A stretch of 64,000 bases of DNA from a virus: positions 1-64,000 of the IMG/VR virus record IMGVR_UViG_3300029922_000015. The stretch is one strand, 5' to 3'. Within the stretch, counting starts at the first letter, position 1. Each line of letters opens with the position of its first letter. The translations under genes and the position numbers were made by a program. The notes under the pieces were generated by a model. The model had not been told where the DNA came from, ran no database searches, and worked only from the letters and a program-made list of their open reading frames with translations. Shown piece after piece: positions 1 through 64,000 of this stretch.

Positions 1-1
1 T

Positions 2-154
2 CTACTAGCTAATCCTACGAACTCTGGTGTTAAGGCCGATGTAAGCGGTGGATATGTTGTGACAACCGCAACCGATCCTCTAGCTGTAGGTCAAGTTTTG
101 GGCGCTGCCGATAAGGACGGATTTATCCTAGTCGATATCGACTGCCGTAGATAA
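2..154 (+). CDS. 3' end of probable capsid decoration/cement protein (partial)
   Basis: Frame open from the window start to TAA at 152-154 (...DPLAVGQVLGAADKDGFILVDIDCRR); lies directly upstream of the major capsid gene. Confidence 0.45.
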   Translation, partial: LLANPTNSGVKADVSGGYVVTTATDPLAVGQVLGAADKDGFILVDIDCRR

Positions 155-184
155 TCTTATAGAATACAGGAGAAATAGAAAAAT

Positions 185-1345
185 ATGCAACTTAATATTA
201 AAGACCTACCCGAACAAGTAGAACTCATCCGCCAGATGGGATCGAAAAATAAGGCAACCGCCGAGGCCGCTAAGGAAGCCTTCGCAGCCCTTCTTTCTCC
301 TACTCTCGGTTATGTTATCAACGAAGCCGATACTACCAAGCTTCTCTATAAAGACTTAATCTATAACGAAAATGATGATCCATCACTACCTCTAGAATTG
401 TTCTTGGGCGTAAACGAAGGGCATTTCTCAGTTTGGTCACAGTCTATGGCCGGTGGTTTACCTACCAACAACATCTATGAGCCAATCGATGAAGTTAAGT
501 TTTCTACTTATCGTCTAGATTCAGCTATTTCTTATCTAAGAAAGTATGCTACTCAGACTCGTCTCGATGTAGTTGGAAAGTCCCTAGAACGTTTGATGCA
601 GGAAATCCTACTCAAGCTAAATCGTAACGCTTGGACGGTTATTCTAACCGCCCTCGCTTCCGCAAATAACCAAGGACGCCAATCTGTGTTGCTAACACAG
701 GAAGGCGGAAATGGAACGATTTCTCTAGACGACATCAACAAGCTATTCACATTAATCAAGCGTCAAAACGAATCCTTTGCTGGTGGTACTCCTGCTACGC
801 AATACGGTAAGTTGACCGATTTGGTTATTTCGCCCGAATTGATGGAATTCATCAGAACGATGGCTTATAACCCTATCAACACTCGTTCCGCTCTTGGCGC
901 TGGTAACTTGACTGGTGGACTAACAAACACGAACTCCGCGACTGTAACGCTGCCTGACTCTGTAAGAGCACAGGCTTTCAGCGAAGCAGGAATGCAGAGC
1001 CTCTTGGGTGTTAACCTAATCGAAATGGTCGAATTGGGCGTAAATCAGAGATTTACTGTTCTATTCAATCAAATCGCTGCTCAGGCAGGCCAGCAATATA
1101 GCAAGCTAGACGGCACTGGAACTCAGTCTTTCGGTTCTGGAAACGACTTGGCTATCGGACTAAACCTAGCCGGAAACGATTTCGCTTTCCGCGCTATCGA
1201 AAGAGACTTGGATACGGGCTCTACTTTCACCCTACAGCCCGACGACCAGTTCAGTTCCCGTTCTGAAAGAATTGGATTCTATGGTTCATTACGTCTCGGT
1301 CATCTTTTGACTTCGACTCGCGAACTCGTTGGGCTCGTGATCTGA
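185..1345 (+). CDS. Major capsid protein (probable HK97 fold)
   Basis: 386 aa with AGGAG SD, followed by a strong terminator and neck/tail genes; capsid-like segments (TRLDVVGKSLERLMQEILLK, LTDLVISPE, ERIGFYG). Confidence 0.7.
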   Translation: MQLNIKDLPEQVELIRQMGSKNKATAEAAKEAFAALLSPTLGYVINEADTTKLLYKDLIYNENDDPSLPLELFLGVNEGHFSVWSQSMAGGLPTNNIYEPIDEVKFSTYRLDSAISYLRKYATQTRLDVVGKSLERLMQEILLKLNRNAWTVILTALASANNQGRQSVLLTQEGGNGTISLDDINKLFTLIKRQNESFAGGTPATQYGKLTDLVISPELMEFIRTMAYNPINTRSALGAGNLTGGLTNTNSATVTLPDSVRAQAFSEAGMQSLLGVNLIEMVELGVNQRFTVLFNQIAAQAGQQYSKLDGTGTQSFGSGNDLAIGLNLAGNDFAFRAIERDLDTGSTFTLQPDDQFSSRSERIGFYGSLRLGHLLTSTRELVGLVI

Positions 1346-1369
1346 TTAATAATCAATCACTTACAAATT

Positions 1370-1392
1370 ACCCGAAGAAATTCGGGTTTTTT
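1370..1392 (+). terminator. Intrinsic terminator after capsid gene
   Basis: ACCCGAA-GAAA-TTCGGGT followed by a T run. Confidence 0.85.
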
Positions 1393-1404
1393 GTTGAGAA
1401 AAAG

Positions 1405-1433
1405 TGGATATTTAGTCAATATAGTAATATAAT
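1405..1433 (+). promoter_or_regulatory. sigma70-like promoter, leaderless, for LAGLIDADG gene
   Basis: TGGATA-17 nt-TATAAT, with ATG 5 nt after the -10 box. Confidence 0.55.
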
Positions 1434-1438
1434 TATGT

Positions 1439-2296
1439 ATGATACAAATTAAGTGGCTACCTTGGGAAGATCGAATCTTGAAAGAAAATTTTCATCTTAC
1501 ATTTTATTCAATTCAAAAATTATTACCACATCGTTCTATTAGCTCGATTAATAATAGAGCGCTATATCTTAAGTTAAAAAAATATCAATATGGAAAATCA
1601 AAATATACTTTTAACGACAAATTTTGGTCAGAACCAAATTTAATAAACTCATATTGGGCGGGACAAATAGCAGCAGATGGATGCGTTCGTAAACAAGGAA
1701 AATGCACAATTCTTTCCATTTCCATTAATGCTATAGATAGAATTCTTTTAGATACTTTTATTAAAGATATTGAATATACCGGAAGTTATTTCCCGCATAC
1801 GAGATTAACAAAAAAGGGTAATATTTCAAAAATGCTTACCCTGAGACTAAATGGACTTAAACAGGCAGAAATAGACTTGGAGAATATATTTAATATTGTA
1901 CCTTTAAAAACAAAAATACTCAAACCCGCTAATCTATCCGACGATTTACAATTAGCTTACATTGTCGGATATACCGACGGAGATGGATGCATTTTTTGCA
2001 ACGATAAGGCGTTGATGGTAAAATATGTATCTTGTTCTTCTTCTATCATCGAATGGCTTAATATTTTTTTAAATATGAAATTTCCTATTAAAATACGAAA
2101 ACGAATAAGTAAAATAAAAAACTATAATAATCAATACTATCAAATTTGCTTCTGTGGAATTCAAGCCGCTATCATCATCGACACTCTTCGCCAACTTCCT
2201 ATCCCCAAACTAGATAGAAAATGGAATAATCCCAAAGTTTTAGATAGAATTGAAAAATACAAAAAAGAGTTTCCTAAATACTTTAACGTTGTGTAA
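1439..2296 (+). CDS. Free-standing LAGLIDADG homing endonuclease with N-terminal Myb-like HTH
   Basis: Two motifs, YWAGQIAADGCV and YIVGYTDGDGCI; N-terminal WEDRILKENF...HRSISSINNRA. Confidence 0.85.
   Translation: MIQIKWLPWEDRILKENFHLTFYSIQKLLPHRSISSINNRALYLKLKKYQYGKSKYTFNDKFWSEPNLINSYWAGQIAADGCVRKQGKCTILSISINAIDRILLDTFIKDIEYTGSYFPHTRLTKKGNISKMLTLRLNGLKQAEIDLENIFNIVPLKTKILKPANLSDDLQLAYIVGYTDGDGCIFCNDKALMVKYVSCSSSIIEWLNIFLNMKFPIKIRKRISKIKNYNNQYYQICFCGIQAAIIIDTLRQLPIPKLDRKWNNPKVLDRIEKYKKEFPKYFNVV
2291..2296 (+). promoter_or_regulatory. Putative late-promoter motif GTGTAA
   Basis: Same hexamer precedes many structural genes (also 3084, 5853 as CTGTAA, 7610, 9950, 20623, 55295). Confidence 0.55.
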
Positions 2297-2302
2297 TGGG
2301 CA

Positions 2303-2725
2303 GTGAAAGTACAAATCATTATGGCTACAAAAACTAAGAAAACTCGTAAACCTAACCTTAAGAAACTCAAGCGGATAGACGGACAGGACGATTCCGCGCA
2401 AGGGGCGGTTATTAAAGTCACCCCCACGAAAATTTATAGATCGATGGATGAGCTATTTGGTTTCCACGGGGCTACTTATAAGACCTATAACGAAACCGAA
2501 TATAGAACTTCCCTCGTCGGTTTAAACATCATCGATATTCAAAAAGAATGTTGGCGCACCGGACTTAATCCTAATGATAATCGCAATATTATGATCGAAC
2601 GTTTGATGAAGAAATTCCGTCAAGTAACGTCTTCGGTAAATGGCCCTGCTTTTAAGCCTATTAAAATTAACCAAACTCCAGAAATGCGTGTTCTTCTAGC
2701 AGAGGGCGCGAATAAGCCAAGATAA
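2303..2725 (+). CDS. Hypothetical basic protein in head module (start may be ATG 2321)
   Basis: ORF track; Lys-rich N-terminus; follows a GTGTAA motif. Confidence 0.6.
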   Translation: MKVQIIMATKTKKTRKPNLKKLKRIDGQDDSAQGAVIKVTPTKIYRSMDELFGFHGATYKTYNETEYRTSLVGLNIIDIQKECWRTGLNPNDNRNIMIERLMKKFRQVTSSVNGPAFKPIKINQTPEMRVLLAEGANKPR

Positions 2726-2853
2726 TGAAAAAGAAATTGCCAACAAAGCAAGTCAATGGGAAGGTAGAGGATTCGAGAGACTTTAAAGATAAGAATCTCG
2801 TGACTGCTACTATTGACAAAGCTAAGAAGAGCCAGACAAAGTTTAGCTCTTAA
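2725..2853 (+). CDS. Small basic protein, 42 aa (MKKKLPTKQVNGKVEDSRDF...)
   Basis: TAATG translational coupling to the upstream gene; N-terminus resembles KKLKRIDGQDD of that gene. Confidence 0.5.
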   Translation: MKKKLPTKQVNGKVEDSRDFKDKNLVTATIDKAKKSQTKFSS

Positions 2854-2912
2854 GTTTCCTTAATTGAATTAATCGATACAGATGAACTGTGTCGATATTT
2901 AAAAAGGAAACT

Positions 2913-3089
2913 ATGCACGTTATATTCATTATTGACCCTCACCAAAGAAATCGACTCGGCGACTACCTATGCTGGCGCGAGTTCTACTCCGATGATATTT
3001 TCGGAGCGATAGAGATAAAGAAACATGTTGAAGCGGGAAGATGGGTTTGTCCGTATCTTAAGGAGGAACACGAGAGCTACTTAGTGTAA
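2913..3089 (+). CDS. Hypothetical protein
   Basis: ATG 2913 preceded by AAGGA SD (ORF track starts at 2889); ends in GTG-TAA. Confidence 0.5.
   Translation: MHVIFIIDPHQRNRLGDYLCWREFYSDDIFGAIEIKKHVEAGRWVCPYLKEEHESYLV
3084..3089 (+). promoter_or_regulatory. Putative late-promoter motif GTGTAA
   Basis: GTGTAAATACTATT directly before ATG 3098, no SD. Confidence 0.6.
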
Positions 3090-3097
3090 ATACTATT

Positions 3098-3745
3098 ATG
3101 CCCGATTTCGATTCTAGTTTTGAGTTTTTTGGTTCTGGAGTTTCAGGATCAGGAATACAGACAACCTATTTTACTGGCGCTCCAGACCCGGATTCCGTAC
3201 CCTTATTTTGTGGTACTAATCTGGGTTTATTTGCTAGCGGTATCGCCAATGATTTAATGTTGGGTTCTGGTACCGCGTTCTCCGTTGCTTATATTTCTGG
3301 TTGGCTCGACAATCACATTGGAGAGTTAAATAATAGTTTACAAACTACATTTAATACCGTTTCCGGCTTTGCTGTTCCTCCTATGAATTATCAGGAAGTG
3401 GCGGTTTACCAAGAAATGTTTACCAACTACTATTATCTAAGAAATGCTAATAATCTTCTTGGCGCATCTCAGTTTGATTGGACTAGCTTACAGGAAGCGG
3501 ACTCTAGAATCGTTAAGGTTTCTCGTAATGAATTAGCAAAGACGTTCCGAGGAATGGCTCAAGATTCTCAACAAAAACTATATTATATGATAGCTCAGTA
3601 TAAATTAAATGTTGGTCAGCCTTTAGCTGTTGTCGGCGACGATACTATTTTTGCCCCTTATACTGACCGTTATATGTATGGCGGGTTTGCGGATACTATT
3701 TTTCCTTACTACGACTGGTTCTTTGTTCGGTCATCTTCGTTTTAA
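3098..3745 (+). CDS. Putative head-tail adaptor/neck protein
   Basis: Position after capsid; helical adaptor-like C-half (WTSLQEADSRIVKVSRNELAKTFR). Confidence 0.5.
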   Translation: MPDFDSSFEFFGSGVSGSGIQTTYFTGAPDPDSVPLFCGTNLGLFASGIANDLMLGSGTAFSVAYISGWLDNHIGELNNSLQTTFNTVSGFAVPPMNYQEVAVYQEMFTNYYYLRNANNLLGASQFDWTSLQEADSRIVKVSRNELAKTFRGMAQDSQQKLYYMIAQYKLNVGQPLAVVGDDTIFAPYTDRYMYGGFADTIFPYYDWFFVRSSSF

Positions 3746-3747
3746 TT

Positions 3748-4245
3748 ATGGAAGGCAATGGAAATATTTTTCTTTCGGACGCGGAAAAGCAATCTTATCA
3801 GCAAGATTTAGCTAACATTCACGATATATTTGTTCGCCCTTTCACGGTTTTCCGTCAAGCAGAACGAGTGGTAATGAGCGAAAACCCAAACTTTGTTTTT
3901 CCTTACGGAGATAATCAAGAAAACACAAGCTCATCTGGATATGTTATTCAATCCGGCGTAATAGACGCGAGAATCTGGTATATGCCGGGCATAGCCGGAA
4001 ATAAAGAATTACTAGAAACCTCTAGTTCGGATAGAGAATTTTCGGCACGAGGAGAACCTCAAATTCGTTTTCGCAATGATAAAAATTACGTTCGATTGAA
4101 ATTAAATTGCAGCGGATATGATTTCATTAACGGAGCTAAGACTGTTCAGATTGACGATAATAATTTTAATTTTTTCACAGCTTATCGTCGTCACGGATTA
4201 TTTACTCCTGAATTTTGGACGGTATGGTTAGAACAAAATAGTTAA
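3748..4245 (+). CDS. Putative head-closure/neck protein
   Basis: Synteny between adaptor and tail-completion genes; beta-rich. Confidence 0.45.
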   Translation: MEGNGNIFLSDAEKQSYQQDLANIHDIFVRPFTVFRQAERVVMSENPNFVFPYGDNQENTSSSGYVIQSGVIDARIWYMPGIAGNKELLETSSSDREFSARGEPQIRFRNDKNYVRLKLNCSGYDFINGAKTVQIDDNNFNFFTAYRRHGLFTPEFWTVWLEQNS

Positions 4246-4246
4246 T

Positions 4247-4909
4247 ATGGCAACGGGAAGAATTAATGTTACAGAAATCAGAGCCGCCATTCTTCGTAAT
4301 AGAGGATTGGATGAGTATGCCGTGTCCTTAATTCAAGATAGATTTGAGGTTTCTAAGGAAAAAATGTTAGATCAATTCGATCGACATGTCGTTACCGAAG
4401 AAATTCTAGAGGGGCCGCAAGGAGATAATATTTCAGGAACCCTTTCGCGGGCTAAAGTACCGGGCAATCTTTGTGCATTTTTAGGATTTGTGGACGGATC
4501 GGAAGAAGAAGAAATCGCAGATTTACATTCTTTAATTGATCAATCTGTAAGATTAAATACAATTCCTGTAAAAAGTTCAGGAGGTAATTTCATTACTTAT
4601 CGTTTTACAGCTAGAATTCCAACGCAAGAAGAAATTTATAAAAACACCCCCGTCCAGTGGGGAGAAACTTCGGGAAATCGTTCTTGGGTAGCTATAGTAG
4701 AAGAAGGAACGGATACTTTCTCTTATTATTTATATAAACATTGGGTTAATGGTCGATCTAAAGAAGGTATTCAGGCTAAAACCAAGGACGGACAACTTAT
4801 TGTCGTTAATCAAGGATCATTTAAGCCCACCCCTTATACAAAAGAAATACTTAAAAACTTTGTTGAGTCTGTCGGCTCAACCGATTTCTATCACGCTTTT
4901 GGAGAATAA
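4247..4909 (+). CDS. Putative neck/tail-completion protein
   Basis: Synteny; WVAIVEEGT motif reminiscent of HK97 gp10-like neck proteins. Confidence 0.45.
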   Translation: MATGRINVTEIRAAILRNRGLDEYAVSLIQDRFEVSKEKMLDQFDRHVVTEEILEGPQGDNISGTLSRAKVPGNLCAFLGFVDGSEEEEIADLHSLIDQSVRLNTIPVKSSGGNFITYRFTARIPTQEEIYKNTPVQWGETSGNRSWVAIVEEGTDTFSYYLYKHWVNGRSKEGIQAKTKDGQLIVVNQGSFKPTPYTKEILKNFVESVGSTDFYHAFGE

Positions 4910-5826
4910 TGAAGTTAACATACGATCACGTTCTTGTTGCAAGTTTTATGTCTTGGTTTGACTTTACTTTAGTCAACAACGGCGGAGCTTTCTTTAACGC
5001 TAGTTCTTTGCTTTATCCTACTAAAAGTGATTATTATAGTAATCAGTATCTTTATTCTGCTCCTTATAGACCTTGGGCTTATGATACTGGAGTTTCTGGC
5101 GTAAGCGTTCCTACGGGTGTTTACGATGCCAATGGAAATTTTTTGACCAGAGATTCTGGTATTTATATTAGTTTCGATAAAGGGGTTATTGGCTCTAATT
5201 CTCCTTTAGCCGCGCCTTTGAGTGGGAGCTATACGGTTCGCGAATTCGATGTCTTCTATACCAATGAAGATGAAGATACTTTTATTTCTCAAACTAAATT
5301 CGAGCACAAGCCTCAAACTTCGATGCAAATCCCGTCAACGGGACTTCCTTATAGTACGAGAACCTTTCCTTGTTGCGCTGTTAAATATAATGCGGGGGAT
5401 AATAAAGACTTTATGTTCGGCGGAACTCAGAATACCGTATCTCAATTCCGAGTCTTGGTTGTGGCGGATAGTTCCTTTCAAATAGATGGAGTTCTATCTA
5501 TATTTCGAGATTCTAGACTTTCTAACTTTACTCTTTTAGACCCATCTCAATTGCCTTTTAATTCGGTGGGAGATTATAAAGGAGGGGTTCCTTTTAATTA
5601 CTTAAATAATATAAGCACTAACCCTGAAAACTTTATTTGGATCAGCGATGTCGATTGTTTAAAACTCTCAGATGCCGCCGCAACTCGCGTAGGACAAAAG
5701 CTTTATACCGCAATGATCGATTTCACCGTCGAGCGCCCTCGCAACGTCAAACTAACCTTTAGCCCTTTAAGTGGATATGCGGATTTTCGCGTAACAGAAG
5801 ACGGCTATATTCGAATTACTGAATAA
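4909..5826 (+). CDS. Putative tail terminator/completion protein
   Basis: Immediately upstream of the tail tube gene; TFPCCAV...FMFGG...FRVLVVAD pattern. Confidence 0.45.
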   Translation: MKLTYDHVLVASFMSWFDFTLVNNGGAFFNASSLLYPTKSDYYSNQYLYSAPYRPWAYDTGVSGVSVPTGVYDANGNFLTRDSGIYISFDKGVIGSNSPLAAPLSGSYTVREFDVFYTNEDEDTFISQTKFEHKPQTSMQIPSTGLPYSTRTFPCCAVKYNAGDNKDFMFGGTQNTVSQFRVLVVADSSFQIDGVLSIFRDSRLSNFTLLDPSQLPFNSVGDYKGGVPFNYLNNISTNPENFIWISDVDCLKLSDAAATRVGQKLYTAMIDFTVERPRNVKLTFSPLSGYADFRVTEDGYIRITE

Positions 5827-5893
5827 AATAGTTTCTCACCGTTTAAATTAGCCTGTAATCATTTATGAAACTTTAATAGGAGATTAATCTACC

Positions 5894-6985
5894 ATGCCAC
5901 GCCAACGTACAATTTATCAGAGTGAAGCCCTTTTCGTCGGCCCTACGCCAGCTACAGGAGCACACTTTCTTTATGACGGTTCCGGTAATATTACCGGCAA
6001 TCTTATTCAGCAATTGGATCGTATTCAGTCTTCCAATCATAATTTCAATGTTCCACGTCAAGACGTTAACGAATATGGTGTTCTTGCCGCTATTGACCGT
6101 GTTATTCTTGATTCTCCTACAGTAGCTTTGGACTTTTCTTATCTTATCAGAAATGCCCTAAACGAAGAAAAGCTAGGTTTAGTTGTAGACGGTTCCTCGG
6201 GAGTGCTTTCTAACCTTATTAACGCCAGCCAAGATCAAAAGAATTACTTTATTCTTGAAGTTCCTGAAGGCAATGATGCGGTTGGTGGAGATACTAATGA
6301 AGCCGCTAACGGTGTTCATGGTATCGGTAACGGATTTATTTCCTCTCTATCTTGGGAAGGTCAAGTCGGACAATTTCCTAAATCTACCGTTCAAGTACAG
6401 GCTTTCAACTACAAGGTCGATATTGGTTCTTCTGGAAATAATATTCCCGCAATCAATACTTCTAACGGTCTATTAATTACAGGTCAGGCTTATGCTCTAC
6501 CCGCTACGACAACCGGCGTTGGTGTTTCCGTATTAAAGCCCGGAGATATTACCCTGTCCCTATCTGGAGTACAAGGTTATAGCATCGCGGATTTGAAGAT
6601 TCAAAGCTTCCGTTTGAACGCTCCTATTACCCGCGAACCAATTCAGAAGCTAGGAAGCAGATTCCCCTTCGCTCGTTTGATTCGTTTCCCAATTAACGCG
6701 ACCCTCGAAGTATCGGCGGTTGTGGGTGATTTGAATGCGACCGATCTAGCGGATGTGCTCTGCAACGATCAAGCTTATAACCTAACGGTTAACCTAGCCC
6801 TTCCTTCTTGTTCGGGCAATGGTGCTACGGCGGTTCAATATACGTTGCTTGGAGCTAAGTTGGACAGCCAGAATTCTTCTGCCAATGTTGGAAGTAATAA
6901 TTCCCTAACTTTAAATTGGCTAACTCCGCTAGGTGGCCCGAACGATAATCAACATAACCTATACATTTCGGGAGTTTTAAATTAA
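5894..6985 (+). CDS. Major tail tube protein
   Basis: AGGAG SD, followed by terminator, chaperones and tape measure; two repeated tube-like halves (RIQSSNHNFNVPRQDVNEYG / KIQSFRLNAPITREPIQKLG). Confidence 0.7.
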   Translation: MPRQRTIYQSEALFVGPTPATGAHFLYDGSGNITGNLIQQLDRIQSSNHNFNVPRQDVNEYGVLAAIDRVILDSPTVALDFSYLIRNALNEEKLGLVVDGSSGVLSNLINASQDQKNYFILEVPEGNDAVGGDTNEAANGVHGIGNGFISSLSWEGQVGQFPKSTVQVQAFNYKVDIGSSGNNIPAINTSNGLLITGQAYALPATTTGVGVSVLKPGDITLSLSGVQGYSIADLKIQSFRLNAPITREPIQKLGSRFPFARLIRFPINATLEVSAVVGDLNATDLADVLCNDQAYNLTVNLALPSCSGNGATAVQYTLLGAKLDSQNSSANVGSNNSLTLNWLTPLGGPNDNQHNLYISGVLN

Positions 6986-7011
6986 TAAAGAAATTTAGGA
7001 AAGACACAAAT

Positions 7012-7034
7012 AGCCCCCTTTTGGGGGCTTTTTT
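7012..7034 (+). terminator. Intrinsic terminator after tail tube gene
   Basis: AGCCCCC-TTTT-GGGGGCT followed by TTTTT. Confidence 0.9.
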
Positions 7035-7069
7035 GTGTATTTTTTGGCCGAATCTTCATATAATCTAAT

Positions 7070-7615
7070 ATGCCCGAGAGAATTAATTTAGAAAAACAAA
7101 AATTTGGAAAATTAACCGTATTATTTTGTACGAATTTAAAGGATAATGATAATCGTTTACTTTGGAAATGTCAATGCGATTGTGGAAACGAAACGAATAT
7201 CGCTGGAAAAAGATTAAGAGACGGACGCACAAAATCTTGTGGATGCATTAATAAAGCGCGAGGAAAAGATAGTATTGTTTGGCAGGGTTATGGTGAAATC
7301 AGCAAAACATATTTTAACCAAGCTAAATTAGGAGCTTATAAAAGAGATTTTCCTTTTGAAATTTCCATAGAAGATATGCATAATCAATTTTTAAAACAAA
7401 ATAGAAAATGCGCTTTGTCCGGGTTAGAATTAACATTTTCATCTTTAGCTCATTCGGGAGACGGAAACGCTTCTCTAGACCGCATCAATTCTCAAAAGGG
7501 TTATACAAAAGATAATATTCAATGGGTCGATAAGGATGTCAATAGGATGAAACAGCATTTCCCCGAAGATAAATTTATTAAACTTTGTAAGCTTATTGCG
7601 CAACATAACGTGTAA
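7070..7615 (+). CDS. HNH-type (His-Me finger) homing endonuclease
   Basis: KFGKLTV...WKCQCDCGN...KSCGC DNA-binding module plus CALSG...ASLDRINSQKGY..DNIQWV..DVNRMK; own TATAAT at 7059-7064. Confidence 0.8.
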   Translation: MPERINLEKQKFGKLTVLFCTNLKDNDNRLLWKCQCDCGNETNIAGKRLRDGRTKSCGCINKARGKDSIVWQGYGEISKTYFNQAKLGAYKRDFPFEISIEDMHNQFLKQNRKCALSGLELTFSSLAHSGDGNASLDRINSQKGYTKDNIQWVDKDVNRMKQHFPEDKFIKLCKLIAQHNV

Positions 7616-7648
7616 TCTTATTTAGGAAAAAGGTTAGTAAAAGGAAAT

Positions 7649-7972
7649 ATGGAATTTAGTTCAGAAGAGCAAAGAATTTTGCATTTTCAAGTATCGCGCC
7701 TAATTACCGCTTTGTTTAAAAACTATTTGTTTTTAGCAGACGATATTAGAGAACAACACGATCAAATGCTTGATAAAATTGACGGTTTATTATCTGAAGA
7801 TGAAAAGCATAAACTGGATTTGGTCGATTACCTAGATGATGCTAAATATAAATACATTAGAAAAAGAATTCTTGATTTGGGAAATGACGCCAATAGAGAA
7901 TTTGAAAACATTTTAAGTCAATATGACATCCAATTCAAAGATAATCGACTTGGCGAGAAGCCGCTTCAATAG
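7649..7972 (+). CDS. Hypothetical protein (tail module)
   Basis: ORF track; GTGTAA at 7610 and AAGGA SD upstream. Confidence 0.6.
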   Translation: MEFSSEEQRILHFQVSRLITALFKNYLFLADDIREQHDQMLDKIDGLLSEDEKHKLDLVDYLDDAKYKYIRKRILDLGNDANREFENILSQYDIQFKDNRLGEKPLQ

Positions 7973-8198
7973 TTTAAGTTTAAAAGATGTAGTACAAAAT
8001 AATATTTCACTCCAATCTACAGAAAGAACATTAATAAAAGAATTTAACATCTCCCCAAACAACGTTAGCGCGGATTATTTTTTAGGAGATAATTTCAAAC
8101 AAAAATTCATAGGATTTACGGAAGAAAAGAAAACTAAGTTTTGTCGGTTATTAGGAGGTATGAGAAGCAAGGAATTACAAAAGGAATTATGTCAATAA
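7923..8198 (+). CDS. Hypothetical protein
   Basis: Fills the gap between neighbours but overlaps the upstream gene by 50 nt. Confidence 0.35.
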   Translation: MTSNSKIIDLARSRFNSLSLKDVVQNNISLQSTERTLIKEFNISPNNVSADYFLGDNFKQKFIGFTEEKKTKFCRLLGGMRSKELQKELCQ

Positions 8199-8962
8199 AA
8201 ACGCTATATACATTCGAGGTTAATAAGGAAATTGAAGTCGATAAGGAAGAAAAGGTAGATGGGGGGACTTTGGTTAAGAAAGTTAAGTCTACTAAGCCAG
8301 TTCGGTTCGCTATACGCAAGCCCAATCGATCCACAATCGATTCCTGTGAACGTTTTTATAGTGTTGAGTACAATAAGGCCATTACCGACGGATTAATGCC
8401 TAGAGCCCTTTTTGCTAAAAGACTAAATAACGACAACGGTATTTTTTCAGAAGCCCAAATGAAGGAATTGCAAGGGCTATATACTAAATTTATTGACATT
8501 GGTAATGACATTGTTTCTTTTTCGGCTAAAAAGCCAGAAGATCGAACCGATGAAGAAAAAAAGCAAAATGAAGAAGCGGTTATTCAATACGCCGATATTC
8601 AACAAAAACTCAATAACTATGAATTAGCTAAACAAAGTATTTTCGATAATACGGCAGAATCCGCTGCTATGGTAAAAGCTATTTCTTGGTATGTTCTTTT
8701 TTTAAGTTATAAAGAAAACGATAAAGGAGAGTTCGAACCTCTTTATAAAGGAGATAGCTATAACGAAAAAATCGAATTTTACGACGAACTGGAAGAACAC
8801 GAGGATTCTTTTTTACTTGGTGTGGCGCGTCGATTAAATAATCTAATTACCCAATTGTATTTGGGAAGAGTAAGAACCGAAGAGGACTTAAAAGCATTAG
8901 ACGATAGAGAGAATTCTACTTTAGGTAAGAAAGAAGAATCGGAAGAAAAGAGTGAAGGATAA
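8189..8962 (+). CDS. Putative tail assembly chaperone
   Basis: Charged helical protein between tube and tape measure; ATG 8189 with AAGGA SD preferred over 8141. Confidence 0.55.
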   Translation: MSIKTLYTFEVNKEIEVDKEEKVDGGTLVKKVKSTKPVRFAIRKPNRSTIDSCERFYSVEYNKAITDGLMPRALFAKRLNNDNGIFSEAQMKELQGLYTKFIDIGNDIVSFSAKKPEDRTDEEKKQNEEAVIQYADIQQKLNNYELAKQSIFDNTAESAAMVKAISWYVLFLSYKENDKGEFEPLYKGDSYNEKIEFYDELEEHEDSFLLGVARRLNNLITQLYLGRVRTEEDLKALDDRENSTLGKKEESEEKSEG

Positions 8963-9938
8963 AGAGCTTTCCTTTTTACGCAGAACTTATTCTGATATAA
9001 TTCAAGGATTTTCTTCTCTTATCTTCAATGGCGATAAGATTTTAATTAAACATTTCACTTCCTTAGATCAAGGATTGATTGACGCGGATTACGAATTTCA
9101 TTTTGAAGACGCTATTAAAGAGGGATTACCTAATATAGAAGAACGTTTGAATTTAATGATTCAACAAGGGCTTTGGGGCAAGAGCGACGAAGCGTGGATC
9201 GCCAATCAAAAATTCTATATCGATAATTTGGCGAAAACAAAATCGAAAATGACTTGGCAATCTCAGATCGAAGAGATTAATAAACAAATTACTGAAGCCG
9301 AAGTCGAACTAAAGAAAAAGGAAGGCGACAAGAAAGAATTATTGGGCCTTGTGGCAGAATCTTACGCCTCTAAAAAGGTCAATGAAAATTATATTTATCA
9401 TTCCTTTAGAAAAGAAAATATAAATGAGCGATTTTTTTCTCAGGAGGATTTCGATGAACTATCTATTTTCGAATTAAATATCCTAGCTGGACTTTACACC
9501 AAAACATTATCGCCTTTTAATTCTAAAAATATAAAGAAGATAGGCTTAGCTTCTTTTTTTCAATCCTCTTATTCGATTTGTGGAGATAATCCCCAAACGT
9601 TCTTCGGAAAGTCCGTGTGCGATTTAACCTTTTATCAATCGGAAATTTTCACTTATGGTCGATTTTTTAAAAGTATTCTTTCGGCTGATATCAAGCCAGA
9701 CGACGAAACCCTAGCTGATCCAGATAAACTAATTGATTGGTATATGAGTTCTAAGAATGCCCAAGACATCATTGGGCCGGTGGCAGACGATAATAATGGA
9801 GCTACACACGTCTTCGGAGCTAAGAAGTCTGATATTACGGCGGCTGGAGCCCATCTCTCTTTAAGCCCCGTACAGAGAGCTTTAAAGGACAAAAAGGGGC
9901 TTTCTATGGAAGACGTAATAAGGCATCATGGACTTTAA
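8952..9938 (+). CDS. Putative second tail assembly chaperone
   Basis: Directly before the tape measure; KPDDETLADPDKLIDWY motif. Confidence 0.5.
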   Translation: MKDKELSFLRRTYSDIIQGFSSLIFNGDKILIKHFTSLDQGLIDADYEFHFEDAIKEGLPNIEERLNLMIQQGLWGKSDEAWIANQKFYIDNLAKTKSKMTWQSQIEEINKQITEAEVELKKKEGDKKELLGLVAESYASKKVNENYIYHSFRKENINERFFSQEDFDELSIFELNILAGLYTKTLSPFNSKNIKKIGLASFFQSSYSICGDNPQTFFGKSVCDLTFYQSEIFTYGRFFKSILSADIKPDDETLADPDKLIDWYMSSKNAQDIIGPVADDNNGATHVFGAKKSDITAAGAHLSLSPVQRALKDKKGLSMEDVIRHHGL

Positions 9939-9949
9939 GTAAATTATTG

Positions 9950-9955
9950 GTGTAA
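9950..9955 (+). promoter_or_regulatory. Putative late-promoter motif GTGTAA
   Basis: Intergenic, upstream of the tape measure gene. Confidence 0.55.
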
Positions 9956-9978
9956 TATATTAGTACGGAATAAGGGTT

Positions 9979-12900
9979 ATGCCACAATCAGCCATTACAT
10001 TTGATGTATCAGGAGATACGCGCCGATTAGAACAAGATATCGCGGCGGCGGTTCGTCGCGTACCTGAAATTACCATCCCCGTAAGAATTCAAAGTGCTCC
10101 TTTGGGTCGAATTACAGGTGAGGTTTCAGAATTCGCTAAATCGATGGAAGCGGCGAACGCTCGTTTGGCCGCATTCGGAGCGGGCGCGATTGTCATTGGC
10201 ACGGTGGCTGAATCCCTACGATCTTTGATTGACAATGCGATTAAAGTTAATAAAGCTTTTACAGACATTAATTCGGTTATTCATTTAACCCAAAGTCAAT
10301 TACAAAGCTTCGGTAATGATCTTTTTAATGTAGCTAAAAATACAGGCCAATCTTTCCAAACCGTTACTGAAGTTGCTACTAATTTCGCAAGACAGACTCA
10401 GAACGTTGGCGATATTATTCGCAGAACTAATGATGCGTTAATTCTTTATCGTTTGACCGGATTGGATGTAGGACAATCCCTACAAGCTCTCACGACGATT
10501 GTTAACACTTTCGGCTCTCAAGTCGGAAATAGCACAAATGCACTTAATAAGTTAATTGCAGTAGACCAAGGTTTTGCCGTCCGCGCATCCGATTTGGCTG
10601 AAGCCTTTATTCGAGCGGGAACTGCGGCTAAAGACGCGGGAGTAAATGTAGATCAGTTCGGCGCGTTAGTAACAGCAACACAAGCTATTACTCAGCGAGG
10701 CGGAACTGTTATCGGTAATGCTTTAAAATCTATTTTTACTAGATTAGATAGATCTACCACTCTAGACGACTTGGAAAAATTAGGCATTGCTACTAGAGAT
10801 GTCGAAGGTCATACTTTGGGGGCCATTCAAATTCTAGAAGAACTAGCGAAAAGATATGACACATTAAGCGACTCTCAAAAGTCTTATACATCTCAGTTGG
10901 TTGGCGGTGTTTATAATATCAACGTACTAAAAGCGGCTTTGGGCGATTTGAGCAATCAATATGGAATTTATAATAGAGCTTTGTCAGCTTCACAAAATCC
11001 TAATAATAACGCCGCTATTGATAGAAACGCATTTCAAAATCGTTCGTATTCTTCTTTAATTAATTCTACTCAAGCAAACTTTGTTCAAGCAACTTCACAA
11101 GTTGGCAATCTAACCGTGGCCCCGGCTATTCAAAGAGTATTGGGAGGCGCGTCCGACATTTCTAGTGCTCTTGGCAATATATCGGCTCCGACAGGTAATT
11201 TAAGCTCTTTGGGAACTCAACTCGGACAGGGAATTCTAAAGGGTATCGGGGATTACATTTCCGGCCCCGGATTAACATTGGCGGGGGCTTTAGGTATTAA
11301 ATTCTTTACTAGATTTGCTTCTTTTTCCGCCGGAGCTTTTAAAACAACTTTGAATTTCGGAGGATTCGGAGAAGACGAAAAGAAAGTTCAACAAGGCATT
11401 ATCGATCTGCTTCAACGAAATAAAGGATTATACGACGAAATTATTCAAGACGGGGCAACACGAGAACAACAAGAAAAGACAATTCTTGGGGTTATTCAAC
11501 AACAAATTCAAGCTAGAGAAGAACTACTTGCCGTAAGTCAGAGCTTGGGGACGGTTGCCTTTGGAGAGGGCGTTCGTTATAGTGATCGCGCCGGATTTAA
11601 AAACTCCGCCGGGGGATTTGTTCCTAATTTTCTAGCTTCTAAAGAACAATCTTTAGCGAATAGTCATGGCTATTCTGCCGGAAATGTAATCCCTTATCAA
11701 TTATCGGGTCAGGATTCGGGCATGTCTCCTAGACAATTTATCCAACAAGAGGGAATAAATAAAGCAGGGGGATTTGTTCCGAATGCTATTGTTAATACCG
11801 CTGAATATAAATTAACTCGCGCTGGAAGCAATGCCGTGGGAATTATCCCTCCAAACGACGCCCAAAATATTGATCCAACTAAGGCGGCTTTAAAGGGATA
11901 CAATCTAAGTAAAATCTCTGGCGATGGGTTCGTCCCTAATTTCGCAGATGGAAATGATCCTACCGCTTTGCTATCGGCATTAGGAGTATTCGGAGGATTA
12001 ACAGCCGCAACTATTTTTGGTTCGTTATTCAATAGAGGAGGAAAGGGAGGTTCTTTAGATAAGGGGTTTTCAAGTTCGGGCGAATTCTATGAAAAGCAAG
12101 TTCTAGAAGATTTGGTCGGGCCTACTGCTATTCAACGTAGAACTAAAAGAGGATTATCTCAAATGGCGCGTTCTCATGGCGTCTTGGATAAAAGCGAAAA
12201 TAATCTAACGAAAGTTCAAATTGCTAATCGTATTAATACTGGAATTCTCCAACAATATCCTAATGTTTATCACGGGCTAGTTAAAAAGGGATGGGTTGGA
12301 AACGATGATTTATCTGATAGCGTTCAGGGAAATTTTGATATCCTACAAGGATTAGGGATTCGTGGAGCGGGGTTTGTTCCTAATTTCGCTTTAAATTCTG
12401 ATCTTAAAGGCGTTGAGTTCATAGCTAAATTAAAAAATGCTTTATTAATTCGCAATCCAGAAAAGCAATCTCAGATTCTTGGCCATCTTTACAAACAATA
12501 TGGTAGACTAATTAAAAATCCCGAAGTTGCTTCGAAATTAGATAATAATGTCACAAACGCATTAGCAAAGTTCTTTCCTGAAACTAGCCAATCTCCCTTT
12601 AATGCATCTTTGGCGAACTCCCTTAAAGGAAAATCATTATCTTATTTATTACCAGACGAACCTGAGACTAGAGCTTTAGGTCGTTTCGAATCTATCTTTT
12701 CTAAAAATGTAATAAAGGCTCCTTTAACAAGATATTCTGATCCTAGCAATACCGATTCAAATCTGGATTTTACTGGTTCAGGTAGAAATTTGCCCGGATT
12801 TCGAGCTAACGACCCTTATTCTATTGGAAATAGTAAATTTTCTGAAGCTAAATTAGCAGGATTGGGTAATGTTGTTTCTGTAGGGAGACTGGCTAAAAAC

Positions 12901-15900
12901 TTCGAATCTGGATTATCTAATCAAGAGAAAACTCAAAAATTAATCTCTATCGCGGATAGACTTTTTCCCCAAGGCTGGTACGCAAAGCCAGAGGACTCTA
13001 GACCTTTCCAATATTTTGAAGGTCACGTTGCGGAAGCGGACAAAGCCGGTTTCCAGAGTCAGGGTATTTATCCTGATTATGCTATTAAAAATCATAATGG
13101 AAATTTATGGATTCCAGAAGAGGGATATTATTTTCAAAGCAAATTCGACGTAGATTCTCAGCCTACTAAACTCGCTAAGCAACAAGCAAGATATGCGGGG
13201 GATACGGAAAGAGGACGATATGATAAATATGAAGATAATTTTACTTCTCCTGAGTACCGAGTTCATATTATAGGATCGGGAGAGGACGGAGCATCTAAAG
13301 TAGTTCCTTTCGCTACATTCCGTAAAGATGAAAATCATAAGATAGGATATAATGAAATTCCTTATGTCCGCGAAACAGATGAAATTCGCAAAATTCATGC
13401 GGCGGCTTTAGCTAGAATTAATCAATTACCATCTCGCGAAAGAGACAATGTTGTTTTTGCCCCCGATGTAATTAAACTTAAGGATGGCTCATATGGAGTT
13501 ATCGAACTAAATCCTTCTGTAGATAAAACTGGAAATCCTTATGCCGTCGCCGGAACGAGTGGAGCTTTAACAAATAACAGTTTTGTTCAAGATGCTATAT
13601 CGGGTTTTGTAAGAGGAACTAAGCCTCTTTTAGCTAGAATAGGAGACAGAAATCCTAATTTTGCTAAATTATTTGGTTACGGAGCGGGATTCGTTCCTAA
13701 TTTTGCCGATCCTTTAAACGCGGCTTTCTCTCGCGAAGCCTCCTTCGGAAAAACTCCTATTCTAGGCTCCGCTCCTGAATTAGGAATTCCCGTTGGAGTT
13801 TACAACACCGAACAACAAGGAAAATACGGAAGTTTATCGAATACCATTCGCGCGGATCATTTATCTAGAGGGGAAAGTTTGGGTTCTTTGCCTTTAACTG
13901 GAAGTGGCAAGGAGAGTTATGTACCTAATTTCGCTGATAATCCACAAGGGGGTTTGTTTGATTTAGATCGAGTATTAAAAGAATTAACAGCTTCGATACA
14001 AAGCGCGAACGCAGCGATGACTGAAACAGAGCGCGTAGAACAAGCAAGATTCAATCGTGCCCGCGCTCAAGATGAAAGCGAATCTATCGGAATTCGCAAT
14101 CAGTATCCCGGTTCCGAGCCTTTGTATCAAGGGGGTTATGCTCCGTATAGCGCAAATAATCCTTATATCAATAAGAACGAACTAGATAATTCTAAAAAAA
14201 GTAGTTTTAATTATACGGGAATCGGTAGCTTAAGCGACGTTGCCCCTAAATTCCCTAGATTTTCAGAAGGTACTTCCCAAAAGTTATTTGGAGCTAGTTT
14301 CGTTGCTCCGTTACTAGGCGGGGTTGCGGGACAATTTTTAAATTCGAATGGAGGCAATCCCCAAGGAGAAAGAATTGCTCAGGGAGTCGGATCGGCGGCT
14401 GGAACGGCATTAACCTTCGCCGCTCTTGGTGGGCCTTATGGAGCGGCCATTGGTGCGGTTATTGGTGGTTTGCAAGTATTGAGCACGGCAATCGAAAACT
14501 CGACTCCCTCTTTCGAAGATTTATCTAAAAAAGCAGAAGAATATAAAGATAAGCAAGATCAACAGATTAATTCTATTCAAGGATTAATTCAAGCTCAGGC
14601 GCAATTAAAATCAGCTATTAATAGCGGAAACTCACAAGATATCGACGCCGCTAGAAAAAATTTCACCCAAGCGCGTTTAAGCCCCAATCTAAGTCCCGAT
14701 CTTTTAAAACAAATTGACGCCGCTCAAACGCCGGGGGATCAACAAAAATTGATAGCCGGTCTAACCGAAAATTCTGGAAATGCTTATAATTTACAACAGG
14801 GAATCGCGGGGCTTAGGGGGCTATTAGATAATTCTGATATTCATGGATTACAGAGTGTTTTTTCGAATGGTCAAATTTCAGCTACGGAAAAAACTCAAAT
14901 ACAATCCATCGCTCAGAGTTTAATATCTTCGGGCGAGGTTACTCCTTTTAAGAAGGGCGGCCTTATTACCAAAGACGATTTAGAGTATAATAGTAATTCG
15001 GACATAGCTAAAAATTTCGATTTTCGCTCAAGACTTTCTGACGAAGAAAAGTCTTCTATAATAAACACTTTGAATAAGGTATATCGAGATCAACAAAATG
15101 CTATTAAAACAGGAGACGCTTTTACTCCTATTGCAAGTATTGGCGATCAAAGATCAAATTTCCTTTTAGCGGCTAATCAAGGTATCGCCGCTAATCAATT
15201 CAGAATTAACAAAACCGTCGGAGTCAACACAAACGCTTTGGATTACGCTAGCCAATTGTTAGAAAATAGAAAAGATATTACTAATCAGCAAGATTATTTA
15301 CAAGCGAATCAAAATATACAATCCGGGCGACTAAAAAATGATTTAGGTCAACAGAATTCCTCGGTTTTAAGTAGTTTAGCTCAAAATATCGCTCAGCGTC
15401 TAGCGGGAAACACTCAAGACACAGGTGGCCCGTCGGATATTGCTACTCAAAAGCAAATTTTAGATATTATTAATCAATCCGGCGCGGGAAAACTATCCGG
15501 CAATGATATTATTGAAAAATTAAGTGATTCTATCAAATCCATTCAAAACGGGTCGATTCAGCAAGAACTTAAACAAGAATTACAAAAGCAACAGCTATCT
15601 TTAGCAGATATTGGACAAAAATTTGATATTGCGAATACTGCTTTAGCAAACTCTTTAAAAGTACAACAAGACGCATTAAATCTAGATAACACAAAGAAGT
15701 CTTTCGGTGGAATAGGTACTTTAGGTAATGCCCAAGCGTTAAGCGCATTGATTAATCCTATAACCCAAGGAACTCAAGTTAATATTCAGGCGGGAATTGC
15801 GGCGGGTTCATTGAATACCGCCGGACGAAGATCGCAATTCGCTCCCGGCGCATCAGGAGATTTACAATTCCAAGAATCTGAACAATCGAGATTAGGTCGG

Positions 15901-17301
15901 GTTGGAGCTTCGCGTTTTAACGCATATCAAAACTTTACGAAGATTTTTCCAGAGGCCGCTAACGATAATGATGCGCGCAATAAGCTTTTATACCCCGACG
16001 GACAAAATACGGCAGGAGGCGTTCGAGCCAATGATATCACCGGATATATTAAAGGTATTATTGGACAATTGGGAACTTTAGGAGGGAGAAACGGACAAGT
16101 CTTATCTCGCTTACAAAATCAATCGGCTTATTCTTTGCAACACGGCGGAGATATAAGTGGAACGATAGCCGAAATTCAAAAAATTTCGCAAGACCCGGCT
16201 TTTCGAGGAAACGATATTCAATCAGAATTTAAAGGAGTATTAGATACTCTAGGACAGTCTAATAAATTTATTCATCCCGATACTGTTAATGGGATTTCCG
16301 TGGGACAAGTTTATCGTACTTTAGCGCAAAACAGAACCGGCCCCGCCTCTTTGTCGATAGGAGATTCTTTGTCCCATTACGGAGCTAGCATCGATAGAAA
16401 TGCTTATAATAAGGCTTTTAGCGGAAAGAATATAATAGAAGATTATTTTCATACTCGTCGTGGAGGAAGTGATCCGTTAGATTCTTTTATTAAGAGAGAT
16501 GCTTATAATAAAGTTTTTGACCCCGAAACTCAAAAAAGAATAGATGGTTGGAGAAAGACTAGAAGTTCTCTTACAGACCCTAAATTAATACATCAAGCGG
16601 ATTTGGCAATTCAGGATATAGAAAATGGCCCTCTCACTTTATCGCAACCACTGGCGAATATAGCCAAGACGACTTCGCCAATCATACCTAATCCTCTAGG
16701 GATTAGATCGCAGGGGAATACTCAAGCTGACATTGCCGCTGGAAATGCTCCGGTATCTCAGCAAATTAAAGACATTACTAATAGTTTACAAAATATCTCA
16801 ACTCAAGATTTGAATATTAAAGCTACAACAGTTACTTTATCTGGAGATTTAAGTCAAAAATTAGTTGGGGCTTATGACTTAACGCAATTAGGACAGACGC
16901 AAACAAAGGCCGAACACGATTTAACGGTAGCTACCGCAAGGGATCAGGGCAATGCCGGGGCAATAGCTAAGGATCAGCAACAATATATCGATACTTTCAC
17001 CGCCGCTTTAACCCCAGCCCTTGTAGCCGCATTAAAAGAAGCGTCCGCTTCGGACGCGAATGGAAAACCAATTCAAGTTGATATCGGATTAAATTCCAAA
17101 GTGTCTATAACTTCTGGTTTAGCAAAAAGTATTGGAAATGCGGATAATTTACAAAAATTGCAGCAACAATTGGATAAAGTAATTCAGGAGGCTATTCATA
17201 GATATGTCAAGAATACTTCCTTAAATGTAGTACCGGATCGTTCTAATAGTGGTAGCGATACAAGTGATACAGGAACAAGTTTGAATGGAAGCGGTAGCTA
17301 A
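9979..17301 (+). CDS. Tape measure protein with inserted cargo domains, including an ATP-grasp-like domain
   Basis: TP901-type TMP core at the N-terminus (LFNVAKNTGQSFQTV...DLAEAFIRAGTAAKDAGV...IGNALKSIFTRL); six GFVPNF-like motifs; Gln/Ala-rich coiled coil C-half. Confidence 0.85.
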   Translation: MPQSAITFDVSGDTRRLEQDIAAAVRRVPEITIPVRIQSAPLGRITGEVSEFAKSMEAANARLAAFGAGAIVIGTVAESLRSLIDNAIKVNKAFTDINSVIHLTQSQLQSFGNDLFNVAKNTGQSFQTVTEVATNFARQTQNVGDIIRRTNDALILYRLTGLDVGQSLQALTTIVNTFGSQVGNSTNALNKLIAVDQGFAVRASDLAEAFIRAGTAAKDAGVNVDQFGALVTATQAITQRGGTVIGNALKSIFTRLDRSTTLDDLEKLGIATRDVEGHTLGAIQILEELAKRYDTLSDSQKSYTSQLVGGVYNINVLKAALGDLSNQYGIYNRALSASQNPNNNAAIDRNAFQNRSYSSLINSTQANFVQATSQVGNLTVAPAIQRVLGGASDISSALGNISAPTGNLSSLGTQLGQGILKGIGDYISGPGLTLAGALGIKFFTRFASFSAGAFKTTLNFGGFGEDEKKVQQGIIDLLQRNKGLYDEIIQDGATREQQEKTILGVIQQQIQAREELLAVSQSLGTVAFGEGVRYSDRAGFKNSAGGFVPNFLASKEQSLANSHGYSAGNVIPYQLSGQDSGMSPRQFIQQEGINKAGGFVPNAIVNTAEYKLTRAGSNAVGIIPPNDAQNIDPTKAALKGYNLSKISGDGFVPNFADGNDPTALLSALGVFGGLTAATIFGSLFNRGGKGGSLDKGFSSSGEFYEKQVLEDLVGPTAIQRRTKRGLSQMARSHGVLDKSENNLTKVQIANRINTGILQQYPNVYHGLVKKGWVGNDDLSDSVQGNFDILQGLGIRGAGFVPNFALNSDLKGVEFIAKLKNALLIRNPEKQSQILGHLYKQYGRLIKNPEVASKLDNNVTNALAKFFPETSQSPFNASLANSLKGKSLSYLLPDEPETRALGRFESIFSKNVIKAPLTRYSDPSNTDSNLDFTGSGRNLPGFRANDPYSIGNSKFSEAKLAGLGNVVSVGRLAKNFESGLSNQEKTQKLISIADRLFPQGWYAKPEDSRPFQYFEGHVAEADKAGFQSQGIYPDYAIKNHNGNLWIPEEGYYFQSKFDVDSQPTKLAKQQARYAGDTERGRYDKYEDNFTSPEYRVHIIGSGEDGASKVVPFATFRKDENHKIGYNEIPYVRETDEIRKIHAAALARINQLPSRERDNVVFAPDVIKLKDGSYGVIELNPSVDKTGNPYAVAGTSGALTNNSFVQDAISGFVRGTKPLLARIGDRNPNFAKLFGYGAGFVPNFADPLNAAFSREASFGKTPILGSAPELGIPVGVYNTEQQGKYGSLSNTIRADHLSRGESLGSLPLTGSGKESYVPNFADNPQGGLFDLDRVLKELTASIQSANAAMTETERVEQARFNRARAQDESESIGIRNQYPGSEPLYQGGYAPYSANNPYINKNELDNSKKSSFNYTGIGSLSDVAPKFPRFSEGTSQKLFGASFVAPLLGGVAGQFLNSNGGNPQGERIAQGVGSAAGTALTFAALGGPYGAAIGAVIGGLQVLSTAIENSTPSFEDLSKKAEEYKDKQDQQINSIQGLIQAQAQLKSAINSGNSQDIDAARKNFTQARLSPNLSPDLLKQIDAAQTPGDQQKLIAGLTENSGNAYNLQQGIAGLRGLLDNSDIHGLQSVFSNGQISATEKTQIQSIAQSLISSGEVTPFKKGGLITKDDLEYNSNSDIAKNFDFRSRLSDEEKSSIINTLNKVYRDQQNAIKTGDAFTPIASIGDQRSNFLLAANQGIAANQFRINKTVGVNTNALDYASQLLENRKDITNQQDYLQANQNIQSGRLKNDLGQQNSSVLSSLAQNIAQRLAGNTQDTGGPSDIATQKQILDIINQSGAGKLSGNDIIEKLSDSIKSIQNGSIQQELKQELQKQQLSLADIGQKFDIANTALANSLKVQQDALNLDNTKKSFGGIGTLGNAQALSALINPITQGTQVNIQAGIAAGSLNTAGRRSQFAPGASGDLQFQESEQSRLGRVGASRFNAYQNFTKIFPEAANDNDARNKLLYPDGQNTAGGVRANDITGYIKGIIGQLGTLGGRNGQVLSRLQNQSAYSLQHGGDISGTIAEIQKISQDPAFRGNDIQSEFKGVLDTLGQSNKFIHPDTVNGISVGQVYRTLAQNRTGPASLSIGDSLSHYGASIDRNAYNKAFSGKNIIEDYFHTRRGGSDPLDSFIKRDAYNKVFDPETQKRIDGWRKTRSSLTDPKLIHQADLAIQDIENGPLTLSQPLANIAKTTSPIIPNPLGIRSQGNTQADIAAGNAPVSQQIKDITNSLQNISTQDLNIKATTVTLSGDLSQKLVGAYDLTQLGQTQTKAEHDLTVATARDQGNAGAIAKDQQQYIDTFTAALTPALVAALKEASASDANGKPIQVDIGLNSKVSITSGLAKSIGNADNLQKLQQQLDKVIQEAIHRYVKNTSLNVVPDRSNSGSDTSDTGTSLNGSGS
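11614..13935 (+). repeat. Six GFVPNF(A)-like peptide motifs within the tape measure protein
   Basis: GFVPNFL 11614, GFVPNAI 11770, GFVPNFA 11926, 12370 and 13687, SYVPNFA 13915. Confidence 0.9.
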
Positions 17302-18923
17302 TGATCGATTTCTCCCTAGCGACAGTCTTAAGTTTGAATTATACTCCACAATTTTTAGGAGATAATTTAAGATATAAAGTAACTCAAAATCTATCTATAG
17401 AAGGATGGATTTTAAGTTCAACTTTTAGTGGGGTTTCTGGTATTCAAAGCGGTATAAATTATTTGTTAAGTAATCCCAAGGATTATGACGAAATCGTTTT
17501 AAATGGATACAATTTTGGACAGGGAAAAGTTCTCGATTTCCAATTTGATAAAGATGAACAAACGCGCGACGTTTTATATAAAAAATATACAGCCTCGCTA
17601 GAAGTTTATAGTTCGGGGAATCTTTTCAATGCTGTTAGTGGATACTATAGCGGCTTGACTTGGGAAAACGCCCAAATCCTAGACCGATTCGATGAATCGT
17701 TTAGCTATACTAGAAATCAAGATGGGTCTTCGCAATATAGTCAACAATTAAATCTTAGATTTAATAGCGGACAAAGCCTACCCGATACCCCTTTAAATTT
17801 GGCAAAGGCTTTCGCAAGTGGGTTTATTGCCAATACGAATATTACTGGATTTTTAGGATCAGATTATAGCAAAAATTTTCATAAATATTTTACTGAAAAT
17901 ATCAATTTAATCGACAGTACCTATTCGGTAAAATATGATGTTCAATTCCCTATCGAGTCTGGAATTTATGCCATTAACTATAATCATTCTTATTCTCTAG
18001 ATGAAAATGGCATTATCAATGTTAGCGAAAATGGAAATATCAAAGGATTGTATGATCCTCTTATGCAAGGGGTTCATTCTGGCCTAGCGATTGAGATTCC
18101 TAATTCTTGGGCTCGCTGTTCTGGTCTATTCGCTTTCTATTCTCCTAGTGGGGCTTATCCTTTAAATCCTAATCCGGTAAAGAAAAATATTAAGGTAAAC
18201 AGATTCGAAGGAACCGCCGATTTTGAAATTGCTTATACCGATGATCCTCGTTATCAAAACACTTACGTTTGGGAATATACAACAACGATAGATGTTAGTA
18301 CCCAACGAGTTTATACCGTTACCGAAAACGGGAAAGTAGATGGAATCGGACGTAGATTACTTAATAAATATCCAAACGCCTTATCAGGATTTAATATTGT
18401 TGAAAGTGGAATTTCGGCCCGAGTCTCCGGAATTTACGACTCTGTAAATCCATATCCTTTAAATCTAAACTTAACAGACTCTAAAGTAGCTTACTCTTAT
18501 TATCAAGGAGCTATTACTTATACCCAAACCTTTAGTGATAATATTACATTATTTCCGACTAGTGGAATTCGTCAATTTGAATTCAAAATTAGCGATAAGA
18601 TTCCAACCCAAGCGACAAATAAGTTCAATATTTTAGGTGTAAAGGAATTAATACAGCCTACTAATCAATCCACTTTGGGTCAAAGAAATATTGATATCAA
18701 AATGATTGGTAATCGAGGATTACCAGTAAGTAATTATTTAACCTACGCTTCGGGACAGTTGACGGGATTTAAGGATATAGGAACAGATATTTGGACAGCT
18801 AACGCTAACTATAGTTACGATCCAGTAAATAATCAATTTGGACTCAACGTGGTTTATAACTACGATGGATTGTATAAGAATTTTACCGACATTATTTTTA
18901 GTAATAGCGGTGTTATGGAATAA
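17301..18923 (+). CDS. Distal tail/baseplate structural protein
   Basis: TAATG coupling to TMP; beta-rich with internal repeats. Confidence 0.55.
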   Translation: MIDFSLATVLSLNYTPQFLGDNLRYKVTQNLSIEGWILSSTFSGVSGIQSGINYLLSNPKDYDEIVLNGYNFGQGKVLDFQFDKDEQTRDVLYKKYTASLEVYSSGNLFNAVSGYYSGLTWENAQILDRFDESFSYTRNQDGSSQYSQQLNLRFNSGQSLPDTPLNLAKAFASGFIANTNITGFLGSDYSKNFHKYFTENINLIDSTYSVKYDVQFPIESGIYAINYNHSYSLDENGIINVSENGNIKGLYDPLMQGVHSGLAIEIPNSWARCSGLFAFYSPSGAYPLNPNPVKKNIKVNRFEGTADFEIAYTDDPRYQNTYVWEYTTTIDVSTQRVYTVTENGKVDGIGRRLLNKYPNALSGFNIVESGISARVSGIYDSVNPYPLNLNLTDSKVAYSYYQGAITYTQTFSDNITLFPTSGIRQFEFKISDKIPTQATNKFNILGVKELIQPTNQSTLGQRNIDIKMIGNRGLPVSNYLTYASGQLTGFKDIGTDIWTANANYSYDPVNNQFGLNVVYNYDGLYKNFTDIIFSNSGVME

Positions 18924-18925
18924 GT

Positions 18926-20623
18926 ATGGTACAGATTTTTTATAATAACCAAGATGCTTTCTCTGGAATTTGTCCGACGCCTATCATTGGGCAGCGGAAT
19001 AATTTCATCAAATATGGCGAACAATGGGGCGAACTAACTAAAATTAGTTTATATGGAAATATTGTCGGTGGGTGTGTCAGCGGAATAATTAATTATTTAA
19101 TTACCGATGAAAACTCTATTAGGATTACAGAATCAGGAGACTATCGAGTAGATGAATTCTCCTATTCCGGCTTAGACGCTAGTTCGTTTCAAGTATTGGT
19201 ATCTGGTCAGCAAGCTTTGATACAAAATTTTTCTCAAGATTTTCAATCTTTTCAAATCGTACAAGACGGTCAGGTTTTGGTAAATAAACCTTACGCCTTA
19301 ATCAAATCAATTTCCTTTCCTCAAGGAAAATATTCCTATTTAATTCCTTTTCAAATTGATATTGATTGTTATGAGTCGGGATTCTTTTCTGGAACTTATG
19401 GAATCTTAGAACCTAAAAACGAGTATTCATTTACTCAAAATAAAGACCAATCTATTGCGATTAGACACACGATATCTTGTCGAGGATTTAATACCGATTC
19501 TAGAAATTCGAACGCTCTACAAAACGCCAAGAACTACATCGCTAGTCTTTCTGGATATCAAGGAGTGATGCCCGCTTTCGTTAACGTTGGATTGTCTGGA
19601 TTTACGCCTTCATTAATCAGCCAAATAGAAAATATAAATAGAGTTGAGGGAACTTATTCCGTAGATGAAACCTATATAGCCGATCCATTCTTTACGTCTG
19701 GTGTTCTTAGATACGCAACGACTTATGATTCAGGGATAGCAGACGGCTTATCTTCTGTTCGAGTGGCGGGAAGTATAAAAACTTCTAAAAATTATCCTTA
19801 TAATTTTATTAGAAATCGATATCTGACCTTCGATGCTTTTAGTGCCGCCGTTTGGGCTTATAGTGGCGCTACGAATGGGATGATAGACTTAAATCCCTTC
19901 TACTTGTCCTCCGGCGTTACAGAAGATAATTTTGGCGGAGCGATAAATTTTGATATCTCCTTCAATAATGATCAAACCCCTAATCCATTTCTGGATTACT
20001 CAGTATCATTCGACCATGATATCATTACCGATATTACTTCTGCCACTTTTCAGGGAACAATTAAAGGACGGGGCGATCTTTATAACAGATATCAAAGAGT
20101 ATTGGCTTTTTCCACCGGAATCAATACTTATAATTTAACTTTAGGAGAATATTACAATAACGGATATCAATACATCCTGAATCCTTTGTTTATAACCTCT
20201 TCTAATTCAAAAGACCCTTATCGTGGCGAGATTTCTATCGGAGCTACATTTAACGATAAAATGCTTCCGGTAAGCGGATTCGCCAGCTTCGATTATAGTT
20301 TTAAAGTAACGCCCTCTTTGACAAAATATTCGGCAGTTCCTATCTTGAATGGCTCTGGCAACTATTGGATTACGAACTTGGGATATGCCAATCGAACTGT
20401 TGTAACTATGGCGGGAACTGCGGTAATATTACCCAATTTAAGTCAACAATCTGGTGTAACTTTATTAACAAATTTTGTTAATATACAAATTCAACCATTT
20501 ATAAATGGTAAGAATCGTCCCTGCTTAGAAAGCCAAGAAATTGTTTGGGGAAACGATGATATCGGAAAGGATTTATCGTTTGAGGTTATTTATAGTTACG
20601 AGGATAATCCATTAATAATTTAG
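18926..20623 (+). CDS. Distal tail/baseplate structural protein (probable paralog of the upstream gene)
   Basis: Same repeat pattern (NRVEGTYSVDETY vs NRFEGTADFEIAY; GTIKGRG vs GKVDGIG). Confidence 0.55.
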   Translation: MVQIFYNNQDAFSGICPTPIIGQRNNFIKYGEQWGELTKISLYGNIVGGCVSGIINYLITDENSIRITESGDYRVDEFSYSGLDASSFQVLVSGQQALIQNFSQDFQSFQIVQDGQVLVNKPYALIKSISFPQGKYSYLIPFQIDIDCYESGFFSGTYGILEPKNEYSFTQNKDQSIAIRHTISCRGFNTDSRNSNALQNAKNYIASLSGYQGVMPAFVNVGLSGFTPSLISQIENINRVEGTYSVDETYIADPFFTSGVLRYATTYDSGIADGLSSVRVAGSIKTSKNYPYNFIRNRYLTFDAFSAAVWAYSGATNGMIDLNPFYLSSGVTEDNFGGAINFDISFNNDQTPNPFLDYSVSFDHDIITDITSATFQGTIKGRGDLYNRYQRVLAFSTGINTYNLTLGEYYNNGYQYILNPLFITSSNSKDPYRGEISIGATFNDKMLPVSGFASFDYSFKVTPSLTKYSAVPILNGSGNYWITNLGYANRTVVTMAGTAVILPNLSQQSGVTLLTNFVNIQIQPFINGKNRPCLESQEIVWGNDDIGKDLSFEVIYSYEDNPLII

Positions 20624-20628
20624 TGTAA
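20623..20628 (+). promoter_or_regulatory. Putative late-promoter motif GTGTAA
   Basis: Intergenic, upstream of the LamG-domain gene. Confidence 0.5.
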
Positions 20629-20654
20629 AATAAAGGGTAGGAAAAAGGCAAAAG

Positions 20655-22340
20655 GTGAAGAATTTCGATTACTTTTATACTGGTGAACTAAGTTTGCCAG
20701 TAAATCAATACCAGATTTACTATGATTTCAATGAAATCGGGGCTAATCCAATTATTCCACAAGGCTCTTCAAATCCGCGATATTCTGGCATTATTTCCTC
20801 ATTAGGATCATTTTATTCCGTTTCTGGTTCTGGTCTATTCTCTTCCAGTCAAAATATTTCTATACAAAATGCCAGTGGGCTCAACGCAACAAGTTTCACC
20901 GCTTTCTTTGTATATGAGAAAAACTATACGGGAAACGCCGTTCTATTTTCTTCGTTAACCAGTGGGGGGAGCGTTCCTTCTGGATTTATTATTGGAATTA
21001 ATGATGCAAATAGACTTTATTTTGAATGCTACGATCAAAATGGACAAAATATCTATACATCTTCTAATATTTATGGGGGAAAGAATGCGGTAGCGGTGGT
21101 TAAACAGAATAATATTCTGAACTTCATGTATTATAACTTTAATACGCAATCTATAGAACCAGAAAATTTCTTTATTAGTTCAACAGCCCTTTATCAAAAT
21201 AATCAAGCTTACTTGGGCTCGCCAGTAAACGCTCCCACTTATGTTACTGAGAAAAGTTTTAGTGGCTATATGGATCAGTTCGTCTATATAAATACCGCAC
21301 TAACAAGCAATACGATTTCAACACTTTTTAGTGGATTTTTTGCTAGTGGGCTACCCGATACCGTTGTCGTGGTAGATCAAACTAACGATTTTATCACGGG
21401 CGCGTCGATTCAATTAGCGGAAATTGGTACGGGAGTTACCGGCTTTGGAGTATATCTTTCTGGATATGTTTTCGATAACGATAGTCGCCCATTGCCAGTA
21501 TTTCTTTATAACAATCTCACAGGAGCAATTATCGAAGATACTTTCGTTCCTTTAACATCATCTTTATCTTTTCAAGTTTCCGGCTTAATAAATAACGGGT
21601 ATTATGTCGATACTGGATATTGTAATTCCTTTGGTATGGATGGGGTTAATTTAATGCGTCCAATTGATTCATCCGATTATAATCTTGAATTGTATGCCTA
21701 TCAAACTATTAATTTAGATAATCTTGGATTAACTACTTCTTTTAATAATAATGGTTGGTTTGCAATGGATGCAATTTTTCCGGTTATAAATTTATATATC
21801 AATGGTATCGCTTATAACTCAGGAATGTATTATTTGAGTGGCAATAGTTTTATTAATATTACTTATTTAAGTGGTAATTATTATTTAACAGGAAATAGTA
21901 TTGTAATCGATAGTGCCATCAAGGCTACAGATACCGTTACTTTCGATGTCATCAGCGGAACTCCTAAAACTTTTATTCTTACTTCGAGCACAGGACAGTC
22001 TTTCGCAACAACGCAAACATCTAATATAATTTTTCTAAACGGACAAAAATTAGTATCCGGTACGGATTATACCTATGGAGGAGGAAATTTAAATATTAAT
22101 GCAACTCTAGCCACCGGATCAATTATTTCTTTTCCAATGATAACTAATTTTGAATATACTAGCGGTAGATTCTTATCTCGTTTTGGTCGGGATACTTCTA
22201 TGTTCTGGTTAAATGGGCAAAGACAAGTTTTGAATAAGGATTATGTAGAAATTTCTAATATTGATTTACTCCAAGGTTCGGGAATATTTCAAATATATAA
22301 TAGCTCATTACAGATAAACCAATTCACTACACAATGGTAA
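20655..22340 (+). CDS. Virion protein with LamG/concanavalin-like domain
   Basis: IYYDFNE...SFTAFFVYEK...GFIIGINDANRLYFE...FSGYMDQFVYINTAL; LNGQKL..GTDY repeats. Confidence 0.65.
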   Translation: MKNFDYFYTGELSLPVNQYQIYYDFNEIGANPIIPQGSSNPRYSGIISSLGSFYSVSGSGLFSSSQNISIQNASGLNATSFTAFFVYEKNYTGNAVLFSSLTSGGSVPSGFIIGINDANRLYFECYDQNGQNIYTSSNIYGGKNAVAVVKQNNILNFMYYNFNTQSIEPENFFISSTALYQNNQAYLGSPVNAPTYVTEKSFSGYMDQFVYINTALTSNTISTLFSGFFASGLPDTVVVVDQTNDFITGASIQLAEIGTGVTGFGVYLSGYVFDNDSRPLPVFLYNNLTGAIIEDTFVPLTSSLSFQVSGLINNGYYVDTGYCNSFGMDGVNLMRPIDSSDYNLELYAYQTINLDNLGLTTSFNNNGWFAMDAIFPVINLYINGIAYNSGMYYLSGNSFINITYLSGNYYLTGNSIVIDSAIKATDTVTFDVISGTPKTFILTSSTGQSFATTQTSNIIFLNGQKLVSGTDYTYGGGNLNINATLATGSIISFPMITNFEYTSGRFLSRFGRDTSMFWLNGQRQVLNKDYVEISNIDLLQGSGIFQIYNSSLQINQFTTQW

Positions 22341-22341
22341 A

Positions 22342-24693
22342 ATGATACAAACTCTAGATCAAGTTACGATTAATGGTTCACAGCAAATATGGAATGGATA
22401 TATTTATGCTTTGAACTATCAGCCCTCTTTTGGACAAACTCCATCTTATCTTACAATGAATTTTGTTTCTGAAGATGGAACTTTTTCTATTAATCAAGAT
22501 GATTTAGAAGTTTTGAGTCCTTATACGATATCAATAGGAGACAATATTCAATTGTCCATGTATCCCGTCGATTATAAAAGAACCGAGGATAAATCAGGAA
22601 AACTTTTAGAAGTGAAGTTTATTGATACTTCCATTGCATTAGATAAAGTGATTGTTGTATTAAATGGGCGTCAAGGTAGCGATGGAAATGAATATCCGAT
22701 TGATCCTTATGGCCCCGGCCCTATTTACGCTAATGATGCCGTGGCCGGATCGTGCTATATTCCCGTAGGAAGACAACTTCTTACAATAGCGGATACATAT
22801 AATACCGTATTACCTGTGGTTTATAGCTTTCCTGAATTGTGTGATGCTATTGGCGTAAATGGTATTACTATCGATCCCGATAGCTTCACCCTTATACAAA
22901 ATTCGAATCAATTCTTTTTTGCGAGCTATATTGGGACGCTGCGGGGGGTTCTTCAACAATGGTGCACCGATTTGGGATATGGTTTTTATTGGGAAAATAA
23001 CGCAATTCATTTCTTAGATTTAACAACTAATCTAGTTTTAAATACCTCTTCTTTCGATACCGCTACTAAGGACGCTTATACTGAAGAGGTCACTATAGAA
23101 GATACGGTAGGAAGAGTCGCGTGCGCTTTTTATGGTCAAGACCGTCAATGGATTAGTATAAATCCCGCTCAAGATACGCAAATTTCCTTTAAACAAGTTA
23201 GTCTTGTTCAAGTCGGTTATAGCGCAGATGACATATCAGCTATTAAAGCCGCCTTTTTAGGAGAGGACTTTTTTTATGCTTATAATTTTTTTATAAGTTT
23301 CTCTAATGAGGCCGGTTCTTTAACTTTGGGAATGCCCCAATGTACGGCGGCGGATACCAGCACCCAAAGTAAAAGTTTAGATTTAGCTGCGCCAAATAAT
23401 ATTTTTAATCAATATTATTATTCAGCGATGAATAAAATGACAGCTCAACAAAATTTTAAAACCTATAGGGAACTTGTTGATGAGGTCGGAAGATATTTCT
23501 ATATTCCTATGACTAGAGGAGATTGGCGTAATTTAAACAATTCGGTAGAAAAAGTAAAAAGTCAAAGCTGGTATCCTAAAGATGTGGTAGTTTCTTCCAC
23601 AATGCTAGCGAAATTGGCTTCTCCTCAATCTAAAAGTAATGAAAGTTTACAAGCTTTCTTATTAGGAACTCCTTATGTACCTCCCTCTAGCAATAATACC
23701 GGGGCGGGAAATCCAGCCGAGGGGGCTTCGTCAAATCAGGGCTACGATCCAACAACATACATTTCCCCTAAGTCTGATAACGATGATGGATTTTTAATTG
23801 TAGATTTGGGATTAACTTCTTGGCAAATTGTAGAAGTCGAGGGAACGGTAACTCAAGACGGGGTTTATATCAACGTTACTCCCGAAGATGTAGGAAATTA
23901 TTTACAAGCTAATGATATATTTTATAATCTCCCGTTAGCTTGCAATAGCAGAAGTGATCCGAGTTCTGTGTTAGAGCAATTAACAAGCTTAAATGGGCAA
24001 TCTGAAGTTTTATCTGCAATACAGGGGGATTATGTCTTGCAAATGTGGGGCGTAAAATCTTCTACCCCTGTTAATTCTCTAACCCTATCTCTTAACATTC
24101 TAAAGACGCCAGAGGACTTGCTAGGGCCAAATCAATTATTATCCTGTGTTCTTACTGAGCCGGGAGTAATTTGCGTTCCTAAAGTGGAAGAATTTTTACG
24201 TTCCGAAACTGATAAAACCGGAGACACTGTTAATTGTCATAGCAATGTAATCAAAAATGAAATGAATTTCCAAAGAATTACTAATCAGGATTTATTGGCA
24301 TTAGGAACTTTAGATTTAGGTTTCTTAGGACAAGTTAGAACAACTACAGGTATTAATATTGTAATGCCGGCCGTTCCTAACTATAAAACATTGCAAGAGG
24401 CTTTCCAATTATTTTGTCAAAATCTAACATTTAGTAAAGTTCAACCTACTATTATTAGAACTTATCATTTACCTTATATCGATCTACCTGACAATTATCA
24501 ACCTTTAATTGGTAATGGATTAATGTCTCTAAAAATTTCTATTAATAGCAATGGTGTTTCTAGCGAATATACAATGGGCACTCGTTTCATGTCAATTCCA
24601 AGTATAGAATCGATTCGTATGAATATAGAGTTCCAGCGGGGAACAAACCAAAGTCGTTTTTTGCCTTATGGATGGACACCTTTTGGATACTAA
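22342..24693 (+). CDS. Tail hub/baseplate protein
   Basis: YIGTLRGVLQQWCTDLGYGFYW hub-like motif; synteny. Confidence 0.5.
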   Translation: MIQTLDQVTINGSQQIWNGYIYALNYQPSFGQTPSYLTMNFVSEDGTFSINQDDLEVLSPYTISIGDNIQLSMYPVDYKRTEDKSGKLLEVKFIDTSIALDKVIVVLNGRQGSDGNEYPIDPYGPGPIYANDAVAGSCYIPVGRQLLTIADTYNTVLPVVYSFPELCDAIGVNGITIDPDSFTLIQNSNQFFFASYIGTLRGVLQQWCTDLGYGFYWENNAIHFLDLTTNLVLNTSSFDTATKDAYTEEVTIEDTVGRVACAFYGQDRQWISINPAQDTQISFKQVSLVQVGYSADDISAIKAAFLGEDFFYAYNFFISFSNEAGSLTLGMPQCTAADTSTQSKSLDLAAPNNIFNQYYYSAMNKMTAQQNFKTYRELVDEVGRYFYIPMTRGDWRNLNNSVEKVKSQSWYPKDVVVSSTMLAKLASPQSKSNESLQAFLLGTPYVPPSSNNTGAGNPAEGASSNQGYDPTTYISPKSDNDDGFLIVDLGLTSWQIVEVEGTVTQDGVYINVTPEDVGNYLQANDIFYNLPLACNSRSDPSSVLEQLTSLNGQSEVLSAIQGDYVLQMWGVKSSTPVNSLTLSLNILKTPEDLLGPNQLLSCVLTEPGVICVPKVEEFLRSETDKTGDTVNCHSNVIKNEMNFQRITNQDLLALGTLDLGFLGQVRTTTGINIVMPAVPNYKTLQEAFQLFCQNLTFSKVQPTIIRTYHLPYIDLPDNYQPLIGNGLMSLKISINSNGVSSEYTMGTRFMSIPSIESIRMNIEFQRGTNQSRFLPYGWTPFGY

Positions 24694-25760
24694 TGATTAC
24701 CGGAATTATACAATCAATAGCAGACCAAACTGGAAATTTCGGTTTTCAGTTTGGATTATCCGTGCCTAATCTTAGTGTTCCTGTTAACGTCGGGTTTAGT
24801 GGTACTTCTGTTGTAAATTGGACATTTTCGAATGGAAGAATTTATGATCCCAAGGGATATTATTGTGGATCGTATTTAGCTAATCAACACGTTTTCATAG
24901 ACGGAGACATTGGAAACTCAGGGATAGATTACTATGTTAACGGAACAATCACCGCAATTGGTATTCCAAAATCAACGGGCACAATTAACTCCTTGTATAT
25001 GAATACGACAAGTGGAAATAATATCTCATTTAATGGATCGGTGGCGCTAGATTCTCCAAGCTATAGCATCTCAAATAATATTGGTTTTTATACAACCAGT
25101 AACGCCACAGGAAGTATAGTCAATCTGAGCAGCGGGGTTTTCCAAATTTTCTCTGGAGGTTGCGATAATTCTAATATTAATTTCCTAAATGTAACGACGG
25201 GAAATATTACTCCGGGCTCTTCGGGTATTTTCGTTTCATCCATTACCGGAGCGAGAGCGGGAGTTTCATATTCCGGTAACTATACCCTTTATACTAACTT
25301 TGGTAATATAACTTTTCCTATAAACTTCGAAGCCTTTGTAACTGGTATGCCTACCACAGCTTTCAACTATACTACAACAGCCTTTCGTAATATTAGCGGC
25401 ACTTCCGGTGTAACTTACTATGATGTAGGCGGCATATCGGTTGTGTCTGTTTCAGGATTGAATTTTATCAATACTCCATCCTTAAGTGTCCAACTACTGT
25501 ATGTGTCTGGATCGACAGGAAACTTTACAACAGCGTGGAGCTTGGCTACGGGAGTGTCAAATAATGCGCTATTAGATTACAAATTTAATGGATGGTACAA
25601 CTCAAGTGGGTTTTCTCATGGGCAACTTAATGTTCCAAACGGAAGTCTTTTTATCCAAGTGGGTTATACTCCATACGGGACTGGAATAACAAACGTAGCG
25701 CAGCTTATCGTATCGGGACTTAACAACGGATTCAACATCAATATCACAGGACAATCATGA
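24693..25760 (+). CDS. Ser/Thr/Gly-rich virion protein
   Basis: TAATG coupling gives ATG 24693 (track start 24672); dense SG/TG dipeptides. Confidence 0.55.
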   Translation: MITGIIQSIADQTGNFGFQFGLSVPNLSVPVNVGFSGTSVVNWTFSNGRIYDPKGYYCGSYLANQHVFIDGDIGNSGIDYYVNGTITAIGIPKSTGTINSLYMNTTSGNNISFNGSVALDSPSYSISNNIGFYTTSNATGSIVNLSSGVFQIFSGGCDNSNINFLNVTTGNITPGSSGIFVSSITGARAGVSYSGNYTLYTNFGNITFPINFEAFVTGMPTTAFNYTTTAFRNISGTSGVTYYDVGGISVVSVSGLNFINTPSLSVQLLYVSGSTGNFTTAWSLATGVSNNALLDYKFNGWYNSSGFSHGQLNVPNGSLFIQVGYTPYGTGITNVAQLIVSGLNNGFNINITGQS

Positions 25761-26860
25761 ATTTAATTTCTTACTTGCAGGTCGAACAAGACCCTAATAT
25801 AGCCTTACTTTACGAATCGGTAGGAGAATCTGGGGTTTATTTGCTAACTCTCATTCCTGTAATTAACGGAATTTCTGGCGGCAACATTGATTTTAGTGGG
25901 GTGGCCCCGCTGTCTGTTATTAACCAAGGACAAACTATAGCAATTAGCGGTAACTTTAGCAGCTTTATTACTCAAGGACAGACAGGATTATTCTATCCTA
26001 TCTATAATCCTAGCGGGTATGTTACCGCGATGCAGACGGGCATATTACAGCCTAGCGGAAATTATCTTACGTTCTCGCAGAGCGGTTTATTTTATCCCGC
26101 CAATAATCCAAGCGGATTCGTTACTGCGAGTCAGACGGGTATTTTCGTTACGGATAGCCAAACAGGCATATACGCTTCTTTATTTTATTCGATATCGAAT
26201 CCTTCTGGATTTATTCCTAGCGGAAATATCATAGCTGGCGCTAATGTAAGTATAGTGCCTAGCGGGAATAGTCTCGTGATTTCCGCTTCTGGTGGCGGAG
26301 GAGGAAGCAGCGTGAAATGGAATAGCGTTAATAACATTGATTTAACATCGGGATTTATTGCGCAACCAAATTCGTACAACTCCATTTTCATTGATTCCTA
26401 TACTCCCATCACAGGTTTCTTGCCAACAACCGGAGTAACCGATGGAACGTTCGTTGTATTCAAAGATATATTGGGATGGCCGGGATTTAGTTCCGTTCCA
26501 TTTACTGTTACAACTACCGATGGCAGCGCGACTATCCTTACCGCGCTTAGCGCGGAAGTTACAACGGAAGTTCTAAACCGTTCTTACGTTATCCAAACTT
26601 ACGTCTACTACGGGCGAGATAACTTTTGGGTTTCTAATTCTCAATTCTTCACAGTTCCCGACAGTGGAGTTTTAAGCGCCGGTTCATTGACGTACTCCAA
26701 TGAGTCGATTCTGCCTACATCGGTCTTCACCTTAAGTCACCTTTGCGCGTCTACGGGTAATCGTGGCGCTCTTTGGATTGATTCCCTTGCAAGCGGAACG
26801 GCGACAATCGCTAGCTCAAATTCGCTTGATAACGATACAATTTCAATAGAATTTCATTAA
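25757..26860 (+). CDS. Tail fibre-like protein with QTG..FYP..NPSG(F/Y) repeats
   Basis: Three NPSG repeats, then a GGGG linker and a C-terminal globular domain. Confidence 0.6.
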   Translation: MNLISYLQVEQDPNIALLYESVGESGVYLLTLIPVINGISGGNIDFSGVAPLSVINQGQTIAISGNFSSFITQGQTGLFYPIYNPSGYVTAMQTGILQPSGNYLTFSQSGLFYPANNPSGFVTASQTGIFVTDSQTGIYASLFYSISNPSGFIPSGNIIAGANVSIVPSGNSLVISASGGGGGSSVKWNSVNNIDLTSGFIAQPNSYNSIFIDSYTPITGFLPTTGVTDGTFVVFKDILGWPGFSSVPFTVTTTDGSATILTALSAEVTTEVLNRSYVIQTYVYYGRDNFWVSNSQFFTVPDSGVLSAGSLTYSNESILPTSVFTLSHLCASTGNRGALWIDSLASGTATIASSNSLDNDTISIEFH

Positions 26861-26861
26861 T

Positions 26862-27374
26862 ATGGGATTAGGTATTTTAATCGGTAACGGATCGTCAACG
26901 GCAAATACGCCGTTTCTCGTGAAAACTCGAAAAAATTCTCAGTCGGGTTTATGGGAAGCTTATGTTAATTTTGGAGATTTGCTTAACTCATTACAACCAG
27001 ACGATAATACTACAATCACAGGATTAGAAACATGGATTCCGCTAGACGCGAATGACGTGCTCTGGATTGAAATTACAATATCAAATTATTCTATTATCGG
27101 AGCAACACTGCATTCTTATGGATTAGGAGACTCCGAATTTGATCCTACAGCCGCACCGTGGGATAACGGAGGATTCGTTCAAGATGATAACGGAACTCCT
27201 CCTAAACAAATATCGGCTAGTTGTATAATTGCGCAATCAGAACCGGATACGAATGGGAGTCCTTCTGTAACTCAAAAATTATTTTCAAATTTACTATTAA
27301 TGGCTTGTTGCTTAGATGGCTTCCCTGCAATTTTTCCTTTTCCATCTCCTTACGGAAGATACATAACATCATAA
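26862..27374 (+). CDS. Hypothetical virion-associated protein
   Basis: ORF track, tightly packed in the tail operon. Confidence 0.55.
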   Translation: MGLGILIGNGSSTANTPFLVKTRKNSQSGLWEAYVNFGDLLNSLQPDDNTTITGLETWIPLDANDVLWIEITISNYSIIGATLHSYGLGDSEFDPTAAPWDNGGFVQDDNGTPPKQISASCIIAQSEPDTNGSPSVTQKLFSNLLLMACCLDGFPAIFPFPSPYGRYITS

Positions 27375-27375
27375 T

Positions 27376-28287
27376 ATGCCTTTAACTTATAATCAATTTG
27401 GTGGGTATCTGCCTTTTTGGATTGGAAATTCCGACCGAGCACTGATACCTGAAATTTACGCTGGTACTGCATATTCCGTGGAAGGGCTAATAGATCAATT
27501 ATCTTTATCGGAATTCTGCAAGATTTATTGGTTAGGAAAATCGGTAGATTATGATGTTAATATCGATTATTCTTACGAGAGCGTCACAGTAAATCATTTC
27601 GGAACAGATACAACAACCCTAATCGGTAGCGTAAATGGTGCGGATACTATTATTCTATCACCCGACAGAGGCTTATTTGGTTTCTCTGATAACACCAAAT
27701 CTGCTTTGCCTCAAACCCGCATGATATCGCAATCTGATTTTAAAGGATTTCCCAATAATGAGACGTATTGTGAGTCCTATCCTATCTTTAGTAATGTTAA
27801 TGCGGGCAATGCTACTTTCGTAGATAAAGGAACATTCAAGAATGTATCATATGACGGGTCAATTGACACTTATGATTATAATGTAAATTACCCGATACCC
27901 GGGGGGGCGCAATTTTTATGGGAATGGTCTTGGCCGGGGCAAATAGAAATAGCGAGCGTAGACCCATCTAAAACACCCTATATACCTAACAGTTTTTGTT
28001 ATACGCTATTAGACGATGACAATAATTGTTTTTCTTTTTTAGGAGGAGGTTTTCAATTCTCGCAAGGATATTTTGCTCTATTTTTTCCCTATTCATTTCA
28101 AATGAATAGCACCACTTATGAATACAAACATGTCACAGATATGACTTGGACTGTTGATGGAAAAGATTATATTATCCCGTTATATTGGCAAAAAAATATT
28201 TCTGATCCTTCGACCACTTATTCATTAACAATAAATGGTAATATCAATTTTGACTTTAACTCGTTTTGGGAGCCGGAAGAGTATTAA
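27376..28287 (+). CDS. Hypothetical virion-associated protein, last gene of the + strand module
   Basis: ORF track; 3' end overlaps the convergent gene by 32 nt. Confidence 0.55.
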   Translation: MPLTYNQFGGYLPFWIGNSDRALIPEIYAGTAYSVEGLIDQLSLSEFCKIYWLGKSVDYDVNIDYSYESVTVNHFGTDTTTLIGSVNGADTIILSPDRGLFGFSDNTKSALPQTRMISQSDFKGFPNNETYCESYPIFSNVNAGNATFVDKGTFKNVSYDGSIDTYDYNVNYPIPGGAQFLWEWSWPGQIEIASVDPSKTPYIPNSFCYTLLDDDNNCFSFLGGGFQFSQGYFALFFPYSFQMNSTTYEYKHVTDMTWTVDGKDYIIPLYWQKNISDPSTTYSLTINGNINFDFNSFWEPEEY

Positions 28288-29464
28288 ACAAATAATAGAA
28301 TTCCGCTTCATTCCAAAAATCCTTCGAATCGATAAACTCGCCGATTGCTGATTCGGACGATATAGGGCAATCTTTTTGACTGAGCCAGTGGGCTTTAGAG
28401 GGATAAGTTTTGTTTTGACTAAGAATAAACTTACTTGTCTTAAATTTGGTCTTATCGGAAATATAGGAAATCGGCAATTTATCTTTGGAAGAAAACTTCG
28501 CTTTTTGAATTGGCGTATTATCTAAATAAACGATTTTTAACTTGTTTATTTCTTCTTCGGATAGCTCGGATACCAAAGCGTAGGGAATCCCCAATTTCTG
28601 TACTTGCTGGACAATAGGGAGTTGGTCGGCGCTTGTAATTAAAACTACAATTTGAACAATGTTCTGGCGAAGTTGCATTAGGGCATTTTCGTTTAAAAGT
28701 TTATCTGTATAAATAGCACATTTTCTTAGCCCGATTTGATTGTATAGAAATTTTTGGGTCGTCTCGTTCTCTTGGACATAATCGTATCGAATATGAAGTA
28801 ATGCATTAGGCATGAATTTGGGATCGACCAAACAATCAGGAATAGACTCTAGAGAAGTAGAAGAAAACTCTTTGCCAAAAAAAATAGATTCTCGTTCAAT
28901 CGATCCTTCGATATTTAATAATTCCAAAACCGATTTAGCTATAACTTCCGGTTTGATATAGTTGATAATTTTAGGATCATCCTGTTGGCTATAGGAAGGC
29001 TTGCGCTCCCCTAGGGGAGCCTGAATCAATCGAACATCTTCTGGATTGCTCCAATACGGTTTGGAGTGTTCGATATACATGTTGGAGTATAAACCCACAA
29101 TTTTAGTACCGAAAACAGAAGCGATATGCACGTTTAGAGAATCTACCCCAACATGTAATAATGCATTTCTGACGACATCGAATGTTTGTCTAAAAGACGT
29201 TTGCCCGCAAAGATTGACATCTATATTCGGAATAATCGCGTCGCCGCTGCCTCCGATTTGAACAACTTTAATATTCTCCTTGTCCAAAAAGGGCTTTAAA
29301 ATCGAAAGGACTTCTGGAAACCAGTTATACTGTCTAGATTGATAACGAGAATCTCCCTGAATTGTGATATATTTCTCGTGAACCAAAGGATAAAACTTGG
29401 GTATCAAATGAGGTTTGGAAATTTTAGCGCGAGCAATCGATGCGTATGATTCTAAGATGTGCAT
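28256..29464 (-). CDS. GT9-like (ADP-heptose transferase-type) glycosyltransferase C-terminal half plus extra domain
   Basis: VVQIGG...NLCGQTSFRQTFDVVRNALLHVGVDSLNVHIASVFGTKIVGLY. Confidence 0.7.
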   Translation of the reverse strand: MHILESYASIARAKISKPHLIPKFYPLVHEKYITIQGDSRYQSRQYNWFPEVLSILKPFLDKENIKVVQIGGSGDAIIPNIDVNLCGQTSFRQTFDVVRNALLHVGVDSLNVHIASVFGTKIVGLYSNMYIEHSKPYWSNPEDVRLIQAPLGERKPSYSQQDDPKIINYIKPEVIAKSVLELLNIEGSIERESIFFGKEFSSTSLESIPDCLVDPKFMPNALLHIRYDYVQENETTQKFLYNQIGLRKCAIYTDKLLNENALMQLRQNIVQIVVLITSADQLPIVQQVQKLGIPYALVSELSEEEINKLKIVYLDNTPIQKAKFSSKDKLPISYISDKTKFKTSKFILSQNKTYPSKAHWLSQKDCPISSESAIGEFIDSKDFWNEAEFYYLFNTLPAPKTS

Positions 29465-31416
29465 GTGTCTAATACGGTATATTCGTCTACGAAGGCTGTA
29501 GAGGAATCCTTATATTTAATATGGGTTTTGTCCTTACCGTTGTGTAAGTAGGTCAGATATCTTTGTGTGCTCGCGTGGAGTAAATATGCAACTTTGAAAA
29601 ATCCCTTATGATTTCCGGCTCCTTCTAACCAAATTAAATTGTCCATCTCGGGAATAAACGGTAACGTTTTGAAAATATAAGGATTGCCCTCAACAATTTC
29701 CATGTATTCGGGCTTGGTCGCGAAATAAATTTTGTCTTCGGGATAAAGATTAAAAATATCTTCTAATAAAGATAAAGCTAAAATAATGTCGCCTGCGGAC
29801 TCAGGAATAACCACTAGAATTCGGTGATCCCTGTCACCTTCAAGTATATTTTCAAAATCGACCTTGATAAGTTTGTCGTTATCTTGTCTGGCGACATTAA
29901 TAAAGAAATTATAAATATCTTCTCTCTTGGCTCCGTTTTGTAATTGTTGCATCCATTGAATAACCCCGCTATCATCATCGGGCAAATCCATAAAAAGAAT
30001 ATTTTTATACATATCCTTTAGCCATGAGAGATTATCTGATATATCCGGCATGGGATATTTGTCATTCTTCTCGGCGGACTTATTTCTATCAAAATGAAAA
30101 TCGTGCTTGGGAATTGCGAGAATGGACTCGGCTATCTCTTTTCCGGTTTTATTTGTAGCGTAATTCTCCAGAGCCCAAGTTCTAGAAAGCCGACCTAAAT
30201 CGGCAATCTTATCCGGCTTCATAGTTAAAGCTCTATAAATAATTTTAGCTATAGTATTGGGATTAGGATTGCTTTTTAAGAATAAACTTCCTATCTCAGT
30301 ATAGAAAGTATAATCAAGCTCAATCGAACCTTTATTAAACTTGATTATATCCTCTCCATACGAATAGTTACATGTCGCGACGGGAAGTTCTGTTAAAGCC
30401 GCTTCAACGCACGGCATTTCACACGCGCCCGAATTAGCTGGGTGAATATAAAAATTCATCAGATTGTAAATCTCATTCAATTGCTGTTCGGTAACGCCGC
30501 ATTGAATATTAGCGGTGATTAGAGATTTAGGAATGCCAGTCTTAGGGTTGGTTAGGTCTTGTCCTTGAAACGGGCCAACAAAATAATCTCTAGTATTCTT
30601 GCAAACATAAGTGCAGAGAACTTCTTTTTGATTTACTCCGTATTGCTTGCATAATTCTTCGATATTCCATCCCTCGCCATAATGAGTATGGGTATAAAGC
30701 ATTGTATGCTTAATCTCTGGATGCTGTCTCTTGAATAGGGCATATCCTTCGATTAACTTGTTGACAAGCTTTCGAGGTTGGTTTCTAAACACGAAACCAT
30801 AGATAAACGCTTGAGGATGGATATTATGGCGCTGTCTCAAAGATAGACGCTCAGAATCAGGCAAACGATAAAAGACTTCGGTATCTAAGCAGGGATATTG
30901 GGTCTTTGTTTCTACTCCCTCTTTTCTAAGAGCGTCTTCGGCAAATTTGCTCCAAGTCCAATAATAAGGGGTGGATTGCGCGTCTTCGATGCATTGCTTG
31001 CTAATAGGCAAGCTATCTACCGTCTCCCAAAAAATTACAGGAACTTTACCAAAAAAGGATTTCTTTCTTATAAAGCTAACGCCCCAAGTATCCTCTATAG
31101 CAAGAAGTACGTCGGGTTTAAACTTAAAAACTAAATCTTCAATAGCGTTATCGCCATACGAAGCCATTTTCGCTAAGTGCGCGTCTTGGTTTAAACGTTG
31201 AACTAATGCCGGATCGGGTGGAATTACTCCATGCGTTGCCCAAGGATATCTTTGGAAATCGGGATGCTCGTAGGGCATTCCGCAAGCGATATGAATCAAT
31301 TCTATCTTATCGCTATAATTAGTAAATAAATATTTAAGTAAAGATTTAGCATTTCTCCCAAAACCTGTGGCAGCGCCACAGTAGTTACTTAAAATCATTA
31401 CCCTCTTTTTCTCCAT
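29452..31416 (-). CDS. GT-B (GT4-like) glycosyltransferase with DUF4214-like and GT9 N-terminal domains
   Basis: ATGFGRNAK, FRNQPRK, LNEIYN...GACEMPCVEAALTELP; MYKNIL...DDSGVIQWMQQLQNG; VVIPESAGDIILAL. Confidence 0.8.
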   Translation of the reverse strand: MEKKRVMILSNYCGAATGFGRNAKSLLKYLFTNYSDKIELIHIACGMPYEHPDFQRYPWATHGVIPPDPALVQRLNQDAHLAKMASYGDNAIEDLVFKFKPDVLLAIEDTWGVSFIRKKSFFGKVPVIFWETVDSLPISKQCIEDAQSTPYYWTWSKFAEDALRKEGVETKTQYPCLDTEVFYRLPDSERLSLRQRHNIHPQAFIYGFVFRNQPRKLVNKLIEGYALFKRQHPEIKHTMLYTHTHYGEGWNIEELCKQYGVNQKEVLCTYVCKNTRDYFVGPFQGQDLTNPKTGIPKSLITANIQCGVTEQQLNEIYNLMNFYIHPANSGACEMPCVEAALTELPVATCNYSYGEDIIKFNKGSIELDYTFYTEIGSLFLKSNPNPNTIAKIIYRALTMKPDKIADLGRLSRTWALENYATNKTGKEIAESILAIPKHDFHFDRNKSAEKNDKYPMPDISDNLSWLKDMYKNILFMDLPDDDSGVIQWMQQLQNGAKREDIYNFFINVARQDNDKLIKVDFENILEGDRDHRILVVIPESAGDIILALSLLEDIFNLYPEDKIYFATKPEYMEIVEGNPYIFKTLPFIPEMDNLIWLEGAGNHKGFFKVAYLLHASTQRYLTYLHNGKDKTHIKYKDSSTAFVDEYTVLDTCTS

Positions 31417-31421
31417 ATCAT

Positions 31422-31450
31422 ATTATATATGAATGAGTAAAAAAAGTCTA
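31422..31450 (-). promoter_or_regulatory. sigma70-like promoter, leaderless
   Basis: TAGACT-17 nt-TATAAT, ATG 5 nt downstream. Confidence 0.7.
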
Positions 31451-31513
31451 ATAAATTATTGATATAAAAAACAATATTATTGTTTGAGATAACCACTTAA
31501 AGTCAATAAAATA

Positions 31514-31543
31514 AAAAGCCTATAAAATTAATTATAGGCTTTT
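31514..31543 (-). terminator. Intrinsic terminator closing the TnpB/ncRNA unit (possibly bidirectional)
   Basis: 12-bp inverted repeat AAAAGCCTATAA / TTATAGGCTTTT with a 6-nt loop and T-rich tail. Confidence 0.75.
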
Positions 31544-31557
31544 ATTTGTTTCTCTCG

Positions 31558-31618
31558 ATTTTCGTTTAAGCGGATAACAACATCACTTACTCTTTAACGA
31601 CATACGAAAGGACTTGTC
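31558..31618 (-). ncRNA. 61-nt pseudoknotted RNA scaffold, copy C (omegaRNA-like)
   Basis: GACAAGTCCTTTCGTATGTCGTTAAAGAGTAAGTGATGTTGTTATCCGCTTAAACGAAAAT; 56/61 identical to copy A. Confidence 0.75.
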
Positions 31619-31630
31619 GAGCTTTTACGT

Positions 31631-31691
31631 ATTTCTTCTTTGTTAGATAGCTACATCAACAACCCTTTATAGACGGGAAGAAGGAACCGTC
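31631..31691 (-). ncRNA. 61-nt pseudoknotted RNA scaffold, copy B, overlapping the tnpB stop codon
   Basis: GACGGTTCCTTCTTCCCGTCTATAAAGGGTTGTTGATGTAGCTATCTAACAAAGAAGAAAT; 37/61 identical to A with 9 compensatory pair changes. Confidence 0.75.
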
Positions 31692-33067
31692 TCTTTAGCT
31701 TTTTGATAACTAAATTCTTGAAATGTCAATGGAGCACCCCTTTTTGTTTTATTAAACTTCATGTAACCCTTTGTTCTAATAGAACGCCACGTATAAAAAT
31801 CTTTCAGTCCTTCTTTCCAAATTATTAGTCCGAATCGAGCAATATTTTTAGCTCCACTAATGTGAGCGTCGAAAGCAGAATGGCAATTCGGGCATTGCGT
31901 CTTATCGTGCGTTTCACGATCTAATTGCGCATCACAACCCAAACACATTTGACTAGTATAAGCGGTCGGCACCAAAACAAATGGGATTCGTTCTTCATAA
32001 CAACGTTTCTGCAAATATTTAATAATTTTATCGTGACCAAACGATCCCATATTAGCACCAGCGGTTAAATTATCAATACATAGCAAAAATCTATTTTCTT
32101 TAATAAACGGAAACCAAGAATCGACAATAGGACGTATAATTTTCAAAAAATGAGCGTGCTTTCTTTGAATCTTAAAACGAATGGCGCTTCTTCGAGCTTG
32201 CGTCAGCCTTTCGGAAGGAAATTTTCTGTCATATTTTTCTTTCCATTCTTTATTAAGTTCGTTTAATCCTTGAATTGCATTTTGACACGCCGGACTCAAG
32301 GATAATTTGATTTTTTCATTAATAGACTGGCTAAAAACTATACTGTTGTCTTTATGACGATTTAAATCGATCCCAAGTGAAGCTTGAGGTAAATAAGCCC
32401 ATTCGAAATCGATAAGTAGAACCATTACATATTCCCATCTTCCGCTATTATATCGGATAAGATTTCCTCCTTTAAACCATTCTCCTTTAGTATTAAGCGA
32501 GTAGTTTCTCTTTAGAGTCTCGATTTTCCATTGGGCGGCTTCGGGAATGGTAAATGGAATAGATAACCATTCATTATCTTTCAAATAATAGGAAAAGATA
32601 TCGTTCGAAATTTTTACCACTCCGCTACTTTGAATTTGAATCGATTTTCCGTTCTTGATTTTAGGAGGAGAAGTAATTGATTTTTTCTTGAATCGCTTGG
32701 CTCGCGAGGAATACATTTCGATAGCTTTAAACGAAATAGCTTTGGCTGGGGCTTGCTTGTTCCACCCGAATCTCTCTTGAAATTTTGGCATTAATTCTCT
32801 AGTAAAATCATCAGGGAATTTAGCTCTTTTCGGTTTTAAATCGTCCAAAGAGATTTCTTGATTATTATATTTATCGTGAATAATTTCAAGACTATCATTG
32901 ACAGCTTTTTTAAATCCATTTAAAATCTCCAATAGCATTGTTTCCTGATTTGGAGTAGGATTTAAATGCAAATTAACTTTAATTAATTTGAATGGTTTTT
33001 CTTTCCATTCTGAATCGAAAGGGAGTCTTTGTTTTTTCATAGGAAAATGCGGAATAGTTTGACCCAT
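31667..33067 (-). CDS. tnpB: TnpB/Cas12f-like RNA-guided protein with non-canonical RuvC triad
   Basis: IS605 OrfB-type N-terminus (VNLHLNPTPNQETML...KAVN); RuvC-I LGID234LN; RuvC-II LCID332NL; TSQMCxxC...CxxC Zn finger; RuvC-III DAH402ISGAKNI. Confidence 0.85.
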   Translation of the reverse strand: MGQTIPHFPMKKQRLPFDSEWKEKPFKLIKVNLHLNPTPNQETMLLEILNGFKKAVNDSLEIIHDKYNNQEISLDDLKPKRAKFPDDFTRELMPKFQERFGWNKQAPAKAISFKAIEMYSSRAKRFKKKSITSPPKIKNGKSIQIQSSGVVKISNDIFSYYLKDNEWLSIPFTIPEAAQWKIETLKRNYSLNTKGEWFKGGNLIRYNSGRWEYVMVLLIDFEWAYLPQASLGIDLNRHKDNSIVFSQSINEKIKLSLSPACQNAIQGLNELNKEWKEKYDRKFPSERLTQARRSAIRFKIQRKHAHFLKIIRPIVDSWFPFIKENRFLLCIDNLTAGANMGSFGHDKIIKYLQKRCYEERIPFVLVPTAYTSQMCLGCDAQLDRETHDKTQCPNCHSAFDAHISGAKNIARFGLIIWKEGLKDFYTWRSIRTKGYMKFNKTKRGAPLTFQEFSYQKAKETVPSSRL

Positions 33068-33089
33068 TCCGCATTATTAGTTTCAGGCT

Positions 33090-33150
33090 ATTTTCGTTTA
33101 AGCTGATAACTACATCGCTTACTCTTTATAGACATACGAAAGGACTTGTC
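33090..33150 (-). ncRNA. 61-nt pseudoknotted RNA scaffold, copy A, upstream of tnpB
   Basis: GACAAGTCCTTTCGTATGTCTATAAAGAGTAAGCGATGTAGTTATCAGCTTAAACGAAAAT; starts 1 nt after the SSB-like gene's stop codon. Confidence 0.75.
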
Positions 33151-33151
33151 T

Positions 33152-33703
33152 TTAAAACGGATCGGCCCCGCTATCTTCTCCGGCAGTTGAATCCTCACCC
33201 TTTGGAGTTTCAGACGACTTCGGAGCTTGAGCTTTTTTAGCCGCGTAATCCTTTGCCCGCTTGATATCTTCTGAATATTGAGCGTCGAAGAAATGAGTTA
33301 AAACATACTTTAAATGTTCTTCTAGTAGAACCGCCTCGTCTAATGTAAACGGCACTTTCCACTTTTCGGTATTCTTAAGGACGGTCAAACCGAATCCGGC
33401 CACCGTATCAGAATCCTTTGTCTTATAAGGAGCAAAGAAAATGGTAGTCTTCGAATCTGCGGTTGTATGGAAAAACTTAACTTCGATTAAATTACGAAGC
33501 GAGCGCAGAAATCCGCCAATCTCCGTTGCGTTAAATTTAATGTTTAGCTTCTGTCCCTCCTTAAAGCTTCCGATGTGACGAGACTCGTCGTATCCTGTTT
33601 GTCTGACAATTTGAATGTATAGCGCCCCGTCTTTACTATTGAAAGAAAAGTCCGCGAGTGCTCCCGTTACTGTTTTATTTGGTTTGAAAAAACTTAGGCC
33701 CAT
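33152..33703 (-). CDS. Putative single-stranded DNA-binding protein (PC4/Whirly-like fold)
   Basis: Beta-beta-beta-alpha pattern twice; disordered acidic tail ending SGADPF like the bacterial SSB C-terminus; adjacent to DnaE. Confidence 0.5.
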   Translation of the reverse strand: MGLSFFKPNKTVTGALADFSFNSKDGALYIQIVRQTGYDESRHIGSFKEGQKLNIKFNATEIGGFLRSLRNLIEVKFFHTTADSKTTIFFAPYKTKDSDTVAGFGLTVLKNTEKWKVPFTLDEAVLLEEHLKYVLTHFFDAQYSEDIKRAKDYAAKKAQAPKSSETPKGEDSTAGEDSGADPF

Positions 33704-33735
33704 AATTTTATTCCTTATTGTATATTGTATATTTC

Positions 33736-36321
33736 TTACGTTACTTTATCCACTAATTCTTCTTCTTTAAATTCATTTCTTAACTCTGAAAGCTTAGTAT
33801 AAATTTTAAAGTTTTGAATGTCACATTTATCCAAAAAGATTGTTTCGTTATCTTGTTTTTTTCCCTTGACAAAGACGATATCTCCTTCTTTCGGAATAAC
33901 TCCGCCATTCTCTTCCATGATCAAATCGACGGTCGCCGAACGTTCCGTGTTAAACGCCATAGCTCTAATGATTCCCGTTTCGTCTTGCAGACTTAGGGCG
34001 AGATAGACTGTTCCTTTACGAGAGGTTTTTTTTGAACTTTCTAGAACTTCGCACACAGAGAAAATTCGATCATTCTGGTCTTTTTTGTCTTGGATATCCC
34101 GAACCGTCTCTAGAAGATTCATGTACTCAGAATTAATTTCTCGAAGATTGTAAGTATATGGATAACCCATATTCTGCTTTTCGTAGTAGTAGATTGCTAG
34201 TTTATCAAATTGACTATTCTTCTGGAAAATCTCTTTGTATGGTGCTGCACGACGCTTTAAAGTTTCTAGTCGGGTGTCTTTGATATAAGGCTTTCCCTTA
34301 TCATTTTTATTCTTAATCATGTACCCTAAAATTTCGCGCAAGTCTTTATACTTGTCACTCATTTGGATAAAGATAGCGTGAACGTATTTCTTTTCGGTCG
34401 CTGTAAGCAAACGATAAAGCTGAGCCTCGTAAACAAGAGAACTTCGGTCAATATCGGATTCTAAACAGCCGCTCTGAATTAAGCAGGAAAGAACCCCGAT
34501 ATTGATTTTGCATTGTTCTGCGGCGGCAAATAGCTCGAATCGATTTGCATATTCCTTACGGAAACCAAGAAGCTTTTCGATGGTCTTATCTGAAATACCA
34601 CGCAATGATCCTAGCCCATAACGAATATTTCCATTCTCAATTGAAAATTCCAACTTAGAATTAGTTAGGCTTGGAGGTAAAAGCTTAATTCCGAAATCTT
34701 GCAACTCGTGTTGAATCGTATTAATTTCCTGTAATGGGTTTTGCTCGAACTTGGCTTGATTGAGCAAAGCAATATAAAACTGCAAAGGGTGTTTGTATTT
34801 TAGATAAATAGTTAAAGCAGCTAAGGCCGCGAAGGAAACAGAGTGAGAAAGATTGAACGAGTATTTAGATGAATCGTCTAGAATCTTCCATAGCAATTCG
34901 CCCAAAGCTTCGGGGTGCTTATTTTCCTTACATTTGGCGTAAATCTTTTCTTTCCATTCTTTAACTTCGTCTACTTTTTTCTTACCTACGATGCGACGAA
35001 GAATTTCCGCTTCTTCTAAAGAGAAGCCCATCGCATGAGCCATTTGCATCATTTCCTCTTGATATAAACACACATATCGAGTCTTTTTTAGAATAGGATC
35101 AAAAATAGGATGAACTTTTTCATCCGAGTTAGCCACGTACTTATCCACATAAGCAAGAGCGCCGGGGCGAGCCATAGCAACCACGTCAGATAATTCTAAC
35201 AAATTCTTAGGACAAACTTGATTAGCCACGCGCAAATTACAATCCGCTTCGAGTTGGAAAATACCATGCGGATACTTTAAACCGTATTTTAAATTATCGT
35301 AAATAATAGGATCGTTGTCTACGTTGATAGTGCGCCAATCAATTCCTAGCTGCTTACAACAATCGTCAACCACGGCAGAACAACGCGAACCAAGAATATC
35401 TAACTTAATAGATAAAGAGGAAACATCATTCATAGTATAGCAACTGACTAAATCTTTATCTTTGGTAAGTTGCAGGGGCATTTCGTCTAATAGTTCTTTA
35501 TACGAAACGACGTATCCCGAAGCGTGAACCGAGGAATTCTTATAGAGATTTCTTAGCTTTAAAGCTATCTCATAAGCTTCTTTGTTTTCATCTGCCCATC
35601 TACGAAATTCCGCTTCGTCTTTATATGCATCTTCTAAATCGTGAACTATGCCAAAATGTTTAGGAATTAAATCGGCGACCTTAACCATCTCATGTTCGGG
35701 ATGCTCCTCAACAATCTTTCCGCATTCCTTGATTAGAATTTTTCCGCTCAATTCTGACATATTCAGAATTTTGCACATACGATTAGGATAGAGAGAATTA
35801 AGGAACTCGACTACCTGTTGACGTTTATGAGGGTTCACATCCAAATCGACATCGGGAGCCAATCCCCCGTCGATATAAGTTATTCCTTCTACGACCTTCT
35901 TTTTAGCGCGAGTCTTAGAAATGAATCGTTCGAAGAACAATCCATATTTTAAAGGATCGATTTCAGTAACCCCCAAGCAATAGAATATGAGCGATCCTGC
36001 TGCGCTTCCGCGACCGTAATCTCGCATAATATTATTAGTTTGACAAAAATTACATACGCGCCATACTAGTAAGAAATAATCTACAAAACCCAATTCACTG
36101 ATCGTATCTAACTCTCTATGTAACCGAGCTAAATAATCAGGATTGTTATCTGATAAACCGCGTTGAGCAAAACCCTTTTGAGCGATAAACCCAAGAAATT
36201 GATCATTACTACAGTTCTTATTTCCGTAAGTAGAGAGTTCTTCTTCGGTAAGACGTATTTCTGGTAATCTAATATATCCAAAATCGAACTTATAGTTCGT
36301 AAATTTATCTGTGAAACTCAT
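33736..36321 (-). CDS. dnaE: DNA polymerase III alpha subunit lacking the N-terminal PHP domain
   Basis: GFVDYFL, GRGSAAGSL, LFFERF, PDVDLD, VHASG, KLDILG, YSFNLSH, C-terminal OB fold. Confidence 0.92.
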   Translation of the reverse strand: MSFTDKFTNYKFDFGYIRLPEIRLTEEELSTYGNKNCSNDQFLGFIAQKGFAQRGLSDNNPDYLARLHRELDTISELGFVDYFLLVWRVCNFCQTNNIMRDYGRGSAAGSLIFYCLGVTEIDPLKYGLFFERFISKTRAKKKVVEGITYIDGGLAPDVDLDVNPHKRQQVVEFLNSLYPNRMCKILNMSELSGKILIKECGKIVEEHPEHEMVKVADLIPKHFGIVHDLEDAYKDEAEFRRWADENKEAYEIALKLRNLYKNSSVHASGYVVSYKELLDEMPLQLTKDKDLVSCYTMNDVSSLSIKLDILGSRCSAVVDDCCKQLGIDWRTINVDNDPIIYDNLKYGLKYPHGIFQLEADCNLRVANQVCPKNLLELSDVVAMARPGALAYVDKYVANSDEKVHPIFDPILKKTRYVCLYQEEMMQMAHAMGFSLEEAEILRRIVGKKKVDEVKEWKEKIYAKCKENKHPEALGELLWKILDDSSKYSFNLSHSVSFAALAALTIYLKYKHPLQFYIALLNQAKFEQNPLQEINTIQHELQDFGIKLLPPSLTNSKLEFSIENGNIRYGLGSLRGISDKTIEKLLGFRKEYANRFELFAAAEQCKINIGVLSCLIQSGCLESDIDRSSLVYEAQLYRLLTATEKKYVHAIFIQMSDKYKDLREILGYMIKNKNDKGKPYIKDTRLETLKRRAAPYKEIFQKNSQFDKLAIYYYEKQNMGYPYTYNLREINSEYMNLLETVRDIQDKKDQNDRIFSVCEVLESSKKTSRKGTVYLALSLQDETGIIRAMAFNTERSATVDLIMEENGGVIPKEGDIVFVKGKKQDNETIFLDKCDIQNFKIYTKLSELRNEFKEEELVDKVT

Positions 36322-36322
36322 A

Positions 36323-36970
36323 TTAAATTTCTAATTGCTTTACTAACGGATGAAAAACCTCAAAGGTTTTTTTAATATCTACTAATGCGTCATGCATTTC
36401 ATCGGGATTATAAGCGATTCCCAAATCTCTACACAATTGAGCTAGGTTCGTCTTTAGTCCCTTCTTTCTAACACTTAGGAAGCGATATTGTTGAGCCAAG
36501 AAATCTTCTGTTTCTTTAAATTTAAGCCCTAATTTCCAGCAAACCGCTAATGCACGAACATCGATAATCCTATCAATATAAGAATAGTCTATAGAGTTTC
36601 CGAAGTTTTCGCGCCACATACTATGAATGTAAACATCAAAATTCAACAGATTTTGTCCTACGATAATATACTCTTCATTATACAAATCCTTATCAAACAA
36701 ATCTAATATTTCTTTAGGGTCTTGTCCGTAAAGCTCAATATTTCTAGGGTCGAATCTTGTTGCAGCCGCCGCCCCCGGTGAGATGTAAAAATCAGGCCAT
36801 CTAAGATAATAATTATTCTTTTTGATGATTTCAGTTCCTTGACATATCAACCACGAGACTTGCCAAGGTCTGTTATACCCCATTGCTAAATTAAGACACG
36901 AAGTTTCCAAATCGGGAACCATGAACTTCTTTTTCGAGAAGTTATATTTAAGGGATTCAGAGCCTATCAT
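36323..36970 (-). CDS. DEDDh 3'-5' exonuclease (epsilon/DnaQ-like)
   Basis: DLETS, GQNLLNFD, HDALVD. Confidence 0.85.
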   Translation of the reverse strand: MIGSESLKYNFSKKKFMVPDLETSCLNLAMGYNRPWQVSWLICQGTEIIKKNNYYLRWPDFYISPGAAAATRFDPRNIELYGQDPKEILDLFDKDLYNEEYIIVGQNLLNFDVYIHSMWRENFGNSIDYSYIDRIIDVRALAVCWKLGLKFKETEDFLAQQYRFLSVRKKGLKTNLAQLCRDLGIAYNPDEMHDALVDIKKTFEVFHPLVKQLEI

Positions 36971-37287
36971 TTCGATCTTTCGTACTTTTTCTTTAGTCGA
37001 TCCAATTCTTTAAGTTCTCGTTTTTGTATAGAAGCTTCTATTTTGAGACGCTGACTTTCTTCTTTAGCCTCTTTTTTTAGTCGTCTTTCATATTCCTTAT
37101 CTGTTTCTTCTCGTATTTCTCGGCACTCTAATCCATCATTTCCAGCGTATATGATAGTAGAAAAAATACCATTTTCTCGCATATCTTTAGCTATAGCTTC
37201 TAGATTCTCAGGCGTATAGTTAGTCCAATCATTAAATAAACCAGACTGGATTTCTATTTGTTTTTTAGGGGACAATTCTTCGCTCAT
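36967..37287 (-). CDS. Hypothetical protein
   Basis: ORF track; REETDKEYERRL charged coiled coil. Confidence 0.6.
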   Translation of the reverse strand: MSEELSPKKQIEIQSGLFNDWTNYTPENLEAIAKDMRENGIFSTIIYAGNDGLECREIREETDKEYERRLKKEAKEESQRLKIEASIQKRELKELDRLKKKYERSK

Positions 37288-38040
37288 TTATTTTCCTTGT
37301 TCTAGATAACTTTCAAAACAAAACTCGCGGCTTGCAAAATGTTCTTGGTTCGGTGAGTCCCACGTAGCTTTGCGCCCCGGCCCTCCGCCGATACATTTCA
37401 TCGTCATAAACGCCGGGAAGTCTTTCTTCAAATAATAGTAAATCGATCTTACTTCTTCCGCCCCCACTTTAAGCTTATCAATTCCGCGTTGAATAATAGG
37501 ATCAAAAGGCAAATTACTTTTCTCTTTAAAGAAAGTTGGGTTGAATCTTTCATAATTGAAAAGACAAGTAGAAAACTTTAATAGATTGTTAGCTAAGAAC
37601 GATCCATAAAACGGTATGGATACAGCCAAATTCGGGGTTAGATACTTAGAAAGATAGCTCTCATCAATTCTAGGAATGTAATAAAATCCATTGGTGTTCG
37701 CGCTCGTTACTAATTTGCACAAATCTGGATATCCCTCGGAATTTAAAAGCCAAACTATAATATTGTGTTCAGTCTTAAAACTTTCCTCATCTTTAGTTTC
37801 CTGATTAGCCACCATAGTAAGCTTGATTCCAAATCGCAAATTAACGTCGCTCTTTTTAGCAGAATTTGTAGCTTGAAGAAAACCCGTCATGGATTTTTCC
37901 ACAAGAAATATATCCTTTAAATCGTGTTTTTTCGCGATACTGAAAACACTAACCGGAGAATTATCTTTAATTTCCTCGGCGGGTTCGAGCGTCAAGATGG
38001 AGGAGTTTAATGAGAAATGGGAAGTGAATAGAGGTAACAT
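37288..38040 (-). CDS. Stand-alone PHP domain of DNA polymerase III alpha
   Basis: PLFTSHFSL, LRFGIKL, NSEGYPDLCKLVT, FYYIPRID. Confidence 0.75.
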   Translation of the reverse strand: MLPLFTSHFSLNSSILTLEPAEEIKDNSPVSVFSIAKKHDLKDIFLVEKSMTGFLQATNSAKKSDVNLRFGIKLTMVANQETKDEESFKTEHNIIVWLLNSEGYPDLCKLVTSANTNGFYYIPRIDESYLSKYLTPNLAVSIPFYGSFLANNLLKFSTCLFNYERFNPTFFKEKSNLPFDPIIQRGIDKLKVGAEEVRSIYYYLKKDFPAFMTMKCIGGGPGRKATWDSPNQEHFASREFCFESYLEQGK

Positions 38041-38046
38041 AGAAGA

Positions 38047-38499
38047 TTATAAGCTTTTAGCCTTTTTGTCCTTTTGAGGAAATCTTTCCAACTCTATCCC
38101 AACTTCTTTCGCCATTTTTTCTGTATCTTGCACGCTTCCATAAGTCTCAGAGGAATAAAACTCATCATAAATAATCTTCTTAACCCCATGCGCGGCACAA
38201 GTGATTAGGCAATTGGTGCAAGGCACCATAGTACAAACCAAAGTATTAATCGAATGGCGCGGAGCGCGGAGCAACGCATTTAATTCGGCATGAACAACGT
38301 ATTTTCTTCTTCCGTCCCTGTCTTCCCAATTAATTTCAACTCCCGGCGGCGCTCCGTTATATCCGTTAGAAACATAAGAGCCTTCGGAATCTATAGCTAC
38401 ACAGCCCACTTGTTTGTATGGATCTTCGCTGCGATTGGCGATTTGATAAGCAATCGCCATCGCATTTTCAATAAAAGTTGGTCTGGTTCTTTTCGTCAT
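38047..38499 (-). CDS. dCMP deaminase
   Basis: RSED...VGCV, GYNG, HAELNA, PCTNC. Confidence 0.9.
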   Translation of the reverse strand: MTKRTRPTFIENAMAIAYQIANRSEDPYKQVGCVAIDSEGSYVSNGYNGAPPGVEINWEDRDGRRKYVVHAELNALLRAPRHSINTLVCTMVPCTNCLITCAAHGVKKIIYDEFYSSETYGSVQDTEKMAKEVGIELERFPQKDKKAKSL

Positions 38500-38504
38500 A
38501 GATC

Positions 38505-38533
38505 ATTATATCATTCTACCAAAGTTTTTTCTA
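38505..38533 (-). promoter_or_regulatory. sigma70-like promoter (extended -10), leaderless
   Basis: TAGAAA-17 nt-TATAAT with TGn extension; ATG 5 nt downstream. Confidence 0.65.
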
Positions 38534-39472
38534 TTCTAAAAAATCATTTGCCGCATCTTTTTCTCTTGACCTGTCAAAACGTGGGCATCCTTTGTATAAC
38601 TTTTTTATAGCCGAATACCCTTCTTGAAGATCAAGAGGGGGCTGAAAAACAGCCGAGACGAATTCACCGGATTGATCGACAATGTGATAATACTCAAACC
38701 CATCCATGTAAGGACATTTCCACGTTTTGCCAGCCTTGCACAACCAAGATTTATGTCTATCGTCGGCGGCGAAATTAGAATAGGCGGAAATCTCATCCAT
38801 ATCGGCCATAATCTTAATTATGTAGTTTGCCCAACTGGAAAATCCTTCTATTTGATTCTCGGTATAGGAATGCTCTTGAACCGGATTCCGAGGAAAACGT
38901 AGAAAAACAAATCTAAATTCATAGCTCTTTTTTCCCGGAAAGAGTTTGCGAACCGCCCAAAGATAAAGCATAGCCTGAATGTTCGCTTCTTTATCTTCCC
39001 CTGAAAACTTTTGCTTGCTGCTTTTATAGTCTTGAATGATGATCTTATCTTTGAAAACTCCAATTTTATCGATAGTTCCGGTGACTTTGATACCGTCTAG
39101 GTCAATTTCGAATTGTTCTTCGGTTCTTATTTCGGGAGCGCCACTACAAAAATAGTCAGCATTCAAACCAACTAAAACCCAAGACTCTATTTCTTTTAAA
39201 GTAACGTGATCGTCCAATCCGGCCTTTTTTAAATTCTTTCGAACTAAACGATAAACCGAAGGAACTGCCGCGATTGTCTTTTTTTGTAAAATTTGATTGA
39301 CATAATCGTATCTATCAATAAGCAATTCTAAAATAAGGTGAACCAGAGTTCCTTTCGGAAGGGCAATATGAAGCTTCTGAGGAACTAACTCGATATAACT
39401 CTGGTAAAACAAATACGCACAATTCATGTACGTCTTGATTGTAGAAGCGGAAATTCGGACTTGCTTAGACAT
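38531..39472 (-). CDS. PD-(D/E)XK RecB/Cas4-like exonuclease
   Basis: ISASTIKTYMNC, GTLVHLILE, GTIDKI, IQDYKSS, QAMLY, C-terminal Cys cluster; start MSKQV at 39472. Confidence 0.8.
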   Translation of the reverse strand: MSKQVRISASTIKTYMNCAYLFYQSYIELVPQKLHIALPKGTLVHLILELLIDRYDYVNQILQKKTIAAVPSVYRLVRKNLKKAGLDDHVTLKEIESWVLVGLNADYFCSGAPEIRTEEQFEIDLDGIKVTGTIDKIGVFKDKIIIQDYKSSKQKFSGEDKEANIQAMLYLWAVRKLFPGKKSYEFRFVFLRFPRNPVQEHSYTENQIEGFSSWANYIIKIMADMDEISAYSNFAADDRHKSWLCKAGKTWKCPYMDGFEYYHIVDQSGEFVSAVFQPPLDLQEGYSAIKKLYKGCPRFDRSREKDAANDFLE

Positions 39473-40367
39473 TAAAAAACCCTCGAATTTGATCTTTGGA
39501 GCAGTCACCAAAATCGTTCTTACCGTTCGGCGGAACGATAATTCGAACATCATCAAAAAAGGATTGGGCTTTCTTCTTTATTTCCGCCGCTCCTTCTTGC
39601 CCCCAATTCTTTCTGGATTCCTCATCGTTATTAAGCCCGATTTTGATAGTTTTGACATTTAAACCAATTAATTGCTTAAGAATTTCTTTAGAAATTGATT
39701 TACCGAAAATACAAATTGCGTTCATTATTCCGGCATCGTATAAAGCCAAAATATCCCCGATACTTTCGACTAAAATTACTTCTCGCTTTTCTATTATTGA
39801 TTGTCTAACTTCTGGAAGATGCAGAGGGAACGTAAAATGGTCTTTACGGCCCACGATGAGCCATTTGGGTAGATCGGAGCCTTCTTGGATCAAACGCCCC
39901 GCAAAACCGATAATAGACCCCGCTGCGTCGCGAATAGGAAAGACTAAGCGGTTCTTAAGCTTGGCATTCGTCGCCAAACCCATTTTAAAGGTCTTTAGAG
40001 TTTCTTTGCTAATTCCTCTATTTGTATAAAAATCGTAATAAGGGATTAGTTTATTAAGTAATGACTCATCGTATTTCTTAATTTGCATTAGTCTTAAATC
40101 TACTTTGGGAACTACCGCAACTTCGTATTCGCCCTCCGAATACTTTTTAACTGACTCTTTATTCCCTTCTAAAGCTAAGAAAAGAAAATCCTTCCAACTG
40201 CCCTTATCCCCCGAAACAAAATCAATAAAATATCCCGTATCTCGATTTATCGAAACCGAATTTGCGGAATTTCCCGACCTATATAAGGCTTTAACTCGGA
40301 AAAAGTTACCAGAAATTGTAGGAGAATAGCCAAGGTTAAGTAGGACTTCATGTATTCTGTTATTCAT
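39465..40367 (-). CDS. dnaG: DNA primase (DnaG-like TOPRIM)
   Basis: RLVFPIRD..G.IIGFAGR, VILVESIGD, LNND, NDFGD. Confidence 0.85.
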   Translation of the reverse strand: MNNRIHEVLLNLGYSPTISGNFFRVKALYRSGNSANSVSINRDTGYFIDFVSGDKGSWKDFLFLALEGNKESVKKYSEGEYEVAVVPKVDLRLMQIKKYDESLLNKLIPYYDFYTNRGISKETLKTFKMGLATNAKLKNRLVFPIRDAAGSIIGFAGRLIQEGSDLPKWLIVGRKDHFTFPLHLPEVRQSIIEKREVILVESIGDILALYDAGIMNAICIFGKSISKEILKQLIGLNVKTIKIGLNNDEESRKNWGQEGAAEIKKKAQSFFDDVRIIVPPNGKNDFGDCSKDQIRGFFNV

Positions 40368-41892
40368 CGGCTGCTGCGGCTGTCATTTCGGGCTCTTCTG
40401 TATAAAAATCTCTTACCTTACCAGCGTTTTCTACGGTAAGAGTTGGTTTACTAACCATATCACGAAGCGAGGATCGTTCTCCTACGGCAAAATTACAAAC
40501 GTTGAAGTTAATATAATTTTGTCGATATATTGGTCTTTTGCCTTCCTCTTCTATCTTAACCCAATCTAAATGCCCCTGAGAGCTTCTTCCTTGGAATCGA
40601 CCCTTCAAAGTAATAAGTAAATGAGTTCCAAACTGAGTACCATCTCGGTCAATTTCCGCGAAAGTCTTTCGTCTAAAAATTCCAAGGTAACTACAAAACC
40701 ATTTAATACGATCTGACAAAGCAATAATGGAATCATCGTCCGTTGCTTCTTCGCCGTGTTTATTAACGCCCGTTCTATTTACCTGAACCGCCGTTAACAA
40801 TGGAGCGCCAATCTTTGTAACAGCTTCCTTTAGTTTATTTACCTTTTCTCCGATAATCTGATACTCTTTGTTATCATTCGATACGCGCTCGCCTGTGATT
40901 TTTAAATAATCGTAAACAACGATAGCTTGAGTGTCCGCGCCTAATCTTTGGCAATAAGAATAATACCAGCGACGAATAATTGAAATGATTTCATCTACGC
41001 TTACGTTCGCAACGTAACGATGGTAGAAATTCGGCGCTCGATCCTCTTTAATCGTCTTCATCGCAGCCATTACTTTAGCGTGCATTTCCTTATTTTTTAT
41101 CCATTGTCCGGTATCTAAATACCACATTGGAACATCGCACATCGTAGCGGCCATGCGAAGAATGATATCATTCGTCTCCATTTCAGTGTCGAGATAAAGA
41201 ACTTTGATTTTCTTATTACCCCAAGCCATTTGATTAGCAAGATAATTCAACAGCGTTGATTTTCCCTCACCCGCTCGACTAGCCCAAACGTAAACATTGC
41301 CCGGTCTAAGACCTCCAAAATAACGATTGAATACTGGAAATGGAGTAGAAATACCCATTTCTTCTGTCGGATTACTCGCTCTTTCCATGAGCAAGCCCTC
41401 CATTTGAGTATAAATATCTATAACATCTTGATGTCTAGTATCATACAAATCTAGATGTTTATTATAAATTCCATCGACTAAACTAATAATCTTAGGAGCG
41501 GAAAGGTCTAGATTGGATCGGATGGCTTCTCGAATATCTTTAACCGTGGAATCCAAACCACGGCAAATGCTTAATTTCTTTAGTTCTTGAAAGAGTGGAA
41601 AGATCGCCGTTTCATTAATCTGAATTAATTCCAAGGCGTCGAGATATTCGTAAATATCAAAATCCTCTTTGATGACAACGCCAATTCTACGAATCTTTTC
41701 GGAAATTAGAATCTTATTTGGCGTCTCTCCGTTTTGGATGATACCTCGAATAACAGTAAAAATTATCCGATGAATTTCTAGGGAAAAGTCCTCGGCGTTT
41801 ATTTCTGAGGGTAAATCGGTGACAACTTTGGGAAAATGAAGAAGAGAACAAATACAGTTCTTTTCTATCTCAAGAGAGGAAAGATCGGCCAT
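40360..41892 (-). CDS. dnaB: Replicative DNA helicase
   Basis: Walker A ASRAGEGKS, YLDTEM, VVYDYLK, AVQVNR. Confidence 0.9.
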   Translation of the reverse strand: MADLSSLEIEKNCICSLLHFPKVVTDLPSEINAEDFSLEIHRIIFTVIRGIIQNGETPNKILISEKIRRIGVVIKEDFDIYEYLDALELIQINETAIFPLFQELKKLSICRGLDSTVKDIREAIRSNLDLSAPKIISLVDGIYNKHLDLYDTRHQDVIDIYTQMEGLLMERASNPTEEMGISTPFPVFNRYFGGLRPGNVYVWASRAGEGKSTLLNYLANQMAWGNKKIKVLYLDTEMETNDIILRMAATMCDVPMWYLDTGQWIKNKEMHAKVMAAMKTIKEDRAPNFYHRYVANVSVDEIISIIRRWYYSYCQRLGADTQAIVVYDYLKITGERVSNDNKEYQIIGEKVNKLKEAVTKIGAPLLTAVQVNRTGVNKHGEEATDDDSIIALSDRIKWFCSYLGIFRRKTFAEIDRDGTQFGTHLLITLKGRFQGRSSQGHLDWVKIEEEGKRPIYRQNYINFNVCNFAVGERSSLRDMVSKPTLTVENAGKVRDFYTEEPEMTAAAADE

Positions 41893-41897
41893 AATAA

Positions 41898-41926
41898 ATT
41901 GTAGGGAAAAAACGAGGAAAAATCTA
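41898..41926 (-). promoter_or_regulatory. sigma70-like promoter, leaderless
   Basis: TAGATT-17 nt-TACAAT, ATG 5 nt downstream. Confidence 0.6.
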
Positions 41927-41932
41927 CTTTCT

Positions 41933-42196
41933 TTAATCCTCTTCCTCTAATTGTTTAGGAGGGGGCGGAGGATTGATCGACTGAGACATCTTATCGTGCT
42001 GCATGTCTCTAATCGCTACATTCCACAAGCGAGCAAAACTTTGTAAGGCTAGGGCGGACATATCGCTATCATAACAATGAAATGCTTCTGGTGAACCGTG
42101 AGGATTCATTACGAAAAGAATGAATCCAGCAGGAGAATATTCTCCGATTTGATTTATTACTTGTTGAGGGACACAATGTTGTTGCTCTTCGCTCAT
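41933..42196 (-). CDS. Hypothetical protein
   Basis: ORF track; GTGTAA at 42211-42206 (- strand) ends 9 nt before the ATG. Confidence 0.6.
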   Translation of the reverse strand: MSEEQQHCVPQQVINQIGEYSPAGFILFVMNPHGSPEAFHCYDSDMSALALQSFARLWNVAIRDMQHDKMSQSINPPPPPKQLEEED

Positions 42197-42205
42197 TACA
42201 AATAA

Positions 42206-42625
42206 TTACACTAGATCGATATCGAATTTCTCCTTGAAAAATTTTCTGGTTAAAGGTAGGTCATTTGGGAAGATTTCTACGAATTTAAACTCATTACGCT
42301 CGCACCATTCTTCCTTTGCTAAATCGCGTTTCATTTGACTTACCCAAGCATATCTATTTCCTCCGTGAAAATGTTCTGAATAACTATTATGTTGATTTCC
42401 CGAAGCTTCTACGACTATTTTTTTATTAAAATTGATAAGATCGATCCGTAATAACGACTGAGGAATTCTGAATTCTTCACAGACGATATCTTTATTCCAG
42501 TAAGGCTCTATAAATTTTTTTACTTCTTGTTGAAATTTGGAAGGGGATTTACCCGACCATTCTACAATATAAGGTTGGATTTTAACCCACATTAACTTAT
42601 CCGATTTGAATCCTTTTAATTTCAT
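42206..42625 (-). CDS. PD-(D/E)XK (Vsr/DUF559-like) endonuclease
   Basis: EEFRI..LRIDLIN...IVVEASGNQH...RDLAKEEWCERN. Confidence 0.7.
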   Translation of the reverse strand: MKLKGFKSDKLMWVKIQPYIVEWSGKSPSKFQQEVKKFIEPYWNKDIVCEEFRIPQSLLRIDLINFNKKIVVEASGNQHNSYSEHFHGGNRYAWVSQMKRDLAKEEWCERNEFKFVEIFPNDLPLTRKFFKEKFDIDLV

Positions 42626-43170
42626 ATGATAGGATTTTTCTTACAAATTAAATAGCATAATCTTATAAAATCTTTTTGACTTAAATCTTGTTTCATATAA
42701 TTTACATCTTTATGAACCCATTGAACGTTACTTAAAATATATCCTTTTGAAGAATCAATACGATCTAAAGAAGCCGTCCCATCATAAGTATCAATCCTAC
42801 TTCTAAAATTAAGTTCAATTCCTGTTAAAGCACATCTTCTCTCTTGTTTAAGAAATAAATCCCATAAATCTTTAATTTTTAATGAAAATTTTATATTTCT
42901 TCGTTTAGCATTATCATAATACGAATTATAAAAGGATTTACTAATTTCTTCGTGCCCTCTCCAGCAAGGATTATTTTTACCTATTTTAATAGCACAAAGA
43001 GAACACTCTTTGCTCTCTCCTCTCCTTAGAAGACTACCGGACACTGTATGGAAATTTCCGCAATCGCATTTACATTTATATATTAAATGGTAATCTTTTG
43101 CCTTACCTTTCAAACTTAAAACTGTTAATTTATTAAATTTTTTTCCTATCATTGAAATGCGTTTGCTCAT
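42622..43170 (-). CDS. HNH-type homing endonuclease, paralog of 7070-7615
   Basis: KFNKLTV...YKCKCDCGN; CALTG...ASLDRIDSSKGY..NVQWVHKDVNYMK. Confidence 0.8.
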   Translation of the reverse strand: MSKRISMIGKKFNKLTVLSLKGKAKDYHLIYKCKCDCGNFHTVSGSLLRRGESKECSLCAIKIGKNNPCWRGHEEISKSFYNSYYDNAKRRNIKFSLKIKDLWDLFLKQERRCALTGIELNFRSRIDTYDGTASLDRIDSSKGYILSNVQWVHKDVNYMKQDLSQKDFIRLCYLICKKNPII

Positions 43171-43223
43171 AATTAACATTACACATATTGGAAACGATAA
43201 ATTTAAATTTTTTATTTTCTTCT

Positions 43224-44399
43224 TTAAGTTTTGTCGGGTACATTGTCGAATTCAACCACAGGGCTTTCTGCCGCTAGGAACGAGCAAGCGAGATTATAAA
43301 GATAAGTGGTTACGGGTTCATTATTTTCTAAATAATCCTGCACGTTCTTTATCCCTTGAAACTTATCAGGAGTTTCGGGCTGAATTTTTCTCATTTCCGC
43401 AAGCATACTATCTTCAAAATTAAACCAAGCGCCCGATTTAATTAAAAGCTCTTTAGCCAACATGAAGTCGCAAACTTCTAACTCCCTCCAAATAGAAGAA
43501 CCATTCTTTCGTCCGTGTTTAATTGGATAAGTAAGTCTCAAGCCCTTCGTTTCGTTAGAAGATTTCTTGATTTCTACCTTGCATTGATGGCCTAGAATTT
43601 TGTTTTGAATTCTATCGGGCTTCTTTTTCGGGTCTTCAAGGATCAAATCGCCGGGAAATTGAGGAGCATAATCAATAATGTAATCCGACCAGTGTAATAG
43701 GGCGTTTCCCCCTGTAGCAGAAATCGTTCGTGGAACTCCCGCCGCATAAGGATCAATTTTAACGTCTGCCGAAACTTGCGAAATAAAGATTGTTAAGTGA
43801 CCAAATTTAAACAGAGGCAAAGCGGATTGCTGTAAGAACTTCTTAGAAACAACTTGCGGGCCAGCCACCTTGTTACTTTCTTCTAAGTTCTTAAGTTTAT
43901 CTTGTTTAAGAATAACACCATCCACAGAATCTAAAATAAAGCAATATCTGATATGCTCGGGATTATTCTCGATCTGGCCCTGAATCAGTCCAAGAATATT
44001 TTCGTAAATATTACTTTCGTGAATGTAACAAGTACCATTTACCCAATCTTCGGTTGAGCCGGAAACAAAGGTTAAGCCAGAACGTTCGATTGTATCCTGA
44101 GATAATCTTCCTTCTGCCTTAATGTAAATCGCGCGAGAATTAGGAACAGTCTTTAAGAAATTGCGACAGATTTCGAAAGCTTCGGGAGTTTTTCCCGCTT
44201 GATTAAAACCAACCAAACGAATTAAACCGGGGCCGAAGCCTCCATTCAAAACCGAATCTAAGGTAAGAGAACCGCTTGAAACCTTATAGCTTACAGTCTC
44301 TTCGAAGTTATAATGTTCTGCTTTAGTTTCGTTTAGATAGGCTTGCAATCTGTCTTGCGGGGATACGCCTTTTTCTTTTTCAACTTCTTTTTTCGCCAT
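43224..44399 (-). CDS. RecA/UvsX-like recombinase
   Basis: SSGSLTLDSVL.GG, Walker A GFNQAGKT, ILDSV, FISQV, GGNALLH, KSGAWF. Confidence 0.85.
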   Translation of the reverse strand: MAKKEVEKEKGVSPQDRLQAYLNETKAEHYNFEETVSYKVSSGSLTLDSVLNGGFGPGLIRLVGFNQAGKTPEAFEICRNFLKTVPNSRAIYIKAEGRLSQDTIERSGLTFVSGSTEDWVNGTCYIHESNIYENILGLIQGQIENNPEHIRYCFILDSVDGVILKQDKLKNLEESNKVAGPQVVSKKFLQQSALPLFKFGHLTIFISQVSADVKIDPYAAGVPRTISATGGNALLHWSDYIIDYAPQFPGDLILEDPKKKPDRIQNKILGHQCKVEIKKSSNETKGLRLTYPIKHGRKNGSSIWRELEVCDFMLAKELLIKSGAWFNFEDSMLAEMRKIQPETPDKFQGIKNVQDYLENNEPVTTYLYNLACSFLAAESPVVEFDNVPDKT

Positions 44400-44769
44400 A
44401 ATTTTCTTTCAAAAAATCGATAAGTGATTTGGGTTTTTGGGGTACGGTAACTGAAGCTACGGGTTCCAGTTCTAGATTATATGTTTTTTGCGTTTCTTTC
44501 TCTAATAAAAATCGCGTATGCTGTTCTTTTATATATTCTTTTCCCTTGACACCCGTATAAGCGTACATTGGATAGGGCTTCGGCCACGGAACAAAGTAAT
44601 CTCTCCAAAATTCAATTTCAGGATAAAGCTTCCAAAGTCGATTGAAAGCTAACATGTAGTTTCCCCATTCTTTGCCTTGCGGAACTCCAGAGCATCTTTC
44701 AATCACGAATCGAGCAACTTTTAGTTTCTCAGGATTCTTCTCTTTTTTTGTACTCTTGGCAATTCTCAC
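44380..44769 (-). CDS. Hypothetical protein
   Basis: ORF track; packed in the replication operon. Confidence 0.6.
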   Translation of the reverse strand: MRIAKSTKKEKNPEKLKVARFVIERCSGVPQGKEWGNYMLAFNRLWKLYPEIEFWRDYFVPWPKPYPMYAYTGVKGKEYIKEQHTRFLLEKETQKTYNLELEPVASVTVPQKPKSLIDFLKENYGEKRS

Positions 44770-44941
44770 AAATTTGAAAATCGGTAAAAGGGAAAATATC
44801 TAACTTCTCGCAGTAATACGAGGTATAATTCTTAGGCGGGCAATCCCCGCAATGACTACGATCAATCTGACGCACGACGAAATGCTTAGAACGAAAACGG
44901 CAAGTATTATACTTTTCTTTTGCGAGTTTGATGTTTGCCAT
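44729..44941 (-). CDS. Small Cys-rich protein
   Basis: CRF...CGDC...YCEK...CENC. Confidence 0.5.
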   Translation of the reverse strand: MANIKLAKEKYNTCRFRSKHFVVRQIDRSHCGDCPPKNYTSYYCEKLDIFPFTDFQICENCQEYKKREES

Positions 44942-45089
44942 GTTCTATTTTAGCGTCTAGCCATGCATTCGACCAAGCCTCCCAAAGACGATAGTTCTGT
45001 TTCTTGGAATAAGGATTACGATCTAAAGAAAAACCGTTACCATAGGAAGCTTAACCTTCTTCTCTGGCGATAGCAATCGAATTATCCAT
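44907..45089 (-). pseudogene. Rmf-fold-like small protein interrupted by an in-frame TAA
   Basis: MDNSIAIAREEG*ASYGNGFSLDRNPYSKKQNYRLWEAWSNAWLDAK...; EG..A..G....NPY....W...W pattern; TAA at 45053-45051. Confidence 0.55.
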
Positions 45090-45093
45090 AACT

Positions 45094-46179
45094 TTAGATA
45101 GTTGTGTCATTTAAATCGTGCTTGACCATGCGTTGAACTAGTTGTTCAAAGGATATTTTAGGTTTCCAGCCTAACTCGTTTCTAATTGGAGTAGAATCTC
45201 CTTGTAATATACCAATTTCCGCTGGACGATAAAATTTAGGATTAATAGTAACTAAAGGGCGCGCAAATTCTTCGTCTGTCAGATATACTTCTCCTTTTCG
45301 TAAAGAAATCTGATACCAATGACCTTTAATTTTTGCTGCTTGAAAGGACTTTTCAATAAACTCTCGAACGGTATGAGCCTCGTTACTAGAAAGAACATAT
45401 TCTTTTAAAGATTGAATTAATTGTTCTGGAAGCCATTTATCTTCTCTATATTTTTCTTGATTCAGCATCTTCCAGATTCCATCGCAAAAATCTAAAGCAT
45501 GGCTCCAATCTCTTTTAACATCAATATTTCCTAATTCAATAGGATCAAATTTTTCTCCCTTTTCGATAGCGCGATAAATGCGAGCAACCCCTTTAGTTAT
45601 TTTTCGGGTTACAAACATCTCCCCCCGTCTTTCGGATTCATGATTATATAGTCTGCCGTGAATAGCATACATATTATAAGATTCTCGATAAACTTTAACA
45701 AGGTGCTTCGCTGCTGCTTTGGACGCCCCATAAGGACTACGAGGTTTTAAGGGATGGTTTATGCCTTGGGGACAATAATCTACATCACCTACCTCTTCTG
45801 AGGTTCCCGCTGAATAAAATCTACATTGAGGCGCATATTTGCGAATAGATTCTAAACAATATAGCACACCAAGAGAATTAATTTCGAATGTATTTACTGG
45901 ACTATTCCATGATTCGGCTACAAAGGATTGAGCGGCAAAATTAATAAAAAAATCTGGCTGAATGCGTTGAACTATTTCATTTAGAGATACAATATCTGTC
46001 ATATCCGCTTTGACAATCTCGAATCTAGGATCAGAAATATGTTTTATATTAGTTAAATTGGGGCGACTAATATGGCGAACTATACCATAAATTTTATAAT
46101 CAGTACGCTCTAATAGGTAATCAACCATATAACTTCCATCTTGGCCGGTAACTCCAGTGATTATAACTTTTTTGCTCAT
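45094..46179 (-). CDS. gmd: GDP-mannose 4,6-dehydratase
   Basis: ITGVTGQDGSY, AAQSFV, PRSPYGASK, NHESERRG.FVTRKIT, RDWSHA, FYRPAE. Confidence 0.95.
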   Translation of the reverse strand: MSKKVIITGVTGQDGSYMVDYLLERTDYKIYGIVRHISRPNLTNIKHISDPRFEIVKADMTDIVSLNEIVQRIQPDFFINFAAQSFVAESWNSPVNTFEINSLGVLYCLESIRKYAPQCRFYSAGTSEEVGDVDYCPQGINHPLKPRSPYGASKAAAKHLVKVYRESYNMYAIHGRLYNHESERRGEMFVTRKITKGVARIYRAIEKGEKFDPIELGNIDVKRDWSHALDFCDGIWKMLNQEKYREDKWLPEQLIQSLKEYVLSSNEAHTVREFIEKSFQAAKIKGHWYQISLRKGEVYLTDEEFARPLVTINPKFYRPAEIGILQGDSTPIRNELGWKPKISFEQLVQRMVKHDLNDTTI

Positions 46180-46180
46180 G

Positions 46181-46975
46181 CTATTTTAAAAGTAAGTGTT
46201 TGTACTTTTCCTGATTATTTACGATATTGTAAGGTAATAGGTTGATATCAATTTTCTCTAGGCGAACCGACATATCATAAGGATTATCACTATGAACAAA
46301 ATATCCACCGTCTTTCGCATGGGCATCGTAAACTCTCTTTAATTCGTCAAAATCTAATTTTTTATTAAAGGGCTCTACACAAGATATTAGTTTGCTTTTA
46401 AAACCCTCGAAATTATTCAACCAACCAAAGTGCCAGCCACCTTCTATATGATCAAAATGATCCTTTTGATTTCTAAATGCTTGCGGAGATTGAGAGCGGG
46501 CATCGTGGACATTGGTTAGAACCGTTCCGTGCCATTTTTTATGGAGGCACGCTAAATTTAAATAATAAGCAAAATAAATATGAGTAAAGGATACTGTTTT
46601 TAAGCTAATAGAGGACATTAAAAGCTGAGAGCATAATGAAGGCTTGCAAGGTATTTCGTCTAAATCGCTAATCATTACCAAATCATCTCCTCGGAAGCTT
46701 TGAAGCCCGCGAGATATACAATTTCTTTGATAATGTTCCATCGACCAGACATCGCCTGAATCGGGATAATCTTCTACCTTGACATGAATAATTTTCTTAG
46801 CATATTTCTCAAATCGGGCTTTATTCTCCTCGTAATAGAAAGGCTTATCTCTTAAAGTTTGGGTCTTGCCAGCTTCTACGAGGATAAAATGATCAACAAT
46901 ATCGTATAGATACTCTAAGCGGATTTCGAGTAAATCTAATTCATTAAAAAATGGGAAGGCGTCAATTAGTTTCAT
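46181..46975 (-). CDS. GT17-family glycosyltransferase (GlcNAc-transferase III-like)
   Basis: FFNELDLLEIRL, VDHFILVEA, EHYQRN, ISDLDEIP, GGWHFGW. Confidence 0.85.
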   Translation of the reverse strand: MKLIDAFPFFNELDLLEIRLEYLYDIVDHFILVEAGKTQTLRDKPFYYEENKARFEKYAKKIIHVKVEDYPDSGDVWSMEHYQRNCISRGLQSFRGDDLVMISDLDEIPCKPSLCSQLLMSSISLKTVSFTHIYFAYYLNLACLHKKWHGTVLTNVHDARSQSPQAFRNQKDHFDHIEGGWHFGWLNNFEGFKSKLISCVEPFNKKLDFDELKRVYDAHAKDGGYFVHSDNPYDMSVRLEKIDINLLPYNIVNNQEKYKHLLLK

Positions 46976-47279
46976 CGGGACTTTCTTCTACTTCGGAATT
47001 AGGATTGGCGTCGTTTACAATAGCTACAAATCGGACATCGCCATCCGTCCATCTAGAAAAACAAAAAGCGGTATAAGCAACCATCATTAAAAACTTATCT
47101 TTATCGACAAAGTTATGAAAGCACATAGGCTTGCCATTGACCGCCGCCGAAGCATACATGGGAATCTCATATTGGGCGCTGAGTTTATAAAGTTCGTTGA
47201 GCTTTTCCATCACCATCGCTTCCCCGTCCGGCAATTGTTCTGTTTCTAGTATGGTGCCGTTAGTTAGTTCAATCTTCAT
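46962..47279 (-). CDS. Hypothetical protein
   Basis: ORF track. Confidence 0.55.
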   Translation of the reverse strand: MKIELTNGTILETEQLPDGEAMVMEKLNELYKLSAQYEIPMYASAAVNGKPMCFHNFVDKDKFLMMVAYTAFCFSRWTDGDVRFVAIVNDANPNSEVEESPDETN

Positions 47280-47424
47280 CTTTTTTTATTTCGATATATT
47301 TTTCCAAATGTCTATCTAAATCTTGTTGGGTCTTAGCATCAAGGAAAAGTTTACTCGGGCCATATTTCGGTTGTTCTTCTTCCCATTCGGGAAATAATAA
47401 AAACTGTTCCGCTATATGCTTCAT
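47269..47424 (-). CDS. Small hypothetical protein, 51 aa (MKHIAEQFLLFPEW...)
   Basis: ATGA overlap with the upstream stop; fills the gap. Confidence 0.45.
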   Translation of the reverse strand: MKHIAEQFLLFPEWEEEQPKYGPSKLFLDAKTQQDLDRHLEKYIEIKKDED

Positions 47425-48404
47425 ATTAAAACGCTTTTTGCCGTATCAACCGTATAGTTTCTTACCACCGCTTCGTTTTCAAAATTTCTAATTGAAGGGA
47501 CAACTCCCAATAGTGGGTTATCACGCAGTCGCGTAGCCAGACCGGCAACGTAATTAAAATCATAATTTACCGGAATACAATCTTCTGGAGTGGGGAGCCA
47601 TCTTAATTTATGGGCATTGCTAATTTTATGAGGTTCGGCGCACCATTCGGCAAAAATAATTCTTGGAATCCCTAGAGCGTGCGCGAAGTATTTAAGCCCC
47701 GAGTCCAAACCAATAAAAAGAGAAGAATCTCTAATTAATCCTACTACATTTTCGATACTTCCTATAAAAATCTCGACATTCTCCATGCCTTCAAACTCTT
47801 TAAGTCGAGGGTATGTTACTTCTGTTGCTATTAGAACGCATTTGATATTAACCGAAAGTTTCTTTATAAGCCCTCGAATATACCAGTCATCGCTGATATT
47901 TTTATTATCTTTAATTCTGTCTGGAATCAAATTTAAAACAGCATATTTCATTCCCCAAAACTTTTCTTTAATTAGAAGAAACTTCGGGCTAACTTCATTT
48001 AATGCGTCGTCGGGAAGGGGGAATTCGTAAAAATATTTAAAGAAATTAAAGGGATATTTGGCCCATTGCATACCGTCAATCCACATATCGTAGAATCGAT
48101 CGTAGCTCTTCATTCTATCTAAATACTCATCGGGGGTGTTCTCTAGGGCTCCAAGCGTTGTCTCGCCTTTAGCAAACTGAGAATCCGTTACAAAGGGATT
48201 GTATTTTTTGCCGGGGATTGTAATAATATCATTATAGAAATAACCATAAAATGTCCTTAGCCATTTCTCCTGCATTTTATTTCCGTTAGTGTCTAAGAAG
48301 ACATCTATCTTGGCATCGGGAAATCTATCGTAAATGGCAGGAACGAAACGATTGGCGCAAAGACAATCTCCCGCGCCGCCTTCATATCTCAAAGCTATTC
48401 TCAT
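47421..48404 (-). CDS. GT9-like glycosyltransferase
   Basis: EGGAGDCL...FPDAKID; LFIGLDSGLKYFAHALGIP. Confidence 0.75.
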   Translation of the reverse strand: MRIALRYEGGAGDCLCANRFVPAIYDRFPDAKIDVFLDTNGNKMQEKWLRTFYGYFYNDIITIPGKKYNPFVTDSQFAKGETTLGALENTPDEYLDRMKSYDRFYDMWIDGMQWAKYPFNFFKYFYEFPLPDDALNEVSPKFLLIKEKFWGMKYAVLNLIPDRIKDNKNISDDWYIRGLIKKLSVNIKCVLIATEVTYPRLKEFEGMENVEIFIGSIENVVGLIRDSSLFIGLDSGLKYFAHALGIPRIIFAEWCAEPHKISNAHKLRWLPTPEDCIPVNYDFNYVAGLATRLRDNPLLGVVPSIRNFENEAVVRNYTVDTAKSVLI

Positions 48405-48410
48405 TAACTA

Positions 48411-48439
48411 ATTGTATAGAATATAGTCGTTTGTTTCTA
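48411..48439 (-). promoter_or_regulatory. sigma70-like promoter, leaderless
   Basis: TAGAAA-17 nt-TACAAT, ATG 6 nt downstream. Confidence 0.6.
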
Positions 48440-48465
48440 CTTTTTTAAATCAAAGTAGTTTATTT

Positions 48466-48870
48466 TTAATCTTGACTTGGCTTTATCTTGGAAAATACAC
48501 TATCGCTATCTAATAAAAACGAAACCGCCAGACCGGAATTCTCCATAACGCTCACTGCTTTGTCATCCCACAGTTCATCAAATTCCCTTAATTTTTGATT
48601 AGTAACTTCCAATCTGGGTAAACCGTAAGACTCGCACCAATCCTGAATGGCGCTGGCAACCTTCGCCGTATCATAATCGATAATTTCGGAATGCTGGCTT
48701 AAACGCGCGGTAAAAATAATAACCCTATCTCCGTTATCGATCCATTGCTTGACGCGAAAATACATCGCAGGAATCGGAGGGCCAAATGGGCCATAAGGTC
48801 TGAAATCTTTCGATCCTTCATATTGGGAAAGAGTCCTATCGAAGTCAGTGGCGATTGTTTTCATTAACAA
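48466..48870 (-). CDS. Cap-less HAD-superfamily phosphatase
   Basis: DFDRTL, IFTAR, K, WDDKA. Confidence 0.8.
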   Translation of the reverse strand: MLMKTIATDFDRTLSQYEGSKDFRPYGPFGPPIPAMYFRVKQWIDNGDRVIIFTARLSQHSEIIDYDTAKVASAIQDWCESYGLPRLEVTNQKLREFDELWDDKAVSVMENSGLAVSFLLDSDSVFSKIKPSQD

Positions 48871-49277
48871 CCGCCTTTTCTATTGAATTCTGTATGATCG
48901 ACTCTTCCTTGCGGACAATTAAATCCCCAATCACTTGTTTTTGGCCCTGTCATAAAAAGAGTAACGGCGGGGCGCTCTTGATTTGGGCTGTCTTCGTCAT
49001 CGGAAGGATAACGTGATAACTCAACTCTGTGGAAATAATTTTCATTGCCTCCTCCGAAATAACCCGGTTTGCGCCAGAATCTTCCTTCTTTAGTATGTTC
49101 CCAATAGCCGCCCCATAGAATAAGCGTTTTAAATCGCCAAGGATGACAGTGGTTTGCACGGTCATCGTCGGATCGTAAAAAGACATGAAGCTTAACTGAC
49201 CATCCGAAAATAGTAAATAAACTCCATCTAAGTAAATAAGGAGAATGGTCTGGAGATTCTATGATTTTCAGTTTCAT
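48864..49277 (-). CDS. Cupin/double-stranded beta-helix protein
   Basis: LHVF...HCHPW...GGYWE...FHRVEL...TLFMTGP. Confidence 0.65.
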   Translation of the reverse strand: MKLKIIESPDHSPYLLRWSLFTIFGWSVKLHVFLRSDDDRANHCHPWRFKTLILWGGYWEHTKEGRFWRKPGYFGGGNENYFHRVELSRYPSDDEDSPNQERPAVTLFMTGPKTSDWGFNCPQGRVDHTEFNRKGGC

Positions 49278-50233
49278 ATTTTTATTTCAAAAAGCCCGTT
49301 ACCTATCAAATCCGTTAGACTAGAATAGCCAGAATAGGAAACGCCACTTGCAATCCCCGACCACAATTCTTGTACGATGTCTCGCAATGGCTTTATTTCG
49401 CCTTCTACGGCGCTTTCTCGGCCCTCGGCGTGTCCGAGAACCTTACCGAGCAACTCGGCTTGTTTTCGGCTCGCCCCGCCCCAAATCATCTTATGACCCT
49501 GAACTTGACATTCAGCCTCTTCGGCGTTAGCAAAAAAACTGCCTAACATTATCATCTCACTCCCCGCCGCAAAAGCTTTCACGGCATCTCCCGAATTTTT
49601 AATTCCCCCGTCGGCGCAAATTATTCCTTGCTTAAGCATCGTATCGCGAACATCGGAAATTTCTGTAATTTGTCCCCTATTAAATCCCGTTTTATGTTTT
49701 GTTAGACATTGTGCTCCGTTACCGATTCCCACGCGGACGATAACTTCATTCTCCTTTAAATACTTTTTTAAATCTGTCAATAGCAAATATCCTTCTTTGG
49801 TATGAACATTTCCAACTATTAATCTTTCTAAATAGCCGTATTTTGAAATTAAATGAACCGTGCTCGCTATGTCTTCTAACATATATCCCGAGGCGATATC
49901 GATAATAAAATTTTTACCTCCAAATTTTGTGATAGCTTTGATTCTCTCTATATCTGACAAACCAATCGCGAAAAATATTCTGTCAAAATATTCGTTAGGA
50001 ATTTCTGAAACAGATTTTATTTGATCTTCGATTGATTGGAAACGATGTACACAAACATTTAATCCTAAACGAGAGGCTTCTTCAATAAATTTCTTGCCGA
50101 CAATAGAAGCCATCGGACTAACGATGATACGATTTGTTTCGACGGGAACATCCTTTCTACTTTTGACAACGCATGGACGCGCGAGCAAATTAACGTCATC
50201 ATAATAGATAGATTTACTGTTTAAAATAGTCAT
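49274..50233 (-). CDS. GMP reductase/IMPDH-family protein
   Basis: YYDDVNL, SPM, IDIASGY, VGNV, RVGIGNGAQCLT, ADGGIKNSGD..KA, GVSYSG. Confidence 0.85.
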   Translation of the reverse strand: MTILNSKSIYYDDVNLLARPCVVKSRKDVPVETNRIIVSPMASIVGKKFIEEASRLGLNVCVHRFQSIEDQIKSVSEIPNEYFDRIFFAIGLSDIERIKAITKFGGKNFIIDIASGYMLEDIASTVHLISKYGYLERLIVGNVHTKEGYLLLTDLKKYLKENEVIVRVGIGNGAQCLTKHKTGFNRGQITEISDVRDTMLKQGIICADGGIKNSGDAVKAFAAGSEMIMLGSFFANAEEAECQVQGHKMIWGGASRKQAELLGKVLGHAEGRESAVEGEIKPLRDIVQELWSGIASGVSYSGYSSLTDLIGNGLFEIKI

Positions 50234-50236
50234 AAA

Positions 50237-50788
50237 TTAAGCGAAGGAAGAATTTGCGGTCTGAGAAATTATTTGAACAACTTCGGGCCAATTTCTAGCT
50301 CTAACCCCCAAGCGGGTATGTCTATTCCAAGGTCTATCAAGCAAAATGCAAATCCCTTCTACATTATCGAAATTTTTCTCGTAATCGTCTACTAAAAAGT
50401 TACAGTCTTTCAAATAATTACTCTTGACGTCGCCATGTTTGACGAATTGGATTTCAAAATCGATATCGGGGAAATACTTCTTAAGCCAAATTCGCTTGGC
50501 CGGATCAAACGAGTCCTTGGCAATATTCGAGACAATTTTTAGATTATTCGTCAATCCCTTCAAACGATAAACACCCTCGATTGCTCCGTCTTCTGGAGGG
50601 GCGGTATCGTAAATATCCGCTGTGTAGACGCTTAGGACTTCTTCTGTAGAAATTCCCAAGCACTTATCAATCCTATATTCGGTGATATCGTTAGGAGTAA
50701 AATTTATTCCTAATTTATAGCTCAACCTTTTACACCGTTCGGTATGAGGGTCACAAAGAATTCCGTCAAAATCTAATGCTATTTTCAT
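50237..50788 (-). CDS. 5'(3')-deoxyribonucleotidase (NT5C-type HAD)
   Basis: IALDFDGIL, KRIWLKKYF, LVDD, RPWN; start MKIAL at 50788. Confidence 0.8.
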   Translation of the reverse strand: MKIALDFDGILCDPHTERCKRLSYKLGINFTPNDITEYRIDKCLGISTEEVLSVYTADIYDTAPPEDGAIEGVYRLKGLTNNLKIVSNIAKDSFDPAKRIWLKKYFPDIDFEIQFVKHGDVKSNYLKDCNFLVDDYEKNFDNVEGICILLDRPWNRHTRLGVRARNWPEVVQIISQTANSSFA

Positions 50789-51036
50789 TCGATTGTAAAA
50801 AGCCCTTCTAAAGTATGTAAATTTTCGTCTTTTAGGTATATCGTAAACCAATGTTTATTCTCGGCATTATAATCTTCGGCGATAATTGCAAAAATAGATT
50901 CGTCTTCTTTATCAAAATGATAAAGAGCGGCTGTTACAGAATACAATTTATCGGGAAACGATTTCGCAAACGTCGTCCACTGCTTAATTCGTACTTTTTT
51001 GTGAAGCCATTTAGCTTCGAATTCTTCTTGATTCAT
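50785..51036 (-). CDS. Hypothetical protein
   Basis: ORF track; ATGA coupling to the downstream gene. Confidence 0.55.
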   Translation of the reverse strand: MNQEEFEAKWLHKKVRIKQWTTFAKSFPDKLYSVTAALYHFDKEDESIFAIIAEDYNAENKHWFTIYLKDENLHTLEGLFTIE

Positions 51037-51114
51037 TTTAATAATGCTTTCTTATATTTATCGGGAAAAAGAATGGCTTTGGTCATATAAATTTTTATGA
51101 TTTTTATTATGAAA

Positions 51115-51366
51115 TCACTCGTCATCTTCTCCTTCGTCGTTCCATTCGAACTCGAACATGTTACTTGCATTTTCGAAATCCAAATGATCTAATCCATATT
51201 GATACAAAAGAGGCAAACTCACCGCTAACATACAGGATAGCAAAAGACCAAGAACATTCTGATAAGCTAACAAACTAATTGAAAATCCGGCGGACGCGCC
51301 AATACACAAAACCATCCAGCAAAAATAAGCCACTCGCGTAAATACAAAAAACAGCCATTCCTTCAT
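51115..51366 (-). CDS. Small two-TM membrane protein
   Basis: Two hydrophobic helices and an acidic tail; start MKEWL at 51366. Confidence 0.55.
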   Translation of the reverse strand: MKEWLFFVFTRVAYFCWMVLCIGASAGFSISLLAYQNVLGLLLSCMLAVSLPLLYQYGLDHLDFENASNMFEFEWNDEGEDDE

Positions 51367-51677
51367 TCTTTTTTGTCTGGTAAAAATTCTTGAAATCCGA
51401 CCAGCTTGCAACGCCCAAACTCGTCGGGCTCGCTGAATTGAGCGGCAACGCGCGTTCCTAAAACATCGGATAAAGCACAATTAATCAATCCTAAAGCTCC
51501 AGCGTTATGTCCATACATTCCTGTATCGACGGTAAATGTCGAATGATCGGCTAAAGCTTCGTTGCACGGCACTCGGTTGCAAATCAAGGCGTGAAGCGCG
51601 GCGGGGTCTGCTTTAAAAGCTGTATTCAAACGTTCTAAAACAACGTGAAGAAGGGTTCCTTTTGCAAGCGGGTTCAT
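51363..51677 (-). CDS. Hypothetical phage protein
   Basis: LNTAFKADPAALHALI..RVPCNEALADH...GALGLIN. Confidence 0.6.
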   Translation of the reverse strand: MNPLAKGTLLHVVLERLNTAFKADPAALHALICNRVPCNEALADHSTFTVDTGMYGHNAGALGLINCALSDVLGTRVAAQFSEPDEFGRCKLVGFQEFLPDKKE

Positions 51678-51678
51678 A

Positions 51679-51849
51679 TTATTCTATTTCTAAGGTTTGG
51701 ATAAACCGGGACTCTTCGCAGTTATCTTCGTTTTCCTTTTCCCATTCTGCCAAAGCTTCTTCCGCTTTAGTTAAATCAAAAAAGGTTTCAACTACTCCCG
51801 GCTCTTCGTATTCTTCGCGGAAATGTTGGATTATAGCGTATGCTTTCAT
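51679..51849 (-). CDS. Small acidic protein, 56 aa (MKAYAIIQHFREEY...)
   Basis: Fills the gap between thyX and the next gene. Confidence 0.5.
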   Translation of the reverse strand: MKAYAIIQHFREEYEEPGVVETFFDLTKAEEALAEWEKENEDNCEESRFIQTLEIE

Positions 51850-51853
51850 AGAT

Positions 51854-52600
51854 TTATTCTATCAATTTCCATTTGTACTTTTCGTAAGCTTCCATCGTCC
51901 AAGGAAAAAGTTCAATTAAAATAGCCTTAACAGCTTTTCCATATTCTTGAATTTCCGCTTGGGCGTGAGCGTCTTCTCGTAGGGTAATAAAATGGAGCAA
52001 ATTCTTCAAATCCCAACAAGCATAAATCTCAGTATAGACGTTGACCGGAAGAACCATACGGGCCATTTCTCTCGCCACCCCGCTTTCTATTAAACTTTGA
52101 TACAAATTGTAAGATAATTTACAATGTTGTCTTACAGCGTTAGTAGCATTATGTTCCTGCCATTCGCCCGAGCCATCTAAAATACTATCGGGATACATTA
52201 CGCAAGGCTTAAAATTATCCTCTTCGGTACTGCCCTGCTTGTTTTTTACGTCTTGACGACGCCATTTTTCAGGAATATAAAATTCATTAGGAAGTTCCGT
52301 ATAACGAGCGGAAACTTCATTAAGATTTTGCATACGATGACGCACATATTGACGCATGACAAAGATAGGCATCTTGATATTTAGCGTGACCTTAACCATT
52401 TCAAACGGAGAAGTATGCTTATTTCTATAAAGATAGGCAATTAATTTTTTATCTTGATCTGGCCCTTTCGAAGGAGATTTATAAGAAATACGAGCGGCTT
52501 CTACTATTCGTTCATCAGTTCCCATACGATCGATGTAACGGACGAAGCCTTGGTCTAAAACAGGTATAGTAAATCCTTTATCCATAATTTTATCTTCCAC
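51854..52600 (-). CDS. thyX: Flavin-dependent thymidylate synthase
   Basis: AARISY, HTSPFE, RQYVRHR...NEVSARY, AREMARMVLP, HAQAEI. Confidence 0.95.
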   Translation of the reverse strand: MEDKIMDKGFTIPVLDQGFVRYIDRMGTDERIVEAARISYKSPSKGPDQDKKLIAYLYRNKHTSPFEMVKVTLNIKMPIFVMRQYVRHRMQNLNEVSARYTELPNEFYIPEKWRRQDVKNKQGSTEEDNFKPCVMYPDSILDGSGEWQEHNATNAVRQHCKLSYNLYQSLIESGVAREMARMVLPVNVYTEIYACWDLKNLLHFITLREDAHAQAEIQEYGKAVKAILIELFPWTMEAYEKYKWKLIE

Positions 52601-53156
52601 AAGTTGCTCCGCCGAACGCGCTTATGCAATCGGAGAAATGTACGATAAATGCCTCGCGAGTTTTAGGCTCTATTGGGGAGCCATATTCGGGATTACGATG
52701 ATGACTCAAAATACAATGAGAAATTCTCTCTTGGTCATCGTTAGAAATTTTCTTATCGCAATGATAAGTAATGTATTTCTCGAATTCTAAATATGAACGG
52801 CAAATGTGTCTAACTCGATTTTTGTGAGATGTGTGCTGCCACCCCAAGGGCTTTTCCTTGGTCTTTTCGCACTCTTCGTAGTCCCAAATCTTACCGTAAT
52901 CATGCCAAATAGCGCCAGTGATAAGGATATTTCGATCTACCTTGGAATTTTCAGAAGCCGCGAAATCGCAATAACGAACAACTTCTAAGGTATGGGAAAG
53001 CAGACCTCCAATAAAGCAATGATGATGACCTACGCTCGCAGGCCAATAGCTGAAACGCTTATCCTCTAAAACTAATCTATTCAACGATCCAAAACGAGGA
53101 TCAATCGAATTATTAATCTTTTCTAAAAGAAGCAACGGTTCGGTCTTATCATCCAT
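52590..53156 (-). CDS. HD-domain phosphohydrolase (YhaM-like)
   Basis: PAS..HHH...GGLLSHTLEV, WHDYGK, HCILSHH, VHFSD. Confidence 0.85.
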   Translation of the reverse strand: MDDKTEPLLLLEKINNSIDPRFGSLNRLVLEDKRFSYWPASVGHHHCFIGGLLSHTLEVVRYCDFAASENSKVDRNILITGAIWHDYGKIWDYEECEKTKEKPLGWQHTSHKNRVRHICRSYLEFEKYITYHCDKKISNDDQERISHCILSHHRNPEYGSPIEPKTREAFIVHFSDCISAFGGATCGR

Positions 53157-53162
53157 CTAATA

Positions 53163-53191
53163 ATGATAAGATTTTTTGATCGCAAAGTCAA
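53163..53191 (-). promoter_or_regulatory. sigma70-like promoter, leaderless
   Basis: TTGACT-17 nt-TATCAT, ATG 6 nt downstream. Confidence 0.7.
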
Positions 53192-53198
53192 TTTTATA

Positions 53199-53636
53199 TT
53201 AATTCGACGCGAATAATTTTTTACTCTTAATAGGCGAAATTAAAACAACATCGACAATTCGGGGAAATAATACAGCTAGAGCCTCGGCTTTCCTTTTGGA
53301 AGAAACCCATACGTCAATAACAAGAACATTAAAACCACGAAGTCTAGCCGCTTTTCGATGAATAACGTCTCGCCCTCCGCAGTCTTTAGCCAAGACTTTC
53401 ATCTTGTTACTTATATTTAACACCGATCCTTTGGGAATATAATTAAAATCAACGGCAGCGATACCCTCATGCAACCTATCTCCGTCGCAATCATACTTAC
53501 CGCCCACTTCCGAAGGAAAAAAGAAAGTTATTACCGCTTTAAAAGATTCGGAGGATTTAGGTATTTTTGTCGAACTGCCTATACTCATCCCAAAACACAA
53601 AAACCAAAAACACATTAAAATAAATATTTTTTTCAT
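53199..53636 (-). CDS. 3D-domain (MltA-like) peptidoglycan lytic protein with N-terminal signal/anchor
   Basis: IAAVD...IPKGS, AKDCGG, IDVW (three Asp); MKK plus hydrophobic N-terminus. Confidence 0.7.
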   Translation of the reverse strand: MKKIFILMCFWFLCFGMSIGSSTKIPKSSESFKAVITFFFPSEVGGKYDCDGDRLHEGIAAVDFNYIPKGSVLNISNKMKVLAKDCGGRDVIHRKAARLRGFNVLVIDVWVSSKRKAEALAVLFPRIVDVVLISPIKSKKLFASN

Positions 53637-54343
53637 ACATACTCCCATTTATATCCGAAAGCCGTATACAAATATCTCCGACCATTTTTATCGATGGTTT
53701 TATTACATACTTTAGATATACTACTCGTAGAGTTTGGTTTATTTAATACTATAGCGGCCAAATTTATAGAAGGCCAAATTTTAATAATCTCATTCGTATT
53801 AATATCTATTTGTTTGACCGATTTCCAAGTCTTAGAATGATTTCTATTTTTCTGCCCTTCTTTTATTTTTTGTAAAGATTCTGGAGAAAGAATTAATTTT
53901 CTATTTAAATTTATTTGTCTTAATTTTTCCTTAGTCTCTTCGGAGTGCTTTTTTCCGATCTTCCCCATTTTCGCTAAACTTAGCTTTTTTCTATGATCTG
54001 GAGTTTTAGGAATTCCGGCGGAACTTGTTCCGAAGGGTAACAAATTATATCCCACTTTATTATTTAAGGCGTTAAATTTTTCAATATAATATTTTTCTTT
54101 TTCTAAAAGTATTTTATCATCGATATAAATTTCAAAAGATTCTAAAATCTCTACATCGAAATTAATCCATTTATATTTTCTAATGGCGTTATTAATTGGA
54201 TAAGTGGCATAATAATGAGGAGATGTTTCGCTGACCTTATGCTGCCATAATCGGCGTCTTAAATTAATAGATTTCCCAATATAAATCTTATTGTTGAGTT
54301 TATTTCTTAATAAATAAATCCCCGCCCCCTGTGTCATTTTCAT
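53633..54343 (-). CDS. GIY-YIG homing endonuclease with NUMOD3/NUMOD1 domains
   Basis: GIYLLRN...IYIGKS, GYN, KKHSEETKEKL, TAFGYKWEY; promoter spacing favours a start at 54337. Confidence 0.9.
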   Translation of the reverse strand: MKMTQGAGIYLLRNKLNNKIYIGKSINLRRRLWQHKVSETSPHYYATYPINNAIRKYKWINFDVEILESFEIYIDDKILLEKEKYYIEKFNALNNKVGYNLLPFGTSSAGIPKTPDHRKKLSLAKMGKIGKKHSEETKEKLRQINLNRKLILSPESLQKIKEGQKNRNHSKTWKSVKQIDINTNEIIKIWPSINLAAIVLNKPNSTSSISKVCNKTIDKNGRRYLYTAFGYKWEYV

Positions 54344-54372
54344 ATTCTACTTAACTTTGTTTAAAAAGTCAA
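54344..54372 (-). promoter_or_regulatory. sigma70-like promoter
   Basis: TTGACT-17 nt-TAGAAT. Confidence 0.7.
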
Positions 54373-54406
54373 GCTTTAACCTTTCTAAAATCGTGCAAAT
54401 TGCAAT

Positions 54407-55261
54407 TTAACGCTGTAAACTGAGCAACCATTCGACAAATTCAAAAGCGGAGACTATCCCGCCAACAACCGCTAAAATTCCCACTAAAATATTACCAAAT
54501 GTCGTTAGCCAACTCGTAACCTTCTTAGGTATCACCCACATGCCCTGCTTGATTAACTTTATTCTTTCCTCGTCTTCTTTGCGACGTTTTTCAGAATCTT
54601 CTAAAGAAGCCACTCTCTCTATCGTTTTGGATGTTTTACTGTTTAATGCAATAAATTGATTTTTAATTTCTTCTGTCACTTCGGCTACATGGCCGGCTTT
54701 TTCTTTAGCCGCTTGAGCCGCCGCCGCCGCCTTATCTAATTTCTCAAATAATTTAAAATTAGTTCTCTCTTGATTTGCGTTCTGCTCGTGTAAAACAAGC
54801 AAAATTTCACTCTGAGGAATATCCGCGCGTTTTAGCGCCAAGGAATGAACCGCGCTGCGCGCCCCGGTGTTATCGTCGGTTGTTTTTATTTTTAATTCGT
54901 ACCAAGCCTTCGTTAATTCTAAAATAAATTTCTCCGAATGTATCAGGATATCTTTGTCAAAAGAGCCATCTGCTCCTGCATCTTCCGCTTCTTTACGGAG
55001 TTGGGGCGATAAATAAGAACTCAAAACCCAAACAGAAACCGGACTTCCCCTTTTGAGTGATCTAACGCTATTTCCCAATTGGCTTTCGTGAGAGTCTGGA
55101 AGCTTTACATCTAATAAAATAATGTCGGGGGATTGGCTCTCTTTTAAATCCATTCCCGCTGCCAAAGTTTGAGCGAAAGATACACTATATGGATAGTCTT
55201 TTAAGATGGTCTTAATTAAGTTTTGTGTTTCTTGCTCGTCTTCTATAATTAAAAGCTTCAT
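54407..55261 (-). CDS. Receiver (REC) domain + coiled coil + C-terminal TM protein
   Basis: LLIIEDE, DIILLDVKLPD, LSS, GADGSFDK; C-terminal ILVGILAVVGGIVSAF helix. Confidence 0.8.
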   Translation of the reverse strand: MKLLIIEDEQETQNLIKTILKDYPYSVSFAQTLAAGMDLKESQSPDIILLDVKLPDSHESQLGNSVRSLKRGSPVSVWVLSSYLSPQLRKEAEDAGADGSFDKDILIHSEKFILELTKAWYELKIKTTDDNTGARSAVHSLALKRADIPQSEILLVLHEQNANQERTNFKLFEKLDKAAAAAQAAKEKAGHVAEVTEEIKNQFIALNSKTSKTIERVASLEDSEKRRKEDEERIKLIKQGMWVIPKKVTSWLTTFGNILVGILAVVGGIVSAFEFVEWLLSLQR

Positions 55262-55272
55262 TGTGCTAATAT

Positions 55273-55300
55273 TTACACGAAAATTGTCATTACCGTGTAA
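55273..55300. promoter_or_regulatory. Divergent pair of GTGTAA late-promoter motifs
   Basis: TTACAC 55273-55278 (- strand, 11 nt before ATG 55261) and GTGTAA 55295-55300 (+ strand, 8 nt before ATG 55309). Confidence 0.6.
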
Positions 55301-55308
55301 ATTAGTAT

Positions 55309-55446
55309 ATGAGCAAGGAGTGGCGAGAGGCTGATCTTTTATATTTGAAGGGTAACTATCGCAAAATGCGGATAGGTAAAATCGCTAAAGATTTAAAACG
55401 CACGATTCCTGCTATTATAAAGAAATGTAAAGCTCTAGACCTTTAG
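55309..55446 (+). CDS. 45-aa Myb/SANT-like HTH protein
   Basis: MSKEWREADLLYLKGNYRKMRIGKIAKDLKRTIPAIIKKCKALDL; below the ORF-track cutoff. Confidence 0.65.
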   Translation: MSKEWREADLLYLKGNYRKMRIGKIAKDLKRTIPAIIKKCKALDL

Positions 55447-55605
55447 TTCTTCTATTAAAGATACTCTGAGTTCTAACAACAATTTATCTATCTCTTTTTC
55501 GGTTAAGGGCCGTCTTTCGGAAGCAATAACTTTCCAAGTGTCTAGCTTTAAGGGGTTCATCTCATTTACTTTTCCGAAAGATAGATTATAATAGAAGTAT
55601 TTCAT
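55435..55605 (-). CDS. Small hypothetical protein
   Basis: TAATG coupling to the nrdA stop (MKYFYY...). Confidence 0.4.
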   Translation of the reverse strand: MKYFYYNLSFGKVNEMNPLKLDTWKVIASERRPLTEKEIDKLLLELRVSLIEELKV

Positions 55606-57251
55606 TAGCCCTCGCAAGCGATACAAGCTAAAAGATTTCTTCCTAATTCTTGAGCCGGATTAGTTCCGCGTTGATAATAAAAGGACTTAATTCCATTTTC
55701 CCATCCAAAAATAAGAAGCTGATTTACATCCTTAACTGAAGTTTTAGGATGAATCATCAAATTAAGAGATTGAGATTGGTCTATGTATTTTTGTCTAGCT
55801 ACGGCTTGAATTACAATTTCTTTTTGGCTGATTTCCCCGAATGTCTTAAACACTTCCTTTTCCGTATCTGATAGAAACGATAAATGCTGTACTGAGCCGC
55901 CCTTAACAAGAATTCCATTCCAAATTTCGGGGGTGTTTTTTTCATATTTTTTAAGGACTTGTTTTAGATGCCAATTCTTGAATGTGAATTTCCCTTTCGC
56001 TAAGTCCTTAACGAAATAATTGCTATTTAAAGGCTCAATTGAAGGGGATACTTGACCGAGAATGAACGAGCTAGAAGTTGTCGGCGCGACAGCCATTCGA
56101 GTAACATTTCTCAGTCCGTACCCCTTCAAGAGTTCGGGTTCTCCAAATTGTTCGGCCATTTCCTTAGACGCTTTTAACGTTCTATCATTTATAGCTTTCC
56201 AAATTTCAACATTTAGAAACTTCGCGGGCATCGATTCAAAGGGAATCATTTTGCGCTGCAATAAAGAATGCCAGCCTAGAACACCCAATCCTAATGCTCT
56301 TTGAGTCTTGGCGAAATTGTGAGCCGGAGCCATGTACTGAATTTTTTCAGTCTTATCGATATACTCAGTCATCACCGCGTCTAGGAAATAAGTTAACGTT
56401 TCAATAGCGTCCGTTTCCTTGATTTCGTCCCAATGTAACAAATTTAATGAAGATAGGTTGCAAACAAAACTATCCGTCGGCGAAGAATGCAAGGCTATCT
56501 CCGAGCACAGATTGGAAGCGTAAATCTTTAACCCCTTGTCTTTGTAAACTTCAGGAGCGCGTTTATTTACATTATCAGTAAAGAATAAATAAGGATAGCC
56601 AGATTCGAAACGCTTTTGAATGACCTTAGCCCAAATATCGCGCTTCTTTTTATCGCCTTCTATCATTTCCTTCATCCATTTATCAGAAATACAAATACCA
56701 ATACTCATGGCTTGGATTGGATTTCCCTCCCCTCGGATTTGGAGAAATTCTAAGATATCAGGATGTTCAATCGGAAGATAAGCCGCGAAGGAGCCTCTGC
56801 GAACGGATGATTGAGATACAACGTTTGTTACCGTATCAAACAACTGCATAAAGTGGACAGGGCCACTGGATTCTCCACCAACACTAATTTTCGCGCCTCG
56901 TTCTCTCAAAGCTCCGAAATAAGCAGAAGTACCCGCTCCATGCTTTGTCATCATACCAACTTCGGCTTGTTTTTCGAGAATAGAATCTAGGGTATCATCT
57001 ATGTAACTTCCATTGCAAGAACAAGGTAATCCTCGCTTGTTTCCAAAGTTTACCCAAACTGGAGTAGATAGGCTAAAATAGCCTTTTTTCATATACCCTT
57101 CGAACTTGTGAGCAAAGCCTTTAATACCAAGAATTTTCTCAGCCGTTCTAGCTATATGATGAATTCTTTGTTCCGGTTCTTCTCCTTCCGCTAGGTAGTC
57201 TCGATTTAAGAAAGTGCGCGAATCCCGATTAAGCCAATAGTAGTCTTCCAT
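55605..57251 (-). CDS. nrdA: Class I ribonucleotide reductase alpha subunit, no ATP cone
   Basis: STPV, PCSC, RRGSFAAY, SNLCSEI, VCNLSS, APTTSSS, SFYYQR, C-terminal CIAC. Confidence 0.95.
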   Translation of the reverse strand: MEDYYWLNRDSRTFLNRDYLAEGEEPEQRIHHIARTAEKILGIKGFAHKFEGYMKKGYFSLSTPVWVNFGNKRGLPCSCNGSYIDDTLDSILEKQAEVGMMTKHGAGTSAYFGALRERGAKISVGGESSGPVHFMQLFDTVTNVVSQSSVRRGSFAAYLPIEHPDILEFLQIRGEGNPIQAMSIGICISDKWMKEMIEGDKKKRDIWAKVIQKRFESGYPYLFFTDNVNKRAPEVYKDKGLKIYASNLCSEIALHSSPTDSFVCNLSSLNLLHWDEIKETDAIETLTYFLDAVMTEYIDKTEKIQYMAPAHNFAKTQRALGLGVLGWHSLLQRKMIPFESMPAKFLNVEIWKAINDRTLKASKEMAEQFGEPELLKGYGLRNVTRMAVAPTTSSSFILGQVSPSIEPLNSNYFVKDLAKGKFTFKNWHLKQVLKKYEKNTPEIWNGILVKGGSVQHLSFLSDTEKEVFKTFGEISQKEIVIQAVARQKYIDQSQSLNLMIHPKTSVKDVNQLLIFGWENGIKSFYYQRGTNPAQELGRNLLACIACEG

Positions 57252-57253
57252 AA

Positions 57254-58096
57254 TTAGTAAACAATGTCTCTTACAACGTCATCGATGGCAATGTTATCAC
57301 AGCCTCCGCCCGCGTAAAAATTAGTTGCGAGGTTATTAAAATTTGTGGGAGCCAACGCTAAGTGATTAGAATGATGATTGGGCAACCAGTTTGTTATCAA
57401 CGAAATCTGTTTTATTCCCAAGGCTCCCATTGCCCATGAAAATCCAGAATCGGTTCCTATATAAATTTGGCAATTCGAAGCTAAACGAATTTGTTCTATT
57501 AAGGACAAATCATTATAGATTCTGTGAGCACAAGGGATATGTTCGTCATTCGGATGTCCGAATTGAAGAATGTAAAATCCTTTTCTAATCAATTTATTAG
57601 ATAATTCGTTCCACCATCTAGTTGAAGGGGAGCGATGTTTGTCCTTACTATACCCCGCTGTGGTATGAATGGCAACGGTCTGATATTTAGCCTTAATCTC
57701 CCAAAGAGGTTTTAAAGTAGGAGTTTGTAATGTCTTAGGCAAAGATTGAAAAGCTTCAAAATATTGCTCGCCCGCCATTAGTATAGTTTCCTCAACACAA
57801 TTGCGATAATTGTACCAGTCGGGTTCGCGCGGATGGTTTGGGGTTGGGTTAATAAATAAGTCAAATTTATTCTTGATCCAAATATGTTCTGCGTCGTTTA
57901 GCCATTCTTCATCTCTGGTAATATAGATAGAATCGATTCCGGGCTGATCGATATATAACGGGGAAGCCTGAATGCATTTTCTGCAAATCGGCCACGTTAA
58001 ATCAATATCTCCATACATTGATTGCAATGTTGGAATTAACGGGAGACACATTAGAGAGTCTCCGATGAGCCCGCCACGCCCGCCAAAAATCTTCAT
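57254..58096 (-). CDS. GT9-like glycosyltransferase
   Basis: GLIGDSLM; YIGTDSGFSWAMGALG. Confidence 0.75.
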   Translation of the reverse strand: MKIFGGRGGLIGDSLMCLPLIPTLQSMYGDIDLTWPICRKCIQASPLYIDQPGIDSIYITRDEEWLNDAEHIWIKNKFDLFINPTPNHPREPDWYNYRNCVEETILMAGEQYFEAFQSLPKTLQTPTLKPLWEIKAKYQTVAIHTTAGYSKDKHRSPSTRWWNELSNKLIRKGFYILQFGHPNDEHIPCAHRIYNDLSLIEQIRLASNCQIYIGTDSGFSWAMGALGIKQISLITNWLPNHHSNHLALAPTNFNNLATNFYAGGGCDNIAIDDVVRDIVY

Positions 58097-58743
58097 AGTT
58101 TTTCTTTCGGAATTAGAATACGACCAGTGTGTGTTTTAGGAACTGGATTATAGTCGCCCATAATTTCATTACCATTATTGTCTAGCATAATATAATCGTG
58201 CTTTTTTAAATCATTGAAATCAAATCCGCCCTCATCGGGATATAACCAATGAGGATTATCTTTGTAGTTTTGGGGCTCGATTCCTCGCGGGGCGACGTGA
58301 ACCTCTACGAAAATAATTGGGCGAGAGGAAGTAAATAGGAAATCAAAGGTATTCAATAACATACTCTCCATACCCTCAATATCAATCTTAACGAAATCCG
58401 GTAAAAGGAGATTATTTTCGTCAATGAAATCTCTTAGAATAACGTATTTAATTGGTTGCTCTCCATCTTGAGGCACTGGTTTTCTAGAGTCTGTGCAATC
58501 TCTAAAACGAGTAATACATTCATATGATTTTGTATGTAATGCTACCTTATAGCAATAAACAGAAAGGTTCTTTTTTGTATTCTCCGCCAATTCATCGAAA
58601 TTATTATTAGAAGGCTCGAAAGCATAAACAGGTTTAGCTCCCAACTTAGCAAAGTAATTTGCATGTTCTCCTATAAATGCTCCGATATCATAAACAATGG
58701 AATCGGGCTTTACATATTTATCGTATATTTGAAAATCGTTCAT
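58093..58743 (-). CDS. FkbM-family SAM methyltransferase
   Basis: YDIGAFIG, YAFEP, VKIDIEGME. Confidence 0.9.
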   Translation of the reverse strand: MNDFQIYDKYVKPDSIVYDIGAFIGEHANYFAKLGAKPVYAFEPSNNNFDELAENTKKNLSVYCYKVALHTKSYECITRFRDCTDSRKPVPQDGEQPIKYVILRDFIDENNLLLPDFVKIDIEGMESMLLNTFDFLFTSSRPIIFVEVHVAPRGIEPQNYKDNPHWLYPDEGGFDFNDLKKHDYIMLDNNGNEIMGDYNPVPKTHTGRILIPKEKL

Positions 58744-59921
58744 ATATTATTTAATATTTTGCAAAGACTATCGATGTCTTTATATTGTAACTTTTTAGAC
58801 AAACCTACATAGAATCCATGCTCGTGAACCCACAAAGCATTTTTGAAACTTTCTTTATGATATCGTTTTAAAGGAGGTTGTAAAGTAATGCAACTTCCGA
58901 TAATGGGGCGCGTTTCCCATCCCGCCGAATTCAAAATCTCCTTGCAACGAGGCATCTTTCTGTCTAATCTAAGAATAGGAAGGGAAAATAGAATATGTTG
59001 GGCTGCTTGTCCGGTTATAATAGAATAAGGTAACGTATATAAGCTTTTATTAAGTTCATTATAAAAACGCCAACCCATTAATTTACTATGATTTTTACTA
59101 CTATCTATTCTTTCGAAATCTTGTAAAGCGAACATAGCATTTAAGTCTGTAGTCCGCCAATTCGTCCCTAGCGTAGCAAAAAGGAATTGTTTATCGAAAG
59201 TAAAATTATCGTGTTCTAAAGCTCGACGCCACTCATTCTTCTCTCCTAAAGATCGAATAAGACCATGATTTCTTAAAGTTTTTCCAAACTCGTAATCTTC
59301 TGAGTTTTCAAAGAAAACAAACCCCATTTCAATTCCGTTCAATTGATGAGCGTGATAGGCGCTTAAGGATGTCAGTCTGGTTTGCGATAAAATAGAACAT
59401 CCATCATAATTGGAATATAAATTCTCGCAAGAATCCAACCACAATTCCGCCTTATACTTCGAAGCCAAAGACTTTAAGATATTAAAATCTGGACAAAAAC
59501 CAATTAAGGCGGTCGGCCAAATAATACAATTCTTGTTTTTATTCGCTTTTAAAATTTCTTCGAGCATGTTATAATCGAACGAGAAATCTTCGAGATTAAT
59601 ATCGCAAAACTCTACTTTATATCCAGACATAATAGCTGGAGAAACGCTACTCATCCAAGTAACGGCGGGCGCGATAACTAGAGCTTTCTTAAATTTATTA
59701 GGATACTTTTGTTTCCAAAGCTCAAAAATCAAATGATTGGCCGCGCTTCCGCTAGAAACCGCCAAACAAAGACGACCATATTTGTGCATCATCTTTCCTT
59801 CTAACTCGGCTACTTTGTCGCCCATAGTTAAACGATTTTCTTTGCTTAAAATAAAAGCAGAAATTCTTAGCCTATCCGCATAAGTAAACGGATCGGTTTG
59901 TAATGGATACTTAAACTTCAT
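58740..59921 (-). CDS. DegT/DnrJ-family PLP enzyme, ColD/E1-like 3-dehydratase
   Basis: VSSGSAAN, APAVTW, LDSCEN; SAYHAHQLNGIEMG has His where aminotransferases have the PLP Lys. Confidence 0.8.
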   Translation of the reverse strand: MKFKYPLQTDPFTYADRLRISAFILSKENRLTMGDKVAELEGKMMHKYGRLCLAVSSGSAANHLIFELWKQKYPNKFKKALVIAPAVTWMSSVSPAIMSGYKVEFCDINLEDFSFDYNMLEEILKANKNKNCIIWPTALIGFCPDFNILKSLASKYKAELWLDSCENLYSNYDGCSILSQTRLTSLSAYHAHQLNGIEMGFVFFENSEDYEFGKTLRNHGLIRSLGEKNEWRRALEHDNFTFDKQFLFATLGTNWRTTDLNAMFALQDFERIDSSKNHSKLMGWRFYNELNKSLYTLPYSIITGQAAQHILFSLPILRLDRKMPRCKEILNSAGWETRPIIGSCITLQPPLKRYHKESFKNALWVHEHGFYVGLSKKLQYKDIDSLCKILNNI

Positions 59922-60306
59922 TATATTTGCCTGTTTTGAATTCAGTCACGTCAGAATCAAAAAATTTTTGTTGAAGTTTTTTCTTACATTCATATCTCAA
60001 CAAATTAAGTTGAGCCACTTCATAAGCCGAAACATGATTCCCTTTGGTTTCATCTTCCGCTATATCAACGGATTTGAATACTTCAAAATTAGCATCACGC
60101 AAAGCGCGATATTCGGGAGAAGTCTTTATTTTCCAATATAAATCTCCTAATTGTTCTTGTAGCTCCATAAACATTTGTATTTCGGCGGTAGAAACCTGCT
60201 TCCATTTTTCCAAATCTCGGACGCAATCTAATTTGGACATTTTAACTTCAAGAATCGAAAGCATATCAAAACATGCAGCCGCATCTATACTTATTTTCAG
60301 TTTCAT
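59911..60306 (-). CDS. Hypothetical helical protein of the type found beside glycosyltransferase genes
   Basis: FDMLSILEVK...LRDAN...LNLLRYECKKKL. Confidence 0.55.
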   Translation of the reverse strand: MKLKISIDAAACFDMLSILEVKMSKLDCVRDLEKWKQVSTAEIQMFMELQEQLGDLYWKIKTSPEYRALRDANFEVFKSVDIAEDETKGNHVSAYEVAQLNLLRYECKKKLQQKFFDSDVTEFKTGKYNEV

Positions 60307-61274
60307 TAAAATAATTCCTCTCCATTAAAAGACTTGCCCTTCTTCGCGTATTCGGTCGGGCGCTTATGGAAAAAGTCCGTTGCGCTATTTCCTAAAACAT
60401 CTTCATCAAACCATACCAATGCTGGATAATCGATATCTTCTATAAACAAAGCGTCAAACCCGATTTGAACCAAGGATTCGTTGATTCTTTTTTTAACAAA
60501 AGCTTTGAGAATTTCCGCGTCCAATCCTTGAGCCTTGAAATCGCCAACAATCCAATCAATCATTCTAGATTCCGCTTTGAACGCCTCGTTAGCTTCATGC
60601 GAAACGATTTCACTTAATTCCTTGTCAAACAATTCTGGATGTTCTTTGCGAATCGTATTGATTAGTTTAATGCCGACTTGAGCGTGGATAAGTTCTTCTT
60701 TCTTTGTATAATCAACTTGTTGACCAGTATCTTTAAGTACGTTCTTGTAACGGTTAAACCAAAGGATAATATAGAACTGACTGAATAAGGACACATTTTC
60801 GATAAATAAGGTAAATAGAATTAATGAATAGACGTACTGCTTCTTGGAATCTTTATAGTATTTGTGAAGGTATTTGCGGAGATAATTAACGCGCCCTTGA
60901 ACGACTTCCAGTTTCAGGTTTTCCTCGAAAATATCCTCCAAGCCAAGTATGGACAAAAGGCGCTCATAGGCTTCGTTGTGGATAACTTCTACGTTTGCCA
61001 TCACATAACCCAAGTCGGTTAGCGCGGGATGCGGCAAATTATCGCCGAGCTTCGCCCAAAACTTCTTGACCGCAACTTCAATCTGGCCGATTGCAGAGAG
61101 AGTTTTGACGACGATATCTCGTTCTTCTTCGGTGAGTTTAGTCTTAAATTCTTGAATGTCTGACTGAAAGGAAAATTCATTGCTTGTCCAAAATCCATTA
61201 TGCATACTTTCGATGAACTCCCTAGTCCAAGGATAGTGATTAGGCTTGCGAGATATTTGTTCTTCGAAAATCAT
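60306..61274 (-). CDS. nrdB: Ribonucleotide reductase beta subunit (class Id-like)
   Basis: E66, K70, E96xxH99, Y103, ENVSLFSQF, EELIH, DFFHKRPTEY. Confidence 0.92.
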   Translation of the reverse strand: MIFEEQISRKPNHYPWTREFIESMHNGFWTSNEFSFQSDIQEFKTKLTEEERDIVVKTLSAIGQIEVAVKKFWAKLGDNLPHPALTDLGYVMANVEVIHNEAYERLLSILGLEDIFEENLKLEVVQGRVNYLRKYLHKYYKDSKKQYVYSLILFTLFIENVSLFSQFYIILWFNRYKNVLKDTGQQVDYTKKEELIHAQVGIKLINTIRKEHPELFDKELSEIVSHEANEAFKAESRMIDWIVGDFKAQGLDAEILKAFVKKRINESLVQIGFDALFIEDIDYPALVWFDEDVLGNSATDFFHKRPTEYAKKGKSFNGEELF

Positions 61275-61634
61275 TTACTTCTTATCTGCGCGTTCTTGAG
61301 CTTGTTCGTTGGAATACGCTCCTTTATGAAATCGCTTTGAAAGTTTTGCGACGTTTTCTGCTAAGATTTCGTCTCGATTTATACCAAGAATCTGTCTAAG
61401 ACCTTCCATAAAAAATTCTAAATCCCCTAGTTCTTCTCTTATGTTAATAATATCTAGTGGCTTTTGATATACGGTGTGTTTTTTGATTGCATCTAAAATT
61501 TCTCCAGCTTCTCCCGAAATTCCTTTTGCCATGTGATCTAAGTCTGCTTGTTCTGGAGTTAATTCTTTAAGAATTTCAGTTCCGGGCTTGCGCAATTTGC
61601 GCACCATATCTGCGTGATCGACGAATGTATTCAT
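61275..61634 (-). CDS. MazG-like NTP pyrophosphohydrolase
   Basis: GISGEAGEILDAIKK...EELGDLEFF...NVAKLSKRF. Confidence 0.85.
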   Translation of the reverse strand: MNTFVDHADMVRKLRKPGTEILKELTPEQADLDHMAKGISGEAGEILDAIKKHTVYQKPLDIINIREELGDLEFFMEGLRQILGINRDEILAENVAKLSKRFHKGAYSNEQAQERADKK

Positions 61635-61702
61635 AGGGGTAGGTATATTTACAGTTGAAAAATTTCTGACAAAACAAAAAGACTAACAAACAAACTTTAA
61701 TA

Positions 61703-62053
61703 CTAAGGCGCGATCTTAGGGGTGTAGCGTCGGCCCTTGCGAGTGGCGGAATAATTTTCTTCGGATTTTTTACGCAAAGGATCAATGCCGCCCGCTTCGC
61801 TCGCTCGCTTCTCGCTTAATTCGCGTGAACGATCCCAAATATCTCCGACATTTCCTTTGGCGTTTTTTGTCTTTTCTACGAAATGATTTTGGCTCCAACA
61901 ATTAATCTTTCCATCGACGCGGGCTTGTGGGACAGAGAAAATTCTAGTCCATTCAAGCCCGTCTCCATCTATATAAACATGTTCTTCGGTCATTCGAAGA
62001 ATTACTTCTTTAACTTCTCCTGTAATAGGGTTCTGAAAATCGTATGCTGGCAT
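61703..62053 (-). CDS. FmdB-like protein (Zn-ribbon Cys lost)
   Basis: MPAYDFQNPITGEVKEV; start at 62053 by TAATG coupling. Confidence 0.55.
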   Translation of the reverse strand: MPAYDFQNPITGEVKEVILRMTEEHVYIDGDGLEWTRIFSVPQARVDGKINCWSQNHFVEKTKNAKGNVGDIWDRSRELSEKRASEAGGIDPLRKKSEENYSATRKGRRYTPKIAP

Positions 62054-62331
62054 TAGATTTCTCCCTCGCAAGGAACTAAAATATTTAATACGTTGCAATA
62101 AGGACAGCGTTCTCCCGTGCCATCCATATATTCCTTTCGAGCCGTCCAATTTAAATGACAATAACCACAATTTAATAAAACTGTAAACTCTCGATTCCAA
62201 ATCATTTTTCTAGCCCTCCAACCGTAAGACCAAACTCTTTCTGGCTTACTTGGTTGAATCTCCAATGGATTATATCGAACGGGCTCAGTCTGAACCTCAC
62301 AACATCCGCTAATTGGTAACAAATTTTCCAT
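62053..62331 (-). CDS. Small Zn-finger protein
   Basis: CGYC...CPYC; start MENLL at 62331. Confidence 0.5.
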   Translation of the reverse strand: MENLLPISGCCEVQTEPVRYNPLEIQPSKPERVWSYGWRARKMIWNREFTVLLNCGYCHLNWTARKEYMDGTGERCPYCNVLNILVPCEGEI

Positions 62332-62332
62332 G

Positions 62333-62524
62333 CTATTCTTTCTCCATTTCCATCCAATTAGCAAAACGAGACATCCACTCCTCGGCAAATTGTGGCTTTA
62401 CCCAAGATGGATAATCGTTCATATTTTTTACAAACCCACGGATACCCTTTTCTACTTCTTCTTGAAATCGTTCTATTGTTATCTTATCTGGATAACACAT
62501 TTCTGTCATTTCAACTCTTGCCAT
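62333..62524 (-). CDS. Hypothetical protein
   Basis: Start MARVE at 62524, coupled to the upstream stop. Confidence 0.5.
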   Translation of the reverse strand: MARVEMTEMCYPDKITIERFQEEVEKGIRGFVKNMNDYPSWVKPQFAEEWMSRFANWMEMEKE

Positions 62525-62838
62525 TATAAATACTCCACTAATAAATTCTTTTCTTGCATTTGTTCCTCCACCCATTCTTCAACCGTTTGTTTGTTCTCAA
62601 TCTCGCTCATTCGAATCCCGCACCAACTTTTGAAGCGAGGATCACTACATAGGGCCGTAAACGCCGCAGAACGGTTCCTGTGCTGTTCTCTATGATCCTG
62701 ACAGTATTTACTGACTTTGGACGGCTCGTGCGTTATACGGCACGCAGAAGAGGTTTTCTGCTTTTTCTGTCCGCCGTTGCCGTGACCACGTAAATACTCA
62801 ATCTTAAAATCTTTTGCTGTCAGACGAAATCCTGCCAT
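62524..62838 (-). CDS. Stand-alone GGQ peptidyl-tRNA hydrolase domain (ArfB/PrfH-like)
   Basis: RGHGNGGQKKQKTSSACRITHEPS...CQDHREQHRNR. Confidence 0.85.
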   Translation of the reverse strand: MAGFRLTAKDFKIEYLRGHGNGGQKKQKTSSACRITHEPSKVSKYCQDHREQHRNRSAAFTALCSDPRFKSWCGIRMSEIENKQTVEEWVEEQMQEKNLLVEYL

Positions 62839-62843
62839 AAAAG

Positions 62844-62872
62844 ATTATGGTAAAATTACTTGCTTCTTTCAA
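62844..62872 (-). promoter_or_regulatory. sigma70-like promoter, leaderless
   Basis: TTGAAA-17 nt-CATAAT, ATG 5 nt downstream. Confidence 0.65.
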
Positions 62873-62924
62873 CTAAAAGTTTTTTCAAACGTATAATTTT
62901 TTCCTTGCATTGGGGTTTTCTCAA

Positions 62925-63392
62925 TTATCTCCAATCTATAATGGTGATTTTACGTTTCTTATAAAACGTTTGCATTTTATTAAAAAACCAATGAGAAGCT
63001 TTATCGTGCCCAATGACAATCGGGCGTTGATATCTATTTTCTTTCATTAAGCGATGAAAGACATTAGAAGCAATGCCCATTTTACGATGGGCCGCATCCA
63101 CATAAAGCATAATAAGGATATCGCCCGATTCAAATAGGTCGGTATAACTACAGGATTTGCGACGTTTGGCTAGATTTTCAGTAGCTATGCCCCAAGCCAC
63201 GACGCGCTTTCCGACCATAACTATAATAATATTAAATCGTATCTTATTGGTACTCTTTAACTTACAATATAATTTGGAGTAATCTGCCAATAAAGAATCA
63301 TCACTGAACGCAAAGTGTTGATAGAGAAAGCGAACCAAATCTTTACTTGGCTTTTCGACACGAAGGAAGGTGATTTCGGGGGTAGATTTCAC
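62925..63392 (-). CDS. GNAT acetyltransferase
   Basis: LYVDAAHRKMGIAS acetyl-CoA motif; ASHWFF. Confidence 0.75.
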   Translation of the reverse strand: MKSTPEITFLRVEKPSKDLVRFLYQHFAFSDDSLLADYSKLYCKLKSTNKIRFNIIIVMVGKRVVAWGIATENLAKRRKSCSYTDLFESGDILIMLYVDAAHRKMGIASNVFHRLMKENRYQRPIVIGHDKASHWFFNKMQTFYKKRKITIIDWR

Positions 63393-63437
63393 ATAATCTA
63401 TTCAACTAAAAACACCCCTAAAGGAATAACTTTAAAT

Positions 63438-63471
63438 AAAAAAAAGACGCTGGCGGTTAAACCAGCGTCTT
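63438..63471 (-). terminator. Intrinsic terminator
   Basis: AAGACGCTGG-8 nt-CCAGCGTCTT followed by a T run on the - strand. Confidence 0.85.
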
Positions 63472-63507
63472 CCGAATGGTGTATCCACACACTCTAGGCG
63501 CGACCCT

Positions 63508-63999
63508 TTACTTATGAAGAAAATGACCCCAATCCTTATGGCGAGCTTCTTTAATAAAGAAGGAAATAGGCATCTTAGGAGGAGCTTTCGGCTTGCGAAT
63601 CAATTGCAAGCCCACTTCTTCGTTCGATCTGTTTCCCTTTCTAAAGTTGATTTCTTTATCGGTCAAAACAAGATTTCCCCAACTATTATCGCCGCCCTTG
63701 GATTTAGGTGTGACGTGATCAATAGAGGCTTGATGACGGCTAAGTTTCTTACCTGTATATTGGTCGATTCCGCCGTCTCGCTCGTAAATATTGGATTTAT
63801 TCGGGCTTTTTTCAACCATCGGCATTTTGTGATAGTCTATTGCAATGGTTACGGTTGGCGCTCTAAAGGCTCTGCAAGCGCCTTGAATCACACAATCGTA
63901 GTCTCGGATGGGTAGATTAATCCAATCGCTCCATTTGACGGGATAGATTTCTTTAGGATTATCGAAATCATACTCTCCTGTGATATTATTAATATCATA
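63508..63999 (-). CDS. McrA-like HNH endonuclease (5' partial)
   Basis: NIYERDGGIDQYTG...SIDHVTPKSKGG.NSWGNLV...IN..KGNR; frame is open to the window end. Confidence 0.85.
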   Translation of the reverse strand, partial: YDINNITGEYDFDNPKEIYPVKWSDWINLPIRDYDCVIQGACRAFRAPTVTIAIDYHKMPMVEKSPNKSNIYERDGGIDQYTGKKLSRHQASIDHVTPKSKGGDNSWGNLVLTDKEINFRKGNRSNEEVGLQLIRKPKAPPKMPISFFIKEARHKDWGHFLHK

Positions 64000-64000
64000 A

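Follow-up and report, generated by a model that had tools for sequence, protein, structure and literature searches.

A divergent ATP-grasp domain between repeated motifs of a giant phage tape measure protein

We analysed a window of 64,000 nucleotides (positions 1 to 64,000 of the IMG/VR virus record IMGVR_UViG_3300029922_000015) from a phage with a genome of roughly 150 kb. A gene on the plus strand (P0001; 9979..17301) forms a single open frame of 2440 aa, and its predicted product is identified as a tape measure protein (TMP) by its giant size and by its matches to known families. Pfam PF10145 (PhageMin_Tail) matches aa 119-304 with an E-value of 1.6e-23 (84.1 bits against a cut-off of 33.2), PHROG TMP families match the ORF with E-values down to 4e-40, and tblastn with the ORF retrieves annotated TMPs. 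In sequence comparisons, the protein appears as a conserved part from aa 1 to ~650, a variable middle cut by repeated motifs, and a part that is conserved again after aa ~1230; the first ~650 aa show 28-39% identity to giant ORFs of IMG/VR contigs. The variable region opens with a glycine-rich hydrophobic segment (aa 661-684; 11959..12030, plus strand; Kyte-Doolittle values up to 1.73 in a 19-residue window). Two glycine-zipper-like hydrophobic segments (aa 1436-1454 and 1477-1506; 14284..14496, plus strand; Kyte-Doolittle 1.52-1.57) lie past the last motif, where aa 1443-1522 have a weak match to PHROG 22557. No MuF carrier protein was found in this record.

The motif that punctuates the variable region, G-[FY]-V-P-N-[FA], occurs six times within 11608..13934 (plus strand), in 26-nt copies that start at 11608, 11764, 11920, 12364, 13681 and 13909 and differ mainly by synonymous changes. 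At least 72 related giant ORFs, all with repeated G-[FY]-[VI]-P-N-F-A motifs, were detected, and about 60 are demonstrable TMP relatives. The G-[FY]-V-P-N form was counted 242 times in 73 proteins (72 large ORFs and this TMP), with G at position -1 in 99%; a literature search on the GFVPNFA motif found nothing. The stretch that separates the fourth and fifth [FY]VPN motifs (aa 799 and 1238) is the largest inter-motif block of the TMP (nt 12391-13686, aa 805-1236). A preliminary description, made from the sequence alone, had assigned to this block a cargo domain resembling ATP-grasp amide ligases such as RimK.

The motifs on which that assignment was based are present in the order given: GWYAKP at aa 999 (nt 12973), YYFQSKF at 1050, EYRVHIIG at 1092, VFAPDVI at 1159, DGSYGVIELNP at 1169 and GTSG at 1192. 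The block is recognised by no profile library in Pfam, PHROG, NCBIfam and PDB-sequence searches, tblastn against 50,697 phage genomes yielded no match, and word-indexed homologue searches returned nothing useful. A profile of the domain alignment produced only noise against PDB sequences. The structure of aa 958-1236 (12850..13686, plus strand), as modelled with AlphaFold2 (pLDDT 73.6, pTM 0.71), is that of a divergent ATP-grasp domain, with both a RAGNYA domain and a protein-kinase/PIPK-like domain, the pair that characterises the superfamily. All matches listed by Foldseek in the PDB are ATP-grasp enzymes, with probability up to 0.98, as are the proteins in all 50 rows listed by VIA-align against 48,161 PDB chains (best row: Z 8.7, rmsd 3.2 over 110 residues). 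The matches listed in BFVD are likewise all ATP-grasp proteins, the best viral match having probability 0.99; going by the model, the best viral structural neighbour is most likely the ATP-grasp protein of phage Atu_ph07, a member of the R2K clade. Two inserts, at model residues 51-76 and 103-131, are predicted with low confidence.

The block thus contains an ATP-grasp domain, as had been proposed, but the domain proper spans aa ~958-1232 only. The preceding 153 aa (aa 805-957; 12391..12849, plus strand) have no Pfam, PHROG, PDB or homologue match and no counterpart in the TMP relatives compared; they could conceivably harbour a degenerate pre-ATP-grasp domain. An internal duplication within the block, hinted at by a short repeat in the DNA and by a different placement in a MAFFT alignment, received no support from BLASTP.

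The C-terminal half of the domain (aa ~1089-1220) matches 124 other cluster representatives (clusters at 50% identity) in a search of 1.84 billion proteins, with E-values down to 7e-18, and an alignment of 102 family segments was used to assess conservation. K1003 of K1003-P-E-D-S-R1008 (12985..13002, plus strand) closes model strand 43-47 as the strand-2 lysine, with a basic residue at +5; its column is K in 96% of the segments. Q1053 of YYFQSKF (13135..13137, plus strand; Q in 94% of the family) is located in a hinge-type strand, model strand 93-97. The E1092-Y-R1094-V-H1096 motif (13252..13266, plus strand) belongs to the first strand of the kinase-like half (model strand 135-137); the E1092 and H1096 columns are invariant and that of R1094 is 99% R. 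D1163 and E1176-L-N1178, the putative metal/phosphate ligand motifs (13465..13512, plus strand; model strands 206-209 and 215-219), have D1163, E1176 and N1178 invariant across the alignment, and hhalign pairs them with the D and ExN motifs of RimK, DdlB and R2K proteins. Also invariant is S1194 of G-T-S-G (13558..13560, plus strand), equivalent to the S-G after ExN in R2K.2 proteins. The TMP copy retains all invariant residues of the family: K1003, Q1053, E1092-x-R1094, D1163 and E1176-x-N1178. Passages of PMC4431377 specify the strands on which ATP-grasp catalytic residues are expected and describe an arginine at the R1094 position as a mark of the amide-ligase clade. The TMP has the strand-2 lysine, the strand-4 acidic residue, the ExN at the end of strand 5 and the ligase-clade arginine. 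With 124 homologue clusters and K, Q, ExR, D and ExN in invariant or nearly invariant columns, the motif series is not a chance occurrence, and in the model and the searches it lies in the right order on the right secondary-structure elements, which bears out the fold originally suggested.

One hallmark is missing. The glycine-rich ssxGbGl loop that follows the strand-2 lysine is absent: the TMP reads K-P-E-D-S-R-P-F-Q-Y-F-E-G where its relatives have K-x-Y-G-D-x-A-x-A-G-x-G-I. Because the A-x-A-G-x-G-I loop is absent and the model contains low-confidence inserts, ATP binding may be altered or lost; on balance, we lean slightly towards a catalytically competent domain.

The sequence relatives are a metagenomic family of MuF- and portal-linked polyvalent proteins. 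At least 15 of the 124 carry a MuF head-packaging domain, the related loci lie inside or adjoin MuF or portal genes, and the co-resident domains include NUDIX, 2H/Acb1-like, C39 peptidase and GNAT. That aa ~958-1232 are an ATP-grasp domain belonging to this cargo family seems to us very probable. The family members (P0002, P0003, P0007 and P0039 among them) show about 40% identity to the TMP copy over aa 1089-1220, have the same fold and the same order of K, Q, ExRxH, D, ExN and SG, and likewise reside in a virion protein that presumably enters the host; the carrier differs, being a head MuF protein in the family and the tail TMP here. Besides the glycine loop, the TMP copy lacks an insert of ~90 aa past the lysine strand, has a longer insert ahead of ExR and has no demonstrable pre-ATP-grasp domain. 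In the model of the family representative P0039 (pLDDT 88.9, full ATP-grasp enzyme fold), residues ~58-135 align with the N-domains of solved enzymes as a pre-ATP-grasp domain. The family appears to be undescribed, since Pfam and NCBIfam hold no model for it and tblastn with P0039 found nothing in 50,697 deposited phage genomes; a search for IMG/VR loci returned none with the single protein and six with the alignment. By word search, the polyvalent-protein survey PMC5512222 has ATP-grasp solely in an RNA-ligase context and does not contain 'tape measure'. Polyvalent proteins in the sense of Iyer et al. (2017) join several conflict enzymes to a MuF or portal anchor; the protein described here has one recognisable enzymatic domain and a TMP anchor.

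The domain also resembles, and may belong to, the R2K clade (PF14243, DUF4343; 'R2K.2' of Burroughs et al. 2015), exemplified by AUZ95380.1 of Atu_ph07 and gp254 of Myrna; these are small ATP-grasp modules of phages for which modification of host proteins has been predicted. Shared with R2K.2 are the strand-2 K/R with a basic residue ~5 positions on, the absence of a glycine loop, and the ExR, D, ExN and S-G motifs; in particular, R1008 at +5 from K1003 recalls the [KR]-P-x-x-D-K of 12 R2K.2 sequences, whereas the nearest relatives of the TMP copy have no such basic residue. In contrast to the TMP-embedded domain, however, R2K.2 proteins are free-standing, and the definition of R2K excludes a glycine loop, which the nearest sequence relatives of the TMP copy possess. 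PF14243 is the sole ATP-grasp Pfam family touched by any relative (5 of 41 at E<=0.05), with sub-threshold scores in the relatives for which scores are listed (17-21 bits against a cut-off of 26.3), and it matches neither the TMP nor the genome. Profile-profile comparison with R2K by hhalign gave 58.5% over the C-terminal half; a control that is not directly equivalent, a single TMP domain in reversed order, gave 0.2%. Comparisons with RimK, DdlB or Myrna gp254 alone were not significant.

The likeness to RimK holds at the level of the superfamily and no further. RimK, D-Ala-D-Ala ligase, LysX and tubulin-tyrosine-ligase-like enzymes have the fold, the catalytic logic and the ligase-clade arginine in common with the TMP copy (structural Z 5-9), but peptide ligases of the RimK/D-Ala-D-Ala ligase/LysX type show no significant sequence kinship with it, and the TMP copy is without their glycine-rich loop or a demonstrable N-domain. 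Membership of RimK itself was not supported, with no match to the Pfam RimK family, an hhalign value of 0.9% against E. coli RimK, and a structural Z of 5.9, below other ATP-grasp rows.

None of the at least 72 motif-bearing giant ORFs contains this ATP-grasp domain. Between their motifs, some carry SNase, HIGH_NTase1_ass (nucleotidyltransferase-related) or a weak GNAT match, and some TMP relatives align again after aa ~1230, directly past the block. The position of the block in the variable, motif-delimited part, its absence from all sampled TMP relatives and the presence of other cargo elsewhere identify it, as far as sequence comparison goes, as a lineage-specific cassette of cargo, the latter as in the preliminary description. 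That description also held such a domain to be unusual for a TMP, and indeed none of the 124 homologue clusters is a TMP, a second TMP with this domain was not found among about 15 billion proteins, and of the four papers in the searched library that contain both terms, none presents a TMP-embedded ATP-grasp in its title or abstract.

Between aa 729 and 1347 the frame has no ATG, and a scan of in-frame start codons at aa 780-1004 turned up none preceded by a Shine-Dalgarno sequence. An internal start from which the ATP-grasp domain would be made separately was thus not found, so the domain is apparently made solely as part of the TMP. TMPs are known to be the first proteins to exit the tail, and wall-degrading domains are known among them. 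A ligase-type domain that depends on ATP would be of use in such a protein only if some of the TMP gets into the cytoplasm or if the domain acts before assembly. The best explanation, which we hold with moderate confidence, is that the domain is a homologue of MuF polyvalent cargo that has retained its catalytic set, is injected with the TMP and acts in the new host. The domain would be an ATP-dependent carboxylate-amine (peptide/amide) ligase, or at least an ATP-binding module. A folded 30-kDa domain does not fit inside the lumen of a tail tube; the domain would leave the tail with the TMP at infection and then refold. It would get to the ATP-containing cytoplasm and act there on a host or defence target ahead of phage gene expression; the flanking hydrophobic segments, and cleavage at the motifs, might help it on its way. 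Ligase activity, cytoplasmic delivery and the target are all steps that we infer. The TMP-borne enzymes known so far have the cell wall as their site of action and not the cytoplasm; action of the ATP-grasp domain within the newly infected cell is plausible, but we would not quite put it at even odds.

The domain might instead be an ATP-grasp-derived binding or chaperone module in which catalysis is lost or changed. Cdc123, the founding R2K member, is characterised as an ATP-dependent assembly factor for eIF2 rather than a proven ligase, and the TMP domain could bind a host protein, with or without a need for ATP, as Cdc123 does eIF2-gamma, or serve as a tail plug or spacer. The loss of the glycine-rich ATP loop found in relatives, the extra low-confidence inserts and the R2K-like resemblance are consistent with such a role. 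Yet every invariant residue is kept, including the metal-ligand D, the ExN and the ligase-clade arginine, which would be unexpected after loss of catalysis, and passages of PMC4431377 present R2K proteins as predicted enzymes even though they too are without the glycine loop; we regard this alternative as unlikely. An enzyme working in the producing cell, where it would modify the TMP, its chaperones or virion proteins (for instance, by added residues or graspetide-like cross-links), would find ATP there and would be folded before the TMP is packed into the tube, and production solely as part of the TMP fits this as well. However, its relatives are MuF- and portal-linked cargo in the company of NUDIX, 2H, peptidase and GNAT domains, which would have a use only once injected; about 60 related TMPs do without the domain in assembly, and other TMPs of the clade have nuclease-type cargo at the same place, all of which makes this quite improbable.

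The block might also stem from chimeric assembly, or be a selfish element that inserted recently and does nothing in the TMP. This could account for its status as a singleton among TMPs, for its slightly lower GC3 (0.21-0.24 against 0.27-0.31) and for its lower codon-usage correlation with the remainder of the gene (0.80, where other chunks have 0.83-0.92). Overall, composition does not clearly mark the block as foreign or chimeric. Such an artefact or insertion is hardly credible given 2440 codons in an unbroken frame, flanking motifs whose protein sequence is preserved through synonymous codon differences, similarity to TMP relatives that picks up directly past the block, the absence of intein and endonuclease families from a whole-protein Pfam scan, and the record of this TMP on two contigs.

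TMP-embedded cell-wall enzymes include the Rpf-like motif of mycobacteriophage TM4 and the peptidase domain of Pb2 of phage T5. Passages of PMC13277306 describe Sle1 as a TMP-related modular effector of a contractile injection system, with functional domains that vary between relatives. Like the TMP described here, all three have an enzyme or effector module built into, or joined to, a protein of the tape-measure type that a tail expels. None is an ATP-grasp protein; the TM4 and T5 modules have peptidoglycan targets outside the cytoplasm and no need of ATP, and Sle1 is part of a contractile injection system rather than a phage TMP. A broader scheme, which we consider doubtful as a whole, would treat the GFVPNFA-punctuated giant TMPs as a second class of carrier for polyvalent effectors, one borne by the tail. 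The blocks would be exchangeable cargo, the motifs processing or release sites and the glycine-zippers a means of moving cargo across the membrane, with the ATP-grasp domain as an R2K-like protein-modifying ligase, or a Cdc123-like ATP-dependent binder, aimed at a translation or defence protein of the host within seconds of the start of infection.

The occurrence in a TMP of a domain otherwise known from head-packaged, injected proteins suggests that a tail protein, too, delivers an enzyme into the host. The ATP-grasp family itself (124 clusters, without a Pfam or NCBIfam model) represents undescribed candidate host-modifying or counter-defence enzymes, and the giant proteins punctuated by the motif, at least 72 in number and differing in cargo, form a natural series for comparison. 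K1003, E1176 and N1178 would provide a mutable handle on where TMP segments end up in infection. If the domain is active, the known range of injected polyvalent effectors would extend from head proteins, MuF and portal, to the tail tape measure.

The gene is a single unbroken frame of 2440 codons (positions 9979-17301 of the window, plus strand) in a source record of 149,934 bp with an estimated completeness of 75%. Judged by its sequence, the product is a tape measure protein (TMP): the Pfam domain PF10145 (PhageMin_Tail) covers aa 119-304 with 84 bits against a cut-off of 33, a PHROG scan matches nine TMP families with E-values to 4e-40, and the N-terminus shows ~25% identity in tblastn to annotated TMPs of Bacillus, Lactococcus and Gordonia phages. 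The ORFs flanking the gene produced no match in scans against Pfam (8141-9938 and 17301-25760) or PHROG (8141-9938 and 17301-22340), and no gene for MuF, a phage head-packaging domain, could be detected anywhere in the record; this phage has a tail module very distant from those of described phages. Upstream of the TMP gene, two plus-strand ORFs match endonuclease families of PHROG, one of the HNH/endonuclease VII type (7070-7615) and one at 1439-2296, and both are likely homing endonucleases.

The TMP is punctuated by six [FY]VPN motifs (aa 547, 599, 651, 799, 1238 and 1314), and the six copies in the gene differ mainly synonymously. A scan of IMG/VR with the back-translated motif retrieved at least 119 stretches; in 72 of the 80 loci parsed, the motif lies inside giant ORFs, the longest of 3616 aa, each holding two to nine copies, the first usually near aa 550-650. 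About 60 of the giant ORFs can be shown to be relatives of the TMP, as they match its N-terminal ~650 aa (E to 1e-122, 28-39% identity); a subset matches it again from aa ~1217-1237 onward. Spacing between the final two motifs is typically 62-90 aa in the giant ORFs; in the TMP it is 76 aa. The consensus drawn from 242 instances of the motif reads [AS]-x-G-[FY]-[VI]-P-N-F-A, and position -1 is G in 99% of them. The G-[FY]-[VI]-P-N-F-A motif defines a large clade of giant ORFs in which the N-terminal ~650 aa are conserved and the middle varies; the clade is larger than the at least 72 members sampled here. We found no mention of this motif in the literature searched; it may be a cleavage site, a tube contact or a chaperone contact. 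In the TMP, the variable cargo region is bordered by glycine-rich, glycine-zipper-like hydrophobic segments, one on one side (aa 661-684; 11959-12030, plus strand) and two on the other (aa 1436-1454 and 1477-1506; 14284-14496, plus strand).

The inter-motif blocks of the relatives carry recognizable domains in a few cases, namely, SNase (34.9 and 21.8 bits, Pfam cut-off 21), a cytidylyltransferase-related region (32.7 bits, cut-off 26.7) and a weak GNAT match, located in ORF positions at aa ~473-566 of L075, ~615-712 of L086, ~1359-1399 of L039 and ~1051-1098 of L051; the other blocks mostly have no Pfam match. The region of aa ~700-1225 of the TMP has no match anywhere in the related giant ORFs. 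A hidden Markov model of the ATP-grasp family detects no clear domain in any of them, the top score being a marginal one in L024 (E 7e-4 over 70 positions).

Motifs four and five enclose the block at 12391-13686, which spans aa 805-1236, as had been described, and every signature string quoted from it is present, at aa 999-1195. Profile libraries and PDB sequences do not recognize the block. Searching 1.84 billion cluster representatives exhaustively with phmmer yielded 124 other matches (E to 7e-18), all limited to aa ~1089-1220 at ~40% identity, in proteins of 159-3137 aa. In almost all of these, W-[IV]-[IV]-K-x-Y and F-M-A-Q-P occur at fixed distances upstream of the matching module and align with G-W-Y-A-K-P and Y-Y-F-Q-S of the TMP. 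In an alignment of 102 segments, the TMP keeps all invariant residues (E1092, H1096, G1104, P1151, D1163, G1170, E1176, N1178 and S1194) and nearly all those conserved in at least 90%, including W1000, K1003, Q1053, R1071, G1074 and R1094. None of the 124 matches is related to the TMP outside the domain. In a set of ~15 billion proteins the TMP-borne domain is a singleton, which restricts comparative testing.

Structure prediction bears out the fold proposed in the preliminary description. The AlphaFold2 model of aa 958-1236, built from a 41-sequence alignment, has a pLDDT of 73.6 and a pTM of 0.71, with low confidence at model residues 51-76 and 103-131. Foldseek searches of the PDB with this model gave only ATP-grasp enzymes among the matches listed (probability to 0.98), including D-Ala-D-Ala ligases, biotin carboxylases, LysX, PurK and BacD; the TM-scores are only ~0.27, as expected because the ATP-grasp fold is hinge-jointed. 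When the model was compared with 48,161 PDB representatives, all 50 of the best rows listed were ATP-grasp proteins, the top alignment being to 3df7 (Z 8.7, rmsd 3.2 Å over 110 residues). In a viral structure library, the best match (probability 0.99) comes from Agrobacterium phage Atu_ph07; this ATP-grasp protein of 262 aa is, given the agreement in length, most likely AUZ95380.1, a protein scoring 54.7 bits on PF14243 and cited as an R2K ATP-grasp ligase (PMC7824862). The model of P0039, a MuF-family representative, is of higher quality (pLDDT 88.9) and can be aligned to complete ATP-grasp enzymes, N-domains included, along 230-250 residues; all 50 rows listed were ATP-grasp proteins (Z to 9.6), and Foldseek returned 74 matches at E ≤ 1e-3, those listed all being ATP-grasp enzymes.

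The conserved positions of the superfamily (PMC4431377) can be followed in the TMP-domain model: K1003 is at the end of strand 43-47, D1163 within strand 206-209, and E1176-x-N1178 at the end of strand 215-219. The template arginine, R1094 in strand 135-137, marks the clade with most peptide and amide ligases (PMC4431377). The relatives possess the classical glycine-rich loop, K-x-Y-G-D-x-A-x-A-G-x-G-I, whereas in the alignment the TMP domain lacks it and has K-P-E-D-S-R-P-F instead, resembling the [KR]-P-x-x-D-K signature of the twelve PF14243-type (R2K.2) proteins collected. What defines the R2K clade is that the glycine loop is missing and another basic residue occupies its position (PMC4431377). 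PF14243 attains only sub-threshold scores in a few relatives and does not match the TMP itself. With hhalign, R2K.2 reached a probability of 58.5% over the C-terminal half, compared with 0.2% for the reversed single TMP domain, a control not directly comparable to the family profile. Sequence comparison weakly suggests R2K membership; the domain belongs to the ATP-grasp superfamily, with R2K nearest. The earlier likening to RimK does not extend to family membership, given an hhalign probability of ~1% (the same for DdlB) and a structural Z of 5.9 (5.6 for Cdc123).

Several alternatives to injected cargo have to be considered. The domain could be a Cdc123-like binder without catalytic activity, which we regard as unlikely, or, with slightly lower probability, an enzyme working on virion proteins in the producing cell. 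That the block is an assembly artefact or an inert insertion is highly improbable: its composition deviates only mildly, and the protein is on record from two contigs. The 2440-aa TMP contains five methionines only (aa 1, 56, 582, 729 and 1347). Between aa 729 and 1347 no ATG occurs in frame, and none of the in-frame start codons examined at aa 780-1004 follows a Shine-Dalgarno sequence; the domain is thus produced solely within the TMP.

The relatives place the domain in a different carrier. At least 15 of the 124 matches contain a MuF domain, and scans of 5 long matches and 41 mostly shorter ones identified C39 peptidase, NUDIX, 2H/Acb1-like, GNAT or arginine-deiminase-like domains. In related IMG/VR loci and contigs, the domain lies inside a MuF protein, beside a MuF gene, beside a portal together with MuF-NUDIX, or where a tail-fibre-like module ends. 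P0039, the only representative tested, has no tblastn match in 50,697 deposited phage genomes. Some MuF polyvalent proteins (P0002 and P0003) combine two ATP-grasp copies with a C39-type peptidase, an arrangement that hints at proteolytic cargo release in that family. The MuF- and portal-linked carriers are what Iyer et al. (PMC5512222) call "polyvalent proteins"; in a word search of that survey, ATP-grasp appears in an RNA-ligase context only and tape measure proteins are never named.

The TMP domain is homologous to the cargo of these injected proteins. Wall-degrading domains are known in TMPs. A 2026 paper (PMC13277306) described modular TMP-related effectors in contractile injection systems. 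No TMP-embedded ATP-grasp domain is reported in the titles and abstracts of the literature searched. Both fold and carrier concept are already known, and what is new is their combination; the family formed by the domain and its relatives is apparently new and undescribed. The best reading, which we consider reasonably probable, is that a modular TMP carries an ATP-grasp cargo cassette specific to its lineage. The analysis establishes the fold of the domain, its homology, its retained residues and its cassette setting, and from these we infer its activity, its release, its place in the cytoplasm and its target. Such a cargo would be expelled together with the TMP, would refold, presumably in the host cytoplasm, and would then act on a host target as an ATP-dependent ligase or, at minimum, an ATP-binding module.

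What the first reader, a model, noticed from the sequence alone, without database searches (positions are those of the whole stretch)
31544..33089. Putative guides are very short, with a 5-nt hypervariable window
Seen: the segments 3' of each scaffold are A AGCCT-GAAACTAATAA.. (22 nt to the ATG), B ACGTA-AAAGCTC (only 12 nt before copy C) and C CGAGA-GAAACAAATAA (14 nt to the terminator stem). A and C are 56/61 identical in the scaffold, differ at 4 of the next 5 nt, then match again (GAAAC.AATAA). Inference: specificity may sit in a 5-12 nt seed, so the protein would bind many short sites (TAM plus seed) like a programmable transcription factor. I found no convincing full-length match elsewhere in the window by eye.
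Basis: partly seen in the sequence, partly recalled or inferred. Interest (0 to 1): 0.7.

Follow-up and report, generated by a model that had tools for sequence, protein, structure and literature searches.

The report
Short variable loop in phage TnpB RNAs
A large phage carries a TnpB/Cas12f-like gene with three copies of a small doubly knotted RNA. The five bases that differ between two copies lie in a 9-base single-stranded bridge between the two knots, and this bridge may act as an unusually short guide.

Summary
The coordinates hold, the scaffolds of A and C are 56/61 identical, 4 of the next 5 nt differ, and the sequences then match again (4/5 differences in the window against 6/72 elsewhere, p=7e-4).

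The block that "matches again" (GAAAC.AATAA) is not guide. It contains the 3' strand of a second pseudoknot (PK2) that pairs with the apical loop of hairpin 2:
- A: UAGUU/AACUA
- C: UUGUU/AACAA
- B: AGCU/AGCU

The single A/C difference in that block compensates the single A/C difference in the loop.

Each unit therefore reads H1, UAUAAAG, H2, PK1', a 9-nt single-stranded junction J, then PK2'. The 5-nt window is the middle of J.

The same layout, with J of 8-11 nt, recurs in all 15 units scored in six loci of 30-36% identical homologues (Fisher p=4e-11 over 11 units taken as roughly independent). Recently duplicated units elsewhere also differ almost only in J: 6 nt in four units of L014 and 8 nt in L013.

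The protein has a Cas12f/TnpB fold with RuvC residues D-D-H. The record holds no TnpA and only one tnpB copy.

No target was found, and RNA ends could not be mapped.

The scan has already noted this RNA-protein family on other phage DNA (e1-5697175, e1-5697176).

The parts
33078..33150 (-). RNA unit A, in the 5' UTR of the tnpB-like gene. Starts 1 nt after the stop codon of the SSB-like gene. H1 33150-33131, H2 33121-33099, PK1 3' strand 33097-33092, junction J 33091-33083, PK2 3' strand 33082-33078.
   Evidence: covariation; 24 pairs, 95.8% paired, 11 compensatory.
33085..33089 (-).
33046..33075 (-). Hairpin (12 pairs) followed by UUUUCC, directly after unit A. It encloses the first in-frame ATG (33067) and ends 5 nt before the ATG at 33040. 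Terminator-like or attenuator-like.
   Evidence: fold of 33035-33155, z=-3.0.
31667..33067 (-). TnpB/Cas12f-like ORF, 466 aa. The real start is probably M10, at 33040. RuvC-I is D234 (GIDLN), RuvC-II is D332 (CIDNL), RuvC-III is H400 (FDAHISGAKNI). Zinc finger CxxC...CxxC.
31620..31691 (-). RNA unit B. It overlaps the last 8 codons and the stop codon, which lies in the UAUAAAG linker. J is 31632-31624 (AUACGUAAA). PK2 3' strand AGCU is 31623-31620.
31546..31618 (-). RNA unit C. It starts 1 nt after unit B's PK2 strand. J is 31559-31551 (AUCGAGAGA, variable CGAGA at 31557-31553). PK2 3' strand AACAA is 31550-31546.
31514..31543 (-). Bidirectional intrinsic terminator (12-bp stem, U tract) that closes the cassette.

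Best explanation
The three elements are copies of one compact RNA of about 73 nt. It is transcribed in the sense of the tnpB-like gene and folds into two interlocked pseudoknots.

Layout of the unit:
- Hairpin 1, whose loop pairs with the 3' tail (PK1).
- A UAUAAAG linker.
- Hairpin 2, whose apical loop pairs with a second tail segment (PK2).
- Between the two tail segments, a single-stranded junction J of 9 nt.

Shown here: the fold, its covariation, its recurrence in the protein's relatives, and the fact that J is the only part that diverges quickly between young paralogous units.

Inferred: the Cas12f/TnpB-like protein binds each unit as TnpB binds its omega-RNA. J sits exactly where a TnpB guide starts and serves as a very short guide or seed (about 5-9 nt, read together with a TAM). 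PK2 caps the guide and stacks where the TAM-distal RNA-DNA duplex would normally lie. J plus PK2 comes to 14-21 nt, the length of an ordinary guide.

Three units would give three specificities. With RuvC residues D-D-H the protein is more likely a binder or regulator, or an enzyme with altered chemistry, than a canonical cutter.
For: Fold in the window:
- 24 pairs in 4 helices, 95.8% of cells paired, 11 pairs with compensatory changes, 0/500 shuffles as good; slid controls give 37-49% paired.
- PK2 in the window: columns 39-43 with 69-73, 14/15 cells paired, 2/5 pairs compensatory. The only A/C difference in the tail block (position 72, U/A) compensates the only A/C difference in the H2 loop (position 40, A/U).
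- All 5 scaffold differences between A and C are unpaired or keep pairing.
- G-U pairs fit RNA of the tnpB-sense strand.

Family:
- All 15 units scored in 6 loci show complementarity between the H2 loop and the tail, starting 9-12 nt after PK1. Fisher p=3.6e-11 over 11 units.
- J is 8-11 nt, mostly 9.

J evolves fastest:
- Four L014 units are near-identical except for a 6-nt window.
- L013 has 7/8 differences in the window against 7/105 elsewhere.
- Window A against C has 4/5 against 6/72.

No room for a longer guide.

Stand-alone unit: the second L013 unit has its own TTGACA-17-TATAAT promoter and its own terminator, so about 64 nt of scaffold suffices.

Protein:
- Pfam TNB domain.
- AF2 pLDDT 82.5; top Foldseek hits are Cas12f, TnpB and Fanzor2.
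- The family's H/Q/D position aligns with the catalytic Asp of RuvC-III.

Precedent: TldR uses 9-16-nt guides and a seed of about 6 nt (10.1101/2023.11.30.569447).
Against:
- No target, no TAM and no host are known. Matches of J in the phage's own genome are at chance level.
- PK2 in this window is short and AU-rich (5, 4 and 5 bp). Per-unit shuffle p is only 0.07-0.17 here. Its support comes from covariation and from the family.
- In L010 the J difference is only 2 nt, and other tail positions differ too.
- A covariance model built from the three window copies does not find the relatives' units. Equivalence across loci therefore rests on architecture and position, judged by eye and by script.
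- A guide of 5-9 nt would be shorter than any shown to work for a TnpB relative.
Confidence: 0.5

Rival explanations
1. Full-length guide with a built-in cage. The whole 14-16 nt after PK1 (J plus the PK2 strand) is the guide. The hairpin-2 loop sequesters its distal half until the exposed J seed has paired with a target, and the distal half then switches from RNA-RNA to RNA-DNA pairing.
For: - J plus PK2 spans 14-21 nt, the usual guide length.
- The A/C repeat ends exactly 16 nt after the scaffold.
- In the old units of L016 the tails differ over their whole length, as independent guides would.
Against: - PK2 helices drift by compensatory change just as H1, H2 and PK1 do, which fits a structural helix.
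- Young paralogous units keep the distal part identical and change only J. Their targets would then have to share the distal 9-12 nt.
- No 12-16-nt match is found in the phage.
- J length is held at about 9 nt across very divergent units.
Confidence: 0.15
2. No guide function. The units are protein-binding or regulatory RNA modules, for example autoregulation of tnpB through unit A in its 5' UTR, RNA stabilisers, or decoys. J is then merely an unconstrained linker that mutates freely.
For: - Unit A sits in the 5' UTR, followed by a hairpin that encloses the first ATG.
- No target was found.
- Fixed ends of J (AU...G/A-A here, ...CUU in L014) suggest structural constraint.
Against: - In L014 about 25 other unpaired positions are invariant among four units, while all 6 window positions vary. 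Tandem repeats tend to homogenise, so distinct J sequences look maintained.
- J sits exactly at the guide position of TnpB RNAs.
- Multi-unit arrays of 4-5 units (L014, L016, L033) are hard to explain by autoregulation.
Confidence: 0.2
3. Selfish-element debris. A and C are duplicated right ends or end remnants of an IS200/IS605- or IS607-type element, and the 5-nt patch is mutational noise.
For: - TnpB genes normally ride on such elements, and the scaffold overlaps the ORF 3' end as in IS elements.
- Two related phages lack the cassette at this site.
Against: - No Y1 or serine transposase and only one tnpB in the 150-kb record.
- All copies keep the fold through compensatory changes.
- The multi-unit layout (upstream, ORF end, downstream) recurs in homologues only 30% identical.
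- A distant phage has a homologue in the same slot between the SSB gene and the glycosyltransferase-like gene. There the protein is 30% identical, while the two flanking-gene segments that could be compared (the polymerase C-terminal region and the N-terminal ~105 residues of the downstream gene) align at only ~20-26% identity, the polymerase match not significantly.
Confidence: 0.07

Closest known systems
TldR (TnpB-like nuclease-dead repressors) with their gRNA (Wiegand et al.; 10.1101/2023.11.30.569447; 10.64898/2026.09.22.753285)
   Same: - TnpB-derived protein with a non-canonical RuvC site.
- Some are phage-borne.
- The guide RNA is encoded at the 3' end of the gene.
- Mature guides are short (16 nt, or 9-11 nt), with a seed of about 6 nt plus a TAM.
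   Different: - TldR uses one gRNA with a scaffold of about 100 nt and a free 3' guide. Here there are three (elsewhere up to five) units of about 73 nt whose 3' end is tied back by a second pseudoknot.
- TldR has lost RuvC residues or is truncated. Here the triad is D-D-H with motif III present.
- Clade membership was not tested. No target promoter is known.
Omega-RNA arrays and CRISPR-like arrays with repeats over 60 bp near Cas12f-related or inactivated TnpBs (Altae-Tran et al. 2023, PMC10691335, Sigma-TnpB section); dCas12f-sigmaE RNA-guided transcription (PMC13472631)
   Same: - Whole omega-RNA units are duplicated into irregular arrays with sharp scaffold/guide boundaries.
- Best sequence match to a solved structure: a Cas12f, 9nzq; top fold matches: Cas12f structures including 8j12, 9nzs and 9nzq.
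- A homologue in the same gene slot of another phage is followed by a sigma-70 r2/r4 gene.
   Different: - Those systems use 14-16-nt guides.
- No second pseudoknot closing the guide is described in the passages read.
- This record holds no sigma-70 region 2 gene.
- The systems described there are chromosomal.
Canonical TnpB-omegaRNA of IS200/IS605 and IS607 (ISDra2 8h1j/8exa; ISFba1 8iaz, PMC11061315)
   Same: - Same protein fold.
- The scaffold overlaps the ORF 3' end.
- A pseudoknot lies directly 5' of the guide position.
   Different: - Those scaffolds are 100-190 nt with a free guide of 16-20 nt taken from the flanking DNA, and there is one RNA per element.
- They have a TnpA partner, many copies, and a D-E-D triad.
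Cas12m2 (HDD RuvC; PMC10442227)
   Same: A type V relative in which His and Asp replace canonical RuvC residues. It binds DNA tightly and silences without cutting.
   Different: - The His is at motif I there and at motif III here.
- It works with a CRISPR array and ordinary spacers.

Membership tests
TnpB/Cas12f superfamily (protein) | RuvC (RNase H) fold split by a zinc-ribbon TNB domain | tested here: met
   - Pfam PF07282, E 8e-11.
- AF2 pLDDT 82.5, with Foldseek hits to Cas12f, TnpB and Fanzor2 at E 1e-13 to 1e-11.
- CxxC...CxxC present.
TnpB/Cas12f superfamily (protein) | Canonical D-E-D catalytic triad | tested here: not met
   - The triad here is D234, D332, H400.
- The whole family has Asp at motif II.
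- Motif III is H, Q or D among relatives, and that position aligns with the catalytic Asp of Cas12f and Fanzor2.
OMEGA system (TnpB with omega-RNA) | Structured RNA overlapping the ORF 3' end, with a pseudoknot next to the guide position | tested here: met
   Unit B overlaps the last 8 codons. PK1 has 4/6 compensatory pairs.
OMEGA system (TnpB with omega-RNA) | Free 3' guide of about 16-20 nt derived from flanking DNA | tested here: not met
   The tail is 12-16 nt, and its distal part pairs with the H2 loop (PK2). Only about 9 nt are unpaired.
IS200/IS605 or IS607 mobile element | TnpA (Y1 or serine recombinase) partner, or multiple copies | tested here: not met
   No PF01797, no PF00239, and one PF07282 hit in the 150-kb record, which is 75% complete. 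No other copy of the RNA.
TldR | Loss of nuclease activity, and a guide matching a promoter next to a TAM | not testable with these tools
   The activity of D-D-H cannot be judged from sequence. No target or TAM was found.
CRISPR array | Short repeats (about 25-40 nt) with spacers of about 30 nt | tested here: not met
   The repeating unit is about 73-84 nt and the variable part is 5-8 nt. The cas1/cas2 adaptation genes, the other usual hallmark of a CRISPR locus, were not searched for.
Rfam families | Match to a curated RNA model | tested here: not met
   Only sub-threshold chance hits in 30500-34500.

The most novel reading that the evidence does not exclude
A class of phage TnpB/Cas12f-like ribonucleoproteins whose programmable element is a 5-9-nt junction held between two pseudoknots. 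The second pseudoknot would stand in for the TAM-distal part of the RNA-DNA duplex. Arrays would diversify only that junction. This would give a natural seed-only RNA-guided DNA (or RNA) binder with the specificity of a transcription factor, retargetable by a handful of point mutations.
Probability: 0.35. Interest if true: 0.85.

Novelty: new variant of a known kind. Interest (0 to 1): 0.7.

Why it matters
If J is the guide, this would be the shortest natural guide in the TnpB/Cas12 lineage. It would also be the first one closed by a cis pseudoknot.

It would show how an RNA-guided protein can work at transcription-factor-like specificity, and how new specificities arise by changing 5-6 bases in a duplicated unit.

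The RNA is about 73 nt and the protein about 450 aa, which is attractive for engineering.

It would also make the function of a recurrent phage replication-module gene directly testable.

Tried and rejected
- Rfam scan of the locus: nothing relevant.
- BLAST of the locus against phage records: no match.
- Close relatives of the protein: none. The best are 30-36% identical. The search for related loci with the protein, with P0009, with P0022 and with the SSB-like protein in viral contigs found nothing.
- Scaffold pattern in viral and metagenome contigs: no hits. A pattern for the L014 unit with a free J gave 15 hits, all chance and none with a scaffold.
Paralogous units in distant homologous loci were used instead.
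- Guide targets in the window and in the whole record (9-16-mers with mismatches; the constant block): chance level.
- A covariance model built from A, B and C finds only A, B and C in the whole genome and none of the relatives' units, even with filters off.
- An 11-nt match (GAAAATCGAGA) inside the ORF to the end of scaffold C plus its window: judged to be chance.
- IS-end reading: rejected as the main explanation.
- A homologue of the L016 sigma gene: not found in this record.

Full report
**Observation**

On the minus strand the order of elements is as follows:
- DNA polymerase III alpha (33736-36321)
- SSB-like gene (33152-33703)
- unit A (from 33150)
- a hairpin (33075-33046)
- a 466-aa TnpB-like ORF (33067-31667)
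- unit B (from 31691, overlapping the last 8 codons)
- unit C (from 31618)
- a terminator (31543-31514)
- a 654-aa glycosyltransferase-like gene

- 56/61 identity of scaffolds A and C
- AGCCT against CGAGA (4 of 5 differ)
- GAAACTAATAA against GAAACAAATAA (1 of 11 differs)
- 12 nt between B and C
- 14 nt from C to the terminator stem
- 22 nt from A to the ATG at 33067

The A/C repeat is in fact 77 nt long. Differences cluster in the window: 4/5 against 6/72, p=7e-4.

**The scaffold**

The three copies share hairpin H1, a UAUAAAG linker that holds the stop codon of the ORF in copy B, hairpin H2, and a pseudoknot PK1 between the H1 loop and the tail.

On the 61-nt alignment 96.5% of cells pair, and 9 of 19 pairs show compensatory changes. 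Slid controls give 37-47% paired. G-U pairs fit RNA of the tnpB-sense strand.

**New here: a second pseudoknot**

A helix search over units from several loci showed that the H2 apical loop is complementary to the tail about 9 nt after PK1.

In the window the pairs are columns 39-43 with 69-73:
- A: UAGUU/AACUA
- C: UUGUU/AACAA
- B: AGCU/AGCU

Fourteen of 15 cells pair, and 2 of 5 pairs are compensatory. The one A/C difference in the 'constant' block (position 72) is the partner of the one A/C difference in the H2 loop (position 40).

The block that 'matches again' is therefore a structural strand. It is conserved between A and C because they are recent copies and because it must pair.

What remains unpaired is a 9-nt junction J:
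- A: AUAGCCUGA
- B: AUACGUAAA
- C: AUCGAGAGA

**Family evidence**

The nearest homologues are only 30-36% identical. Ten of them were traced to contigs.

| Locus | Protein, RuvC-III residue | Units seen |
|---|---|---|
| L014 | P0009, Gln | Four tandem 84-nt units, the first over the ORF stop. Near-identical except for 6 nt right after PK1 (GGCGAG, TGCGGA, TGCGTG, GTTGAG). Then a constant CTTCATCT, which pairs with the H2 loop GUAGAUG. |
| L013 | P0012, His | Two units that differ at 7 of the first 8 tail nt and at 7 of 105 elsewhere. The second has its own TTGACA-17-TATAAT promoter and terminator. |
| L010 | P0006, His | Two tandem units with compensatory PK1 and PK2. |
| L016/L017 | P0022, Asp | Five units: three upstream of the ORF, one at its end, one downstream. 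All PK1 and PK2 helices have different sequences. |
| L033 | P0010, Gln | Two upstream, one at the ORF end, one downstream. |
| L006 | P0005, His | One upstream, one at the ORF end, and the start of a third at the contig end. |

The loop-to-tail complement was restricted to the MFE-defined H2 loop (plus or minus 2 nt) and to a tail start 9-12 nt after PK1. Under that restriction all 15 units tested have a complement of 4-11 bp. Per-unit shuffle p is 0.002-0.17. Fisher p is 3.6e-11 over 11 units that I took as roughly independent.

J is 8-11 nt long, mostly 9. J plus PK2 comes to 14-21 nt.

**Protein**

- Pfam Cas12f1-like TNB domain.
- AF2 model with pLDDT 82.5 and pTM 0.80.
- Foldseek top hits are Cas12f, ISDra2 TnpB, ISFba1 TnpB and Fanzor2.
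- A profile search of solved structures gives a full-length match to a Cas12f (9nzq). It aligns the family's motif-II Asp with the catalytic Glu, and its motif-III His/Gln/Asp with the catalytic Asp.
- The triad here is D234, D332, H400.
- Residues 1-11 are disordered and homologue alignments start at residues 10-16, so M10 (33040) is the likelier start.

**Context**

The 150-kb record (75% complete) has no Y1 transposase, no serine recombinase, one tnpB, and no further RNA copy.

Related phages L007 and L009 (polymerase 44-46% identical) have the SSB-like gene followed directly by the 654-aa homologue, with no cassette.

A much more distant phage (L016) has a homologue in the same slot. There the TnpB-like protein is 30% identical, while the two flanking-gene segments that could be compared (polymerase C-terminal region, N-terminus of the downstream gene) align at about 20-26%. 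That homologue is followed by a sigma-70 r2/r4 gene.

The cassette is thus either old and lost in some lineages, or gained repeatedly at this slot. It does not look like a freshly landed IS.

**Mechanism**

Shown:
- the fold
- the position of J at the guide start
- the conserved length of J
- the fast divergence of J

Inferred: J acts as a short guide or seed, with PK2 as a cap that mimics the distal duplex.

Rivals:
- a caged full-length guide
- a non-guide regulatory RNA with a free linker
- IS debris

The first rival is disfavoured because PK2 drifts like any structural helix, and because young units change only J. The second is disfavoured because other unpaired positions stay invariant while J varies. 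The third is disfavoured by selection on all copies and by the recurrence of the layout.

**Comparison with what is known**

- TldR uses 9-16-nt guides and a seed of about 6 nt (10.1101/2023.11.30.569447).
- dCas12f-sigmaE uses 14-16 nt (PMC13472631).
- Omega-RNA arrays with repeats over 60 bp and sharp boundaries were noted by Altae-Tran et al. (PMC10691335).
- Cas12m2, with His-Asp-Asp, binds without cutting (PMC10442227).
- In the passages I read, none describes a guide segment closed by a second pseudoknot, or arrays whose units differ only in 5-8 nt. I did not read these papers in full.

Earlier notes of this scan (e1-5697175, e1-5697176) report, on other phage DNA, pseudoknotted RNAs of about 62 nt beside a TnpB-like gene with a fast-changing 6-base stretch. 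That agrees with what I find here. I did not examine their loci.

**Caveats**

- There are no expression data.
- PK2 in this window is weak in energy terms.
- Structural equivalence between loci was set by script and by eye, not by a covariance model.
- 'Hypervariable' in this locus rests on a single pair of copies.

Noticed in passing
L016:2941-3393 (also L017:2222-2674): In a distant phage with the same gene order (Pol III alpha, SSB, TnpB-like gene, glycosyltransferase-like gene), a 150-aa sigma-70 r2/r4 (ECF-like) gene sits directly after the TnpB homologue. That homologue has Asp at RuvC-III. The arrangement recalls the dCas12f-sigmaE systems. This window's record holds no sigma-70 region 2 gene.
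   Followed up: partly
L013:1599-1753: The second RNA unit of this homologous locus has its own TTGACA-17-TATAAT promoter and its own terminator. It is therefore a free-standing small-RNA gene with about 64 nt of scaffold plus 20 nt.
   Followed up: partly
L004, L005, L006, L011, L012 (contig ends): Five contigs that carry homologues stop within a few bases of the tnpB 3' end, inside the RNA unit. This is what assemblers do at a repeat, and it suggests flanking or tandem unit copies there too.
   Followed up: no
L015:762-1500: There is a 740-nt non-coding stretch upstream of the P0014 homologue (Asp at RuvC-III). It holds a copy of the ORF-end unit (767-857 against 2684-2771) and a separate three-copy repeat of 111-116 nt (1081, 1197, 1308).
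   Followed up: no
window 33040-33075: The hairpin after unit A encloses the first in-frame ATG (33067). The likelier start (33040) follows its U tract with no Shine-Dalgarno sequence. Expression of tnpB must therefore read through this hairpin, which could be an attenuation or autoregulation point.
   Followed up: partly
window 32518-32538 (minus strand): Inside the tnpB ORF, GAAAATCGAGA repeats the last 6 nt of scaffold C plus its 5-nt window (17/21 over a longer stretch). Probably chance.
   Followed up: partly
L010:1-1943: The neighbour of the P0006 homologue, on a 587-kb contig, is a ribonucleotide reductase large subunit with inteins and a LAGLIDADG domain.
   Followed up: no

Follow-up and report, generated by a model that had tools for sequence, protein, structure and literature searches.

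The TnpB-like gene at 31667..33067 on the minus strand of the window, that is, the 64,000-nucleotide stretch analysed here (positions 1 to 64,000 of the IMG/VR virus record IMGVR_UViG_3300029922_000015), is best explained, with a probability of roughly 0.55 for the explanation as a whole, as coding for an intact, selected virus-borne TnpB/Cas12f-like enzyme that has a catalytic Asp/Asp/(Asp, His or Gln) site, travels in a cassette with RNA scaffolds, and may serve homing or exclusion. The initial annotation had read a RuvC triad rewritten to Asp-Asp-His as the mark of either a regulator without nuclease activity or a retooled enzyme. Comparison with homologues speaks for the retooled enzyme, and the silencer branch becomes less likely. 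Judged from sequence conservation, the RuvC site is most likely still catalytic, and the protein is likelier to be a functional nuclease than a dead repressor.

The reading frame and its predicted fold

The ORF, whose stop codon lies within these coordinates, codes for 466 aa and is a full-length TnpB/Cas12f-fold protein. The alignments of its homologues begin at residues 10–16, so that Met10 (ATG 33038-33040), and not the first ATG, is probably the true start. The sole Pfam match is PF07282, Cas12f1-like TNB (residues 345–409, E 8e-11). The active-site residues and zinc finger claimed in the initial annotation are all present, and its residue numbering is exact: on the minus strand, Asp234 of RuvC-I (GAT, 32366..32368) lies in a GIDLN motif, of which Asn236 is also conserved in the family; the RuvC-II position is Asp332 (GAT, 32072..32074) in LCIDNL, where canonical TnpB has Glu; the C4 zinc finger C375/C378/C392/C395 of the TNB domain occupies 31883..31945; and the RuvC-III position is His402 (CAC, 31862..31864) in DAHISGAKNI, with Asp400 (31868-31870) two residues before it. 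The description of the ORF as undecayed holds as well, since the frame is open and, of the 21 positions most conserved in the family, all 21 are kept.

The AlphaFold2 model (pLDDT 84.5, pTM 0.83) has RuvC topology, in which D234 stands at the end of strand 229–235, D332 at the end of strand 327–332, and H402 opens helix 401–419; it also includes the RuvC-III helix and the zinc finger, each confidently modelled. Superposition on ISDra2 TnpB (8h1j), which had been suggested as a check, extends over almost the whole length (Z 16.7; 346/362 of the 8h1j residues aligned). Similarly, the model matches OsCas12f (9nzs) over nearly its full length (Z 18.2), both alignments spanning some 350–370 residues, and Foldseek pairs it with AsCas12f (E 7e-14). 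The predicted fold is that of the TnpB/Cas12f superfamily, with bilobed WED/REC and a split RuvC into which the zinc finger (TNB) is inserted.

The family profile 'dahenaAknIa' aligns with the RuvC-III motifs 'aDfNASQNI', 'DRDTNAARNI' and 'NADYNAARNI' of solved Cas12f and Cas12m structures, which places H402 at the position of the catalytic Asp. At RuvC-II, the equivalence is given by P0151, the one homologue with a canonical motif ('IAIEDV'), whose Glu aligns with D332. The canonical D-E-D triad is absent from the ORF; the site is D234/D332/H402, and the deviation is family-wide and conserved.

Conservation of the site among homologues

Conservation was counted over 150 metagenomic homologues, with 138 full-length members. 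Asp at position 234 is found in all 146 homologues that have a residue there (4 gaps) and in 138/138 full-length members. Position 332 is Asp in 149/150, the single Glu being that of P0151; Asp, not Glu, is therefore the family norm at RuvC-II. Position 402 is Asp in 66 of the 150, His in 60, Gln in 23, and Tyr in 1, while each zinc-finger cysteine is kept in 144–148. The idea of a triad rewritten in this gene privately thus overstates its uniqueness, Asp332 being nearly universal and His402 recurring in other homologues.

The members that depart from Asp at 402 hold the rest of the site. D234 and N236 are each present in 58/58 His-type members and D332 in 60/60; among Gln-type members, all three are present in 23/23. 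The column entropy of RuvC/TNB is 2.09 for His, 1.95 for Gln, and 2.12 for Asp members, and retention of the 21 most conserved positions is 94.6%, 95.2%, and 92.3%, respectively; by these comparisons, the RuvC/zinc-finger core shows no relaxation in His and Gln members relative to Asp members. In the family tree, the state at 402 is clustered and yet changes about 27 times; His and Gln alternate within clades without Asp, and Asp-type members are interleaved with His- and Gln-type members. The number of changes and the His/Gln alternation indicate that the residues at 402 are constrained and interchangeable.

Scattered substitutions of the kind expected from decay, which the initial annotation had named as evidence against its reading, are absent among the 150 homologues, position 402 being almost only Asp, His, or Gln. 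It is hardly credible, then, that the gene is a decaying relic with drifting catalytic residues. The query does sit on a long terminal branch of the family tree, and it has Ser404 where 119/150 homologues have Asn; however, its frame is open, its conserved positions are complete, the model is confident, and the substitution at 402 is common to 60 homologues, so that the family alignment contradicts decay.

The last ligand also varies in other RNase H-fold enzymes, as in Argonaute, where DEDD and DEDH sites occur. As part of the best explanation, this analogy and the family sequences suggest that His402 is a conserved, functionally tolerated substitute for the third carboxylate. Gln is a poor metal ligand, and the alternation of His and Gln could mean that position 402 plays a non-catalytic role. 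As to a canonical acidic residue nearby, which the initial annotation had also named as evidence against its reading, the answer is ambiguous: D400, present in the query, is conserved in 86% of Gln-type members, while His-type members are acidic there in 17%. It has been reported that in the Fanzor/TnpB2-type site the RuvC-II Glu is replaced by Pro or Gly and an alternative Glu lies ~45 residues away, and that Fanzor and TvTnpB still cleave with rearranged RuvC sites (PMC10530073). In contrast, the RuvC-II position of the present family is Asp, and its alignment contains no other conserved acidic residue.

The cassette, its RNA scaffolds, and its insertion site

The gene lies in a cassette of ~1.6 kb (about 33150 to 31542) that contains three scaffold copies and no transposase. 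The cassette belongs to the replication module of a large phage, in which it follows the stop codon of a conserved 183-aa gene and precedes a terminator. In three related phages (L009, L011, and L030), DnaE, the ORF183 homologue, and the ORF654 homologue are adjacent and the TnpB-like gene is absent, which identifies the gene as a lineage-specific insertion. The intrinsic terminator (31514..31543, minus strand) is probably the right border of the insertion and probably also the ancestral terminator of the upstream operon; in L009, a terminator is found at the element-free site. The gene is single-copy in the 150-kb record. The same protein recurs on contig L012, whose 100% identity over 7.4 kb offers no microdiversity; neither the phage collection nor IMG/VR contains close relatives of the protein or of the upstream gene, and a word-based protein search returned a single distant match. 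A closely related cassette-free phage, in which the guides could be compared with an empty site, was not found, and a metagenome scan with the downstream gene added one more distant relative.

All elements of the cassette are on the minus strand. Scaffold copy U (61 nt, 33090..33150) begins 1 nt past the stop codon that ends the 183-aa ORF upstream and is followed by the 16-nt segment AGCCTGAAACTAATAA (33074..33089), a candidate guide or scaffold tail. Next comes a 12-bp hairpin (33044..33073; −17.8 kcal/mol, z −4.1), which covers the first ATG, ends 4 nt before the Met10 ATG, and may act as a terminator for upstream transcripts or as a brake on translation. Scaffold copy M (61 nt, 31631..31691), which bears compensatory changes, overlaps the end of the gene (its last codons and stop codon) and is separated by the 12-nt segment ACGTAAAAGCTC (31619..31630) from copy D (61 nt, 31558..31618), after which stands the 16-nt segment CGAGAGAAACAAATAA (31542..31557), again a candidate guide or scaffold tail. 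Copy D with its 16-nt segment is a direct repeat of 33074-33150 (77 nt, 87% identity). A structured scaffold at the gene's 3' end is a TnpB/Cas12f trait, and the predicted RNA has this arrangement, with M across the stop codon and D next to it.

The 61-nt scaffold is pseudoknotted: over the three copies, its 18 pairs are paired in 100% of cells and 9/18 show compensatory changes, compared with 37–48% paired in slid controls. These are the only three copies in the 150-kb record. Rfam and tRNA scans of the window gave no match; the covariance model R1 recovered the three known copies only, without a homologous scaffold in any of 15 other loci; and a degenerate 29-nt core pattern had no match in IMG/VR or the metagenome collection. 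An exact 17-nt seed matched four IMG/VR contigs, of which one match, inside a large ORF, was taken as chance; the other three are intergenic, belong to a single lineage, and have no TnpB nearby. The 16-nt segments after U and D are 11/16 identical, a similarity that may make them scaffold and not guides, and the candidate guide segments have only 11–12-nt, chance-level matches in the phage's own 150-kb genome.

Wherever context was examined, homologues sit on large viral contigs, and the context differs in every locus, with no conserved neighbour gene. Repeat arrays of the same kind lie upstream or downstream of the homologue gene in four of these loci (L017, L018, L019, and L020), and L017 has flanking direct repeats as well (81% over 150 nt).

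The ends of IS200/IS605 elements carry similar subterminal hairpins in direct orientation. This likeness suggests another reading of the cassette, as a non-autonomous element of IS200/IS605 type whose 77-nt repeats would be its ends, moved by a host Y1 TnpA in trans, with the TnpB serving in retention. The repeats stand exactly at the insertion borders, L017 has the same layout, and residues 29–419 of the ORF match PHROG 506, 'transposase'. However, a search for Y1 HUH TnpA (PF01797), which matched 10/14 control genomes (6 above the curated cut-off), gave no match in the 150-kb record, which is ~75% complete, and a host copy may exist; the repeat is long (77–150 nt); the compensatory changes of the pseudoknot in the internal copy M point to an RNA role; and the ends were not found again in the IMG/VR and metagenome scans, leaving one copy and no further insertion sites. 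The reading is therefore considered doubtful. It addresses the cassette's mobility and does not conflict with nuclease activity of the protein.

In the mechanism proposed for an active nuclease, the ORF would be an intact family member maintained by selection, with Asp/Asp/(Asp, His or Gln) as the native RuvC site of its family. The 61-nt scaffolds, omega-RNA-like, would be transcribed with the gene and the upstream operon and would load the TnpB-like protein; the guides may come from flanking DNA or from the short stretch that follows each scaffold on its 3' side. The complex would then cleave matching DNA of related cassette-free phages, and this cleavage could drive homing or exclude competitors.

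Nuclease, binder, or repressor: comparison with known systems

His and Gln members hold D234, N236, D332, and the core as tightly as Asp members do, which argues against decay and against a TldR-type protein, and equal constraint in the three types favours a still-catalytic site. It has been reported that in canonical TnpB mutation of any DED residue abolishes activity (10.1101/2023.11.30.569447), and a literature search found no experiment on DNA cutting by a His- or Gln-type TnpB/Cas12 RuvC site. TnpB clades with a conserved RuvC-III Asp-to-His change have been described computationally and predicted to be active (Altae-Tran 2023, PMC10691335). Such clades are thus already known computationally, and the Asp-Asp-His family is a variant on that theme. 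In that work, the change is conserved in the virus-enriched RIIIr-4 clade and in other RIIIr branches, while RIIr-4 is a virus-associated branch. Like RIIIr-4, the present family is viral and has conserved His at RuvC-III in part of its members (H402 in the query); compared by description only, it differs in having RuvC-II Asp for Glu and Asp/His/Gln alternation at RuvC-III, and in its C4 zinc finger, which RIIIr-4 is described as lacking (PMC10691335).

The RuvC site of Cas12c is used for RNA processing. If the same applied here, the protein could be an RNA-guided binder or silencer that leaves DNA uncut, with D234, D332, and H402 processing the multi-unit scaffold RNA, and that blocks transcription or replication in the host or a competitor; this is a possible reading, of perhaps one chance in four. 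A multi-unit RNA array requires processing, conservation of D234/D332 would also be expected if RuvC merely processed such an array, and the alternation of His and Gln at a metal-ligand position would be less surprising if the reaction were less demanding. Cas12m is reported to block transcription or replication of its target (PMC10691335), and TnpB is reported to process its own guide in a RuvC-dependent manner, as cited in 10.1101/2023.11.30.569447; under the strict DED rule of the TldR screen in the same study, the site here has fewer than two canonical residues out of three. It is possible that RuvC is retained solely for guide-RNA processing, and for this reason the silencer branch stays, as the less likely reading. 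However, members with Asp and members with His or Gln are mixed on the tree under equal constraint, which suggests one shared activity, and the Asp-Asp-Asp members resemble ordinary nucleases. Moreover, the insertion looks sporadic, without a conserved partner or target gene, and no site complementary to the candidate guides turned up in the phage genome.

It is improbable that the gene encodes a nuclease-dead repressor of the TldR type, a domesticated TnpB retained by the phage for silencing one particular gene. TldRs (Wiegand et al., 10.1101/2023.11.30.569447) are TnpB-derived, some are phage-borne, and they too have non-canonical catalytic letters; by letter, two of the three positions are non-canonical here, so that only D234 counts under the TldR criterion (fewer than two canonical DED residues). 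Yet the second position is still acidic and the third is almost confined to three residues, and their conservation across the family speaks for conservation, not deterioration, of the site. TldRs have been reported to show progressive site loss, often to miss the zinc finger/RuvC C-terminus, and to have a fixed partner gene and a promoter-matching guide (10.1101/2023.11.30.569447). In the present family, in contrast, D234 is invariant wherever the residue exists, D332 is nearly so, and neither the zinc finger nor the C-terminal part of RuvC is damaged; a fixed partner is contradicted by the varied neighbours of all homologues examined and by the absence of the gene from three related phages; and no site matching the candidate guides was found in the phage's own genome.

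The working-nuclease reading bears on how such proteins are counted. Automated screens score His/Gln-type RuvC proteins as dead, and the family is a natural test set, with Asp, His, and Gln versions on one tree, equally constrained, each with a compact candidate guide RNA. Should the His and Gln forms prove active, censuses of inactive TnpBs would need correction, and small nucleases (about 430–460 aa), possibly of different chemistry, would become available; should they leave DNA uncut, the family would amount to a large set of virus-borne RNA-guided binders. A further and rather unlikely elaboration is that the choice of Asp, His, or Gln as third ligand adjusts the chemistry, for instance in the metal preferred, in the substrate, or between nicking and double-strand cutting, while the small two-sided scaffold-plus-guide arrays direct the one protein to several allelic variants of a site in competing viruses.

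With ISDra2 TnpB and its omega/reRNA (IS200/IS605; PDB 8H1J, 8EXA) and with Cas12f, the protein has the overall fold and zinc-finger TNB in common, as well as a pseudoknotted RNA scaffold overlapping the gene's 3' end; unlike these systems, it has D-D-H for D-E-D, DxN for DxG at RuvC-I, no TnpA, and a short scaffold (61 nt) in three copies, one of them upstream of the gene. Omega-RNA or CRISPR-like arrays with long (>60 bp) repeats have been reported near Cas12f-related TnpBs (PMC10691335). These likewise have repeated scaffold units, of 60–130 nt, beside the effector gene; here, however, the units flank the gene on both sides, and the inter-unit segments of 12–16 nt are mutually similar and not clearly spacer-like. 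Scaffold copies on both sides of the gene bear on the origin of omega-RNA arrays and CRISPR-like arrays. The free-standing homing endonuclease genes of T-even phages (Seg, Mob) offer another likeness, in that a solitary nuclease gene stands between conserved phage genes, is absent from relatives, and has a hairpin over its start codon; targeting here would instead be RNA-based, and homing is the presumed outcome. In the L020 locus, the homologue adjoins inteins and LAGLIDADG genes.

The predicted RuvC site and its conservation

The minus-strand ORF 31667..33067 encodes a TnpB/Cas12f-like protein of 466 aa (hereafter the query), whose residues lie exactly where the initial annotation placed them: D234 in GIDLN, D332 in LCIDNL and H402 in DAHISGAKNI as the RuvC-I, -II and -III residues, with zinc-finger cysteines at 375, 378, 392 and 395. 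Its sole Pfam match is PF07282, the Cas12f1-like TNB zinc-finger domain (residues 345–409, E 8e-11), and PHROG 506 'transposase' spans residues 29–419. The AlphaFold2 model, for which 36 homologues served as input, is confident (pLDDT 84.5, pTM 0.83) and resembles entire Cas12f, TnpB and Fanzor2 structures; Foldseek gives E 7e-14 against AsCas12f, and VIA-align gives Z 18.2 with 364 residues aligned for OsCas12f 9nzs, Z 16.7 with 346 of its 362 residues aligned for ISDra2 TnpB 8h1j, and Z 14.6 for mimivirus Fanzor2. D234 ends strand 229–235, D332 ends strand 327–332 and H402 begins helix 401–419 in this model, and the predicted order of elements is that of the RuvC layout. H402 is assigned to the catalytic Asp position because the family profile, compared with solved structures, aligns 'd-a-h-e-n-a-A-k-n-I' with 'aDfNASQNI', 'DRDTNAARNI' and 'NADYNAARNI' of Cas12f/Cas12m. 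Similarly, P0151, the single homologue with a classical RuvC-II motif (IAIEDV), places its Glu on D332. The proposed D-D-H site on an intact ORF is thus borne out by exact residues, fold match, profile alignment and the P0151 Glu. Since homologue alignments to the query begin only at residue 10–16, the real start is probably Met10 (ATG at 33040).

A word-indexed protein search with the query returned almost no matches; scanning all 1.84 billion representatives with HMMER yielded 201 homologues (best 31–36% identity), of which the best 150 were aligned with MAFFT for column counts. Among these 150, Asp fills position 234 in all sequences covering the column and Asn fills position 236 in 137; at position 332, 149 have Asp and 1 has Glu. 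Each of the four zinc-finger cysteines is kept in 144–148, and column 402 splits into 66 Asp, 60 His, 23 Gln and 1 Tyr. By these counts, Asp at RuvC-II is the family norm and no change specific to the query gene, and His at RuvC-III is common to 40% of these homologues, most of the nearest relatives included; the notion that the site is a private rewrite of this gene does not hold, both features being family traits.

The remainder of the site is retained whichever residue occupies RuvC-III: His-type homologues keep D234 and N236 in 58/58 each and D332 in 60/60, and Gln-type homologues keep all three in 23/23. No further conserved acidic residue was found in the family alignment; the sole column linked to the RuvC-III state is 400 (D400 in the query), where an acidic residue occurs in 86% of Gln-type members, against 17% of the His-type and 29% of the Asp-type ones. 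On a FastTree phylogeny of 138 full-length members, computed with the trait's own columns left out, the RuvC-III state shows clustering (about 27 changes vs 59 in shuffles) but nonetheless switches repeatedly, and one well-supported clade of 30 comprises 17 His- and 13 Gln-type members with no Asp. Mean column entropy over the RuvC/TNB half is 2.09 for His-type, 1.95 for Gln-type and 2.12 for Asp-type members, and the 21 most conserved positions, all of which the query retains, are kept at 94.6%, 95.2% and 92.3%, respectively. His- and Gln-type members are thus no more relaxed than Asp-type ones, and the pattern is consistent with a constrained, working site, unlike the stepwise site deterioration described for TldRs (10.1101/2023.11.30.569447). 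The interpretation in the initial annotation is thereby supported in part: of its two options, the retooled enzyme is favoured over the nuclease-dead regulator, His/Gln members being as constrained as Asp members.

The insertion and its RNA scaffolds

In three related phage lineages (L009, L011 and L030), whose polymerases are 44–49% identical, the gene order is polymerase, 183-aa gene, 654-aa gene and 402-aa gene, with the 183-aa and 654-aa genes adjacent; L009 has a terminator alone at the element-free site. In the window, about 1.6 kb (33150 to 31542) come between the stop codon of the 183-aa gene and a strong terminator (31543–31514). Gene order accordingly shows that the query gene is an insertion between conserved phage genes. 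It is single-copy in the 150-kb record, in which no Y1 TnpA was found. The 183-aa gene itself (33152–33703 (-)), between polymerase and insertion, is conserved in related phages at 24–29% identity; it has no PHROGs match and a weak PD-(D/E)XK Pfam match (E 0.026). The DnaE-type polymerase (33736–36970 (-)) is short (861 aa), and a distinct 215-aa gene resembling an exonuclease subunit (PHROG 192) precedes it, an arrangement kept in related phages L009, L010, L011 and L030.

Both insertion ends carry a 77-nt direct repeat, 33150–33074 (copy U) and 31618–31542 (copy D), 87% identical with the first 20 nt identical, and no other full-length copy occurs in the 150-kb record. M (31691–31619), a third copy that has diverged further, overlaps the stop codon of the query gene; between its 61-nt scaffold part and copy D lie 12 nt. 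Across their first 61 nt, U, M and D fit one pseudoknotted structure, in which columns 1–4 pair with 17–20, 10–15 with 54–59 and 30–37 with 44–52; standard pairs occupy 54/54 cells across the three copies, 9/18 pairs are altered on both sides in copy M, and just 37–48% of cells pair in a control with the partners slid 1–3 columns. Profile and motif searches gave no scaffold copies beyond these three. In both U and D, the 61-nt scaffold part precedes a 16-nt segment (AGCCTGAAACTAATAA and CGAGAGAAACAAATAA, respectively; 11/16 identical, with differences mostly at the 5' end) and then a hairpin, which after D is the terminator. The 12-bp hairpin after U (33044–33073 (-), -17.8 kcal/mol, z -4.1) hides the annotated first ATG and reaches to 4 nt ahead of the Met10 ATG; it might serve as a terminator for the upstream operon or as a translational gate on the nuclease gene.

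Three IMG/VR contigs, all from a single phage lineage (L013:804-860, L014:81-140 and L015:12430-12487) match 19 nt of the scaffold 5' part exactly (AAGTCCTTTCGTATGTCGT), with GTTATCC 29 nt further on, in a short intergenic gap; no TnpB-like gene was found nearby, and the match could be chance or a remnant.

Long repeats also adjoin the gene in four of the seven other homologue loci with enough flank to be checked, with periods of about 83–133 nt. Gln-type L017 has two 83-nt units upstream and two more located at the 3' end or beyond it, the arrays (2412–2577 and 3846–4011) forming a 150-nt flanking direct repeat of 81% identity, arranged as in the window; His-type L020 has two 85-nt units at the gene's 3' end (5254–5423); and Asp-type L018 (3389–3916) and His-type L019 (3717–3936) have arrays upstream. 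Folding of the repeat units from L017 and L020 gives structures with compensatory pairs, and L020 and window units, read by eye, share a 5' hairpin with UAUAAAGAG after it, and loop-to-3' pairing. An RNA repeat layout next to the gene is thus a family trait.

Predicted activity and relation to published clades

The findings are most simply read as a selfish, transposase-less cassette that would encode an RNA-guided RuvC enzyme plus its own small RNAs, with RNA binding, guide, TAM, cleavage and homing all putative. His in place of the last acidic ligand is a known alternative in RNase H folds, as in Argonaute DEDH vs DEDD, and in the predicted enzyme it would act as third metal ligand. In the main rival reading, RuvC would be retained solely for processing the multi-unit RNA, and the complex would bind DNA without cutting. 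Other rearranged RuvC sites, those of Fanzor and TvTnpB, have been shown to cut (PMC10530073), and Altae-Tran et al. took clades with a conserved RuvC-III Asp-to-His change as predicted active (PMC10691335). The cassette's sporadic presence between conserved phage genes and its hairpin-masked start codon also recall the genes for free-standing homing endonucleases in T-even phages (reviewed in PMC13565253).

It has been reported, computationally only, that TnpB clades with a conserved RuvC-III His exist (PMC10691335), and the basic idea is already in the literature. RIIIr-4, a clade described there, is enriched in viruses and has no zinc finger (PMC10691335), whereas the present family retains the finger, carries Asp in place of Glu at RuvC-II across its members, varies between Asp, His and Gln at RuvC-III and has scaffold repeats flanking the gene on both sides; it may correspond to a different branch of that census. 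Whether His- and Gln-type RuvC sites cut is directly testable, and the family offers a convenient natural series.

Genomes carrying family members

The source is a 149,934-bp IMG/VR virus record, estimated at about 75% complete, encoding a DnaB-type helicase, a ribonucleotide reductase and a DnaE-type polymerase whose exonuclease subunit is separate; none of the structural genes matches a PHROG. A 2,440-aa ORF (9979–17301 (+)) lies amid plus-strand ORFs, five of which gave no match when scanned against PHROGs, and the virion module looks largely uncharacterised.

Ten homologue clusters that were looked up come from Logan, ENA and JGI/IMG, none with an NCBI or UniRef record or accession, and their source-given names are only 'transposase' and 'hypothetical protein'. 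The contigs that bear many of the homologues are large and virus-like (60 to 587 kb), and contexts vary, one homologue adjoining T4-type capsid genes and others lying amid glycosyltransferases or nucleotide-metabolism genes; no called gene with a transposase Pfam family besides the TnpB-like gene was found at the loci examined. On the 587-kb contig L020 (35–3943), His-type P0006 directly follows a ribonucleotide reductase large subunit with intein and LAGLIDADG domains, with another LAGLIDADG gene 2.5 kb downstream; several selfish nuclease genes are therefore clustered there. His-type P0157 appears to be stably carried in its virus lineage, since an identical protein in the same neighbourhood (Glyco_transf_34, UvdE) occurs on at least 9 of the 16 contigs found (L021–L029), from several samples.
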